This document shows, piece after piece, positions 1-64,000 of a DNA stretch of 64,000 nt. This DNA comes from Andalucia godoyi And28 (Eukaryota; Protista; Jakobida), in NCBI GenBank assembly GCA_009859145.1, contig VRVR01000013.1, forward strand, positions 329,438 to 393,437. Reading direction: 5' to 3'. Under the pieces are notes generated by a model, which searched no databases, was not told the origin of the DNA, and saw only the letters and a list, made by a program, of their open reading frames with translations. How positions within the stretch are numbered: position 1 is the stretch's first letter; each line of letters opens with the position of its first letter. Both the position numbers and the translations under genes were made by a program.

Positions 1-51
1 CAAATCGAGCGGATGTTTTATTGATTGTTGATTGGCAATGGCGTGCGCCAC

Positions 52-53
<2 letters not shown>

Positions 54-86
<33 letters not shown>
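54..86. repeat. (GA)n microsatellite
   Basis: Pure GA dinucleotide run immediately upstream of the Fanzor1-like relic. Confidence 0.95.
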
Positions 87-89
<3 letters not shown>

Positions 90-620
90 GCCCCGCGGCG
101 GAGGAATCATCGATCACAAGGAATGCGGCTGTCAAGTGCTATCTGTCGAAGAGGCTTGTGCCCGGCAGGTTCTCACATAGATCCAACAAGCGGGAGGAGG
201 GAAAGGCGCACCACCGGGCGTTCAAGCAGGCCTTGGAGAATATGGTAACAAATATCAACAAAATCTCTTGCAGTGCGTCGCTTCTGTTCAATCATCATCT
301 TCTGTCCCATATGCAAAACGGAGCCAGAGTCCCAAACTTGGTTTCCTGGAGGGATTCGTCACTGCGCACGGTGGGCAGCATCGATCCACACACAGAATTG
401 CTCTGGACACGGAAACCATCAAGCTTCATTCCCAGCAGTACAATACAAAACAACCTTTTTCAACTATCATCCCAGCGTCCTTCTCAAAAGGATCCAAGCC
501 ATCGTCTCCGGAAGGGGCGGTTTGTGATACTGTAAATTCGCCCATTGCACGGCTCTGCGCTAGAAGTCCCGAGACAGGAATGCGGCTCTCAGCAAAACTG
601 AGCTGTGGACGACGACGATA
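86..620 (+). pseudogene. Degenerate, internally deleted Fanzor1 (eukaryotic TnpB-like) relic
   Basis: The frame at 122-340 reads AVKCYLSKRL...ALENMVTNINKISCSASLLFNHHLL...VPNL, like a Fanzor1 N-terminal WED/REC region. After one frameshift, 405-506 reads GHGNHQASFPAVQYKTTFFNYHPSVLLKRIQAIV. The same frame then reads RGGL*YCKFAHC...*KSRDRNAAL (570-590), i.e. a partial Zn finger plus the RuvC-III RDxNAA motif. RuvC-I and RuvC-II are missing. There is no intact ATG and there are two in-frame stops. Confidence 0.7.
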
Positions 621-779
621 GCCAAGTCAAAACAAAAATAAGAACAGTAAAAACAGTTGGTCGCGGTTCGTGCCTGTTCACCTAGTAACATACACCATTA
701 TCTTTACAGAACGTGCCCAACGCAATACAGAATGGTCTGCAACATCAGACAGATAGATAAATAAGAAGACCGAGGAGGA

Positions 780-2840
780 TCAGGGACGATAGGATTCGCT
801 GCCTTCATCGGATTCAACTTCCCAAACGTCTCCTGCAATTCCGCTGCCTGCCTTGTTCAGCAGAGAAAGCAGATCCCGAACTTCATCCTGTATGAGACGG
901 ACCTCGTCTGATCGTACAGGATCCGACATGATGCTTCGGACAGTCTTGAGAGACGCCGCAATGGAATTGGTTCGATCGACAATGTCTCGAGCTTCGTTGA
1001 AGTGTCGCGCTTCCTGGTGGCACTTTGCAAGGAAAATCATCGCGCGAGCCGTCATGATGGAGCGCTCACCAAACGCGGCTTCAGTTTTTTGAACCATTTG
1101 CTGTGAAACCTCGATGGCCTTATCCAACGACCGATCTCGGCGATGCAGAGTGGCAAGAGACAGACGAATGTGGAATATCTTCTCTTCTTCATCTTGGATA
1201 TGTGCCTGGACAATATGGCTGTCCGCAATTTCGAAATGGGAAGGATTCGTGGTGTTCATAGTGCTGTGATGGTTTCCGCTTGTGCTGATGCTGCTTCTGC
1301 GGCTCCCTGGAGACGTCGCGTCCAATGAACTGGTGCCGGAATGCCGGTAAACAGCAATAATGTCTTCCCCTGCGATCATGGATACCTCCAGCATGTTATT
1401 TGCCTCGTCGAATCGTTGCACAGAGAAGCAGAGCTCCGAGCAGTCCTTTGCAGCTGCGAACAGGGACTGGAGCGATCGAACCAAAGACACCATGATTCTG
1501 TTGTACGTTTCGCGAAGTTCTGTCTCTACCTGCGGATCGTGCCGTTTAGAGGTTCGGCGCTCTGGACTCGCCAGCTCTTGCAACCTGGTGGAAATTAGAA
1601 TACTCTGCTTCTGCAGCATCTGCACGGACCTCCTGAATTCGCGACAGGACTGCCTAAAGTACTGCAATGCGTTTTCCACATGAATTACAATGCTCGAGGA
1701 GTCCTTCTTCGGCGTGGTCGTCATCAGCCGACCGGGCGTTGGCGAGGGGACTTGTGACATCTTTTCCTGCGTATCTCTGTACTTGGACCACTCGAGCATT
1801 GCGATCTCTCTGTATACCTCTCCCATGTCCATGAGGATCGACGCATGAAGTTCCGAGTCCGGATGCAGCGCATTGATTCTCGCCGCCACCGCATCGCAAA
1901 GTCCCCATGCCTTTTCAAAGAACTGCAGAGACCGCTGGTACTCGCCTTGGATCGCAAACAGCTTTCCACCGGCAAAGTAGATCGCAAACGATGGATCCCG
2001 TTTCTGTCCAGTCTGTCGACCACCACCCCCGCTCCCACAACTGCTGCTTCTGTGACTGTCCAATGCCCCAGAATCGTTGAACGCCGAGAAGGACACGGAA
2101 TCATTGGAGGACATCATCATTGACTTTCCTTCAGCAGCCGTTGCCTTTGGATACTCTGCAATCCAGTCCATTGCAGAGCGCAAACACTGGTACGCTTTGG
2201 AATAGTTGGCCAGCAGGGTATGACAAACCCCCATCGACAATAGCAGGTTGGGAATCCAGTTCACAATATCCGACTTTGCGACATCGCTTCCTTCCGGGAC
2301 GTCAAAGACAGACTGCTTTGATTTTCTTGCAGACTCTGCAGTCGGCCCAAACGATCCGGCATCATCGTCCCAGTCATCAAACTCGTCGCTCCTTTGCCTC
2401 CTGTTGTTTGGACTCGGGATGTAATCAGGATCCTTGATGATGGACGTGAAGATTTGAAAAGCAGCCTTCAAATGTTCCGAAGCCTGCGAGTTCATGGAGA
2501 ACTCCATGTAACACGCCGCAAGATCCCAGTGCGCAAGGCCCACCTGGACTGATTTTGTGCCAAATTGCACTCTGCTCAGTGCAATAATCTCGACTTTGGC
2601 GTCGCAAACCGCAGTCTTCAGCTCTTCGCGATGGCCCTCATATCTGAGTTTCTGCAGAAAAAGTTCGGAATACTCGGACAGTGCGATAATGCGCTCGCTG
2701 GGTGGAACATCTGGATGGATCATTCGACTCGACACACGGTCAATCGACGCAGCTTGTCCTTGCAAAAACGAGCTTGCAAGACGCGGACTCTGGATATACC
2801 GCTCCATCAGATTCGCAGGTCTGCTCCGCTGTGCACACAT
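780..2840 (-). CDS. TPR-repeat protein, TTC23/TTC23L-like
   Basis: Long ORF. The segment KVEIIALSRVQFGTKSVQVGLAHWDLAACY resembles the TTC23 N-terminal TPR, and further TPR-like helices follow. The start was moved to the ATG at 2840 because the ORF-track extension runs through a (GA)n repeat. Confidence 0.75.
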   Translation of the reverse strand: MCAQRSRPANLMERYIQSPRLASSFLQGQAASIDRVSSRMIHPDVPPSERIIALSEYSELFLQKLRYEGHREELKTAVCDAKVEIIALSRVQFGTKSVQVGLAHWDLAACYMEFSMNSQASEHLKAAFQIFTSIIKDPDYIPSPNNRRQRSDEFDDWDDDAGSFGPTAESARKSKQSVFDVPEGSDVAKSDIVNWIPNLLLSMGVCHTLLANYSKAYQCLRSAMDWIAEYPKATAAEGKSMMMSSNDSVSFSAFNDSGALDSHRSSSCGSGGGGRQTGQKRDPSFAIYFAGGKLFAIQGEYQRSLQFFEKAWGLCDAVAARINALHPDSELHASILMDMGEVYREIAMLEWSKYRDTQEKMSQVPSPTPGRLMTTTPKKDSSSIVIHVENALQYFRQSCREFRRSVQMLQKQSILISTRLQELASPERRTSKRHDPQVETELRETYNRIMVSLVRSLQSLFAAAKDCSELCFSVQRFDEANNMLEVSMIAGEDIIAVYRHSGTSSLDATSPGSRRSSISTSGNHHSTMNTTNPSHFEIADSHIVQAHIQDEEEKIFHIRLSLATLHRRDRSLDKAIEVSQQMVQKTEAAFGERSIMTARAMIFLAKCHQEARHFNEARDIVDRTNSIAASLKTVRSIMSDPVRSDEVRLIQDEVRDLLSLLNKAGSGIAGDVWEVESDEGSESYRP

Positions 2841-2866
2841 CTCTCTCTCTCTCTCTCTCTCTCTCT
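2840..2866. repeat. (CT)n microsatellite abutting the start codon of the TPR gene
   Basis: Direct observation. Confidence 0.95.
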
Positions 2867-4019
2867 TTGAAAAATACTCCACGTCAGACCACCCCGCCAA
2901 ACCAAACGCATTTGCAGAAGAAAACAAATACAACCCTCCACAGTCCGCTTTCCAAACGACCCGCCGTTTCATGATCGTAAGAGCAGACATTCTTGTCGGG
3001 TCATTGTCGGGTCATTTCAACTGAAAAAGCGCAGTGAAAACTGTCTGCGTTTTGTTTTATATCAATTTTTTCCACCTGATCATGTTCATTGCATTCTTAT
3101 TGAGCATTGCAAAAAATGGAAGAAATTTAATTAAGACGCCGGCATCAATGGCTGTTCCCCGCTTCGGAAGAACATGCTTGAAGCAGTGTTTGTGGATGCA
3201 ATATTGCAGGATCGCATTTGTCCAGCACCGCATCTGAACGGCCCCGAGAGTGATTATGCAAATACTCATGATCATGACGATGATGATGCAAAAGGCCGCA
3301 AAGGAGCCGCAGCAGTGGCATAGAAACAAAAGCAGAAACAGAAGCAGCAGGCACGGTTGGAATGCTGCCCAACAGGGATGGATGCTGCCGCCTATCCAAG
3401 CAGAAACCCGACGATTTGCCCAAAGCGAACGCTTGGCATTCTCCGGGTAGACAATATGAGATGTAATTATCGTTCCCCGCTCGAAACTGTATCCATTTAT
3501 ACCGTCATTTTTAAAATACGATTATAAAATCAAGAAGAAGAAAAGGAAAGGAAAGATTAAAAAGAAATCACTGCAAAAACTGGCAAAAATATCTGCTCTC
3601 ACGACAGTTGATACACACAGCTGTCAACCGTTTCATGTCCTAATATTGCAGCATCCGCAGTCCGCTTCCCTAACGACTTCTTGCGCCTACATTATACACT
3701 GAACATGCATATCTACGAATAGACATGCATATTCAAGCTTGCATCCCGTTGCCGGGAAGGGGGTAGGCCCTGTATCGAGCGGCGTAGGCGAATGCGTCAT
3801 CCCAGCGCACCCACGCCCATATTTGAATAAAAGAGTGAAACCAAAAAACCAAACCAACGAATGATAGAATAGATGGCTACGGATGCTGCGTTAAAGAGCG
3901 CCGAAAATGCGGAGCCTGTGCCACCGGCTGAATTCTGGCCGAGCGTGCGTAAGCACGAATTTCCTGTGAACCAAACGAGCCGGTGTCGGCCAGTATCGAC
4001 CGTGTCTGTTTACGTATAT

Positions 4020-4037
4020 CATGGAGACGTTGGTTAA
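4020..4037 (+). repeat. hAT terminal inverted repeat (left in window)
   Basis: CATGGAGACGTTGGTTAA, compared with the reverse complement of the other end, CAGGGAGACCCTGGTTAA. Confidence 0.92.
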
Positions 4038-4134
4038 TCGGTTAACCGGTTAACCTAATAACCAATAACCAGACTGACCTTGGGCTTGGTTACTAGTTAA
4101 AAGTGGTTACACTACGGTAGATTTCCTTTATTCG

Positions 4135-5993
4135 CTAAGAATCTGCTACATCTACGATGTCCACGAAGTCATCGCCACCATCTTCTGAAGCACTGATCTC
4201 TGTAATATCTCGCTTGATAGACGCTACCACGTCTCTCATGACACGGCGTCCATTCAATCTGATCATCAACTCAGCATCTAGCAAGTCAAAGGAGATGTTG
4301 TGTCTTCCGTCGACAAGTTGGCCTTGAACAGAGAATGTCCGTTCCACATCGGCCTGCGTGCAGCCGACTTCTGATAAAGCTAGCACAGGACCAGCGATCA
4401 GAACATCCCGATTGAAAGCTGCAGTGTCCAAAAGGAGACGAAATCATTCTCGTATTCTTCCAAACAGCCGAATGCATTCGAACGCATCCTGTACTCCGCC
4501 AATTCACGTTCTACCTGTGCCTTGATTTCCCCTCGTCGTCGTGAAAGCACAGCAGCAGGCGGGTCCTCTTTTTGAAGAGCAAATCCAAGACAAAAATCGA
4601 CAGTCTTCCGAAAAGCATTCGCTTCCAAACCTGCAATGTTGAGATCTCTGCGCTTCACTGGATCGAGAAATGCCAGAATTGTAGACAATAATGAATGATT
4701 GAGGTTTGAACTCCAGCGGGCAGTGTACGCATTGATGACCGCGTTGCAGAGTTGTATTTTCAGGGAATCTTGGGAAGCATCTCGGATCTCTGTGACTTCA
4801 CGACCTGCTTTCGCCAAGACGTCCCACAGAGAAATCGCTTGGAAAGCTTCGGCTTGCACGGTGTCCGTAGCGCAAGCAAAGGGCTTCATCGCAGTGCAGA
4901 AGGCAGTCAACTTGTTCTTCCACTCTTCAGAGCAGAACTGATTGGCTACGGAAGTACCACCTATTGCACTGGAATAGGCGTTCCAGCGATCAAGAACACG
5001 TCTTGCAGCGTTATAATGAGAGTTCCAGCGAACATCAATGGGCTTGACGATCTTCAAAGGAGTTATAGCAGGTTGAATAACCTGCACCGCATGGAAAATC
5101 TTTGCAACTTCCTGCTGTCTGAATGGTGCGAGAGATGCTGACATCTGCTGCATAAAGTCAGGAATCTGCTGGGTAATTGCGTCTTTCACAATCAACTGAA
5201 TCGAGTGTGCAGCACAGCGGACGAAAAATGCCCATGGGCGAAATTGTGCTATGTATGATTCAATCCCGCGAACGAAATTAGCTCCATTGTCAGAACAAAA
5301 GGAAACCACTGTCACCCTGCCACCGCGCTCGATGTCTTCAACAATCTCTTTTAGGATAGCACAGATCCTGTCTCCTGTTAAAGACTCTGTTAACAGAAGA
5401 CCTTTGTAGTAGTACGATTGGTTTCCCACAACAACGCAGAAATTCAGCCACGATCCGTTTGTATTGTCAGCCTGGGTCGAATCGCACATGAGACAAGCAG
5501 CGTAAGAGCTCTTCACAATTTTCTCGACCTCAGACCGCACTTCTGCTGCCAGACTCCGTACTTCGGACTTCATTGTCTGTTCCGACATATGCACACCAAA
5601 CGCTTGTCTGAAAGACTCGTTTCGCAACAACTTGTAAGACAAACGATTGTCGGCAAAAGCGAAAGCAATCAATGTTTTCCGTTCCGCTTGATTCTTCTTC
5701 ATTCGTTCAAACAATGTCGGTAAATTGGAAGACGAACCAGAAATGGTTCTCGACATTTCAACGGGAGCAGACATTGCATGGGCATGCTGCAAATGATAAG
5801 CACAATTCGAAGTTTGGAAACGAATTTGGTATGTCTTTTCATCATGTGCGCACAGCAGACATCGCGCTTGTTGGGCACCATTTACAACGAAATAGGACGC
5901 CACCCAAGAACGGCATTTGTCCGCCACCATGAATCCTTCCGTTGCAAGAAGAGCGATGAGTGCTTTCTTTCGATCGGCAGTCAAAACGGACAT
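4135..5993 (-). pseudogene. hAT transposase with a single frameshift near 4400
   Basis: ORF 5993-4398 carries a BED finger (W..YF...CLLC...HLQHAH), CDS (first D), SDNGAN (second D), the CAAH (CxxH) motif and VRWNS. The C-terminal dimerisation domain with the catalytic E (LALSEVGCTQADVERTFS) continues in another frame, 4431-4135. Confidence 0.93.
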
Positions 5994-6257
5994 TTGAGAA
6001 AGGCGGTGAAAACCGAAAAGTCACTTTTTTTGAGAATTTCGTCACTAGAAAATGGAAATGCTGGAAAACAGGACAGCAGAGATGGAAAGTCGAGCGAAGG
6101 GCTTGGTGCGATGGCAAGGAACTCAGGGCTCAGGTCCTCTTCAAATGGCGTGATCACCACATTTGGCTGATTCAATGATCTGGATTGATGCCTTCTGGCC
6201 ACAGCTAACCGGTTGTTAACCGTTAATAACCAATAACCGACTCTTCGCCGGTTAGCG

Positions 6258-6275
6258 TTAACCAGGGTCTCCCTG
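6258..6275 (-). repeat. hAT terminal inverted repeat (right in window)
   Basis: TTAACCAGGGTCTCCCTG, followed directly by the TSD ACGTATAT. Confidence 0.92.
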
Positions 6276-6676
6276 ACGTATATTCCCCCGTATATGCATG
6301 ACAATGACTTGTCATTATTCAACGGTTTCTTTTTAACATATTCATACGCCAGAAAATAGTGAGTGGAGAATAGGAATTATTACGCAACATCTACATTACA
6401 CTCGCGATCAACCGGATAAGTGCGGAATAGCGTTTCCCTAGCTCAGTGCAGTCTTTTCCTATTGTTGTATATACAGAGTTTTACTTTTCTTTTTGTTTTT
6501 ACTTTTGCTTTAACTTTCACTGTTTATTCCCCTCCGTTTTGTTCGACATCTAATAATAATAATTACGGTTATTTTTCTGTTTGGTGTTTTGGGCTCGTCG
6601 GTTCCCCTCGATTATTCATCGTCATTACCTAAACCTAAACCTTGTGCATAGTTGGAAAGAGTTGATCCGCTAGTGA

Positions 6677-10477
<3,801 letters not shown>

Positions 10478-10813
10478 CCCAGTAGCAGCATTGTGCTTCC
10501 TTTTACTATTACTAATATTAATTTTTGTAAATTCTTGCCGGAAACAGTTCGTTTTTGCACGCAGCACTGAGCTTCCCTGTGGCCTGCCGTACACGGGTAA
10601 CTAAAAAAAAGTGTCCGGGTAAATCCCGCTGCAAAACAGGCGGATTGCCTGATATGGGTGTCGTTGACAGTTTGGAAATCCGCACGATTCTCATTGCAGT
10701 CTTTTCCGTTCTTCTTCTTTTGGAGACTTTTCTAACTCGATAATCTGGATACTTGCATCGTGCTGAAAGGTTGAGAGGGCGCACGCACACACGAAGTACT
10801 CGATGCATTACCG

Positions 10814-13045
10814 ATGCTGAGTAAATCCAAGCTCGCTCCATTGCAGAAGGAAGCTGTACGCCCGCCGATTGTCCAGGCTGCGCCAGCTCAACGCAGCCAC
10901 AGACCCGCATCCGTTTCTCCACTACGGTCGACAGACAATCTGCATGGCTCTTCTTATGCTGCTGCGGAGGTATCGTCGCCACAGACCCCGGCCCCACTGT
11001 TGCCGGCGGCGTCGAAGCATCCGAGTCATGTTGTGGAGACCGACGAGCCTCCTGCGTCAGCTGTGATTGGGTTTGAGAAAGCCGACTACAGTATCATGGA
11101 AGATGATCACGAGAAGAGTGCGTCACGAGACCGTCACCCTCTCAAGGAATCCAGCCCTGCTGCCCTGCAGCGCAAGAACAGCGAAAACAACAGCAGCAAG
11201 AGCAACGACAACGACAAGGATGCGGTCGATCCTGGAAGCCGTGGAAGTGGGGGTGGTGGTGGAAATAAGAGACCCGGTCACGGATCGGGTGACACGGGCT
11301 CGCTTCCTTCGTTCTTGGAAGTTGCGTTGCAAAAGCAAAAGAACGAGTATGTGCTGCGGCCGTTCTTTCTCACATACTTTGACACGAGAGAGTTTTTGAA
11401 CTTCACGTGGAAGAACTATCGAGAAGACCACATTTTGGTGAACACGCGGTTTCTGGACTGGGAAGAAGGAGGGATGGATTCGCTTGGGAAGCTGATGTGG
11501 CTTGTGAAGTTTGCAAGCGTGTTCAGTCCCGATAGGACGAGACGGTTCATGTTGATTCGACATTTGCTGGCTTTTGTGATTACGTACTCGTTCCTGTCGT
11601 GGGAGGCTGCGTCCATTAATGCTCTCATGAACAGTTCGACGATTGGAGAAGAGTACGTTGGCATGTGGATGTTCTTGATTTACTTACCTTACTACTTCTA
11701 TCAGACCAAGCTATTCTACCGAAATTTTGACTCTCATCAGGATGTTTCCACGGAAGATGTCCTCAACGGCTTTGTAGAGCGCGACGCGGAACAGGGAGCA
11801 AGCGGAGCAAAAGCGGCCCACTTTGAAATATCGTGGTCCTTGTTGGTGCGACTGATTCGACCAGTTTGGCTGACAGAGCTTGGAAAGTTCGCTTTCAACA
11901 TGTGCGTTCTCCTGGCGACGACGGTGACGTGGCTGAGCACGGCGCTGCGTCTGTGGTACATGTACATGGCAGGCATCTTCACTGTGGATAATGTCGTGTT
12001 CACGTTGTGCATCCGACTGACATGCTTCTGGTACCTTAGCATCGTGTGCGTGCTGCAGCTTGCCTTGTACATTACGCCATTTTTTATCGTGGCATATCGT
12101 GCACGGTTCCTGATGCGAGAATTTGCGTTGCGGGACAACTACTACCATTTGCAGTACGGATTTGACGATGTCACATTCGAATTCCATTCTATTGCCACAT
12201 TCCTGCATACACTGTCGTCGAATTTGAGTTTTGCGAACAGTTCCGCGATTGTCATCATGTCCGTCCTTTCCATTGCGCTTTTCTTCAATTTTGCACAGTC
12301 CAAGTTCTTCAATGCGGATCCGTTTTTGCTCATTGCGGTCATCTTTTTGCTCATTATCGTCATGATTCTTCTTTGTGGTTGTGCGTACGCTACGTATCAC
12401 ACGCAGCGACTGACACAAGTTCTGGCCTCGGAAAGGGGTCAACTAGGACCGCGGCCGTTCCTGCTGTCCGATTCGGCTCGGAAGCACACCCATGCTGCAG
12501 AACCTGCAGCGCGATTGCAGTTTCTCCACACGAGGTCAAACAGCTACAGCAGTGAGGCTTCCTTGGAAGAGGAAGGAGATGTGGAAGCTGCTGCTGCGAC
12601 TTCAGAGGACAAGACAGCAAGCAGCGACGCAGAGTCTTCCAACATCCGTCGTCGAACGAACAAGATCATCCAGGGTACTGTGCATGAGATCGGAAGCAAG
12701 GTCAAGCAGGGCACAACGGTATTGTTTTCGCAATTTAACAAGCGGTTGCAAGGCATAAAAGGCGCGATGGGTAGCAGTGGGTCGGGTGGAAAGGCTGCGC
12801 TGGCAGATCTTTCGCAAATCAACTCTCAATTTTGGAGGGAGTACGCTCAAATGGATGTCGAAGAGCTGACACAGCGCAATGCGCAGCTTCGGCGTGACTT
12901 TGATTCGTTTGCGACATATGTGAATCTTTCCCATCCGGGTGGGAAAATCTCGGGCGTTGTCATTTCGTTCGGCTTGGTGAAGGCCATCGCGTACGGATTT
13001 GCTTCCTTGTTTACTCTCGTGTACCAGTTTGCACAGACATTTTGA
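10814..13045 (+). CDS. Multi-pass membrane protein, probable gustatory-receptor-like (7TMIC/GRL) channel
   Basis: The protein has a long hydrophilic N-terminus, about 7 hydrophobic segments and a long loop before the last helix. The C-terminus GKISGVVISFGLVKAIAYGFASLFTLVYQF resembles the GR TM7 signature ending in QF. Confidence 0.7.
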   Translation: MLSKSKLAPLQKEAVRPPIVQAAPAQRSHRPASVSPLRSTDNLHGSSYAAAEVSSPQTPAPLLPAASKHPSHVVETDEPPASAVIGFEKADYSIMEDDHEKSASRDRHPLKESSPAALQRKNSENNSSKSNDNDKDAVDPGSRGSGGGGGNKRPGHGSGDTGSLPSFLEVALQKQKNEYVLRPFFLTYFDTREFLNFTWKNYREDHILVNTRFLDWEEGGMDSLGKLMWLVKFASVFSPDRTRRFMLIRHLLAFVITYSFLSWEAASINALMNSSTIGEEYVGMWMFLIYLPYYFYQTKLFYRNFDSHQDVSTEDVLNGFVERDAEQGASGAKAAHFEISWSLLVRLIRPVWLTELGKFAFNMCVLLATTVTWLSTALRLWYMYMAGIFTVDNVVFTLCIRLTCFWYLSIVCVLQLALYITPFFIVAYRARFLMREFALRDNYYHLQYGFDDVTFEFHSIATFLHTLSSNLSFANSSAIVIMSVLSIALFFNFAQSKFFNADPFLLIAVIFLLIIVMILLCGCAYATYHTQRLTQVLASERGQLGPRPFLLSDSARKHTHAAEPAARLQFLHTRSNSYSSEASLEEEGDVEAAAATSEDKTASSDAESSNIRRRTNKIIQGTVHEIGSKVKQGTTVLFSQFNKRLQGIKGAMGSSGSGGKAALADLSQINSQFWREYAQMDVEELTQRNAQLRRDFDSFATYVNLSHPGGKISGVVISFGLVKAIAYGFASLFTLVYQFAQTF

Positions 13046-14266
13046 TCACTGACAGAGTCGGATTGATACCCATTCCTCTTTCACGCATCTTTTTTTGTTT
13101 GCTGTTTGCCTTGGGCTACAAAGTCCGCTCCGCTGCGTGGAAAAATCATAGTACGAAACCAGCGCGAGTGAGCTCCCGCGATTGAGAGCGGTGGCGATCG
13201 CCTTTTGCATGCGCGCACACCACCGCGCATTCTTGCTCTGGGTCCTGCTGTTTCCTGGATTAAAACACAATCTACACATTGCTCTCAGAACACGTTGTGG
13301 TGAATGAACGAAGCCATCCATTAATCAGAATTTTTGAAAAGGTACTCAGTGACGTCTTTCGACCGGGTCGAAAATTAAACAGATACCCGTCGTGGCGGTT
13401 GGCGAGTCCTCGGTGCATCACTCTGGATTTTCGACGTATGGCGCCCACGTTGTACACGGAGTATGCATGACCATCGCTAGTCATGGGTCATCAATGTTGC
13501 AGCGTACCGAACAGCATCCTTCCCAAAGACAGTAGGATAAAACATGCCCCGCCTCCGATTTCATTTTCATGAGCTCGGCGGGTTGGCCGACGATCTTTTC
13601 GACGGCTTCGAGGTTGTACATGTTATGGGACCGGGGTGCGACAGCCCAGCGTCAGAGAGTTGTGACGGAAATGTCACACGTCTTGCGTAGCGTGGCAGGG
13701 TGGGTGGGTCACGTACATTTGACATCGCGTGGAAAGCGAAAAACAAAAACAAAAAAAGCACTGATGGAGGCAAGAATACGTGAACCGGCCATGGTTGCTG
13801 CTTTGAACAGTGTCACAAAAATTAGCGTCTGAACAATTTGGGGCATTCCATATAAATAGCCTCGAACCTTGGGTTGTTAAGCGAACAAATCCGGATTCTC
13901 ATCTTCGCTTGCTGGTTGTTGTTCACGTACGTTCATGCAGGCTGCTTTGTTGCCGCCTTTGTGAGAATCGGTGTTCGGTGAAGAAGTTCCATTGCTGCGA
14001 ATTCACCTCTGCATTCAAGTTGTGTGGAACGTCAAGTTTGCATCATTTGAGCGTGCATTGTATTGGCGACAGTCTGTCTCATCTCATGGCATGCAAACGC
14101 GCCTTGCAGCATTCTCCACAATGTCCGGTGTGTGCAGGATGATTACTATGTACATGATGCAGTTCGATATTAATAACACCAGCCGTCCGTCCTTCCGTAC
14201 AAGCTGGCTTCCGTACACATTCTTCAAGTGAGCACTGGGCGTGCAGAGGCGGGAACGTAAATCGCG

Positions 14267-14725
14267 ATGAGCTTTATTCGAGCTGCGTTTGGTGCGGTAC
14301 AAGGATTTTTTGCGGGAACAAAGCCAATGCTTGAAGTGTCCAGCCAGATTCAGAAGACGCTGATGTCTGATGAGTACTGGGTCCGCATTGTGGAGCCATT
14401 CTCCGTGTCGCCTGTTCGAATCGAGTGTTTGGAGCGCGCCGTTGCTTACGATATTGCAAAAGGAACATTGAAAGAAGCACTCAACAGCGACGCAGGGGCA
14501 CACAATGTTCTCGTTTTCGACAGCATTGCGACGTTTGAGCGAAAAGGAAAGCCACTTCCTGCGGATTTCCGGACTGCCAAGCTCAAGGAGAACAATTCTG
14601 CTTTGAATCCTTTGGCAGTTGTCATCAAAACAGGGACGGTGTCAAACGACATTCCGTTCACAAGCACCATGGAGGTCACCTTGAAGAAGCCTGATCCGCA
14701 AGAGAAGGGCGATGACAAGAAATGA
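14267..14725 (+). CDS. 152-aa hypothetical protein, possible Crinkler-type ubiquitin-like header domain
   Basis: Clean ATG-TGA ORF followed by an AT-rich 3' region. The pattern YWVRI...VRIEC...DIAKGTLKE...VLVF...KPL.AD...NPLAVV is reminiscent of CR N-terminal Ubl domains. Confidence 0.55.
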   Translation: MSFIRAAFGAVQGFFAGTKPMLEVSSQIQKTLMSDEYWVRIVEPFSVSPVRIECLERAVAYDIAKGTLKEALNSDAGAHNVLVFDSIATFERKGKPLPADFRTAKLKENNSALNPLAVVIKTGTVSNDIPFTSTMEVTLKKPDPQEKGDDKK

Positions 14726-15186
14726 ACAAATGAAGGTGCGGGGGCGTAAAACAACCAAGATGTCTGTTTTCTATACTTAATGGCCTGTTCATTTGTTCTT
14801 GCTGTTTAAGCAACGGTTTTTTTTTCCGTTATGCGAACTCATTAATAAAAATACTTGGGTCATTTCTTTATTAGTGGTTGTATTTATCACAAGACACTGT
14901 GCCGCCGTGAGCTGTCCATCGAATCCCGCCGGTGCGTGGGCCGCGATGATCATTCGTCAGTGCTGGCTCAGCCGGCGGCAGTTCTTGTGTCGGAATCCAG
15001 CGGGTATTCCCTAGTGTAAGCGAGTTGGAAATCTGGCGTCCGGCACTCATGAAAAAATATCATGGTGATGATGATTGCGGAGGATGTGCGCGAAAAGTCT
15101 CTCTGTTTTAGTCTCTCTGTTTTCCGTACATTTCGTGAGCGCTTTCCCGGATTCTCTGCTGTTTATTGAAATGGGTGCGCCTCTAG

Positions 15187-18100
15187 TTAATATTTGCCTT
15201 CCATAGACTGCGCAAACGCATTGAGCACTTCGATAACCTCATCCATTGCAGTCCGATATTCGCCATCTTCATCCACGAAATCTTCCATTTGCGTCTGCAG
15301 CGAAGAGATCTGAGAGACCAAGCTGTTTGACTTGTCGACGAACATCCGACCGAAGTCCGCAGAGGGAGACGGGCTGGCGGGGCTGGGGGACGCCACTACG
15401 TCCTCCGTCGCCTGGTCTGGCTCTTCTCGCCGTTTGCCGAGACGGGCTCGTCTGGAAGGTGCGGAGCGCTCGGACTTTGGACGGACAACTTCGTTGCTGG
15501 GGTCCTTGCTGGGGTCCTTGCTGGGGTCCTTGCTGGAAGCAACCGACGAAGAAGACTCGGCCTGTTTGATCACAATCTTCACGGATTCAATCACAGACTC
15601 CGTAAGAACTCTGGCACCCAGAAGATGTTTTGCAACCACACGGTTGATTTCCTCTGGAAGCGCTATTGGGGATCCGCAAAGAATTCGCAGACCCGTCAAA
15701 AGCACCTTTTCCAATCCAGAAAAGCTGTCGCGCTCCGCAGCAGCCTGTTCAAGAAACAAAGACAACAAAGGCAATCCGTCGCTAATCGCATGGTTGAGAA
15801 CCCAGGCGCCAAACGCGAATTCTGCAAAAACATAGGAAAGATGAAGTGACTGACAAATGAACACGTGGAACCTCTTCGAAAACAACAATGCATCCAAATA
15901 CGTACGATGGACCACAGCAGATGTAATACCGTGCGCAATGTCTCCATACCCGTCGGGAAACGCATTTTCGATCTTTTGGCATATTTGTGATGCGGAATTC
16001 TTGCCATTCACGGGGACGCCAGCGCCGAGATCAAACGTCATTTGGGAAATGTCGCAAACAAGGTCCACATAAGCACGCAATCCAGCAAGATCATACACAA
16101 CAGCCGACGCATACCGTTTCCAATCCTTTCCGGCCTTGTGATGTTCGTAAACACTCGGGAGAAGGAAAAGATCGGCAAATGGATCGAACCAATCAGCGAA
16201 AAATTTCATCGGTGGTGCATCCTTTCTCTCACCGTCCTTCTCCTTCTCCTCGTCTTCTTCGTGCAGCAAGGAGTCTTTCGAGTGGTCCTCGTGCCAAGTG
16301 TCGATGATCGACAAACAGGCATTCCAGAACAAAGGAACATCCAATGTTTTCAAAGTGCGCAAAAAGAGCTGCAAAAACATGAGATCCACAGAGTGTGGAT
16401 CGGCCTTGAAACTCGACAAAATCTGCGGGACCTTGGACAGGAATGTTCCATAGTCCTTGTCTTGAACGGACTGCAGCGTTTTCATGGCTGCCAGCAGTCC
16501 AGCCACCTTGTGTCGAGACTCCGACGCATGCGAATCCGGATCGACAGATGCCAATTTCAAACCCTCGGGAATGAAATAAGAGTAGTCAGATACTTCGGAC
16601 CGGAATGATACATTATTGCTTCTATCAGATAGAGAGCTCTTCAAAGGGATCGGCTCGCAAATCTGCAACAGCTGCAATGCCTCTGAAATCTTCTGATCCT
16701 GCTGCAGACGGGACGCAGCGGAAGAAATGCTATCAAACGCCTCGTCCAGACGTCTTTGATAAATAAGTTTTTCAACATCCCGAACAAACTTGAGGGATTG
16801 GTCTTCCTGGGGAAACCGAGACACCGCAATTGGTGCCAAGAAGGCGTTTGTCAAATGAATTCCCGCAATGTCGCCGTGGGTGCTGAGAACGTGAAACACA
16901 TCCGGCGATACCGGCGATGCAGACACACCGCACAATGGCCCTGAAAATGGGCTCGACACTTCGGCGACCGTAAAATGAGGCCCGTGATTCAATGACAGTA
17001 TCGTGGACTTTCCATCGGCTCCAGCAGTCACAAGGAGCTCTGCGTGCGATTGGGACCAGGAAAGTCGTCGAACAGGACCATCGTGACACCAAGCGGAAAC
17101 CACGGGGAACTTTGCATATCGAAGATCCCAGACATTGACAGTCCCCGCAAAACCCGCAGATGCGCACCAATGCGGAACCATGGGGCTGAAGACAACATCG
17201 TGAACCGGTCCAGCGTGGTCACGCACATCGTTTCGACAGAACGTATTTCTGGGAAACTTTCCGTCCACCGACGAGGAAATGATGGATCTGGCTTGAAGGG
17301 AGCTGAGAGCTCGATTTGCCGTCCTCATGATGATTGCCTGTTTTGCTTCCTTTCCTCGTAGCGACAGCATGCGGGTGTCGAGGATCTTGATGGAAGACGT
17401 TGCGCCGGCAACCGCAACGACATCTGCGTAGAACGGGCTCCAATTGCACGCCAGCAACGGGGCATGGGATACCCGCGCGACCGAGAGCGGCCTTTGGTCG
17501 CTGTAACCACCAGAACAGTCCCAAATTGCCAATCTGCTTTGCTCCACGACGGCTGCCTTGCTAGGATTGAGCTTGCAGATTCTTACCGAATTCACCTGTC
17601 GTGATGGGTACCACTCATTAGGAACGGGTGCGTCTTCCGACTTGACATTAAATCTCGCGCCCCCATTTGGCTTCAGCTGCTCGGACTGCGAATCCGAGTC
17701 GTCGCCGCTGTCATACAGCTTTTCCTGCTCGAGGTTCGACGCCGACTTGTGCATTGGAGAGGCAGCATTCGACGCCGACGGTGACATGGAAGCACTGAGC
17801 GTGCTCGGGGTTCTCCATTTCGCCCGCAGCTCATAGTCTTCGGACGGCTGTGTCCGAGACGACCGGTGATCCACAAGCGACGGCGGTGCATGAACCACGG
17901 AAACAGTCCCGTCCAAATGACCCAACAGCATGGTTTCGTCATTCCAGTCCATCGACGTGATGGGCATTGGTGAATGGAACGCCCCGACTGACTGATAGCC
18001 AATTTGCTTGACCGAGCCCTTTCCTCGCCGCACGTCTTCTTCTTCAGGAGTGAACAGCTCAAACGAAAAAAGGTCTCCGTTCACCGAGCTTGAGCAAACT

Positions 18101-18315
18101 GCCAGTACGTTCTGCTTGTCATGCATGCAGGAATCATGAAACAAGAACAGATCTTCATCTGCAGCAAACGTGTCGCCGCCATTGCCGTTATTGTGATTCG
18201 ATAGATGAGACGCATGGTGCTCAGACACACACAGCAAGTCCGCGGAACCCTGCAGCCCAGCCAGATTCGCCTCTTGTCGCCACGACGCTATCGAGCTTCG
18301 AAACCCTGATTTCAT
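15187..18315 (-). CDS. WD40-repeat protein (about 1042 aa) with a helical C-terminal region
   Basis: WD repeats include HAGPVHDVVFSP...VNVWDLR, HDGPVRRLSWS and ITSMDWN. First ATG at 18315. Confidence 0.88.
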   Translation of the reverse strand: MKSGFRSSIASWRQEANLAGLQGSADLLCVSEHHASHLSNHNNGNGGDTFAADEDLFLFHDSCMHDKQNVLAVCSSSVNGDLFSFELFTPEEEDVRRGKGSVKQIGYQSVGAFHSPMPITSMDWNDETMLLGHLDGTVSVVHAPPSLVDHRSSRTQPSEDYELRAKWRTPSTLSASMSPSASNAASPMHKSASNLEQEKLYDSGDDSDSQSEQLKPNGGARFNVKSEDAPVPNEWYPSRQVNSVRICKLNPSKAAVVEQSRLAIWDCSGGYSDQRPLSVARVSHAPLLACNWSPFYADVVAVAGATSSIKILDTRMLSLRGKEAKQAIIMRTANRALSSLQARSIISSSVDGKFPRNTFCRNDVRDHAGPVHDVVFSPMVPHWCASAGFAGTVNVWDLRYAKFPVVSAWCHDGPVRRLSWSQSHAELLVTAGADGKSTILSLNHGPHFTVAEVSSPFSGPLCGVSASPVSPDVFHVLSTHGDIAGIHLTNAFLAPIAVSRFPQEDQSLKFVRDVEKLIYQRRLDEAFDSISSAASRLQQDQKISEALQLLQICEPIPLKSSLSDRSNNVSFRSEVSDYSYFIPEGLKLASVDPDSHASESRHKVAGLLAAMKTLQSVQDKDYGTFLSKVPQILSSFKADPHSVDLMFLQLFLRTLKTLDVPLFWNACLSIIDTWHEDHSKDSLLHEEDEEKEKDGERKDAPPMKFFADWFDPFADLFLLPSVYEHHKAGKDWKRYASAVVYDLAGLRAYVDLVCDISQMTFDLGAGVPVNGKNSASQICQKIENAFPDGYGDIAHGITSAVVHRTYLDALLFSKRFHVFICQSLHLSYVFAEFAFGAWVLNHAISDGLPLLSLFLEQAAAERDSFSGLEKVLLTGLRILCGSPIALPEEINRVVAKHLLGARVLTESVIESVKIVIKQAESSSSVASSKDPSKDPSKDPSNEVVRPKSERSAPSRRARLGKRREEPDQATEDVVASPSPASPSPSADFGRMFVDKSNSLVSQISSLQTQMEDFVDEDGEYRTAMDEVIEVLNAFAQSMEGKY

Positions 18316-18628
18316 CCACTCCACTCCACTCCAACCCTCTCAAAAGCAGTGTTTGACTAACGGCAATAATTCGGAACGCCGCAAGTTGTGGTAACCCAGC
18401 AATCGAAGAGGACCGACCCCCAACACACACCAACACCAAAAACAAAACAAAAAAAAAAAAACAGGTAGGATCACGTGATGCTAGTCTGTGTAGAGAGAAT
18501 AACCGCACCATCCTCTTCGACGGTCGCGTTGTGCTTTTGGGTCTCTTTTCAGAAGCACAGACGCTGTTTTCGTCAGAAAGGAAAAGGTTTAACAAAAGAG
18601 AAAGAGAGGAAAAGTTAAAACTTTAGAG

Positions 18629-19116
18629 ATGTCGGCTGCATATCGTGCGACTTGCCGTTTGTTCACCCAGGAAGGCTTCAACCAAGCATTCGAGGCTTAC
18701 CGTGTCAAGTACATTGCCACTGGCTCATTTGCGCCCATTGCCCATCTTTTGGCCTTTGTTGGCGGTGTTTCTTGTATGTCACCCCCCTTCTCTATTTCTT
18801 TCATTGCATTTTCATCCTCTTCATCTGCACGGTCATTGCCGACGTGCCATGGCTTCCTCGCCTGTTGGTGCGTCTTTCTTTTCCTTTTCGAACTGTGCCA
18901 GTTTAAAAAAAATATTATTGTTTTTTTGTTTTGTTTTGTTTTGGTTGCTAATGTATGTCTGTATCTGTTTGCTACTTGAAAATGTTTGCAGATATCCGCG
19001 AGTTTTCTCATTTGCGCCACAAGAAGCAGGCTGCTCGTGAAGCCGCCATCCAGCAGCGCATTGATGCTGCCATCAAGGAGGGAAAGACCGGTGCTCCTGC
19101 TCACGCTCACCACTAA
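18629..19116 (+). CDS. ATP17: Mitochondrial ATP synthase subunit f (89 aa, 2 exons: 18629-18773, 18992-19116)
   Basis: Intron 18774-18991 (GTATGT...TGCAG) restores the frame. The product reads YRVKYIATGSFAPIAHLLAFVGGVSYIREFSHLRH, matching the plant/protist subunit f pattern YxxKYIxTxSxxPLxH...Y..E..HL.H. Confidence 0.8.
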
Positions 19117-19257
19117 GGAGAATTCGTCTTTCGAGATACTTCAGTGAGCGCTTCCGTTCAGTAAAGAACAACAAACAAACCAAACCAAAAGAAACGACCT
19201 CGAAACGCAGACACACGATCGCTCCAGCAGATTCCGTGTAGCAGCGCTACCATCTAC

Positions 19258-20937
19258 CTATCGACCGATGGTGATGATACGTTCCCAGTCGGTAACGGGG
19301 AATAATGCAGTTTGGAACACAATAACAGACCCCTGCACGCAGTCTACAAGCTGTGATCCATCGTCGGCGAATCGGAAACGACGCATCACCGGATGAACGG
19401 ATGAATTGAATGTGGAACTCATGCACAACCGATTCATTTGCTTCATCAGGTTCCGGCCAATGCACACATGACGGGCGTAGGACTGGAGAAGGACAACGAG
19501 TTTACGAATCGAAGATTTCCCGTGGAACTCGTTTCCTTCTCCTTCTTGCTCTTGTTCTTGTTCTGCCGCGCCGCTGTTTTCGAGAGCACCTTCATTCTGC
19601 GACTGGTCATCTGCATCAGTTATACCGAGTGCATGGTTTTCAAGAAGCTTGAAAGCCACTAGAAGCGCGGCGGATGCGTTTCTACCGTCTCGACACACCA
19701 CGCAGATCTTCCTGCTATCTGCAGATCCCAAAGACTTGTATATCAGAGGGCACAGCAGCTGGAAAGTATATCGATCTTTCTTGACGTTTGGAACCGGAAA
19801 GAGCAGTAGCAGAGAATCCAGCGAATTCGGATCATTTCTCGTCCTCCATCTCTGCAATGCACCGGAAATCACATCCTGGTCGCCAACACAAAGGAAACGG
19901 CTGACATCGGAACTCGCAAAAGACGGAATGTACTCCACAGACGATGCAGGACCGATGCAGAATCGTCGAAATGAGGACGCACACAGCGAAAAGCCAAACA
20001 ACTCCGCCGCTGTGCCATCGGCATTCTGGTCTTGAGCATTCTCGGCTGCAAGAGACTTCTCTGCCTCGACAACGACCTCATCTATAAACAAGTCAAAGTC
20101 ATCATCGGGCAGCAGGCTACTCAAAATTCGCTGCCAGTTTGTCCAAAACATGCGCGGCGTAAGGCCGCGACTCCATGTCTCCGCATCGTCTCCGGAGCCT
20201 TGGACGTAGACCCAGCTTTTCTGGGTTGGAGAATACGACTCGTCTTCAGGCGAAGCAGGCTCGGAAGCGCAAATGCAAACCAGCGGAACATACGGAAAAC
20301 GGGACGTATCAAACTCCATGTGATCATAAACCGTGTCTGGATTGACGTATACACACTTGAGAGGCCGGAATGGCGTATCCAATACACTACTGTCCCGCCA
20401 ATCAGGCAGCGATTCCACGTACTCTAGCGCCTTCTGGTGGAAATCATCGAGGAGCTTGTGGATCTGTGTAATTTCCAGGTCGGATACCCATCTTGGCAAG
20501 TGCAAGTACTCTCGCAGAGCGGCGTGATGATCGGTCCTTTTCGAAAAGATGGTGCTCAGCACCGCCGCCCAGATTGGGATGGTCCGTGACATGGAGTCAG
20601 GGAACCGCTTTCCCTTGCGGGTGGAATCGACGATGATAGCGCCTTGTCGCTGGAAAGCAACTCGTGCAACATGCAAGTTCAGCCGCGAAACATGGAACGA
20701 CCAATGGCCATAATGACCGTCCGTGGATTTAAAGTAGCACGTATCAAACACGGGAATCCGAGAAGGATCTACATACCACTCGCCCGCTCGAAGATTCGCA
20801 AACAGGGGAAACTGACACACGGAGCCAAAGTACCGAAACGCATCCACCACGAAATTCGAATCATGATCAATAGAGTGCAAGCGGTTCCGAATCCTCGTCG
20901 CACACCGCTTCACAGCTTTGACCTCCCTCCAAGACAT
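19258..20937 (-). CDS. RIT1: Initiator tRNA A64 2'-O-ribosylphosphate transferase
   Basis: Motifs NLRAGEWYV, CYFKSTDGH, RLNLH, IIVDSTRKGKRFPDSMSRTIPIW and YVQGSGDDAETWSRGLTP, plus a C-terminal phosphatase-like loop CRDGRNAS. Confidence 0.92.
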   Translation of the reverse strand: MSWREVKAVKRCATRIRNRLHSIDHDSNFVVDAFRYFGSVCQFPLFANLRAGEWYVDPSRIPVFDTCYFKSTDGHYGHWSFHVSRLNLHVARVAFQRQGAIIVDSTRKGKRFPDSMSRTIPIWAAVLSTIFSKRTDHHAALREYLHLPRWVSDLEITQIHKLLDDFHQKALEYVESLPDWRDSSVLDTPFRPLKCVYVNPDTVYDHMEFDTSRFPYVPLVCICASEPASPEDESYSPTQKSWVYVQGSGDDAETWSRGLTPRMFWTNWQRILSSLLPDDDFDLFIDEVVVEAEKSLAAENAQDQNADGTAAELFGFSLCASSFRRFCIGPASSVEYIPSFASSDVSRFLCVGDQDVISGALQRWRTRNDPNSLDSLLLLFPVPNVKKDRYTFQLLCPLIYKSLGSADSRKICVVCRDGRNASAALLVAFKLLENHALGITDADDQSQNEGALENSGAAEQEQEQEGEGNEFHGKSSIRKLVVLLQSYARHVCIGRNLMKQMNRLCMSSTFNSSVHPVMRRFRFADDGSQLVDCVQGSVIVFQTALFPVTDWERIITIGR

Positions 20938-21277
20938 TCCCCCCCTAGAAGAGAAAATTAAAATTAAAAAAAGAAATTGAGAATAAAACAGTCGCAAAAC
21001 AGTATTCTAAAAATTATAAAAAACTAAAGAATAATATATTAGATCATTAAATAAAATAATAGATCATCGATTCCGTTTTGCGCCAGATGGACTCGAGTGG
21101 CCTCAAGCCCTCTTCCTTGCGGGTCATATGGTGTTGGTGCATCGCTTCGTATCTCCGTTTTTCTTCATTAAAGCATGCAGGCTCATAAACAGTTAGAATA
21201 TCACAAAAAAGAAAGCTTCACGATCGACCACAGCATGCGATACGATCCAAAGTGCTGAGCTGGACTTGCTTCTTGAG

Positions 21278-24200
21278 ATGTATTCAACGAAGCTTGTGGA
21301 GTTTGCTTCGCGGTTGGATGACAGGAAAAGCGACAAAAAGGTACGCATTTTCCCTTTTCGATTTCTCTCTTTTTATCTGTTTTTTATATTCATTTGCATC
21401 TCATTTGAAATGCTTCTCTGCTTGGATCGCGTCCGAAAGAGCAGCCTATTTCGTCACCGTTGTTATTATTATTATTATTTTTGTTGTTGCTGCTGCTGCT
21501 TCGGGTTCTGTTGTACATAATTTTTAATGAAAAATCACACTGAAAATGTTCATTTCCTCTCAATAGAAACTGTTGGTCGATATTCATCGTTGGTTCCTTG
21601 ATAATAAAGATGGTTTGAAAGAAGCGTTGCAGAATTCGTCTGCGGATTCACAGGAATTGGAGGTTCAGTGCGGACCACTTTTGGAGAAGATCCTGCGAGT
21701 CATTCCTTCCTTGTTGGAAGGCTCTCGCTCCGAAGACATTATCAAACTTCAAATTCTGTCGCCATTTGAGAAGATTCTCATTGCATATGTTGAGTTGTTT
21801 GCTATGGCAACCATGAAGCACCAAGTCCTCATACTGGAATGCTTGATGGGTATGTTTGGCGATCCCGGAGCATGCCTTCCTGCTGTTAGCGCACTGTGTT
21901 TCTTGGTTCGCTGCAGCGTCTCTTTTCGCGAGCGTGTCCCGTTGCAAGTCATGTATGGCATGTTAAAAGGTGCCAGAGAAGCGGTCACCAACAATCCCAA
22001 GCTCGAGCTGCGGGATGTAACGCTGCTTGTTGAGAAGCTGCTCGCTATCGTCAGAATCTATCCCGATTCGTATTTTGATTCACTCGCGGCGTTCACCGAG
22101 TCTGCCGACTCCGAGAAACTAGACTCGTCGCGTGTCGTCGGAAGACTGACCAAGTTGTGCATTGACTTGTTGAAAGCCGCAATTCCGCTGTCCTCTCACA
22201 TGACGTCACGTGGCGTTTTTGACGTTTTGCGCCTCTGTCTGGAGGTTTCGCGAAAGTTTTCTGCAATCTTTCCTCTGAGCTGCTTTTTGTTTCTGGAGAG
22301 CATTTGTGATCTGACATTTGTGAAAGAGTCGTTCGCGTTCCAAGATTTGCTCAATGACAAGCTGCTGGATGACAGGTTGATCCATGATCACTTGTTTGAG
22401 CAGTTTTGCAGCTTGCGATTCAAGCTCTCGTTTGGATCGAAAATCGTTTTTCGTTTCCTTGATCTTGATCCTGGTTCTGTTGTGCGGCTGTTTGTCAATG
22501 CCGTGGAAAAGGGATCCAATTTCGGTCGCGCTGACCATTCTCGTCTCTTGGGACGGTTTCGTGTTGCCAGCCTGCTGGAATTGTGCAGCATGCATCATCG
22601 ACATTTGCTGCGCCTGCAGGTGCCACCGAGTTCAGAGGAACACGGAATGAGTACCGCTGCTAAACGTCCGAAAAAACCGGCACCGCATTTGGTGTTTGCC
22701 TCTGAAGTCGATTTATGGCTTGCCTGCAGAACAGACGAGCGACCGCTGTCTCCCGCGGTTCAAGTTTTCTGGTATTCTGCACAGTTGTTAGCCATTCAAG
22801 ACATCCTGCAAATGACGAGATCCCATGTCCCAGACCCTTCTGATCGAGAATCCGTGTTGATTCCTCTTTTGAAAGGGTTTTTGCTGTGCCTTGAACGGTT
22901 GTGCCAGTTTCCTCCCGCATCGATTCTTGCGATGGAATCTTTACTGCTATCATTGCCGGAACTGATGCTGTGCGCGCTTGATCTCCATCGCTCCTACAGT
23001 GACGCTGTCCCGATTGTCCAGCACGGCGTTTGCTTTTCGCTGTTGTCCAATCTTCTGTATCAACTGGTGTCCGCATCTTCGTTCCTTTCGTGTTCCATTT
23101 CCCCCAGTGCGACGTTTGCTATTTTTCATTGTCTCAATATACTGTATGGCGACCGCAGTGTTTTGGAGAGTTCTCTGATTTCAGAAGCGCAAAGATTGAG
23201 TGTGATGCAGTGCGTCCTTTGTCAAGTCTGCGACAGCCCCAGTTTGCCATTGATTCAACGGTGGTTTTTGGACTCCCAGTTTTACGCTTGGATTTCGAGC
23301 CAGCTGTTTTCGCCCTGTGTTGGCTTCGATGTGGACAAGAGCGATCATTTGCCGAAGTTCCGTCGGACATTTGTTTCGGTTCTCGATCAACTGTTTTCGA
23401 AAGGCACATGTGCGGCGTTTGGATGCAACTTTCTTGTGCACATCGAAGATGATCGTGTCGATCGTGCGGCTAGTGCACTCTTTTTTCTGCCCCACGCGCA
23501 ATTCTCAGCGTTTCTTGAGCGCGTGTTCGCTTCCGACGGCGAAAAGCTGTCTGCTTTTCGGTTGATCTTCCAGAGCGCCACCAACTGGCACCAGTTGACT
23601 GTTTTGACGTTCTTCCTTCAAAACGTTGGGTTTCCCGGTCCTGATTTTGTGGATGACTATGCAAACGATAACTTGAAGGCATTGCTGAACTCTATCGATG
23701 TCTTGCTTCCGCGTGCACTGGTGCAACTGGCAGATTGCGGTGCGTTTTTCCTGTGTCCTATTCCTGGAGCCTCGCTAGAAAAAATGGAATCAGTGCTAGC
23801 CCTTTATGTTGCACGGTATGCTCATTTCATCCGAGTTGTTCGTGAAAGCCGCTCGTTTTACCGAATTTATACGTCAAAAAACGACAGCTCTATGGTCATG
23901 GAGGTTTACGCAGATGATTATGCGGATCTTTTAACAAGCAATTTGTTTGCGGTTGTGAAGGTCTTCCAGGCTGCACCATGGTTCCCCGCCTTCTGGAACA
24001 ATGTTCTTGACGCAGAGTCCAAGACAGCTGTGCTGTTTTGCCGCATGGCGCTATACATTGAAGGCGTGTCGTTACTGCTGACCAGCAGTAATGCCGCAAC
24101 ATCCGCAGTGGACGAAATTGTGGATCAGAATTTTTGGGAGGACGCCATTTCACAGTACACTTCCCGACCAAGTTTAACGTATCGTGACTGGCATGACCAC

Positions 24201-27200
24201 TGCTCATGCATCCCGACGCTCCTACTCTCTCGGTTTGTCAGCTTCGTTCTGGACTGCACGGTCGTTCGTTCGAATGTATTAAAGAGTTGGCGGCAGAGTG
24301 TCATCCGTGATTCCTTGCGCTTTGTCTTGCTGTCTTCCTCGTTTTTGAATACTGAAACATTCAAAAACATTCTTCGCCTTTCCCAGGAATTTCCTACTCT
24401 GCGCGACACAGCAACATTCCTCCCAGTTTTTGTCCACCTTTTTCCTCGCCTTCCGGACGATCCGCAGGTCCTCGATAACCTGCCGTTGGAAATTGTGCCT
24501 CACCTAAGCGCGCTGGTGGAAAGTCGCCTCGTCTCCTTCTTGCGATCGGTTCCAGTGGCCTTCTCAGTATCTGGATCCCGTTTGACTGATTCCTGCCTTT
24601 TTTTCCTCCGCCAATGCTCAAAAATAGCCTATCAGCTGGATCGATACTCCATGAATCCTCTTATTCTGGCGTCCCTTTCGGTGTCCCAGTTTGCCTTTCC
24701 CCTGCTGTTTCGGCAAGAGTTTCGACGGAACTTCCTCCTTGGTTCCGTGTCTTCTCAGTGGTTCTGTGATTTGTGTCTGAGAAACAATTTGAGACAATCC
24801 CTTGTATCCTTCCTTCCATGGCACGATTTGGATATGAATGTACTCATCGTTTGCACGCAACTTTCTGCGACCTCAGCGTATTTTTCACGGGATGCATCAT
24901 TCCAAGCCTATTCTTCTTTGATGGCAGATGCGGGTCTTTCACCCGACAGGAGCTGGTTTGGGAAGGCATACTCGTTCCTATCCAGTTTTGTGAACTCAGT
25001 TTCAAATGATGTCAGCAGATTGACTGCTGCCGACCGTGCGTATTTTCTTTGGATCTACTTCATTCGGAGCGTTGTTGGGTGGAATTTTGACACTCCGATG
25101 GTCAATTCGTTCAGACGACTTGTTCAAAAGCTACCGGCATCCGAGTCTTGTGCGTTTGCTGAGCTGTGTGTCACTGCTCTGTATTGTCTTCCTCGCGATG
25201 GGTTCTGCGTGCATTCATTTTTGCAGTCTGTCATTCTCATATTCCTCTCGCCAGAGTGTGATTCGACGGTAACCAGTGGTTCTTCAGATAGAGAATTTCA
25301 GTGCAGCTCATTGTTCGATCCCCTGATTTGCAAGCGTATGCTTTCTTGTGATTTTCAACTATTTGTTTTTCTCCCACCCGCTTTCTGCCCCGCCTCCATA
25401 ACCATCAACATCACCATCACCATCTAAGCTCTTTTATTTTCCCCTTCGCAAATTACAGAAATGTTGTCCTGGCTGATCGGAGCTCCCTCAACGGTCCTGT
25501 CGCTGCCAATCGTGAAGAAGTACCTGCAAGCACTGAATATTGTAAGCAAGACATCAGTTACACTCCGCAGTTTGATTTCTGTGTTCTCAGTGACGACGAA
25601 GTCTCCATCTCAATCGACCGTCGATGATTGCTTGCCGTTGTCAAGTGCCATAGAAAACTTCTTGGGCGTGCTTGCCGTCGTTGGTTCTTTCAAAATCGAC
25701 GTGATAAAGCCGCGTGTTTCTCGTCTCCTGACTGCATTCGAGCAGTCTGCGGACCACGTCGAAATCGCGGATCCTGCAGTGGTTTCTTGGTTTCATCGCT
25801 TGCAATCGACATGCAAGGAATTAGAATCGATTTTTGCAGACGACCTCCCGTGTTCTTCCATGTTGCAGCGGATTCGTTTTTTCGCGTCGTGCAGAATTCC
25901 CAACAACATCGCCATTCTGTCATCCAATGGGACCTTGGTGTCCTCTTCTTCTTGGAACAATCCGCATCCTCTAAGCTGGATTGTTCGTCTGGCTTTCCGC
26001 GAATTATCGCTTGTACCAGAATTCAATATGTGGGTTCAAGAAAATGGACGTGTGCAAACAGAGGTGTTTGGAATGCGTCCTCTTGACATTGGAAGTGAGT
26101 TGATGTCTCTACTGCCCTTGAACTTTCACGGATGGAGTTCCAAGATACCATTACTGATCGAGATGCTCGTCCAAGCTTCTCTGTGGTCATCGGATACTGA
26201 TGTGGAAACTAGGTTGTGTGTATGGAAGATATTAGGAAAGTCTCTTTGCAACCCCGCGCCCCCTCTTTCACCTGATATCATGGGGCACCGGGGTGTCGAT
26301 GATTTCAGATCGTTTGTCCGGCGAATTTCCAAGTGCTTGGAGGAAGGGGTGGACCATCTTCGACGATACTCTGTACCGGATTTGCGACTGCAGCGCACTG
26401 TTTTTCAAAATTGGATTGCAGATTTTGTTGCCGGGGTCTTGTTTGATTTGGGTGGGGTTTCGATGTACCACTCTTTCCGGGACGTCGCGCTATTTTCTTG
26501 GAGATGCAGTGTTCTTCTGTTTCCGTTTGTCGTGATTGAGTGTTTCCTACTGTCTTCGTCTTCATCATCTGCAGGACAAAGGGCATGGAAGCGGATTCAT
26601 GATGCCTTTGTTTTTGTAATGAAGCATTGCATCGAGCTGGCGGATGAGATTCGATTCCGGGCCGAGACAGATCCTCTTCGTCAGCAAGCGGTCATCATTG
26701 CCGAAACCTTGTCGTTTTCGAGCCATTGTTATTTCGTTTTGCAGAAATGTCAAGGAAGTCCTCCAAAAGAGTTGGCGTGGCTCTGTGGTGAGAAAGAATT
26801 GTCTCCGTGTTTTGAACTTGATTTTGATTTTGTAACACGATTCTTATTGACTGTCGGCAGGACCGCAGAAGCCTTTGCGCTGTTTGACTTTTACCAGCAT
26901 GATCACGCTTCATCCTGTGGCGGACCGTCTGTTCTGAACTACATGTTTCAGGACACAGTGCGTTCACATCAGGAGAATTCGCAATTGCTGTCTTCTGCTG
27001 TGTTGCAAGCCTATCACGACGTCCGGGAACTGCAATTCGGGATGTTCCCATCAATATCCGCAAAGTCTTTTGTGGACGCAGGCTTGCAAAAGTATATTCC
27101 ATTCACCGCAGCCTTGGCTCTAGCAGAGGAAGACGACTGTCTGCTGCTTGAAAGGCACCGACTGCTGAGTTCAGCACTCGACAAGTCTGGCAATTATTTG

Positions 27201-30200
27201 TCCCGTGATCTGTTGCTTGCCCAGCAATACTCCAGCGCAAAGGATATCTTCAATACGACCTCTGCAAAGATGTTTGAACTTGGTGTGTCGAAAGCGTTCA
27301 AGGACGCACGCGATTTCCTGGTTGTGCATTCCGAAATGTTCAAACAAACAGTCCGTTTGTCAGCTTGGAATATGCAGTCGTCCAGCGACACAAACTACTT
27401 CTTCGATGCTCGTGCACCACACTCCTCTCGCATGCTGTCTCTGGATTTGGACTCGTTCCTGTCGGCCGCTACTCCACGTGCACTCCTATCGATGATTCCT
27501 TGCTTCAAATTCGCGACGTCTGGAAGAGATGCTGAGGAAGAAGATTTGGACTGGTGCCAGCTGATCTTGGCTGCGAAAGGACTTAGTGTTCCTCCGAGTG
27601 TAATTGGCTTTTTCTGCGTCGCCGCTGCGGAATCCAATCAGATGCGTTCAGAGAGTGTTCGGCAGGCTCGCTGGTCATCAGTTGGGCTGCGAATTTTCCC
27701 GCGTTCTTCCAGTCATCTTCCCACAATCTTTACCAGATGCATGTTGCATCACTATCACTCTTCTTCTTCTTCGTCATCTTCATCTTCATCTTCATCTTCA
27801 TCTTCATCTTCATCATTGATGTCGTCGTCATCATTGACGTCGTCGTCGTCTAGTCATTATGTGATTGATTCTTCCGAGCTGACTGCCCTTGTGAGTGCGG
27901 TACCTCAGAATCGATATTCCACAATCCTGGCTTCTGGATTCAAGACGCTGTCTTTTCCGTCGCTCACAAACTCGGAATTTCTTTCGCAATACGAGAATAT
28001 GCTCAAATTCTGCGAAACTACAGTGTTTGCATTCGACGGTGTCATCTCCGATTTTTGTGGAGAGACACCATCCAGTGTCGTTGTTGCCGTCGGTCCGTTG
28101 GAGTTGCGGGGTTCGTTTTTTGCGTCGTTGAACGTATCATCAAAGTGTTTCGAATACTTTTGTGAATTGGTGCGGGAAGCAGAGTTGAGCCTTGTAGGAT
28201 CTGACATGTCCACGAGTCGCAGTTTGCGCCCGCAGTACAGAAATATGATTGCTGTTTTAGAACAGCAGGAGCGAGAAAACGCAACGGCCAGAAAAGAACT
28301 GCAGCAGAAGCAGAAGTACTTTCTGGAGTTTGTGAAAACAGAGGAGCAGAAGGAGAGGACTCTGATCGATGCATTGTTTAAGGCCCACGAACGGGCGGTA
28401 GATGCCGCCTGCATTATACTGAATCATTTCCGGCAATACGATGGTAGCGTTGCGGTGGATCGCAAAACGCACCTAGTGGTCCTGCAAGCTTCCTTTCGAG
28501 TGATCGACTTGCTGTTTCGATTTTCGCGGAAGCGATTTGTGGAGGAGTCCGTTATCTGCGCAGACGACTTCCCCAAACATGAACAAGTTTTCAAAGCTAC
28601 GTTGAGGAACATTTGTCGCAAGGTATCTGCAATTCCCCCGATCTCGCTTTCCATGCTGTGCCATCAGTTGGTGTCCAGAATACGCTCCAGCTCGTCCGAA
28701 GAGGAGCAAGTGGTGCAAGAGTGTTTGCGGCACTTGCTTCATAATGTTGTTGCGCGATACCCAGTGCAGATATTGGTTCCGCTGCTCTCCATGTCCAATG
28801 GAAATGTGAGCGACGCAGCAAAGGTTACAGGCACAAAGCAAATCCTAGATGGTTTCCGAAGCAAATCGGCACTGGCGAAGATTGTGGATGCCGTGCAGCT
28901 GTGGACTGTTGGTCTGCAAAAAACAGGGAGCATGGCGGCAGATTCTTCACGTCTTGCAGTGTCTCCGATGCTCAAAGCAGACGGGTTGCAGCTGCTCCCA
29001 GTCGTGACCCGCGACACTGGGTTTGAGCCTGAAGCTGCGACCTCGTTTGAAAAGCTTGCATCTGTGTGCATCGTCCGGTACGCGGATGGGTTTGAAGGCC
29101 TAGGGGGTGTGAATAGATCCAAAATGATCAAATGTCACGGATCGGATGGGCATGTATACAAACAGATATTGAAGTATGGCGCCGATGATCCTCGCCAAGA
29201 CGCTGTGATGGAGCAGATATTCTGCTTGATTAATCGTTTATTCTACCTTGATGATTTTGCGCGATCCAAGGCTTTTCGTGTACGCACGTATGTCGTTGTC
29301 CCTGTTTCGCCGAAATGCGGCCTGCTGGGTTTTGTCGAGAATGCAATTCCAATACTGGACTACTTGGTTGGCGGGTTTCCGAAGAATTACAAAGTTATCG
29401 TTGCCCGAAATGGAGCCACCGGAAGAGACGTGGAAATGGAATTACCGAATGCTGGTGCGCACGATCGACTTTCTGTCATGGCCAAAAAGTTCACCAACGA
29501 AAACGCGAGAGGTGCATTGAAATCGCTGTACGATGCGGGCGTAGACCCGAAATCGTACATCCCCAAGTTTCGTGAAGTGATTTCGAAGTTCCCCCCGGTC
29601 TTCCGATTCTTTTTCCACGAAATGTACAAGTCCCCAGCAGAATGGCTGTCAAGGAGGATTTCATACACACGCTCCTTGGCAGTGTCCAGCATGTTGGGGT
29701 ACATTTTGGGAGTTGGAGACCGTCACTTGCGCAACATACTGATTGATTGCTCAACGGCGGAGGTCGTGCACATCGATTTGGGAATTGCGTTTGACCAAGG
29801 TCGTCGTTTACCAGTGCCAGAGAGAGTCCCCTTTCGTCTCACACGAGATCTTGTGGACGGAATGGGAATTCTTGGAATCAATAGCGAGTTCAAACACTGT
29901 TCCAAAAAGTCGCTGTCGATCATGAGAGACAACCACGATTTAATCATGACTATTCTGAATGTTTTCGTGCACGATCCACTTTCGTCGTGGGTGCTGACCC
30001 TGGAACGAGCTTCTCGCATGCAGAACCAGGGGCTGAGCAGCAAAGGAGAAAACAGGACGGGAAAGTCGTCCGAGACCAGTTCTCCGTCGCCGACGACACA
30101 CGCGGATGGGACAGCCGGTCCTGAGATTGACTCCGGGAAGAGCGCCTCGATCGTTCTGATTGAAACATCCAGAAAGTTGCAGGGTATGGAAACGATGCGA

Positions 30201-30299
30201 CAGCTGACCGTGGAAGAGCAAGTGGACAACGTCGTCGCACGAGCCACTGCTGTGGACAACATCGGGGCGATGTATTACGGATGGGGCGGCTGGCTTTAG
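21278..30299 (+). CDS. ATM: ATM/Tel1 PIKK kinase (3 exons: 21278-21340, 21567-25335, 25459-30299; about 2890 aa)
   Basis: Kinase motifs DPRQDAVMEQIF and GVGDRHLRNILID...VHIDLGIAFDQG...PERVPFRLTRD, with a FATC end (GAMYYGWGGWL). Introns 21341-21566 (phase 0) and 25336-25458 (phase 1) join the two long ORFs in frame, 8673 nt in total. Confidence 0.9.
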
Positions 30300-30340
30300 A
30301 TCGAAACCGCAAAATGCCACGTCGGACAGGACGTGATGAG

Positions 30341-31633
30341 CTATTGAGTAAACGAATCAAGGCGATACTTTCGAATGCAGTTGTCCCTTGCACAAGTCCA
30401 CACTGTTCCCGTAGACACATTCTCTTTCAAGGCAAACACCTCGTAGTGTTCTGTGCCGATGAGATAACGACTGTGCGCGCGAACGGAGGTGCGCAGACAC
30501 AGAACGGCACCGTCATTTGTTCCAATCCAATCACCAGCAATGGACCGCACGGCGGACGAGGACAAGAACGGATCCATCAATGTAACAGACGGCGACGGCA
30601 TCTGCAGAGACCGTAGCTCAATATCTGCAACCGCACCGTTTTCATGCACAATTCGCAATGCAGATCCATGGGAGACAACTCCTACTCCGCGCACCGCAGC
30701 CGCTTGCACCTTCAACCTTGCATAAACGACTTTGGATCGCAAGTCCACAAGAATGACATTTCCGTTTTCAAACCCAACAGCAGCGGAGCTTCCACTGGTA
30801 CCAAAATGCAGCGCAGGATTGCCGGCAACCGGTCGGATCTCCGCCTTCTCTTCCGTGACTCCCGTGAGTAGCGTGCAGCACGTTGCGACTGGAAGTGAGT
30901 CCTCGGAAGCGCGCTGGCCACCGATCGACTTGTTCAAACACCAAACGTCCTTTGCACTGCCGCACTCCCAGAGAGCAACGGACCCATCTGCAGCGCAAGA
31001 CAAGACGTTTCGTCCTCTCTCCACAAATACCGCATCTGTCACACGAGCCGAGTGCACGCCTTGCAACACAGCTCCTTGAAATCCATCGTCCAGACGAGTA
31101 ACCACGATCCGAGTGTCCAGTCCGGCCGTCAGCACAACTTGTCCAGACGGGAAGAACTTGCAGACAGTCACATCCACTTCTGCTCCATTGTACTGCATCT
31201 TGGAAAAACTCTTAATAAGCGACCCTGCGGACGCTTCATGCAGCGCGACCGAGCCGTCCGCATGACCAACAAGCAGCTTCGATGCATCGTCCGAGACATC
31301 AAAACACGTAACTCCAGTGCCGAATGTCCCTGAGAGCGTTCTCTCAGGAAGCAGGAACTCAAAAGTCCGAGGCTCGATCGGCACAGATGCGCACTGGGCT
31401 TCCGGAAACCGAATCGACAGCAAAGACCCTTGAGGGCGAACCTCCACCTCCACCTCCCCCTCTGCACCGTCTGCACCCACCTTCATACTCGCTGGTGGTC
31501 CACCGCCGGTTGCAGAGAACCAGTCTTCCCGCTTGGTTCGCGACTCTCGTTCAAAAGGCACACCGCAACTCACATAGTACCACGCTTTATCCACCGTGTT
31601 CCAGTTTGACTGCACTCGGACATCTCGCAGCAT
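30341..31633 (-). CDS. PAAF1: WD40 proteasome assembly chaperone PAAF1/Rpn14
   Basis: DVTVCKFFPSGQVVLTAGLD...VTDAVFVERGRNVLSCAADGSVALWECG closely matches the PAAF1 signature FFPSGxVVL...GRNV. Confidence 0.85.
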   Translation of the reverse strand: MLRDVRVQSNWNTVDKAWYYVSCGVPFERESRTKREDWFSATGGGPPASMKVGADGAEGEVEVEVRPQGSLLSIRFPEAQCASVPIEPRTFEFLLPERTLSGTFGTGVTCFDVSDDASKLLVGHADGSVALHEASAGSLIKSFSKMQYNGAEVDVTVCKFFPSGQVVLTAGLDTRIVVTRLDDGFQGAVLQGVHSARVTDAVFVERGRNVLSCAADGSVALWECGSAKDVWCLNKSIGGQRASEDSLPVATCCTLLTGVTEEKAEIRPVAGNPALHFGTSGSSAAVGFENGNVILVDLRSKVVYARLKVQAAAVRGVGVVSHGSALRIVHENGAVADIELRSLQMPSPSVTLMDPFLSSSAVRSIAGDWIGTNDGAVLCLRTSVRAHSRYLIGTEHYEVFALKENVSTGTVWTCARDNCIRKYRLDSFTQ

Positions 31634-31656
31634 CGTCTACGCTCCTTTGAATAAAT

Positions 31657-31668
31657 AACAGCAACAGC

Positions 31669-31715
<47 letters not shown>

Positions 31716-31750
31716 GAAGAAGAAGAAGAAGAAGAAGTAGTAGTAGTAGA
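31657..31750. repeat. Compound microsatellite (CAG/CAA)n-(GAA)n-(GTA)n
   Basis: Direct observation, upstream of PAAF1. Confidence 0.95.
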
Positions 31751-31910
31751 AGACAAAGAAGAATGAAACTATTTATCAAAATGAAAAAGTAATTACCATT
31801 TAAACACCAAAGCATTTTCTGACTGTGATTCAAGTTCAAAGCCTTTGTGCCCTCAAGGTGACACCAAACGCAGTCGTAAACAAAAAACCCCGAATTCCCT
31901 CGCTTGCACT

Positions 31911-32454
31911 ATACACTGAACATGCATATCTACGAATAGACATGCATATTTCAAGCTTGCATCCCGTTTCTGTGAGCCACTTTCTCAGCGTGGCACGTTG
32001 TTCCTGAGAAGGGTGCATTTTGATTTTGACGGCCCTAGCAGCAGGCGCTTTCGTGTCCTCAGTTGCAGTGATGGACGCACCTGGAGATACGAGAGGAAGA
32101 GGCGGTAGGCGTAGTGACACGTGGTCTCTTAGGAGTTCTGCGGGACCTAGGAGGCCCTGTATCGAGCGGCGTAGGCGTAGGCGAATGCGAATGCGTCATC
32201 CCAGCGCACCCACGCCCATATTTGAATAAAAAGTGAAACCAACGAATGATAGAATAGATGGCTACGGATGCTGCGTTAAAGAGTGTCGAAAATGCGGAGC
32301 CTGTGTCACCGGCTGAATTCTGGCCGAGCGTGCGTAAGCACGAATGCCTGTGAAGCAAAACGTGCTAGTGTCGGCCAGTATCGACCGTGTCTGTTTATGG
32401 ATACTTCCTTCCGTATGCATGACAATGACGTGTTATCATGTCTCGGCTTTCTTT
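31911..32454 (-). mobile_element. Copy 2 (no hAT insertion) of the non-autonomous TnpB/Fanzor2-like repeat
   Basis: Homologous to 3693-4011 plus 6284-6332. It retains coding remnants and the UUCG hairpin. Confidence 0.85.
31950..32199 (-). pseudogene. TnpB/Fanzor2-like ORF relic (basic leader + IS605-OrfB-type HTH start, possible RuvC-III remnant)
   Basis: The ATG at 32199 gives MTHSHSPTPTPLDTGPPRSRRTPKRPR. After a frameshift it reads RAVKIKMHPSQEQRATLRKW (32033-31978), matching the K(I/F)RLYPxxEQxxxLxxW start of IS605/IS607 TnpB. An abrupt junction leads to an RD..ASL(N) remnant. Confidence 0.65.
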
Positions 32455-32578
32455 ATATTGTGGGTTTTAGCTTTTTCTGATTTCGCAGTTTTTTCTTCGG
32501 TTTTTTTTTTTTTTGTTTTTTGCATCAAATATACTTCTCATGTTGTAATCAACATACTGTTAAGTGTCCGTTTTTGAA

Positions 32579-34012
32579 ATGGACGGTAAAGGCTTGTCGA
32601 TTGCTGCGCTCCGAAAGCAGTCAATTGAAGAGCTGAATGAGCGGATTACCGATACAGGATCCTCTTCCTCAGCGATATCTGGGGTGCGGTTTGCGTTGTG
32701 TGACGCTGTGAATTCCGCGAGAGAAGACGAGTGTTTGGAAGGACTGCGGTTTATTAGGGACACGCTTGCTTGTTCGAGACCGTTTCGTGTTTTCGTATCG
32801 ACGAGTTTCCAAGGCGAGCCGTCTGTGCTGGACGTGCTGTTCCTGAAGGCTGTGCTTTCGGACACGAGTTCGTACTCGGCTAGGTTCATTGGCCTTCAAT
32901 GCTTGCATAATGCTTGTCCATCGTGCGTGGAATCGCAGTCGAGTATTCGAAGGCTGTTTATTTCGAACGGGACTTTGCTCTTGTCCACAATAGCAAGTCT
33001 TGATACCGCGGGTGACGGTGAAAAACTAAAGGAGATTGTAGCTGCGATTCTGTATCAGTGCATGGTGACGGGATGGTACTCGGCTTGCTTTACAATGTCG
33101 TTTTCCCTTTTGAGCTTCAGTGGCAAGTCGTTTCGATTCACAGAAAGCAAATGTGTTGCGTGGATTGCAAAGTGCATTGAGAGCCAGCTTAGAATGAATG
33201 TGGTGTTGGAAGATGTGAGGGAGGCACTGGGAGACGATCCTCTGATGTGGTCGCGGTTCTTGTTCTTCCTAGAGGTGATGACACATGAAGAGGATCTGGA
33301 TGCCTTTGTTCCCGAGCGGTTCATAATTGATATGCTCGCCGAGTTGGATGGAAAACTGCGAAAGGCGAGCGAATCGACTGCGGTCTCCGAATTGGGTTTC
33401 CTGGATTGCGTCCATGCAGTGTCAATCGTTGGCAACGTGGCAGATCACGTTCCATACAGCAAGGAAACGATTGAAGGTTGGTTCTGTTTTTGCGTTCACA
33501 TATTAGATGCCTGCGTGAAACTCGGGCCAGCTACGGCCGTCCCTCAATATCTTGCGAATAGCAACAACGACAGCAACAGCAACCACGACAACGAAAATGG
33601 CGACGGTGATCCCCAAGATCGTGCGATGAACGTTGTTCTCCATGAGGGGTTTTGGATCTGGCGAGACGGTTCGGTGGACGAAGACGTGACTGTCTTTGGA
33701 CTTCGCGGATTCGCAATGAGACTGCTCGGAATCTGCGTCCATCGATTTCCAAGCTTGCAGTCGCACCACCTGACACTTGGTGTGTTGCCCATTGTGTTGT
33801 CAGAATGTCGCTTGAGTAAGGAGCATCCCATCCTTCGCGAATGGAGTGTGTTTGCGATTCGCAATTTGTGCCAGGACAATGCTGAAATTCAGAGTTTTAT
33901 CCAGAACTTGGAGTTTCTCGACTTGCAAGACTCCGAGTGGCTGGAAAGGGCTGGTCTCGAGGTTTTCAAAGATGCGCAAGACAAGATGCGTATTCGAAAG
34001 CTATCTATCTAA
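32579..34012 (+). CDS. ATXN10: Ataxin-10 domain (ARM-fold) protein
   Basis: The C-terminal segment LSECRLSKEHPILREWSVFAIRNLCQDNAEIQSFIQNL matches the Atx10 homology domain. Confidence 0.85.
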   Translation: MDGKGLSIAALRKQSIEELNERITDTGSSSSAISGVRFALCDAVNSAREDECLEGLRFIRDTLACSRPFRVFVSTSFQGEPSVLDVLFLKAVLSDTSSYSARFIGLQCLHNACPSCVESQSSIRRLFISNGTLLLSTIASLDTAGDGEKLKEIVAAILYQCMVTGWYSACFTMSFSLLSFSGKSFRFTESKCVAWIAKCIESQLRMNVVLEDVREALGDDPLMWSRFLFFLEVMTHEEDLDAFVPERFIIDMLAELDGKLRKASESTAVSELGFLDCVHAVSIVGNVADHVPYSKETIEGWFCFCVHILDACVKLGPATAVPQYLANSNNDSNSNHDNENGDGDPQDRAMNVVLHEGFWIWRDGSVDEDVTVFGLRGFAMRLLGICVHRFPSLQSHHLTLGVLPIVLSECRLSKEHPILREWSVFAIRNLCQDNAEIQSFIQNLEFLDLQDSEWLERAGLEVFKDAQDKMRIRKLSI

Positions 34013-34408
34013 ACGACAAGGTTGCTGAAGGGCGTTTCACAAGATCGTTTCTATTTGGCATGTTCCACTGTCGCAATCAGTTATGAACGAATGCTCTTCC
34101 AATCGTACAGAAATGGGAGCCACGTCATTGTCGCCTTGGCGATCTTTCCTGGCGGCGGAGATGTCATGGGTCTTGCACAGCGTTGCGGGCGTGACGTACA
34201 TGCTGCGTTGCACGGACAGTAAAAATAAGAAATGAGCGTCGCTGTGCGAGAATGCAACGCGGCGGCATATTTCATAGGGCTTTCATGATCAAAATGGGGC
34301 GAAACGAATCGGGCATCGCGTGACGGAGCTGTTAAGATAACAAACGCATGCGCATGGCGCGTGGCAGTGTTTTTTGTTTTTGTTTTACGTGCGCTTTAGA
34401 TTGCTTCA

Positions 34409-35383
34409 TCATATCGCAATAAATGGCAGCGGTTCGACTTCTTGCGGGCTTGCGACAGTCTTGTCACCCTTAGCGTAAGAGCGTACAAACTCCGTGGTCC
34501 AGTTGAGAATGGACACACAGTACTCTGAGTTGTCGACACAGTTGTGCATATCGTGCATTCCGTTCTCGATCAACTGAAGAGATTTGATTTTGGACGACAC
34601 GGATTGATAGACTATTTCGGACGTTTTCCAATCGCAGATCTTGTCTCGTTGTCCGTGGACCAAAAAGAAAGGGAGGGTCATTTCACTAGCATTTTCCACT
34701 ATGCGCTTTGCCGCATCTTGACAACCAAAGAACACGGCCGCCGTCACGTACTTGCATCCCAAGCCATCCTCGTACAATGCATTCAGCTCTTCAGGCGAGC
34801 GGTCTGCAAAATCTTCAAACTTTGCGCCGCTTGGAAGCTTCATCCGAGGCAAGCAGTTCCCGATTAGTCTTCCGATCACCAGTTTCCACTTTGGGGGCTC
34901 AAATGCGAGCGCATACCACGGACACGACGCGATAATTGCCGACACATGCGCATGCCGAAGGTTGTTCGAAAGCTCAATTCCAAAGTTTGTTACAACTTGT
35001 CCTCCAAACGAATGTCCATATAAAATAACCGGAGCCTCTCGATCTTGCAAGAACGGGAATTGTGGAGAATTGAGCAAAAACTCAAGATCGTCGAGGAAAT
35101 ACGCAACACTCGGGACATACGCCCTGATTCCTTTTGACCGTCCCCAGCATCGATGATCGTACGCAAATACTCGAAATCGTGCTTCAATGAGCTGATCGAA
35201 CATGGAATTCAGAAATGGATGTGGTGGGTTCGCGCCCATGTTATCCGCAGATCCACCAAACCCGTGCACGAACACAATGGTTCCCAGTATCTCGCCTGAG
35301 CTGGGCGGCACAATCACCCTAGTAAAGATCGCCGTACCATCTGCAGCATCCACAAATGCATCCGTGATGGTAGCTGTTTGCAT
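34409..35383 (-). CDS. Alpha/beta hydrolase, monoacylglycerol lipase/lysophospholipase family
   Basis: Motifs VFVHGF, nucleophile elbow GHSFGG, LVHGQRDKIC (Asp) and GMHD (His). The start was set to the ATG at 35383, downstream of a microsatellite. Confidence 0.92.
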   Translation of the reverse strand: MQTATITDAFVDAADGTAIFTRVIVPPSSGEILGTIVFVHGFGGSADNMGANPPHPFLNSMFDQLIEARFRVFAYDHRCWGRSKGIRAYVPSVAYFLDDLEFLLNSPQFPFLQDREAPVILYGHSFGGQVVTNFGIELSNNLRHAHVSAIIASCPWYALAFEPPKWKLVIGRLIGNCLPRMKLPSGAKFEDFADRSPEELNALYEDGLGCKYVTAAVFFGCQDAAKRIVENASEMTLPFFLVHGQRDKICDWKTSEIVYQSVSSKIKSLQLIENGMHDMHNCVDNSEYCVSILNWTTEFVRSYAKGDKTVASPQEVEPLPFIAI

Positions 35384-35388
35384 GGTAG

Positions 35389-35392
<4 letters not shown>

Positions 35393-35473
<81 letters not shown>

Positions 35474-35485
35474 ACACACACACAC
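35393..35485. repeat. (CT)n-(CA)n compound microsatellite
   Basis: Direct observation. Confidence 0.95.
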
Positions 35486-36580
35486 GCCTTGTCTGGAACG
35501 ATTCGGTCTAGGTTTAAAAAACAGACAGCAGCAACAACCAAAATCAAAAATGCACTCAAACGCTCTCTCTCATCATCATCTGCGTGGAACTACGGTCGTT
35601 CGAGAATCTACGACAGGTTCCATGCCGGCCTCCCCATGTGCTAAGGGAGGGGGACCAAAGCGCACTATGATTGTTCTTGAAAAACAACACGGATTCCACG
35701 AGCAGACCGAGCCCGAAGAACCAGGCACGTATGTGGAACCGTGAGTGGCAGTCATGATCGACACTCCGCTGTTGCTGTAATGTGCGCTTTTCACCAAAAG
35801 TACCGCTCCGTGTTGTATGGCCAGGGGTTTGCATGTTTTGCAGTTTTCACAGAGGAGCGTTCAAGCTTTTTGATCCAATAATGTTTTGTTAATTTAAAAT
35901 TTCAATTACGGTGAAATGCAACGCGTCATGCTCTATGTGGCAGCAGCTGTACATGAATACCAGAACGTCATCCGCTCGCCAAAACATGAATCATTATTCG
36001 TCATCGGCTAAGCTGTCACAGAAGACAGATCCAAAGCCACATGCTGTTTTGCTTGTATCCGGGGGCAAGCACCAACTCTTCCATGCAGATTGCTCTGCAT
36101 CCGCGGCTTCTTGCTGCTCTCTGCCTCCGACGAGAGGGAATCAATGGGTTTCCTGGTTCTCGGCATCTTCGGGCATGACCAATTTGAGGATGTCGGGAAG
36201 ATTCCCCTTTGGAGCCATGGGATGTTTTGTCTCTGATGAAATGCGCTGTTTGAGGGTTCGATTATGAAAAACACAAACAAACAGACGAAATAATGCTAAG
36301 ACACAAAAGGGAAAAAATGAAAGAAATTCTGGATTTGACTACGGTAAGAAAATTGCATTGTTGGATGAGCTGTCAGCCGTTGGAGGATTGCAACAATAAC
36401 CAAAGTTTCGTTTTTTTGTTTCCAATCTTCGGATTCATATAATTTTTTAAGATGGAAAAAGGCTCTTGTTTACATTTTTCTTTTGGATTCTTCTGTTTTT
36501 TATTACTTCTTTAAAAATCAAGCGTCAAGTTAAATTAGTTGATTGAAAAAACATTGTGTGCTTGGATTGGTTGATTCGGG

Positions 36581-38083
36581 ATGAGCCACTCTCCGGTTGC
36601 AAGTCCCTGCATCTCGCACACGGCAACACGGGTGCTGCTGGACACTGCTCCTCGGTTCTCCACATGTTCTATGACGTATCCCTCGGTGCTTCACAACTTC
36701 CAGCTTCCTCTAACGCAGTATCCTCGGACTTTGCGGCCTGTGAATGTCGTCAGTCAACAGCAACTGCCAGAAATGGACAGCTTGGCACTGTCGTCTGCGC
36801 GGTCCTCCCGGTCTCCATCGTCTGCTCGACCAATGGCGCAATCGCCGTCAAAGTCGCTGCGGTCGTCCTCGGCCTTCAACACATCGCCGCTGCCAGTTCG
36901 AAAACCCGGGTTTTCAACAGGGATGAAACTTCCAGATTTTTCGCCGGTTTCTGCGCGGTCAAAACCAACGTCCCGATCGCTGCAGGAGTATGCACAGCGC
37001 GAAGCCAGTGGACTTCCGTTGCACATGCCTCCGGGTGTCATTCGATCCCTGGATCAGATTCCAAATCCAGCAAATAATGTACAGAACAGTGGCGCGACAG
37101 TACCGAATGTGTCTTCTGTATCACTGATGCTTGAGGGCCAGTCGCATTTGCAAGCAGAGGCGCTTTCGTCCATTGCAAAAATCGGCTCCAGATTGTGGAC
37201 TGTGGTGCTGGCCGGGTGTTCCAACCTTAGTTCCGAGGTTCTGGACAGCATCATCCTTTCATGTCCTAATATTCGAGTGCTCGATGTTTCGCAGTGCGAC
37301 TTGATCGCCGATGAGTCGATTGGGCTTGTGCTGACCAAGCTCCCATTTCTTGAAGTTCTGAAGGCTGCTTCGTGCTCGCGGGTGACGGGCGCTTCCGTGG
37401 CCACAGTCTCCAGCCCCCACATCTCGTCTGTTGACTTTTCGTTTTGCTCGAAACTGGCGCATATCCAGTGGTTGGCAGGCTGCCCGCGACTCGCCGAGCT
37501 CGATATTTCAGGTTGCAAGAAGATCGTTACGGAGGAGCTGCTGGCTGTTCTTAGCGCGTCGAGCCAGCTCGTGTCCCTTTCCATGCGGCTTTGCAATCAA
37601 GAGGCATTGGGTGTCGAAGCCTTCAAGATGGTCGGCAAGCGAAACCCGCAGCTCGCCCGACTGCACTTGTCCGGTGTTTCTCAGCTGACAGATCCGACAG
37701 CGATTGAGATTTTGAAGTCCGCGTGTTCGGAGAGTCTTGTTCATGTCGATCTGTCGGGCTGCAGTGCGATTGGAGACCTCACGTTATATGCACTCGCCGA
37801 AACGCAGTGTCGTTCTTTGGAAACGATCGTTTTGTCGGGAACGCGATGCACACACGGTGGCGTGTCGACGGTCTTGAAAAAAGGGGGATCTGGACTGAAG
37901 CGCGCAATCGTCACAAACACGCAAGTCACACCGGAAGATGCTAGCACTCTGCGAGAACAGTTCCCGTCCTGCGAGATTGTTCTGGAGATAGCTGTTCCTC
38001 TTGTTCGCAAGCAGTTTGCAGCCGCCAAGGTCGAGGACAAGAAGAAGAAGGGCAAGGGCAAGAAAGGCAAGAAGAAGAAGTGA
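36581..38083 (+). CDS. Cysteine-containing leucine-rich repeat protein (FBXL/AMN1-like LRRs) with a basic C-terminal tail
   Basis: Repeated LxxLDxSxCxxI units (IRVLDVSQCDLI, LAELDISGCKKI, LVHVDLSGCSAI) and a lysine-rich end KKKKGKGKKGKKKK. Confidence 0.88.
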   Translation: MSHSPVASPCISHTATRVLLDTAPRFSTCSMTYPSVLHNFQLPLTQYPRTLRPVNVVSQQQLPEMDSLALSSARSSRSPSSARPMAQSPSKSLRSSSAFNTSPLPVRKPGFSTGMKLPDFSPVSARSKPTSRSLQEYAQREASGLPLHMPPGVIRSLDQIPNPANNVQNSGATVPNVSSVSLMLEGQSHLQAEALSSIAKIGSRLWTVVLAGCSNLSSEVLDSIILSCPNIRVLDVSQCDLIADESIGLVLTKLPFLEVLKAASCSRVTGASVATVSSPHISSVDFSFCSKLAHIQWLAGCPRLAELDISGCKKIVTEELLAVLSASSQLVSLSMRLCNQEALGVEAFKMVGKRNPQLARLHLSGVSQLTDPTAIEILKSACSESLVHVDLSGCSAIGDLTLYALAETQCRSLETIVLSGTRCTHGGVSTVLKKGGSGLKRAIVTNTQVTPEDASTLREQFPSCEIVLEIAVPLVRKQFAAAKVEDKKKKGKGKKGKKKK

Positions 38084-38239
38084 CAGCATCAGTCCTGGTA
38101 ATAATGGTAGGAATGTCCGTTAGCAGTTACTTTTGTATTCATAAACCAAAACAACCTGTTTTTCTTGTAGTTTATTAGGTTTTTATTATCTTCTTTTGTT
38201 TTCTGTTCGTAGCCTGTTGACGAGTAACGCAAGTGGAAA

Positions 38240-38830
38240 CTACGACGCACTGTTAAGTCCGAGTTTTTGTCTTGCAAGTTTCACCATTCGTGAAACACGG
38301 TCCGCGAGCGGTCCATTGTCGGCAGCGGTTGCCGATTCCGGAGTGTACGGCGGCCGAACGCGGACTTCATCCATGACGAGTATCGAGTCTCCGTCCCACT
38401 TGCACTCGAGAGTCTTCGATACGAAATCAAAAATAAGCTGTGCCTCCGCAGAAACGCCGTTTCCGAGGCGCTTCATGCGAGCTTCCGTCGAGCCTAGTAG
38501 CAGCTGCTGCGCTCGTTTGGGCTCGGGAGCAGCGGGAAGCTCATAGTCGAGTGACGACAGCGCATTCCAAGCATCCGATTTTACATACGAGACGTGCTGC
38601 GACTTGTTCTGCATAAGACCGCCGGCAGGGAAATTCAAGTCCGCGTCTGAAGATGTTGCCGTGATGGAATCGACATTGGATGCAGGCAAGATGCAGACTT
38701 GCGACTTGCCAGTTACATAGTCTGTGTTGTGCAAAACGAGAAACTTGTCGTCGCTGGAAAACACAGTTCCGGAAAAATGCGATCTGTCTCTTGTCTTTAC
38801 AGACACCACAGATCCAACCGACACTGTCAT
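38240..38830 (-). CDS. LSM12: LSM12-like protein (Sm-like + AD domain)
   Basis: N-terminal Sm-like strands plus the AD domain GNGVSAEAQLIFDFVSKTLECKWDGDSILVMDEVRVRPPY. The ATG is at 38830. Confidence 0.88.
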   Translation of the reverse strand: MTVSVGSVVSVKTRDRSHFSGTVFSSDDKFLVLHNTDYVTGKSQVCILPASNVDSITATSSDADLNFPAGGLMQNKSQHVSYVKSDAWNALSSLDYELPAAPEPKRAQQLLLGSTEARMKRLGNGVSAEAQLIFDFVSKTLECKWDGDSILVMDEVRVRPPYTPESATAADNGPLADRVSRMVKLARQKLGLNSAS

Positions 38831-38954
38831 CCCGAATACCTCCCCCCAACGAACAACAACACCCGATGCCTCCCCGCCTGCCGCAAAGCAAAAAAAAAAA
38901 AAAAAAGGAAAAGGAAAGGAAAGCAAACGACGAAACAAAAATTTCATACGTGTG

Positions 38955-38987
<33 letters not shown>

Positions 38988-39309
38988 ATATAGAGAAAAG
39001 CAAAAGAAACGACGGACCCCAGTTGCAAAAACCTGGAAGCATCAAGTACGCAGCATCAAGGACTCGCGACCGTTCAAATTCGCTGAAACTTGGAATTAAA
39101 GTCTTGTTCGCTTGGCATTGTGGAAGTCGGAACACACAAAATCTGTATGACAAATTGAAGATGAAGGCCGTGTGCTCGAAATTTCCATACCAGCTTATTG
39201 TTGATAGCTCTTGTTGCGTACATCATTACTATTACTGTTATTGTTATTGTTATTGATATTATTGTTATTGATATTGATATTATTGTTGTTTGTTTCTGGT
39301 TCGTGCGCA

Positions 39310-42300
39310 ATGGGAGTGTATGGTCTTTCTGCATACTTGAAGAAGAATGCAAGCAGTGTCTTTGACCCCGTCACACTTCCTGCCGAACCGCAGCAGCTGC
39401 TTGTAGACTGGAATGGCATCGTGTTTTATCTTATGGAGCAGCATGAAAACAAGCATGCAAAGACCACGCTGGGCATTGAGCCCTTCATTACGAATGTGTT
39501 TGGCGGTGATCCAGTGTTTTTGGCAAACGGCATAGTCTCGTTTTTTCAGCCTTTTCTTGACAGAAAACACCAGGTTTCGTGCTATTTGGACGGCCCTCAG
39601 CATTCATATGTTGGGTTCCAATTCAAAAAACAGCAAACCATGTTCGATCGCGCATCCGACGAGGTGAATGTTGCAAAGAAAATCTACCAGATCCTGCGAT
39701 CGGGTCAGATTCCGAAGTCCCAATCAAGGCTGCGTGCTCGCCTGTTTCAGTTGTGCTCAGCGGCAAAGTATCTCGCGAGCGCAACTCTGCGAAAACTTGG
39801 AGTGAAGTTCGTGCAGTGTGAAGGAGAGGCTGACATTGAGATTCGCAAAGACTTTGAACGACTGCAGGCATTCGCCGTCATCGGTTTTGATTCAGATTTC
39901 GTTATGATGCGGGGCGTTCGCTACATCCCGCTGGACACGGTTTCCTTCAAGAACCAGGCCATTACTGCAAAACTAGTTACCGGAGAAAGAGTTGCGTCGC
40001 TTCTTGGAATTGCATATGAACGGCTCCCCGACTTGGCCGCGTTATGTGGGAACGATGCAACGAAGCCCATGATGACTCATTACAAGATCTGGGAACAAAT
40101 TGGCCTCTTAAGAGGCGACATCGAGGGAATTGCTAATTTCTTGAAAGAGGTTCCCGACCAATTGTTCCTGAATGTGCCAAGAATTTCAAAGTTATTGAGT
40201 CGTGATGTGTCGTTTCGCTCGGCAGTATTATGGACTTATGAGTTCTACGGATTCGAGAATCCACAAGGTCTGCACGTGAGCCATCATCCTTCTCCAGAAA
40301 AAGGCACTCCTCTTGTGGACAATGTCTTGTTTTCATCTGTCCGACGTCTTCCACAAAAGTGGTTCGCGCATGACCCGTCGCCTGTAACAGTGAGCGAAAT
40401 GCAAGGACGCGGAAGCGTTCTCTCGGAATTTATGATTCCATTTTGGAAAACGATGGGCGAGTTCAGCGGTTCTCCGAGCGTGGAGTTTTTCTATCGTGTC
40501 AAGGAAAAATTTGGCAGTCGCCAGGTTCCGTGTTCTGGAAACAGGTCTGTCGCAGAAACCCTTTTCTCGGAATTGCAAGCGAGTAAGGCTGCACGTCAAA
40601 GATTTATGTTCATGTTTTGCACAGCATGGCTAAAGTCTCCTGCGTCCGTCGCAGAGGTCCTGCATCTGAATTTGGTGGGCGAGTTTCGGCATCGGTTTCC
40701 TTTTATGTCGGACGAAAGATTTCTATCATTTTGCGCGTTCTCCTGTCTACTGCTGTCCCTGAACATTGTCTGCAAGACGTTTTCGTTTTCAATTTCTCGT
40801 CAAGAAGTAGAAATCATGTTGTTTGTTCTCGCACTTGGGGTTTGGAGACACCCCGTTTCTTTGGACTCGTCATCGGCGTTGAAAGACATTCCGAAGGGCG
40901 CTGGTGACATGTATGCAAGATCCTTCTTCTTGACGTCAGCTTTGCGGTCTCTTCTTTCGCTGCACTCGGAATTGGAAGACGAGATTGTTGAGGGGGAGCA
41001 ATCTATTGCGGATGAAAGTCCGAACTTCAACTTGCTTGCGTGCTTGCTTGTTGAAAGTTACCAGGGAACGAATAGGACAATTCCTGCGGAATTCTCTTTG
41101 CTCCGGATGTCTTGTTCCCAATTCGTGGACAGGCTGTGTTTTCTGTCCCGGGAGCAGTTGGATTACGATATCCTGCCCATCCCGTTTGCCGAAACAGAAG
41201 TTGATGTTGACGAGTCGGAAGCTGCTGCTGTTGACAGTCTGGATGAAGCGTTTGCATCAGTGCTCGTGTTTGACGACGACGACAATGAGAACAACCAGAA
41301 CGACGGGATGTTTGGAGACAATCAGTTTTCTCCAGAGGACGACGATGATGCAATTCTTGAGAATCCCAATCCAAAACCGGAGATTGTTGTCCATCTGCAT
41401 CAGCCAAAGATTTCAGCGACACAGCTGCCGGTGGCCACGCCTGGTGTTCTTCCGATCCATTCGTTCAAGGATTCTCTGCTGAAAGAAATCGAAGCTCGTC
41501 GAGTCGTCTGCATTCAGGGAGAGACAGGGTGTGGAAAATCGACGGGGGTTCCAATCTTTTTGTACAACAGCTCTCCAAAGAATCGAATACTTGTGACACA
41601 GCCTCGTCGTCTTGCTGCGCGCTCTCTTGCTTCTCATGTTGCCACGTTGGTGGGAACGAAACTTGGGGATGCGGTCGGCTACCGTGTCGGTTCTGACGCG
41701 CTTGTATCAAGGAACACTCGACTGCAATACGTCACCACAGGATACCTGGTTTCATGGCTGATGCATTATCCAGAACAGCTGTTTTCATTTTCTCACATTG
41801 TCCTGGATGAAGTGCATGAGAGATCCGCCGACAGCGACTTTTTGTCGTTGATTATCAAAACGATTTGTTCAAGTCAGTCTGGCAAGGACCAACCTTTTCA
41901 AACGAAGATCATCATTATGTCGGCAACAATCCAAGCAGAGCTGTTTTCTTCTTATTTTTCGTTTATGGACCGCACTCCATCTCAGCCGGTGTTTGTTGGC
42001 GCTCGGCGGTATCCCGTGCAAGAATGCTTTCTGGAGGACTTTGACCCGCTAATCCAGAGTGATGATCGTGCTTCCAAGTCGTATGTAAGGTTAGTCCAAA
42101 AGTTTAGAAATCTTGTGAAACGACCGGGCTCTTTTCAGGTTGACCAAGAAATCGTGTCGTTGTCACTCGAGTTGATATGTGCTCTCATTCGGAGTATCCA
42201 CAAACTTGGAATATGCATTTTGGTTTTCCTTCCGGGAGCGCAGGAAATACAGGAAATGGAGACGTTACTCCGTCAGATTTTCGACGATGATCACACGAAG

Positions 42301-45300
42301 ATCAACGTTTTGCATTCCCTTTGTGCGGATGATGAACAGTCAGATGCACTGCGATCACTTTCCGAGATCGAGGCCGAAACAGGGATTATGCCGTGCAAAA
42401 TTGTGCTTTCTACAAACATTGCAGAGACATCTTTAACGATTCCTGATGTTACGGTGGTCGTGGACTCGGGGCTTGCTCGCCAAATTGTGTATGACGGTTC
42501 GTCCGGCAATCAGTTGCTGAAGACGGTGTTCATTAGCAGGGCATCAGCACATCAGCGAACTGGTAGAACAGGCCGCCTCGCCCCAGGTACTGTGTATCGA
42601 GCGTACACAAAGTCGTTCATGGGCTTGATTCCACCGTTCGACGATCCGGAAGTGTTGCGAATGCCGCTGGAGAAACTGGTTCTTGACTGCTTTACTTATC
42701 TTGCACCATTTGGAAATCCGCTTAGTTTGCTGATGAATTTACTTCAGCCCCCTTCCTGGTCGTCCCTCCAAGAGGCACTCGTCCGCTTACGCCTCAGGGG
42801 TGCCATGACAGGGTCTTCTTCCGAAAATGATTCAAATGTCAAATTGACGCGACTGGGCTTGCTAGCGTCCTCCTTATCGAGCGTAGGTTGCGATGTTGAT
42901 TGTGCATATTTAATCCTGATGGGACTTTCGACAGGGTTTATTGCGGATGCGATTATTTTAGTCGCCTGCATTCGAAGCGAGAGGGATCTGTTCCTTCAAC
43001 CGTCCTTGCTGTTCTTGAAGAAGTTCAGCGATTATTCTCGAAAAGTGTTGGCCAACTTTGATCATCGATATCGATTTGACCATGGTCGGCAGTCCGAACT
43101 TCTTTCGTTACGCGATTTGTACTTGGAGTGGTTGGCCCATGGGTCTCACGATCACTGGGCTGTTGCAAACGGCGCCTCTTTCCGTTCGTTGAAAGCTCTG
43201 GACCATGTTGTTGAGAGTCTTGCATCCACGCTCCATTCGTCACTGTTTGCATCACGCGGAGCGCACCAATCGGATGCTTTTGCCGGGCTCCATTTCGTCA
43301 ATTCGACCTGGAAAGATTCCATATGTGCTTCGCTCCGTTTGCTTTCCAATCGAAAATCGCGTTTTAGTGGTCATTCTTTGTTCATCCCCGCTTCGAAGAT
43401 ACCAACTGCTGCAATGTCGACGAAGCTGGTCTTTTGCGAAGACTCTTCTTTTTTGAGTGTGATGTTCGGGATGTGCTTTCATCAATCCTATCTGTTTTCA
43501 GGAACGTCCAAAGCGATTGGAACCGTTGCAAAGCGCTTTGTAGCGGTCCACGCCTTGCGCTTCCCGCAAGCGCCCTCGCTTGCCGCTTCGGCGATCCGAA
43601 AGCGCGTGGTTCGATTCCAGGGCGTGTCGCCGTTCGTTCGACAGAATCCGGAGTTTGTCGAGAAGACGCTTGCGTCTATGGGATTCCACGTAGAAAAAGT
43701 GCTTGTGGATGACAAGGCGCTGTTGGTTCTGTTCGGTTCCGCAGCTGATGCAGATGCATCGAAAGCTGTTGGCGTTGGAGCACGGTTGGACGATTGCATT
43801 GGTGACATTAAGCGCCTGTCGCAGCTTTCCCACAAGGCAGTGTGCTACTTGCCGAAAACGGTAGACTCGCAAGCCTTCCGCACTTCACACTCCGTCGTTG
43901 CTGCGGCCGAAGATGCTGATGGCGACAATGCTCTTGAAGATTTGAAGACTGATAAGGCATCCTTGACTACCATGTTGGATTCCCAGGCAGAGAAATTGGG
44001 AAATCTTGAGTGTGAGTGCGTGGTTCGCTGGCGGTGGACGCAGTCTCCTGCCATCAATGCTCGCACGAACTGGAGGTCCCCTATCGGCTTGTTGTGTTCG
44101 CATCACGCGGAGGCCACACTGTATGCTGTTTCTGCAACAGTCCACCTTTACCAACCGCTTCAAGGCCCTACTATGGGATTTATTTCAACGTTCGCACTGC
44201 TTCCCGCAAATCCACGTGGACTGACTCCTTTGATACTGTCTGCGCTAGTTCCAAAAGAATATCAGACGAAATTCCAGGTTGTAATAGACGACGATTACGG
44301 TCTCGATCGCTCCTTTAGCAAATGCGAAATTAGTGATGATGATGATGATGATGATGATAATGATAATGATAATGACGATTTTCCGGTAGGGAATTCAGCT
44401 TCTCGCGATCCTCAGTTTGAAAAGAATTCTGTTCAAGTGTTTGTTTCTCGCGACATGCGCACTGTTTTTGCGATGCGCACCTCCAAAATGATATTCAATT
44501 TCCATCAGTCGGTGGATTTCAATGCTTATTTATCTGACATCAATGTCATTCGCAAGGTTGTATCGGAGCTCTTCAATCCAGATGCGGTTGCGGTATGCGG
44601 TTCGTTTTCTGCATCCTTTTCGGAATTTTTGGCCAAGTACACTGCAATATTGACGCCTCCCCACGATCCACGCCTTGAGAAGGGGGCTTATTGGATTCAT
44701 CTCGAGTTTGAGGACTTTGATCGCTGTTTTCTGCCACCGCTTTTGATAGCGAAACAAAAGGCACAACACCCCAAATCCGCTGTTTCATCTGTACTTCCGC
44801 AGTCTCTCTCTGCTTCAGTGGACGTCGGCTCCAATTGTGGTGACCCACAGAGTCAGGAGGCCATTGCGGCAGCATTGGCGAGTGTCGGCACCATGCGCCC
44901 ATTCATCACGCTGTCTCCGTATTGGGACTTTCTGCACGACAAGTTGTCTGCGACCGATACCGCGTCTGTCTTGACTCTTCATAGTGACTGTGAAGAGAAG
45001 TTACGACAGCACTATCCCGGGCTCGCCCCGGGGATGGCTGATGCCTGCTTCGCGAATTGGCTTTCGCTCTTGCGCCCTACTGTGGTTTTGAAAGTCTTTT
45101 ATGCGTTTCACAGCGGAGCCAATGTGACGATCACCAGGAAACGGTTGCCAGGTTTCGCCTACGGTATTAGTCGATATGAGTTTTTGCTTCAGAATCGACG
45201 ACTGGAATCGCTGAAGTTTCAAATTGCGACGTTTACTCGTTTGGTGGAGCAGGCTAGCAATCTCGAATACGAACTGTTCATGTTGAACTCCAGCATCTTT

Positions 45301-45807
45301 CTTCAGCTCATTTCTGTATACGGCGGAGTGTCCGGGTCTGGTGGTGCACCAGTGCGGCATTTTGATGTTTCCAGTTACTTCAAAATTCCCGTGAAGCAGT
45401 TCAAGGTCGTGATTCAACAGTATCGTGTACCGGACGACATTGCGCTCGACAAAACCGAGACCGATTTCATCAACGTGGTCCCCACGGAGGTGTCCCCGAT
45501 TGCCTTATCTGCACTGATGATCATGCACAATCAATCGGGAGCAGAGCTTATCTTGTCGTATACCGCGCAAGGCTGGGATGTTTCGGTCAATCTGCTGATG
45601 CTCTGTCTGGGTGACGTGGTTCCAGATAGTTTCCACTCCCGACTTTTCAGCTCTCATTTCAGAGATCAATTAGCGGCTACTCGACGAGAAAGAGCTCCTC
45701 TGCCACTTCACGTTCCAAAAATGAGGAAGGGACGGCGAGAGTCACGGGATCCAGTCAGCAGCCCGTCAGCCGTAAGCGGAAGCAGGACGGGGCGGCCTGC
45801 CAAATGA
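39310..45807 (+). CDS. FEN/XPG-type PIN nuclease domain fused to a DEAH/RHA RNA helicase (about 2165 aa)
   Basis: The N-terminus has MGV.GL, LVD, YLDG, EGEAD, FDSDF and CGND. The helicase has GETGCGKST, TQPRRLAA, DEVHER, MSAT, STNIAETSLTIPDV and QRTGRTGR, followed by an HA2-like region. Confidence 0.92.
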   Translation: MGVYGLSAYLKKNASSVFDPVTLPAEPQQLLVDWNGIVFYLMEQHENKHAKTTLGIEPFITNVFGGDPVFLANGIVSFFQPFLDRKHQVSCYLDGPQHSYVGFQFKKQQTMFDRASDEVNVAKKIYQILRSGQIPKSQSRLRARLFQLCSAAKYLASATLRKLGVKFVQCEGEADIEIRKDFERLQAFAVIGFDSDFVMMRGVRYIPLDTVSFKNQAITAKLVTGERVASLLGIAYERLPDLAALCGNDATKPMMTHYKIWEQIGLLRGDIEGIANFLKEVPDQLFLNVPRISKLLSRDVSFRSAVLWTYEFYGFENPQGLHVSHHPSPEKGTPLVDNVLFSSVRRLPQKWFAHDPSPVTVSEMQGRGSVLSEFMIPFWKTMGEFSGSPSVEFFYRVKEKFGSRQVPCSGNRSVAETLFSELQASKAARQRFMFMFCTAWLKSPASVAEVLHLNLVGEFRHRFPFMSDERFLSFCAFSCLLLSLNIVCKTFSFSISRQEVEIMLFVLALGVWRHPVSLDSSSALKDIPKGAGDMYARSFFLTSALRSLLSLHSELEDEIVEGEQSIADESPNFNLLACLLVESYQGTNRTIPAEFSLLRMSCSQFVDRLCFLSREQLDYDILPIPFAETEVDVDESEAAAVDSLDEAFASVLVFDDDDNENNQNDGMFGDNQFSPEDDDDAILENPNPKPEIVVHLHQPKISATQLPVATPGVLPIHSFKDSLLKEIEARRVVCIQGETGCGKSTGVPIFLYNSSPKNRILVTQPRRLAARSLASHVATLVGTKLGDAVGYRVGSDALVSRNTRLQYVTTGYLVSWLMHYPEQLFSFSHIVLDEVHERSADSDFLSLIIKTICSSQSGKDQPFQTKIIIMSATIQAELFSSYFSFMDRTPSQPVFVGARRYPVQECFLEDFDPLIQSDDRASKSYVRLVQKFRNLVKRPGSFQVDQEIVSLSLELICALIRSIHKLGICILVFLPGAQEIQEMETLLRQIFDDDHTKINVLHSLCADDEQSDALRSLSEIEAETGIMPCKIVLSTNIAETSLTIPDVTVVVDSGLARQIVYDGSSGNQLLKTVFISRASAHQRTGRTGRLAPGTVYRAYTKSFMGLIPPFDDPEVLRMPLEKLVLDCFTYLAPFGNPLSLLMNLLQPPSWSSLQEALVRLRLRGAMTGSSSENDSNVKLTRLGLLASSLSSVGCDVDCAYLILMGLSTGFIADAIILVACIRSERDLFLQPSLLFLKKFSDYSRKVLANFDHRYRFDHGRQSELLSLRDLYLEWLAHGSHDHWAVANGASFRSLKALDHVVESLASTLHSSLFASRGAHQSDAFAGLHFVNSTWKDSICASLRLLSNRKSRFSGHSLFIPASKIPTAAMSTKLVFCEDSSFLSVMFGMCFHQSYLFSGTSKAIGTVAKRFVAVHALRFPQAPSLAASAIRKRVVRFQGVSPFVRQNPEFVEKTLASMGFHVEKVLVDDKALLVLFGSAADADASKAVGVGARLDDCIGDIKRLSQLSHKAVCYLPKTVDSQAFRTSHSVVAAAEDADGDNALEDLKTDKASLTTMLDSQAEKLGNLECECVVRWRWTQSPAINARTNWRSPIGLLCSHHAEATLYAVSATVHLYQPLQGPTMGFISTFALLPANPRGLTPLILSALVPKEYQTKFQVVIDDDYGLDRSFSKCEISDDDDDDDDNDNDNDDFPVGNSASRDPQFEKNSVQVFVSRDMRTVFAMRTSKMIFNFHQSVDFNAYLSDINVIRKVVSELFNPDAVAVCGSFSASFSEFLAKYTAILTPPHDPRLEKGAYWIHLEFEDFDRCFLPPLLIAKQKAQHPKSAVSSVLPQSLSASVDVGSNCGDPQSQEAIAAALASVGTMRPFITLSPYWDFLHDKLSATDTASVLTLHSDCEEKLRQHYPGLAPGMADACFANWLSLLRPTVVLKVFYAFHSGANVTITRKRLPGFAYGISRYEFLLQNRRLESLKFQIATFTRLVEQASNLEYELFMLNSSIFLQLISVYGGVSGSGGAPVRHFDVSSYFKIPVKQFKVVIQQYRVPDDIALDKTETDFINVVPTEVSPIALSALMIMHNQSGAELILSYTAQGWDVSVNLLMLCLGDVVPDSFHSRLFSSHFRDQLAATRRERAPLPLHVPKMRKGRRESRDPVSSPSAVSGSRTGRPAK

Positions 45808-45886
45808 CGAAATAAGGATAAAACAAAAAAAGAGAGGAAGAAAAGAAAGGCGCAGTGGATGCTGCAGTGTCTTTTTTTGTTCTTCT

Positions 45887-46162
45887 TCAAGGCTGTTCTG
45901 ACCGCTTCTTCATCGTCTCCCTCGACCAAGCGTATCGCGATCCAACTGCCGTGAGATGCGCAGCTTGGATTTTTACAGTTTCCAGGTGCGTTTCGCCCAG
46001 TGCATATAAAAATTGTATCTTTTCGGTGTCTGTTTCATGCATGTTTTCCCGAAACTCTGCTCGTGTCCGGTGCACAATGAACTGTCGACGATTTTCCGTT
46101 GGCATGTGCTGCCCAGCGCGTATCAACGACCGATAAAGACCAATGATGTGCTGCTTCATCAT
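45887..46162 (-). CDS. LYR-motif (Complex1_LYR family) small mitochondrial protein
   Basis: IGLYRSLIRAG...RAEFRENMHETDTEKI matches the LYR family signature. Confidence 0.85.
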   Translation of the reverse strand: MMKQHIIGLYRSLIRAGQHMPTENRRQFIVHRTRAEFRENMHETDTEKIQFLYALGETHLETVKIQAAHLTAVGSRYAWSRETMKKRSEQP

Positions 46163-46549
46163 CCTCCCGTGTGTGACTGTGCGTTTCTGCGAGTGTGCGA
46201 GTGTGCAAATGACCGACTGTCGATGGTTCTGATACGGAAACGCCACCGCAACGTCAAGATTGGACGCACGAAATCGAATGAGCTGTTGGGCAAACGAAAG
46301 AAAGCGAAAACTCAAACACCGGCTTTTTTTCTATTTGTCTACACTTGTCGACTTCCAAGTTCGCGACCAGTTGCCAGATCAAAAGCGAAGCTACTGTAGT
46401 GCGTACGATCGAACGGAGACTGATCATCCGCGAGTATTGGATGTCTGCGGTCTTTGGTTCGTTCGTTCCCAACGTTCGCGTGGGCACGGAGAAGTGTTGA
46501 CTTGTCAGCAGCAACCAGTGACAAGAAAAAAAAAAAGATATTGTGTGAG

Positions 46550-46895
46550 ATGCCGCTGGAGAACTCAGGTGCCTTCCGGCTATTCACTACGGGCATATGT
46601 TGCGTTGGGCTTGCCTACGGCGTGCTATTGGCGGACTATGGCGACAAGGAACATGTCTTTTCTCCAGTATGTCTTGTTTACCATTTCTTCTTCTTCTTCT
46701 TCTTCTTCTTCTTCTTCTTCTTCTTCTTCTACTTGTCTTGTTCGTTGTCAGTGGAATGGTGGCCTAACAGCTTGAGTGTTTGACACGCTGTAGTTTCGCA
46801 GATGGGTTTCGGCTCGGAAACGCGAGCTGTCCGAGGCGGTCACGCGACACAACCAGTCTGCAAGTGCGATTGGCAAGGTTGGCAAGGATGCTTGA
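46550..46895 (+). CDS. 72-aa single-TM microprotein (2 exons: 46550-46666, 46794-46895)
   Basis: A GTATGT donor at 46667 and a TAG acceptor at 46793, phase 0, give MPLENSGAFRLFTTGICCVGLAYGVLLADYGDKEHVFSPFRRWVSARKRELSEAV...KDA. The intron contains a (TTC)n run and a CTAAC branch-like motif. Confidence 0.65.
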
Positions 46896-47481
46896 GCTTG
46901 TTTATTGTGTAATAGAGAAACGAATGTACATTTTTTAGTTTAAAAAAATAATGATAATAATGATAATAACTGGAAATTTAAGAAACCGTGTTGTTGCATT
47001 TCTTCTTAATATCACCCTCCATCCCAAACGTCTGGTGGATGATGTGGTATCATCAGATAGTATGACCGAGATGGCAGCCGTCGGCATTGCTGTTGAATGA
47101 AGGCCGGCCTTTTCGCACTGCAGATTGCTGTTACCGGTTTTTGTTGCTGTTGTTGCTGTTGTTGCGGAGTAAGTGTGCAGGTCGAGGCCCAATGGAACAC
47201 TGTCGAATTGTAAAAGCCACTTTACGCAGAAAATCTCTCTGAGGCACAGCATGCGAGCCGAATGTCAGGAGAGATTTGGGTTGGAGGGTAAAAAAATACT
47301 TATAAATGGATGTTTTACATCAATTAAAGGAATCGACTGGTTCCGGGAGCTTACTGAAATGTTAACAGGAAAAAAAAGATGCTATTCCAAGCACTATGCG
47401 ACGAATACCATACACACACATCCACAAGCACATACATACATACACACAGAACAAAGCAAGCAAATTAAAAGGCAAAACAAG

Positions 47482-49776
47482 CTAACAAATGTACTTTTTC
47501 AAGACGATTGCCTGCGCAACGGACCACTGATACTTTCGGGCATGCTCTCGAATCACAAACGGTAAGTCGCGACGCTCACACAGAGAGAATCCTCGGTCTC
47601 TGAGGGCCTGGACGACCGCATCCGACGTTTCAACTGCATGACCTTGTTCGTCATAAAATCCTCCCATCCATTCTCGCTTCGGCGTGAACTGCTCAAGCCA
47701 GGTGAACGGTGAGGTCAGGACAAGCACGCCTCCAGGGGCCACCAATGCAGCCAAGCGATCAAGCATCATACCGGGCGAATGTACCCGGTCGACGAGGTTT
47801 GCAGCCAACAATGCATTCACAGTACCTCCGATATCCTTGGGGTCCAGCAGACAGGCATCGCCTTGTTGGAAATGCACTGTCCGCGAAGCGTCCGCCAGCG
47901 CCGACTTGAGATCATCGTCCAGTTCGCGGCTAATCGAGGTTGCGATTTCGCCTTGTTCAATTCGTCGGAAAGAGGCGGAACGAGATTGCAATACCTGCTG
48001 ACACGCTTTCACAAATGCGTGAGAATAGTCAATTCCAATCGAATGACCAAAGTATCGCGCCATTTCAAGAGTGGAGCGGCCAACCGCACAGCCAAGATCC
48101 AAAGCGCGAAGATCTGCGGTGTCCACACCAGTGTGCTCTCCATACTTCACAAACATTTGCACAAGAAGATCGCCGCAGCGCTTGGGAAACTGCAAGGCAC
48201 TTTTCGGCCCGAATGGATACGGCATAATGTCATCGTCTGATCCATAATGGAACAACATGTACTCATCTACAAGCTTCTGTGTTTCGTAGATATTCTCGTC
48301 TTGTTCCTTGGTGCTCTGAGACATTTCGGTTGCAGCATTCAGTCGCCCCGTCTCCACTTCCTGCGCAGTCATTTCACGAGCAATGCGGAAGCCAGCATGT
48401 TGATGAAAATGGCGTCGGAAAGCATACCGTGCATACCCAGACGCTTCATTTCCGGTGGATACCCAGCTGCCTCCAACAATGATATTGTGTTTTCCGTCAA
48501 AGCACGGAGTAGAGAAGTCCTCGTACAGCTCATGCGTCCGGAAACCGGGGAACGGCTGATTGTCTGTTTCCGTCCAGCACCAAACATTTCCAAACACGTC
48601 GTACACTCCATGTTCGGTGGGAGCATGCATGTTCACAGGAGTGGATGATGTATATCGCACCATGAAATTGGCATCAAAGTTTGCTTGACAAGAAACGTCA
48701 GAAAGCGCACCTCTGGAGACGGGAAGTTTCGAGATCGGTCGCATTGCATGGTGCTCTGCCTCGGTGATGAGGCGGAAGTCGCTGGCCGGATTCTCAACGC
48801 TGGTTCGCCACTTCGCATACGCAGATGCTTCCAGATAGTTGACTTCGACGGGCCACGTCAATGGCAGATCAATTTCATCCCACATTAAGCGCAGCTTGAA
48901 ACCAGTTTCCGCGTCCACAGACGGTACCCAGAATAATGGATGGCAAGACTTGTTGGAGGAACTCTTGAACTGGACCCAACCCCAGCCTTCGGATGTCCAA
49001 TACCCAGGATCTTGGTACCCACCCGCATTCACAAATTCCAGAAACTCGGCATTTGTGATGTAGAACTGGGACACAAGAAAAGGCCGGATGGATTCTATGC
49101 GAGTTCCGTATTCGACGTCCCACCCATACAACGGGAAGGAATAGTCCTTTCCGAGCCGAACGACTTGTCCAGGAATCCTGACCAGCTGATTTCGCAGCGG
49201 TTGCTGCGAGTCGTCCGGGCTCTTGGACGATGGGCCATATTTTGCCCACGCCGGCCGTTTGACGCAGTGGATCGGCAACTGGCGAATGAGAACGGAAGAC
49301 GTCTCGTAGTGAATCCGCTCGTGCTCCATTCCCATCATGACCACCCATTCCTTTGAATCCCATCGCACAGGCTTCTTCCAGTCAAATGACTCGATCTGCG
49401 CAATGACCATCTCGCGCACAGTGTCGCGATACTTCCAAACAGACGATGCGGGGACTCTATCGAGCTTTGTGTCCTGCGTCAAGTCATCCCACGACATTTC
49501 GTCCACCCCGACCTCAAAATCACGTTCATACTGCTCGTTGATCGGCGCCGCAAGACATCCCGCTCGGCGGAACTTCACTGCATAAAACACCGCAGTGTGG
49601 CCAAGATAAAAGATGAGCTTACGACGAAGCCGATCGGGCTGCATGTACAGAACATCATCCGATGCAAGCGTTCGGAAGAGATCTTCGTACAGGTCGTATG
49701 TGTTCAGGAAATACGCCTTGACGTTGTCGCAGCTGAGCTGATTCAAGTCCAGTCCGGGGAGAGACAACTGCTTCAT
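47482..49776 (-). CDS. ovoA: 5-histidylcysteine sulfoxide synthase/methyltransferase OvoA (ovothiol biosynthesis)
   Basis: Motifs LIFYLGHTAVFY, GVDEMSWDDL and the Fe-binding HERIHYE, followed by an FGE-sulfatase domain and a C-terminal SAM methyltransferase (LDLGCAVGRS...REHARKYQW). Confidence 0.93.
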   Translation of the reverse strand: MKQLSLPGLDLNQLSCDNVKAYFLNTYDLYEDLFRTLASDDVLYMQPDRLRRKLIFYLGHTAVFYAVKFRRAGCLAAPINEQYERDFEVGVDEMSWDDLTQDTKLDRVPASSVWKYRDTVREMVIAQIESFDWKKPVRWDSKEWVVMMGMEHERIHYETSSVLIRQLPIHCVKRPAWAKYGPSSKSPDDSQQPLRNQLVRIPGQVVRLGKDYSFPLYGWDVEYGTRIESIRPFLVSQFYITNAEFLEFVNAGGYQDPGYWTSEGWGWVQFKSSSNKSCHPLFWVPSVDAETGFKLRLMWDEIDLPLTWPVEVNYLEASAYAKWRTSVENPASDFRLITEAEHHAMRPISKLPVSRGALSDVSCQANFDANFMVRYTSSTPVNMHAPTEHGVYDVFGNVWCWTETDNQPFPGFRTHELYEDFSTPCFDGKHNIIVGGSWVSTGNEASGYARYAFRRHFHQHAGFRIAREMTAQEVETGRLNAATEMSQSTKEQDENIYETQKLVDEYMLFHYGSDDDIMPYPFGPKSALQFPKRCGDLLVQMFVKYGEHTGVDTADLRALDLGCAVGRSTLEMARYFGHSIGIDYSHAFVKACQQVLQSRSASFRRIEQGEIATSISRELDDDLKSALADASRTVHFQQGDACLLDPKDIGGTVNALLAANLVDRVHSPGMMLDRLAALVAPGGVLVLTSPFTWLEQFTPKREWMGGFYDEQGHAVETSDAVVQALRDRGFSLCERRDLPFVIREHARKYQWSVAQAIVLKKYIC

Positions 49777-50411
49777 AGCGACGGAGAGAGTAAATCCGTT
49801 TGTTTGGCCGAGTACAAAGCAATCAAGTATGAGAGGTGAGAGTGGGAGATAAGAACGGGAGGGGAACAAAGATAGAAAAATAATGACTATAAACTAAAAT
49901 ATAATCAAAAATGTTGTTAAAAAAGATTTTAAAAAATGGGGAAAATTTTGGTAAAAATGGAAACAAACATGAGGAAATGAGCGGAGTCAAAGTGGAGCAA
50001 TTCGGAAGGAAAATTCAGCGATTTTCACGAGTTGCCGCAATTAAAACGAAATAAAATAGCGCCGCAATGTTTTTTGAAGTCTGCTGGCGGAGGGAATCGG
50101 AGGAAAAGCGTGCAATCTCTGCAAATCTGCACCAACAAATCTTTTTTTCCTTTTATGCCTGCAGTTTGCACGCATCGGGCATCGGGGGCGTCGGGCATTG
50201 GAGGATGAGGATCCGGGCCGTGATCGGGGCATTTTGGGGGCATTTTGGGAAAGAGCATGAGTCCATATGAGCAAGTCGTCTACAGCAGATGAGACACAAA
50301 CGGACTGTTTTTCCAGCTGCTGTACAAGCAAAACACGCAGTATGAAAGTCTCGTAGGCTCTGGGCGTTTTGCACGGCTAGTATTCTTTCGTTTGTGTCCC
50401 TCATCCATGCA

Positions 50412-50413
<2 letters not shown>

Positions 50414-50466
<53 letters not shown>

Positions 50467-50496
50467 TACACAGACACAGACACAGACACAGACACA
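50414..50496. repeat. (CT)n / (CAGACA)n microsatellite
   Basis: Direct observation. Confidence 0.9.
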
Positions 50497-50549
50497 CGGG
50501 GGCGGCCACGTAGGAAAGTGACAATAGTGGTCATCGAAGAGTCTATGTG

Positions 50550-52469
50550 ATGACGGAGGAGGCTTCTGTGGCATTCGTCGAGGTGCGGATCATGCTCTAT
50601 CGATCCTCGGATGTGTCGTGGGACGAGCTCTTCATGCTCGATGCTTCTGGCGAAGTGCAGCGAGAATGTATTGTGGATCTGTACGCAGATGAAGAACGGA
50701 ATTTGTACCGGCTTGTTGGATACCTGCGCGACACTCTCGTGTTGCATCTTCCAATCCGATCTCCCACCGACGCGCTGGACTATGTTGCTTCGACCGGCAC
50801 GTTTCATCAGTTCTTAAACGCATTTCACATCAAACAGATGCCAAACGTGCTGACGGATCTTTCCGCATTCCTGCACGACGATGTTGTGGCCTATGGTTTC
50901 TTGTTTCCAACTGCAGAGTCTGCGGCTGCGTTTGAGAGGATCTTGAAAAATTGTTGTAGCAAAGTGGATCGGTTGGCGCAAACACAGCAATCCGCAGTTC
51001 CGGCGGATATCGGTGAGGCACCGTCCAGATCAAGATCACGATCCGTCCGTTGTGGGTCCCTCGCATCGACGACCGCTGATCCCGAAAGTGCTGCGAAGCC
51101 ACAGGTAAGAAGCGACCAAAAGGACGCTTCATTGTCGAATAGGTGTCCAACGCAGGATGCGACTGAGCCCCCGCGTCTGTACGTAGCTTCCTTTCCTGGG
51201 TGGGACGCTTTGGACAAGGCCTCGTTGACAGCGACCCACGAGGATGCATGGGAAGACGAGACCGTCTCGGCTGTCTTCGTCGAAGACGCAGTGCGTCTCG
51301 ACGCTGCGTCAAGCTTGGCTTCTTCCGTGGTTGTTGCCGGTCCGGCGACGGCGGAGCCGGAATGCACATCTTCCTCGCATGTTACGACACCAGAATCGAT
51401 CTCAACGTCTGAAACGCCACGGATCTCGACTGCAGAATTGGTCCCTCCCGACGACTCGTCGCTGTGTCCTCCCGAGGATGAGGGATACACATCGCAACCG
51501 CAACCGCAACCGCAACCGGCGGACGCCGTCACCGTGCAAGCCTCGGAAGATGCACTGGCCCAGCGACAGGACGACCGTACGGAACCGGAGATCACAACTG
51601 CAGACGCAGCAGCGCAGGCTTCGCCGGAGGCAACAGAAGAATATGAGCAAGGCGACGATCGTCAGGATGCAGAGACGCAGAGTGCACAGTCAGATCGTCC
51701 GAATGAAACCACTGATTCAGCCGGTTCTCACTCTGTGGGTGACTCTGTGGCAGCAGAACCTGAATTGGAAAATGTACAAAATGCGCCGCAGAATGACAGA
51801 GCCGAGGCATCCTCGCATTCCTCGTCCGCTCAGCCGCAGCAAGAAGAATCACAGGATAGCAGCCGCTTGCAAAAATTCAAGCGTCGTATGGAAGCATTTA
51901 CCACAGGCAGGGAAAGTGTGCTGACTGTGTTCTCCGATTCGGATGTTCTTGTGCTGCAGACTGGAAATCAAAAGGGATTCGTTTCGTCCTCCGGCAGTCC
52001 AACCAGCCGCCGGGCTCATGAAATCGTCGTCCAGGAAGTTGAGACCTCTCACGTGGATTCTTTGCGGGAAGCATCTGCAATGCCAGACCCGTCATGGATG
52101 TCTACTTTGCAGACAATTCGCGATGGTTCAGTTCTCCGGAAGGTTTTGAAGCCCAAAGATTCCTTGGTTTTTGTTCCTCTGCATTATTTGAAGGCCCCTC
52201 CTCCGAAGCACTCTGCAAACCTCATGTCGTCTCCAGCCGCGTCCCTGAACACCAAAACAGTCTCGGATGCAGAAATTGGTTGGAGAAGACAGCGCAAGGA
52301 CATAGTGGATTCTAAGGATGGCGTGAACGATGAGCTGCGCACAATGTTCTACTCGGAATTAGAGGGTATGCGTGAATCGTTGTTATCCGATTTCCGTGCC
52401 GAATTACACGCCACACGTTCCGATTTACTGCGGCTTATCACATCCCGCTCGACGGCGGGCGTCTCCTAG
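50550..52469 (+). CDS. Ena/VASP-like actin regulator (EVH1/WH1-like + WH2 + C-terminal coiled coil)
   Basis: FHQF...VAYGFLFPTAESAAAFERIL resembles the EVH1 C-terminal strand-helix. LQTIRDGSVLRKV is WH2-like, and ELRTMFYSELEGMRESLLSDFRAEL resembles a VASP tetramerisation helix. Confidence 0.65.
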   Translation: MTEEASVAFVEVRIMLYRSSDVSWDELFMLDASGEVQRECIVDLYADEERNLYRLVGYLRDTLVLHLPIRSPTDALDYVASTGTFHQFLNAFHIKQMPNVLTDLSAFLHDDVVAYGFLFPTAESAAAFERILKNCCSKVDRLAQTQQSAVPADIGEAPSRSRSRSVRCGSLASTTADPESAAKPQVRSDQKDASLSNRCPTQDATEPPRLYVASFPGWDALDKASLTATHEDAWEDETVSAVFVEDAVRLDAASSLASSVVVAGPATAEPECTSSSHVTTPESISTSETPRISTAELVPPDDSSLCPPEDEGYTSQPQPQPQPADAVTVQASEDALAQRQDDRTEPEITTADAAAQASPEATEEYEQGDDRQDAETQSAQSDRPNETTDSAGSHSVGDSVAAEPELENVQNAPQNDRAEASSHSSSAQPQQEESQDSSRLQKFKRRMEAFTTGRESVLTVFSDSDVLVLQTGNQKGFVSSSGSPTSRRAHEIVVQEVETSHVDSLREASAMPDPSWMSTLQTIRDGSVLRKVLKPKDSLVFVPLHYLKAPPPKHSANLMSSPAASLNTKTVSDAEIGWRRQRKDIVDSKDGVNDELRTMFYSELEGMRESLLSDFRAELHATRSDLLRLITSRSTAGVS

Positions 52470-52659
52470 CCAGTGTGAGGGAGTGCGGATTTGAGTGTGC
52501 GTGTGCATATGAGTTCATGAATGGGTGCACGGAAAGAAGATGAAAGCACATCTGTACATATTGTTTACTTTCAAAAAAAGAATTTTTTTTAAAAAAAAAG
52601 GAGAGCAACAAAGGGCGCGGCGGCAAAACGCGAGTCATGTGACTGTGTGCCGTCTGGGC

Positions 52660-54288
52660 CTAGGAATTGACAGTACTTGATTCTTCATCAAATATGACCT
52701 CATCGTCAGACTTCGGGACAACCTGGAAGTTTGTCGATGCATATTGCATAATAAACGCCATTATACGGGAAATCTCTGCATCAACGCAGCCAATTGTTTT
52801 GAGGACGGGAACGTAGGTGGTTGCAATGAAACGGCACATCTTGGGAAACTGCCTCGGAAAACGCTCCGACATTGGTCTTCCGACAAGAGTAAGAAACCTG
52901 TCCAGCAGCAAAGAAGAAATTCTGGTCGGCACCGCGTTAAGCGTCGCCGCAAGCCACATATACGCATCCTCCAATCCAAAGGGGTGCACGGCCGGTTTGC
53001 CACTTCGGGAGCCATAGTTGATGTCATACAACGGCGTTCGCATAATGGCGAATAAAAATGACACGTATGCCTTCATGCGGAGAGTGTACTCTGCTTCTGT
53101 CTCCCATCTGGTATTACCTTCCTTCTTGACATAGCCGCATGCTCCAAGATACGCCGCTTCACTGGCGAAGTCCTTCTTCCGGTACAGCTTGGGGATGGAT
53201 GGCGGGCAAACTTGGTTGAGCAAATGCAACGTAACTGGAGCGAGGTCCGGAATTTCGAAAGAGACACGGCAAAACACCAAACCCAGGGCAAACGACAACT
53301 TGTCATCCTTGAGAGCATACGCCACCGACTGGTCAATCAATGTGGCGGCAACAAGACACAATGAAAAATCATAGCCTTCTTCGTTTCCCGGACGGTTCAG
53401 TTCATTGAGGCCCGACACCACTTGCTCGGCAGCGGCCTTGCACTTGGAGCGCGAAGCGGTGACTGTGTTGAGAATCCCTCGAAACAGTCGACGCACACTC
53501 TTGACCGTCTCCTTAAATTGCGGTTCATTCTGCTTGTCGAGGATCGCGAGGTATGTCTGGTACCGATGATTCACAGCTCGCTTTCTCTCCTCCATCAAGC
53601 GCTCATGAAATGGCGTATCAGGTGAATCCACACTGCGGCTGCTTGGCATTTCCACGGTTGCAGAGCTTGCCAGGTGCGGTACTGCAGGAGCAGCTGTAGC
53701 AATCGGAGCGGCAGCAAGAGGAGGAGGATTATTTTGGGCATTTGATTCTTGCAATTCCGCAGGAATTTGGGATTTCTGCAGGGCTTCCTGCTGTTTCAAA
53801 GTATCCTGCGCTTGCCTCTGCGCGGTTTCTTGCCGCAGTTTCTCTTCTTCGACTTGCAAGCGTTTGAAAACTTGCTGGGCTTCCTTTCCAAGGGTATTCA
53901 GCAAAACACCAAGCGGATCCACAGGTCGTCTGCATCGTCATCATCGGGAAACTCAAAAAGAAAAGAAAAGAAAAGAAAAAAAGAACAACATGAGAAAAAC
54001 ACACAACCGAGAAGAAGAAGAAGAAGGGAAAAACCGGTGAAGAGGAGAACGGCGGAAAGGGGAGCATTCAGATAGCGTTACATAGGAAGTTACAAGAGAA
54101 AAAAAAAATCTACTTGACACATACGGAGAAACTTCGTAACTAAAAGACGATGACGAAGTGCGGCGAACCTGTGCATTGTTCGCAAGGAGAAACGCCGACA
54201 TGCATTCCTCCGACTGCGTTGTCAACAACGTACGCACATCTTCTCTGTACTTTGACTTTAGCGAATGATAGTCGCCAGATTCGGACAT
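52660..54288 (-). CDS. GLE1: mRNA export factor GLE1 (2 exons: 54288-54125, 53929-52660)
   Basis: Motifs YTLRMKAYVSFLFAIM, HPFGLEDAYMWLAATLN and FLTLVG...FPRQFPK. Intron 54124-53930 (GTATGT...GCAG, phase 2) adds an ATG-containing first exon. Confidence 0.85.
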
Positions 54289-54876
54289 GGTTTTTACTGT
54301 GCAGTGAAGCCCGTGCGTGCGTGTGTGCGTGCACTTTAGGGGGAAAAATCCAACAGCAAAACGCGATGGAACGCGAAAAATGAGAGCGAATATGCGCGGC
54401 TTTCTATTTTTTCTTTTATTCTTTTGGACACACACAAAAACAGGAAAAAGCCACTCTTAACTGGCTTGTGTCCTAGTATCACTTTTGCTTGCATCAAGAG
54501 GCAGTCTCAACTGGAAGTCAAACTTGACCAAGCCAAAAGCAACCCAATAATAACACAATATTAACCAAAGCAAAACCAAAAAAACCCGCGGGCTTGCAGC
54601 AACCTGCAAGGAACGACGAAAGGGAAAAAACAGACTGGCGGAATTCCTCGCTTCCGCGTGCACCGTCTGAGCCGAGCCCATTCTTTTTATATTTCCCTCT
54701 ACATATACATATACATGTCTTTTCTCTCTTTCTTTTCACATTTTCCTTTTTCCTTTTCCCTTTTCCTTTTCCTTTTTCCTTCTTCCTTTTCCTTCCTTTT
54801 TTTCTTCTTCAATTGATTTGATTTCTTCTTCTTTTGTCCCTTGTTTGTTCCTCCGTTTGCCATTTTGGTCCAAGAA

Positions 54877-57800
54877 ATGGGGTCTCTGTTTTCTTCGGCG
54901 GCTCTGCGGCTGCTCTTGCTGGTTTCGGCGGTGGCGGCGGTGGCGATGGCCCAGGTCCAGCTGACTCCGGGACAAATGTCGTTCGTTACCATTGTGCAGA
55001 AGGGTGGCCAGTGCAACGCATGCACGTTCCTGACAGCACCTGTCTCGCTGACCGACGGCAACTTTGTTGCAATTTCGATCATCAACTTCTACGGAGACGC
55101 CGATGCGACAATCACGAACCCTGCGGGCAGCTCGTGGACACTGTCTTCTCCGACTTCTGAAGTGCTTGTGGTGAAGTTTGGCGATCCCAAGTTCCAGAAT
55201 AATGCAGTGATGAACATCACCGTGACGCCGTACCCTCCTGGCGCCGAAGTTTGGTTTTCTGTGTTGTATTACTATTCGCAGGCGACATATGCGAATGCCA
55301 TTTCGCTGGTTCCTGGACTGCCCTTGATTTTCAGCACCCCCAGCGCACAGTACGTTGATTACGTTTTTGTGCCGGACGCTGCCAACAAGTCCCTGTCGTT
55401 CTCACTGACTCGGTTAAATGGAGATCCGGATTTGTACGTTGGCATCCAGAACCCGCCAACTCGCCGCGGAAACGCGCGCTGGAGCTTGACCTCGTCCTCT
55501 TCGGAGTTCCTGTACATCAACCACATCACAGATCCTCTGTTTGTTGTTGGCTCTACGTACTATACGTCGGTCTACGGATACAACTCAGCTGGTACCACGT
55601 ACTCCCTCACGGCATCTGTCGAAGACCAAGGTCATTTGACGACGTTGTTGGAGCGATTCCCGCACGAAGAGGTGGTCAAAGCTGGATTATACCGCTACTT
55701 CTACGTCTACGCGCCCCGTGATACCGCGGTTCGCATCACCGTGGAGACTGTTTCTGCGTCCGGAGATCCCGATTTGTACGTGTCAGTTCCTCAGCAGACG
55801 TCGTGCAAATGCACTCCTCTTCCTGGTCCAGGTGCTGCCAACTACTACTCTGCATCCTCTCGCTTTGATTATGTGAACATTCCCGCGAACGATGCACCGC
55901 GCGTGGCCTCTGGCTGCGACAATCTGTGCATCGGTGTTAGAGCATTTGGTACTTCAGATGCGACGTTCCGAATCACGTATGTCGCACAGGGAGATCCAGT
56001 GATCCTAGAGGATGGAGACTCGGTCATCACAACGGTGGCTCCAAATGCCCCTCTGTTCTATGTATTTGAGAAGAACGATCCGGTTCCGGGTTTGACCTTT
56101 GAAGCGCAGGATATGGGAGGAAAATGCAGTTTGTTTGTGAACTTCCAATCCCCGAACCCGTCTGCACAGAAGGCCGACTGGACTGGAAACTATACTGGAT
56201 TTGGCTCGAAGGTTTTCATTCCTCAGGGCTCGCTTGCCGGAGTTTACTACGTCGGTGTTTACCAATGGACTGGTTTTGCAGGAGACAATTCTACTTGCTT
56301 GCTGACGTCGTACACTTCACAACAATCAGAGCTTTTGGTCGACAGTGTGGTGTTGTATGGCAAGACTGTTATTGAAGGAGCTTATCGGTACTTTGATTTC
56401 CAGGTTTCCGATCCTCGTTTTGATGTCATCGTCTCCATTTCGCCTCTTGCCGGCACCGACGCTGATTTGTATGGTGCATACGGTTTCCGCCCTTCATCGA
56501 CGAACTACACGTTCAAATCGACGCGCCTTGGAACGGACCAGTTCTTGGTGAATGCTTCTGATCCATCGACCTTCCAACTCGGAACACTGCACATTGCAGT
56601 TTTCGGATGGCTGCAGTCGACGTTCTCGATCGTCGCTTACACTGCGAACAACTCGGTTACGCTTTCACCCGGATTTGTTCAGGCAGGCAATGTTGGTCGC
56701 AAGCGATACAATTTTTACAACATCTTCAATTCTATTGCGGGAGGCAATATGTTCATTTCTCTGGTTTCCGTGGGAACTGGAGATGCTGATTTGTATGCAG
56801 GATTTGGCTCTTCGTATGCCCGGCCGGATGCATCGCACAACCAGTTTGCGTCTTCCCACAGTGGTGGCGATTTCATTGTCATTCGCGGAACCAGTGTTGG
56901 AAATTACTACATCAGTGTTTTTGGATTTTCAGCAGCGGACTACCGTATTGTGGCTTCCGTCGAGGGTTCCGGAAAGCCTGGGTTGCTTGAAGTTGCGGAG
57001 GGAACTGCCACGTCGATGGCGTTGGATCCTGGCATGGGCTTCGATGTGCTTGGCTTTTTGGATGACCAGAGGGACATGGTGATTTCGGTTACCCCTCTTG
57101 AAGGAACGTTGTCGACGTTTGTCAAGTTTGGCAGCCGCGCTACCAATATGCCCGGAGGTTCCAATGCAAAGTCCACTGATCCTTATCCTGGAAACATGTT
57201 GTATCTGCCTACTTCCGCGCCGTACTTCAGCGCAGGAATGGTATTTTCGAACATCCAGAACACGGGGACTCATCGTGCATTCTTCCAGATCAATTATCTG
57301 CAACCTCCGTCTGCCGCCGGCTTGACTGATGGCACAATCCTCAACCTTGAGGACGGATACCCGACGATGCTGACTCTGCAGGACGCCTCCAAGGCAATTT
57401 TGGGACGGTTTTACATCACTCCGCCTGCAACAGATGCGTATCCGTTTACAGGCCGATTCTTGTCCATCTCCGTTCCGTTCTACTCTGGTATGGGCAATGT
57501 ATCTGTTTCTCTCTCCTCGACGTTTGCAAAGGTTTTGCATTCGGTTTCCGGCCCTGGAAACCACCGCATCTTTGTGCCGTACGATACCATTTTCACGGCA
57601 GGTCAGTACTGGGCAATCAACGTGTATATCCGTGTGACGGTGTACGCTCCGGGTGCCACCTTTGCCCTCCAGGTAGCAAGCGACGATGGTATCCGACGTC
57701 TGACTCGCGGAACTGCATTCTTCTCCGAACTCGGGCCGTTGCCGACCTTGAAGAACCACTTTTCGACTCCCATGCCTGGTGACTTGCCGTCGACCGCCTT

Positions 57801-60800
57801 GATTCTGTTCTCCTGCACGAATGATCCCGCCCCCGTGTTTTCTGCTGGAGAAGGCGCATCACCACAAGCACTTTCCAATGTCCAGTTGTCGCAGTCTTCG
57901 ACGGAAAATCCGTTTGTGACGTTCTTGGATTATCAGAATTCTGCGGTTTGCGGTTCGCATTGCTATGTGTACCTGACGGTGAACTCCACGCTGACCAACT
58001 TCACGTATGGAATGATGCGCATCGACCAAGACGAACCTTCTTTACACGGATTGAGTGTGTATCAGAATGGTCTCGTTCAGCAGCGAACTGTTCTGCTCAA
58101 GGCAGATATCCAACAGGAAGTCACGGCAGACTACGCATTCTTTGCCGTCCCGTCGTTTTCCCTGCAAAATGGGGAAGTTGTTCGGACGAACGTGTACTCC
58201 TCTTGTGCTTGCGAGCGACATGCCATCATGTCAACTCCTTATCAGCCTGCCACTGCCTATTCCGCGGACAGCAGCTTCGTGTACTACTCGTTTAATCTTC
58301 CTTCTGATGGAGTCTACTCGTTCTGCGTCGTGGCTCGCGCGCAGACTGCTGGCACTGAACGGGCGTATGTCCCACTGAAGGACATTTTAGTTGCCGCTGC
58401 GACGACGGTCGTCACTCAGGATAGTCCGGTGTTTCCGAATATTCAATTTGGCAGTTCCAAGACATTTGCCTTCAACCACGTTGCTGCCGCCGCGGATTTC
58501 CAAGTGAGTTTCACTCCGTACTCTGGATTTGCCAGCGTGTTTCTGAAGTACGGTCTGGCCCCGCTTGCTGACGGTTCGAATGCTGACCGTTCTGCAGTCT
58601 TGACAGTCCCTGGCAACTCCATCTATGTTGACACAAAGGACGATGAGTTCTCGACGGGATACTGGTTCGTAACGGTCGTTCCTTCTCGCGGTGCTGTTTA
58701 CGGTGCGTTGGAGGTGAACACCTATTCCCCGTCGTCCTTGAACCTGAATGCTCTTGACCTCGGGTATCCGATCTACAACACTGTTCCCTACCACGATATC
58801 ATGCTCTACAGTGTCCAGGGGTTGTTCATGGATGAGCATTCCGTTGTTGAAATTTCAGCGACTATCGCCTACGGCAGGGTGGATCTCTTTGCCGGAACGC
58901 TGCAAAATGTCACTCTGGATTCATCGTTGGCCGCGTCTGCTGGTCCGGGATCACGTCGTGTGTACCTCTTTGGTCGCGAACTAGGTGTGACTGCTGCGCA
59001 GTTTGTGCCGTTGTATGTCGGAGTTCGCGGAGCCCGTCAGGGCTTGTCCAATTTTGTGTTAACAGCAACTCTTATCCAGGGACCGAATCCTACCGAGTCG
59101 ACTCTGCTTTGGGGTGTTCCTCAAGTCTTTGGAGCCCCCAACAACGAGAATCGTACGTTCCTTACTCTCTCTGGCGGCACCCGGGAACTCTGGTCTGCCT
59201 TGTATGTGGAGCGCTGTGACAACTCTCCGACCGGAACGCTGAGCCTGTACTACGCTAACAACCGCCTGCCGACCCCAGTCGACAAGGATGGCTCTGCTGT
59301 TGTGACAACCTTTTCTGCATTGGTGTTGAATCAAACGGAGCCTCCCAAGAACACTTGGATGTACTACAGTGTGTATCCTACAAACGGCGCATTTGTTTAC
59401 TCCTTGACGCGCTTGACTGCTGGAATTGCGGTTCCCACGGCCGGAGTGATGGTTGTGTCGTCATCTGCACCGTCGACTCTGACAGTTGCGTTCACGGCTG
59501 CAACAAGCCCTGATGGCGGCCCCCTGGAGTACGCAGTGTTCATCGCAAGAGCAGAAGATGATTTCCGATTCCCGAATAACCTGTACACTGTTTGCGGCTG
59601 CGAGCGGAACGCGCAGATGTTTTTCGGATATCACCAGCCCACAACCGCGAATTTCCCTCGTGACGCACAAGGCCGCTTGACCTACACGCCGCTGAACATG
59701 GCAAATGGAACGTATGTGGTTAACGTGGTTGCGCGCAGCTCGACCGGACAGTACGCTGTTTACGGAGTGCAAACCGTTAACGTGGTGTCGACTATTGCAT
59801 ATCTTCCTCTCGGCCAAGTGCAGTCCGGTGCATTGCGAGCGATGGGCAGTCAGCTGTACTCATTCTCCCAGATGAATGACGAGACTTTCCTGGTATCTGT
59901 GGTGCCGTTTGTGGGCTCCCACATGTCGGTTTGCGTTAAACAGGGAACCCCGCCTACGGAGGATGACTCGTGTTTCACAGCAGCACCGCCGGGACGCGCC
60001 ATGCGTATTAGCAAGGATGATGCTGATTTCAGACTTGGTCAGTGGTTTGTTCTTGCCGATGGATCTGCCTTGGAAAATGAGCAATTCAACTTGCTTGTTT
60101 ACTCGAACAACTTTTTCGGAGGTGCCGCTCTCACTAGCACTGCCCCGACGTACATGTCCTCCGTGGCGTCGTCGGTGAATGAGTTTTTCTTCCCGCTCCG
60201 TAACTTCCACGCCAATGCCGTTTCTGACGTCATGGTCTCAGTGACGGTAACACAGGGCAGCGCAGATGTCAATATTTTTGCCGATTCTCGTTCTGGCCAT
60301 CCTGTTATCAAGACTCTTAGCGGACCAGCCACCACGCTGTTCACCGATTTGCATCCGGATGTCTTGACTGGTGTTGGAGCCCTGTCGATTGTCGCGACTT
60401 CCAGGGCAACCTCTCCTGTACCGGCAACGTATGTCATTTCCGTTCAACAACCAGGAGTAGAGTCTCTTATTGTGCAGAGCACGCCTACGCAGTCCTATGT
60501 CTCGAGCCGCTTGGGAGTTCCCACGTTATTCAAGACTGGTGGATTGATCGGACAGACGAACCTGAGACTTGTTGTCGAATCGTGCACCAACGATCTTCCT
60601 CCTGTTGCCTACGTCGGCGCCGCTCGTGTCCCGACTGCAGGCGACAACGACGGACAGGCGACGACCGCAGTCGATAATCGCTATGTTTCCATTTTGGGAA
60701 TTTCTGGAAATCCGGCAACGCCGATCGAGTATCATTATGCTTTCTACCCGAACAATGCACCGGAGAATCGGTTTTCGTTCCGGGTCAACTTTGGAGACTC

Positions 60801-61518
60801 TGATCCCAACTTTGGCGCCTCGCTGAAGATTCTGAATTCCGGTCCAGATTTCGTGACAGTTGAATTTGGGGTCCCTACTGGATTTGCTGGAAATTTGGTT
60901 GTATCGACTGCATATGGTCCCTCCGTGGATTCAAACAATGTCCGAAACCACTTTTCAACTGCGTGTGCCGTGCAGCGCACACAGACATTCCAATCCGAGT
61001 ACACCTCTCTCAACTCCTTCTCCAAGACTCCCATTGGAACGTATCAGTATACTTTCGCTGACTTGCCAAGTTCTTCGAATTTGGCGTTCAACATTTTGTT
61101 CAAGACTGATCGTGGAGTTGTGGTTCCTGCTATCCCGGTGTTCAGTTCGACAAGTTCTCCTGTGAATGGATTCAAGAACGAGACTTCCAAGCATCTCTCT
61201 GGGGGCTCTATTTTCTTGATTCTGTTGACGTGCTTGACGTTCACGTACTTGGTTGCTGGATCGGTTGTCCAGTACTTCCGTGGTCGCCGAGGAATGGATG
61301 TTGTTCCCAACTATGGCTTCTGGCGGATTTTGCCAGGTCTTGTTGCCGATGGTGTTCGTTTGCTCACGACCTGCGGCGCGTCCAGCTATTCTGCTTTCCA
61401 GGATCAGCCCCCTGCTGCTGTTCCAGTCGCTTCCGGGACTGCGCCACCTCCTGCTGCTGCTTCCGCGGATGCGTCGTTCGCATCGTCGCCGAGCCGTGGC
61501 GGATATGGATCGATTTGA
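54877..61518 (+). CDS. Giant type-I membrane protein with PPC-like beta-sandwich repeats and an M6PR/ATG27-type cytoplasmic tail (about 2213 aa)
   Basis: Signal peptide, then GDPDLYV/GDADLY repeats, three Cys-marked modules and a TM helix, followed by GRRGMDVVPNYGFWRILPGLVADG. Confidence 0.85.
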   Translation: MGSLFSSAALRLLLLVSAVAAVAMAQVQLTPGQMSFVTIVQKGGQCNACTFLTAPVSLTDGNFVAISIINFYGDADATITNPAGSSWTLSSPTSEVLVVKFGDPKFQNNAVMNITVTPYPPGAEVWFSVLYYYSQATYANAISLVPGLPLIFSTPSAQYVDYVFVPDAANKSLSFSLTRLNGDPDLYVGIQNPPTRRGNARWSLTSSSSEFLYINHITDPLFVVGSTYYTSVYGYNSAGTTYSLTASVEDQGHLTTLLERFPHEEVVKAGLYRYFYVYAPRDTAVRITVETVSASGDPDLYVSVPQQTSCKCTPLPGPGAANYYSASSRFDYVNIPANDAPRVASGCDNLCIGVRAFGTSDATFRITYVAQGDPVILEDGDSVITTVAPNAPLFYVFEKNDPVPGLTFEAQDMGGKCSLFVNFQSPNPSAQKADWTGNYTGFGSKVFIPQGSLAGVYYVGVYQWTGFAGDNSTCLLTSYTSQQSELLVDSVVLYGKTVIEGAYRYFDFQVSDPRFDVIVSISPLAGTDADLYGAYGFRPSSTNYTFKSTRLGTDQFLVNASDPSTFQLGTLHIAVFGWLQSTFSIVAYTANNSVTLSPGFVQAGNVGRKRYNFYNIFNSIAGGNMFISLVSVGTGDADLYAGFGSSYARPDASHNQFASSHSGGDFIVIRGTSVGNYYISVFGFSAADYRIVASVEGSGKPGLLEVAEGTATSMALDPGMGFDVLGFLDDQRDMVISVTPLEGTLSTFVKFGSRATNMPGGSNAKSTDPYPGNMLYLPTSAPYFSAGMVFSNIQNTGTHRAFFQINYLQPPSAAGLTDGTILNLEDGYPTMLTLQDASKAILGRFYITPPATDAYPFTGRFLSISVPFYSGMGNVSVSLSSTFAKVLHSVSGPGNHRIFVPYDTIFTAGQYWAINVYIRVTVYAPGATFALQVASDDGIRRLTRGTAFFSELGPLPTLKNHFSTPMPGDLPSTALILFSCTNDPAPVFSAGEGASPQALSNVQLSQSSTENPFVTFLDYQNSAVCGSHCYVYLTVNSTLTNFTYGMMRIDQDEPSLHGLSVYQNGLVQQRTVLLKADIQQEVTADYAFFAVPSFSLQNGEVVRTNVYSSCACERHAIMSTPYQPATAYSADSSFVYYSFNLPSDGVYSFCVVARAQTAGTERAYVPLKDILVAAATTVVTQDSPVFPNIQFGSSKTFAFNHVAAAADFQVSFTPYSGFASVFLKYGLAPLADGSNADRSAVLTVPGNSIYVDTKDDEFSTGYWFVTVVPSRGAVYGALEVNTYSPSSLNLNALDLGYPIYNTVPYHDIMLYSVQGLFMDEHSVVEISATIAYGRVDLFAGTLQNVTLDSSLAASAGPGSRRVYLFGRELGVTAAQFVPLYVGVRGARQGLSNFVLTATLIQGPNPTESTLLWGVPQVFGAPNNENRTFLTLSGGTRELWSALYVERCDNSPTGTLSLYYANNRLPTPVDKDGSAVVTTFSALVLNQTEPPKNTWMYYSVYPTNGAFVYSLTRLTAGIAVPTAGVMVVSSSAPSTLTVAFTAATSPDGGPLEYAVFIARAEDDFRFPNNLYTVCGCERNAQMFFGYHQPTTANFPRDAQGRLTYTPLNMANGTYVVNVVARSSTGQYAVYGVQTVNVVSTIAYLPLGQVQSGALRAMGSQLYSFSQMNDETFLVSVVPFVGSHMSVCVKQGTPPTEDDSCFTAAPPGRAMRISKDDADFRLGQWFVLADGSALENEQFNLLVYSNNFFGGAALTSTAPTYMSSVASSVNEFFFPLRNFHANAVSDVMVSVTVTQGSADVNIFADSRSGHPVIKTLSGPATTLFTDLHPDVLTGVGALSIVATSRATSPVPATYVISVQQPGVESLIVQSTPTQSYVSSRLGVPTLFKTGGLIGQTNLRLVVESCTNDLPPVAYVGAARVPTAGDNDGQATTAVDNRYVSILGISGNPATPIEYHYAFYPNNAPENRFSFRVNFGDSDPNFGASLKILNSGPDFVTVEFGVPTGFAGNLVVSTAYGPSVDSNNVRNHFSTACAVQRTQTFQSEYTSLNSFSKTPIGTYQYTFADLPSSSNLAFNILFKTDRGVVVPAIPVFSSTSSPVNGFKNETSKHLSGGSIFLILLTCLTFTYLVAGSVVQYFRGRRGMDVVPNYGFWRILPGLVADGVRLLTTCGASSYSAFQDQPPAAVPVASGTAPPPAAASADASFASSPSRGGYGSI

Positions 61519-61847
61519 GATTGATTTGCGCTCTGAATTTGTTTATTTTTCAAGATGCATCCATCCTTGCGTTTTTCGAGTTCTGTTTTGCATAAAGTGA
61601 TTCGTCTCGTGCTTCATAATAGAATAATTTTTTAATTTTAATTTTAATTTTAATTTTAATTTTTTTTTTTTGGAAATATGACCCCGCGTTGCCCAGAACT
61701 TTTGCAGTTGTTTTTTTTAAAGAATATTTGGGCAACAAGCACCCCACACACACAAAATCACACCCACACAAACAAACAAACAATAAAAAAGGGAGACAAA
61801 CTCGCAAAAGACGGAGGATTTGATGGTGCTGCGCAGCTGGGGCACTA

Positions 61848-63875
61848 TTACGCTTGGTAGCCAAGGCGCTGCCGATTCGCATAAGGGAAGACAGGCTTCT
61901 TTTGCGCTCCAACTCCACTTTGATGGTACGCAACCATCGGGTTTCTGTGAGTTGTGTACTTCTTGTTCTTGTAATCATACACAGAGTACGATCGCTTATT
62001 GAAACAGTTCTTTTGCGCAATCCCTTGAACGTAAATGGAGTCCCTTTCCGTGTTGTCATCATTGTCCCAGTATCGCTGGCCGCTCTCGTCCAAGAAACCA
62101 AGACCGTTATTCTGGCAGTCCACAGTGGTGGCCAGTCCGTTTGAACCGGCGTTTGCAGGGCCGGCATGCAGATTCTGCGAACGAATGGTGACCAACTTGC
62201 CGCGCGTCTTCAGTCCAGAGTTTCCGGGGCCGCGATAGTAACCAGGCTTCACAATGATGAGGTCGCGGTTGAACTGCTGCAGAGATCCAGATGCGGATGG
62301 CTGTCCATGCATCAAGCCATACGGTCCATTTGCGCAATCACTCGGGTTTCTGCAGTTGATGAGGGCTCTGTCCAAAGCACGCTGAATGGTCCGATACGGC
62401 TTGTGTGGAGAGCCATCCCCTCCGTTAATTTCGCTGGCGTCCAAATCATAATCGGATCCAGATGTGTCAACATAAATATCCGAAATTCTCAAATCATTCA
62501 GCCGTGCATTTTCTGCAGAATAGCTCAGCCCTCTGCCCGTCATGGATGCAAAGTCCCCCGTGGGGTTCTTGTCTACCAAAGACAAGAAGACATCGGTGAG
62601 CACGGAGGGTTCGTATTCGTCGTAGCCGTACTGGTCTCGATGGCGAGGAGTCATGCATCGGTAGTATCCGACGTTATTAGTCAGAGGATCCAGTGCATGT
62701 GCAGGAGAGGAAGGCTCGGAGTAGGATGCCCACGAGTAGAAGCAGCATTTTGTGCCACAAAGAACCCACGAGTTTGCCGTATCACATGTTGCAATGGAAG
62801 CTGGAGACGTGTATTTCGTCTGGAACACGCAGTAAGCCTTGTTGGACGGATACAAATTTTGTCCGCGGACAGTCAGCTCTGTGTTTCCCCACATTGGAGC
62901 TCTTTGCAAATACGGGATTGGACTTCCTACATTCGAAGAGATATTCGTCACCAGGTCGTCTCGCGTAGAGATCTTGATGGAGGCTGGCAAGGCACTCGTA
63001 ACTGTAAACGCAATTGTGTTAGTTGTGAGCGATCGGGTGGGCGTTGCGTCAATTTCGTATCCAAGCTTGATCGTCCCCGTAACCATGCTGGCTGTTCCGG
63101 ACAGACACGTCCATACCGACACCAATGAACTCGTATCCTTGACCCACTTGGCGATTGTCTTGTCAAGCAAAGCAGGTGCTGCGCTGTAGAAGTAGCAGTA
63201 GACATGAGAGGCATCTCGGAAAGGAACCTGTGTTAGCGAAGCACGGGTATACTGGATTGTCAGCGTTGTGGCTCCTTCTGCAGGGAAGGTGGTATTCACG
63301 GAAGAGCTCGATCCTGCCAGATTGAGTGCAGCAAGCGTGCCAGGAAGCGTTGCACTTCCGAATATCCGATACTTCAAGTACGAACCGGACCCCGATGACA
63401 GGTAGCCGGACCAGATCTGCCCGTCGTTGGTGACCGTAATGTACATTTCATCACAGTAGGTTGCGTTTGACCTTAATGTGTCCGTGAAAGAACTTGTTCC
63501 CGTGCTGAAAATGCAGTACCCGGTCGTTTTCTTAGCCGAGTACACAAAATCGGGAGTGACACACGTAATCATCGCTTCGGAGACCCAAACAGCTGGAACA
63601 CTCCAAGTCATGCCCTTGTAAGACGGGCCTTCTGCGAATCTACAGGAGAGGAACTGAGTGTACCGAAAATCCGTTCCCCATATGGTGAGCAGAGCACGAC
63701 CGGAAGCCGGTCCGTCAGACGGAACTACCTTGGTAACACGCGGAGTAGGAACATTCAGAGTGGCCCCGAGATACGCGCTGTTGTCGTAGTCCGAGTCCAC
63801 ATCCTGGAGCGCGAGCACAGCAGGCAAGATGCCAACCACAGTGACGAGCACCGCAAGAAAAATGAACCGTTTCAT
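61848..63875 (-). CDS. Secreted IPT/TIG-domain protein with a C-terminal beta-helix-cap (DUF1565-like) motif
   Basis: Signal peptide, IPT starts VTKVVPSDGPASGRALLTIWGTDF and APMWGNTELTVRGQNL, then YVDTSGSD...GDGSPHKPYRTIQRAL...IIVKPGYY. Confidence 0.8.
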   Translation of the reverse strand: MKRFIFLAVLVTVVGILPAVLALQDVDSDYDNSAYLGATLNVPTPRVTKVVPSDGPASGRALLTIWGTDFRYTQFLSCRFAEGPSYKGMTWSVPAVWVSEAMITCVTPDFVYSAKKTTGYCIFSTGTSSFTDTLRSNATYCDEMYITVTNDGQIWSGYLSSGSGSYLKYRIFGSATLPGTLAALNLAGSSSSVNTTFPAEGATTLTIQYTRASLTQVPFRDASHVYCYFYSAAPALLDKTIAKWVKDTSSLVSVWTCLSGTASMVTGTIKLGYEIDATPTRSLTTNTIAFTVTSALPASIKISTRDDLVTNISSNVGSPIPYLQRAPMWGNTELTVRGQNLYPSNKAYCVFQTKYTSPASIATCDTANSWVLCGTKCCFYSWASYSEPSSPAHALDPLTNNVGYYRCMTPRHRDQYGYDEYEPSVLTDVFLSLVDKNPTGDFASMTGRGLSYSAENARLNDLRISDIYVDTSGSDYDLDASEINGGDGSPHKPYRTIQRALDRALINCRNPSDCANGPYGLMHGQPSASGSLQQFNRDLIIVKPGYYRGPGNSGLKTRGKLVTIRSQNLHAGPANAGSNGLATTVDCQNNGLGFLDESGQRYWDNDDNTERDSIYVQGIAQKNCFNKRSYSVYDYKNKKYTTHRNPMVAYHQSGVGAQKKPVFPYANRQRLGYQA

Positions 63876-64000
63876 TAATGTTGCATAACCAGAAAAGCGA
63901 AGCGAAAGAAGCGTGAAGGAGCAAATATGAAGAAGAAATTGAAGTATGAAACAAAGGAAGAGAGAAAGAGAGAAAGAGAGAAGAAGAGAAACGAAACGGT

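Follow-up and report, generated by a model that had tools for sequence, protein, structure and literature searches.

The seven-transmembrane ion channel (7TMIC) superfamily holds the insect odorant and gustatory receptors (ORs and GRs), animal and protist GRLs and plant DUF3537 proteins. For a long time its origin was obscure. Members have since been described in protists, plants and prokaryotes and, as PHTF, in humans. Thousands are already on record from all three domains of life (bioRxiv 10.1101/2023.08.30.555482). Conservation in these proteins is concentrated in TM7, whose C-terminal half carries a motif defined as (T/S)Yhhhhh(Q/K/E)(F/L/M); this motif was termed 'diagnostic, but not definitive' by its authors, and accepted members retain one to three of its positions (PMC7746228). 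From Discoba, the literature consulted describes kinetoplastid 7TMICs only, found by fold alone. In the same literature we found no reported function for any non-animal member of the superfamily.

Here we describe a gene of the jakobid Andalucia godoyi, located in a 64-kb stretch of genomic DNA (64,000 nucleotides, hereafter the window), whose product is probably a divergent member of this superfamily; we put the probability of this reading at roughly 60%.

Gene model and predicted topology

The ORF proposed in the initial annotation was borne out by the ORF list, which gives a 743-aa frame with an ATG start at 10814..13045 on the plus strand of the window. The source was likewise correctly called a protist, since the 743-aa protein is found exactly on NCBI contig VRVR01000013.1 (assembly GCA_009859145.1), and VRVR00000000 is the accession of the A. 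godoyi genome (PMC7050145). The ATG is the earliest one after an upstream in-frame stop ending at 10774. The features discussed below are as follows (all positions are those of the window).

10814..13045, plus strand: candidate 7TMIC/GRL gene, a complete intronless ORF of 743 aa plus a TGA stop
10814..11476, plus strand: N-terminal region, aa 1-221, hydrophilic, low-complexity and predicted to be cytoplasmic, without Pfam match
11477..11533, plus strand: candidate TM0 re-entrant segment, aa 222-240, SLGKLMWLVKFASVFSPD, from permissive hhalign
11543..11611, plus strand: TM1, aa 244-266, from hydropathy, with an R/K-rich flank before and an acidic, K/R-free loop after
11654..11710, plus strand: TM2, aa 281-299, VGMWMFLIYLPYYFYQT, a hydrophobic stretch and AF2 helix, in keeping with the charge layout
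11885..11956, plus strand: TM3, aa 358-381, from hydropathy, preceded by a long, putatively cytoplasmic IL1 helix
11987..12130, plus strand: long TM4, aa 392-439, ITPFFIVAYRARFLMREF, membrane span plus predicted cytoplasmic extension
12164..12292, plus strand: long TM5, aa 451-493, predicted cytoplasmic extension plus membrane span, from hydropathy
12320..12439, plus strand: long TM6, aa 503-542, membrane span plus predicted cytoplasmic extension
12440..12856, plus strand: IL3 insert, aa 543-681, long, hydrophilic and predicted to be intracellular
12857..12931, plus strand: TM7a, aa 682-706, a putative cytoplasmic helix (AF2 DSSP) followed by an HPGGK break
12941..13030, plus strand: TM7b, aa 710-739, GKISGVVISFGLVKAIAYGFASLFTLVYQF, candidate pore helix with an invariant K723
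13004..13030, plus strand: TM7 motif, S731-L732-FTLVY-Q738-F739, from hhalign column mapping onto the trimmed Benton alignment

An exhaustive HMMER search of 1.84 billion representative proteins returned only two relatives, a truncated metagenome ortholog (L002) and a 459-aa EukProt transcript (P0003), giving a family of three sequences with the Andalucia protein included. No paralog from any source was found among these representatives, nor among the six-frame ORFs of the 64-kb window, and the window has no further gene in common with the metagenome contig. Word-indexed searches with the whole protein, its core or the three-sequence profile gave nothing beyond the query itself or P0003, and a family-profile scan of metagenomes gave no match.

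The ORF is real. Its C-terminal block is 61, 77 and 33% identical to L002 at the first, second and third codon positions, respectively (second > first >> third), and because of this pattern we conclude that the gene is under purifying selection. A spurious ORF or mis-assembled gene model, for which the sole argument is that about 45% of the 743-aa protein is low-complexity or disordered, is effectively refuted by the length of the frame (2.2 kb) in an intron-poor genome, by conservation at the protein level with the codon-position pattern above, and by the full-length transcript homolog held in EukProt.

Hydropathy analysis reveals hydrophobic stretches at aa 244-266, 281-299, 356-380, 384-430, 470-493, 503-527 and 711-739, the highest peak being that of TM6 (3.43); TM2 falls below the scan threshold of 1.3 and was read from the sequence itself. 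The approximately seven TM segments first noted are therefore recovered if aa 384-430 is one long helix, while the count rises to eight if that stretch is split. An eight-span layout would place K/R-rich loops on the outside, with 26 loop K+R residues there, against the positive-inside rule. The second half of TM4 contains only about 12 hydrophobic residues ahead of R-A-R, and the AF2 model, of low confidence, has one 46-residue helix at aa 394-439 (DSSP). The long TM4 of NvecGRL1 is known to be mis-predicted as two spans. With aa 392-439 taken as one long helix, hydropathy and AF2 DSSP together give seven helices.

In the same low-confidence models, TM5 and TM6 form helices of 47 and 40 residues (aa 451-497 and 503-542), the TM3 area is a single helix at aa 330-389, and the last helix is split; P0003 is alike in its long TM4-TM6 and split last helix. 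Counting K+R residues no more than 15 aa from the membrane gives 10 inside and 1 outside in the window protein, compared with 12 and 4 in P0003. Outer loops EL1-3 measure 14, 10 and 9 aa in the window protein and 16, 8 and 6 aa in P0003, against inner loops IL1-3 of 58, 54 and 182 aa and 71, 55 and 50 aa, so that the inner loops exceed the outer ones in length in both proteins, as is expected of 7TMICs. Charge distribution fits a seven-helix layout, with an N-in/C-out orientation predicted from charge, and the helix lengths in the low-confidence models would agree with long TM4-TM6 and a split TM7.

The long N-terminus and the long hydrophilic loop before the last helix, both noticed at the outset, are indeed present. 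The former spans 243 aa before TM1, is hydrophilic and low-complexity with 31 K+R and 31 D+E, has a pLDDT below 50 in its modelled part and is missing from the shorter homolog P0003. The latter covers 182 aa (aa 528-709) with 22 K+R; its insert, also at a pLDDT below 50, has a counterpart of only about 25 aa in P0003. At 743 aa the protein is longer than the 350-500 aa or so regarded as typical of the superfamily; once the N-terminal extension and the IL3 insert are subtracted, a core of about 417 aa remains, and P0003 has 459 aa. This length range is a loose one, since the accepted Vitrella GRL3-5 (Benton supplementary file) are visibly much longer.

Profile similarity to the superfamily

As a reference we used the 25 GRL, OR, GR and DUF3537 sequences of the superfamily as aligned by Benton et al. 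2020. The three-member profile matched it with an hhalign probability of 86.9% and an E value of 4.2e-6 over 49 ungapped columns that in each profile lie at the C-terminal end and that cover TM7a-TM7b only. When compared with 11 untrimmed microbial GRLs (probability 86%, E 5.1e-6), the match reached from TM6 to TM7b, with TM6 aligned to GRL TM6. The real hhalign score of 47.6 is well separated from those of the reversed profile (15.6), of 120 column shuffles (27.2 at most) and of the top off-register alternative (29.2). Jackknifing over eight groups left the register unchanged (E 1.6e-6 to 5.1e-5), and each family member alone recovered the same TM7 register. A GRL HMM ranked the Andalucia ORF first of 348 six-frame window ORFs (hmmsearch E 1.8e-5; next 0.037), with 23.7 bits versus 13.5 at most in hydropathy-class-preserving shuffles, none of 3000 reaching the real score.

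Nearly all of this signal comes from the unicellular GRLs, which alone in the profile gave an E value of 5.2e-6; animal and plant members only gave the right register with an E value of 0.09. As a rough yardstick, leaving out one accepted GRL group at a time gives E values of 1e-11 to 1e-33, which are biased by columns having been trimmed together.

The last helix of the protein ends ...SLFTLVYQFAQTF. The ending quoted in the initial annotation is present, with four more residues, AQTF, between it and the stop. The motif S731-L-FTLVY-Q738-F739 is in register with Orco T-Y-FMVLV-Q-L and matches at three of the four motif positions, F739 falling at the place of the Orco gate leucine. It is not an exact T-Y-h5-Q-F, the motif tyrosine being a leucine here; the two homologs keep two of the four positions. 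Within the family, conservation centres on TM7a/7b, as it does in the 7TMIC literature, and TM7a, with an invariant D-x-D...Y, is the most conserved block of the three homologs.

Outside TM7, a permissive hhalign alignment keeps TM0 to TM7 in collinear order. It places candidate TM0 on the GRL 'h..hh+hhGh' segment preceding TM1 and, with low confidence, TM5 DDVTFEFHSI on the GRL 'RREHxxL' segment. Candidate TM0 by itself is weak, its on-diagonal E value of 0.028 not exceeding the null, and with TM7 removed the TM0-TM6 region gave E values of 0.01-0.04, which scrambled controls equalled. In the reverse search, the family HMM put no GRL sequence above decoys. A TM4 motif picked by eye, Pro422 to Phe437 (+15, as in GRL 'WIFP...RF'), was dropped as hhalign chose another register. 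Significant similarity to known members covers about 50 residues of TM7a/7b and is not reciprocal. The GR/OR homology first suggested is supported in part, by that region and by the charge layout, with no significant similarity detected outside TM7.

Pfam hmmscan up to E = 10, run on the whole protein, its core, its last 101 aa and P0003, gave no relevant family, with 7tm_6 (PF02949), 7tm_7 (PF08395) and DUF3537 (PF12056) all unmatched, and phmmer and profile hmmsearch gave no relevant match among PDB sequences. The AF2 models built from the three-sequence alignment are unusable (window protein: pLDDT 42.5, pTM 0.24; P0003: pLDDT 45.2, pTM 0.26); Foldseek against the PDB with these models gave no match at E <= 0.001 and no Orco, OR or GR, the matches being noise. 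The Andalucia case illustrates that Pfam and AlphaFold miss such members when the family is tiny.

Identity and a proposed mechanism

A different view takes the protein for a polytopic membrane protein restricted to its lineage and of another or unknown fold (for example, a transporter or a structural protein), with a TM7a/7b that resembles that of GRLs by convergence or chance. The lack of significant similarity beyond TM7, the reverse search, the three unmatched Pfam families, a fold left unconfirmed by models at pLDDT 42-45, the eight-segment reading allowed by hydropathy and a family of three sequences among 1.84 billion representatives all speak for it. We nevertheless consider it unlikely. 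The TM7 match is residue-specific, as none of the 3000 hydropathy-preserving shuffles reproduced it, and it is ungapped over 49 columns, placed at the extreme C-terminus of both profiles and stable to the jackknife. The predicted topology, the loop asymmetry and, in the low-confidence models, the long TM4-TM6 and split last helix are specific 7TMIC features, the permissive alignment keeps the order TM0 to TM7, and eight spans would bring the 26 loop K+R residues outside. No competing Pfam family or PDB sequence was matched either. Membership of the 7TMIC superfamily is the reading we prefer. Since hmmscan matched no 7tm family at E values up to 10, the protein is best treated as a candidate member only and not classified among the GRs or ORs proper.

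As a divergent, single-copy 7TMIC member, the gene product would have a disordered cytoplasmic N-terminus and a short re-entrant TM0, followed by seven helices in an N-in/C-out arrangement whose outer loops are very short, the TM1-6 fold being presumed from that of the superfamily. The cytoplasmic extensions of TM4-TM6 would form, together with TM7a, the 'anchor' where subunits meet, and the C-terminal TM7b may line the pore of a putative tetramer. By analogy with Orco and GRs, such a tetramer could act as a cation channel, TM7b carrying at its outer end a hydrophobic gate with F739 at the place of the Orco gate leucine. Channel activity and tetramer formation are both extrapolated from these relatives, and the ligand-gated chemosensory role originally suggested is a guess drawn from the insect receptors.

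Chemoreceptor repertoires usually expand. The Andalucia gene is single-copy, as neither the window nor the 1.84 billion representatives contain a paralog, and a protein with the 7TMIC fold could instead serve, as may the PHTF and DUF3537 branches, as an intracellular or organellar channel or as a housekeeping scaffold. The N-terminal and IL3 regions, both long, disordered and cytoplasmic by prediction, suggest regulation and are in line with such a role, and the literature consulted gives no function for PHTF and raises convergence as a caveat for structural matches. The TM7 motif, in contrast, is nearest to the GRL branch closest to animal receptors (Thecamonas GRL1-3 and Vitrella GRL1/2), and we regard such a role other than that of a surface chemoreceptor as less likely than not.

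Comparison with known systems

The plant and green-algal DUF3537 proteins share a long intracellular loop 3 with the Andalucia protein, a trait of DUF3537 noted in the literature. Their TM7 aligns in the same register, but the green group alone gives an hhalign E value of 0.1, which is not significant.

With insect Orco, ORs and GRs (7tm_6/7tm_7; for example, 6C70), the Andalucia protein appears to share the N-in/C-out seven-helix layout predicted here, short outer loops and, as judged from low-confidence models, long TM4-TM6 and a split TM7. The S/T, Q and F/L of the TM7 motif are kept, whereas the motif tyrosine is a leucine in Andalucia; the insect receptors form a large repertoire, unlike the single-copy Andalucia gene.

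The kinetoplastid 7TMICs (Leishmania and Trypanosoma GRL1; Benton & Himmel 2023) also belong to Discoba, carry a long cytoplasmic N-terminus ahead of the 7TM core and, like the Andalucia protein, were missed by ordinary sequence searches. They differ in carrying N-terminal repeat domains, described as MORN (PMC9998090) and as WD40 (2023 preprint), whereas Pfam detects no domain in the Andalucia N-terminus. Their C-termini (...AAMTAICYQLGRAIYR, ...IATIHVYFAAVTRFADTGGR), compared by eye only, are unlike that of Andalucia, and the kinetoplastid proteins were assigned by fold. Tentatively, and with less than even confidence, we propose that the Andalucia protein and its two relatives represent an unrecognised, jakobid-centred clade of GR-like ('Class-A') 7TMICs, which would keep the animal-type TM7 motif and an invariant pore-helix lysine and would be distinct from the kinetoplastid clade. 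If so, early Discoba would have had two different 7TMIC lineages, and functional work could draw on a GR-like channel encoded by a single-copy, intronless gene in a free-living flagellate that branches deeply.

More generally, the Andalucia protein would extend by one protist lineage a family whose members are already described throughout the eukaryotes. A jakobid protein in which a GR-type TM7 can still be recognised would close a gap in taxon coverage and lend modest weight to the view that the GR-like branch is older than the divergence of the main eukaryote groups. The relevance to the deep origin of the family claimed at first is modestly supported if the protein is a member, on a theme that published work already covers (bioRxiv 10.1101/2023.08.30.555482); the overall picture is unchanged and no function follows from it.

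The closest described systems are the unicellular GRLs (Benton, Dessimoz & Moi 2020; Thecamonas trahens GRL1-3 and Vitrella brassicaformis GRL1/2). These align over their full length with the superfamily, while the Andalucia protein does so over TM7 only and has in addition the 243-aa N-terminal extension and the 182-aa IL3; pairwise BLAST and HMMER comparisons found no similarity between the two. Both are intron-poor protist genes, and their TM7a-loop-TM7b aligns ungapped, with 12 of 49 positions identical between TtraGRL1 and the Andalucia protein (counted by hand on the alignment). They have in common the pattern G-x-(K/R)-(I/V)-x-G-x-(V/L)-I-(S/T)-F ... S-L-(F/Y)-x-L-x-x-x-F, together with a very short C-terminal tail and a lysine in the middle of TM7b that is offset by one position.

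Gene, neighbours and relatives

The candidate member of the seven-transmembrane ion channel superfamily (7TMIC, which includes insect odorant and gustatory receptors, the GR-like proteins or GRLs, and plant DUF3537) is encoded exactly on contig VRVR01000013.1 of GCA_009859145.1:

10814..13045, + strand: candidate 7TMIC/GRL ORF, ATG start, 743 aa

The accession VRVR00000000 belongs to the nuclear genome of Andalucia godoyi, a compact genome (~20 Mb) in which the majority of genes have no introns (PMC7050145). The other genes of the window are ordinary eukaryotic ones (TPR/IQ, WD40, Rit1, PIKK kinase, ataxin-10, GLE1 and DEAD helicase), and the protist host named in the initial annotation is borne out, A. 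godoyi being a jakobid (Discoba). The ATG is the earliest downstream of an in-frame stop whose end is at 10774. From the nucleotide identity with a metagenome ortholog over the C-terminal block (61% at first, 77% at second and 33% at third codon positions), it is evident that the gene is real; dN over this block is 0.41 and dS is saturated.

The upstream neighbour (6677-10477, +, 1266 aa) combines TPR repeats with several calmodulin-binding IQ motifs and has a pure (CAA)39 run at 8540-8656, coding for 39 glutamines. A 1284-aa ORF with no Pfam match (21573-25427, +) and a 1612-aa PIKK ORF with HEAT_ATR, PI3/PI4 kinase and FATC (25461-30299, +) share one reading frame, split by a lone TAA at 25425-25427, downstream of which come a pyrimidine tract and CAG; 21573-30299 (+) is probably a single ATR-like gene of ~2900 aa, broken by a short intron or by an assembly error. 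The 795-aa product of 47482-49869 (-) has the domain order DinB_2, FGE-sulfatase, SAM-methyltransferase, which is the architecture of OvoA (ovothiol biosynthesis). Since DUF659 is typical of hAT-transposase-derived proteins, the 531-aa ORF carrying this domain at 4398-5993 (-) may be a transposase gene, domesticated or resident. The sole recognisable domain of the 2225-aa ORF at 54841-61518 (+) is a C-terminal mannose-6-phosphate receptor/ATG27-like module (aa 2114-2177).

For the 743-aa protein, neither Pfam (up to E = 10) nor the PDB sequences gave a match, and word-indexed searches over 5.8 billion proteins recovered nothing other than the query itself or P0003, a complete EukProt transcript (459 aa). 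Scanned exhaustively with HMMER, 1.84 billion representatives yielded two relatives: P0003, with 26-31% identity over the entire hydrophobic core and without either the N-terminal extension or the long loop, and P0002, a JGI metagenome fragment with 57% identity over the C-terminal 82 aa, whose reading frame extends to the contig edge and carries the homology back as far as aa 542. A metagenome scan for further relatives found none. In this three-member family, conservation is concentrated in the final 90 residues. The metagenome contig with the truncated ortholog (L002, JGI 3300042934) has no other gene in common with the window and hence no synteny with it; on the strand opposite the ortholog it carries a gene of >3000 aa (670-6611, -) with a weak DUF4470 match only.

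Predicted topology

Hydropathy analysis gave a hydrophilic N-terminus of 243 aa, hydrophobic stretches at aa 244-266, 281-299, 356-380, 384-430, 470-493 and 503-527, and then a 182-aa hydrophilic loop before the final hydrophobic helix (aa 711-739). The long N-terminus, hydrophobic segments, long loop and ending had thus been described accurately from the sequence, save that the C-terminus (...GGKISGVVISFGLVKAIAYGFASLFTLVYQFAQTF) continues for four more residues past YQF. In a seven-helix N-in/C-out layout, a count of Lys plus Arg up to 15 residues from the membrane gives 10 inside versus 1 outside for the window protein, and 12 versus 4 for P0003; the outer loops of the window protein are 9-14 aa long and the inner ones 54-182 aa.

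The segment at aa 384-430 could be drawn as one span or two; we favour a short outer turn and then a single long TM4, since the second half of the segment has only ~12 hydrophobic residues before R-A-R, a low-confidence AF2 model draws a single 46-residue helix, K/R-rich loops fall outside in an eight-span layout, and the same mis-prediction, of a long TM4 as two spans, has been described for Nematostella GRL1 (PMC7746228). Both low-confidence AF2 models draw TM4, TM5 and TM6 with ~40-47 residues each and the last helix in two pieces, predicted lengths in keeping with the anchor domain and split TM7 by which 7TMICs are described. These models, from 3-sequence alignments, are unusable (pLDDT 42.5 and pTM 0.24 for the window protein; 45.2 and 0.26 for P0003), and Foldseek against the PDB returned noise only. 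Fold is the defining feature of the superfamily; membership is here put forward as a probable reading.

Profile match at the C-terminus

The reference set comprised 17 published microbial GRL sequences and a 359-column trimmed superfamily alignment (supplementary files, Benton et al. 2020), of which the first 25 sequences were used (fungal, Thecamonas, Protostelium, Vitrella, green algal, Arabidopsis, Orco, Gr64a and 4 other animal GRLs). By hhalign, the three-member family matched 11 untrimmed microbial GRLs with a probability of 86% (E 5.1e-6, TM6 to TM7b aligned), and the 25-sequence alignment with 86.9% (E 4.2e-6, score 47.6) over 49 ungapped columns reaching the C-terminus in both profiles. 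Against this score of 47.6, the reversed profile gave 15.6, 120 column shuffles at most 27.2 and the best off-register alternative 29.2. The register was unchanged on leaving out any of 8 groups (jackknife E 1.6e-6 to 5.1e-5) and was recovered by every family member on its own. When the superfamily-alignment HMM was run against the 348 six-frame window ORFs of at least 80 aa, the protein came top (E 1.8e-5, HMM positions 306-357; runner-up E 0.037). For aa 655-743 the real score was 23.7 bits, versus a best of 13.5 in 3000 shuffles that kept the hydrophobic/polar/charged pattern; with no shuffle near the real score, the match is residue-specific, beyond a mere helix at the end.

Other comparisons argue against membership. 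With TM7 cut from both profiles, TM0-TM6 alone gave nothing above scrambled controls (best on-diagonal E 0.03-0.04, top match overall off-diagonal), and in the reverse search the family HMM put no GRL sequence above decoys; TM0 through TM7 line up collinearly in a permissive alignment, which we grade as weak evidence. A divergent 7TMIC is the likeliest reading, to which we assign a probability of roughly 0.6. Less likely is the main rival reading, an unrelated membrane protein specific to the lineage, whose C-terminal helix pair would be convergent. Against animal and plant members only, the register was correct with E 0.09, meaning that the tie to insect receptors passes through protist GRLs.

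[quoted passage not shown] Identities counted from the alignment over the 49-column block are 12/49 with Thecamonas GRL1 and 10/49 with Trichoplax GRL1.

Putative channel and known 7TMICs

As a divergent 7TMIC, the protein would form a channel of four subunits joined via cytoplasmic extensions of TM4-6 and via TM7a, with TM7b lining the central pore and a hydrophobic gate close to its outer end. Regulation from the cytoplasmic side would fall to the long disordered N-terminus and to intracellular loop 3. The unusual mid-TM7b lysine, K723, is invariant in the three-member family, and Thecamonas GRL1 and GRL3 have a lysine one position off. The proposed chemosensory role stays a guess, since we found no function reported for non-animal members in the 7TMIC literature consulted on the superfamily, and no paralog of the protein among the 1.84 billion representatives.

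7TMICs are known from fungi, Apusozoa, Amoebozoa, chromerids and green algae (PMC7746228) and from trypanosomatids, flies and humans (PMC9998090), with thousands of sequences over eukaryotes, bacteria and archaea (bioRxiv 10.1101/2023.08.30.555482). The published texts searched make no mention of jakobids or Andalucia. Given the wide distribution of 7TMICs, the protein is a weakly supported addition to a known superfamily and not a new kind of system. The kinetoplastid proteins have N-terminal repeat domains and C-termini that, by eye, look unrelated to that of the window protein, whose TM7 is closest to the Thecamonas/Vitrella GRL1-type branch.
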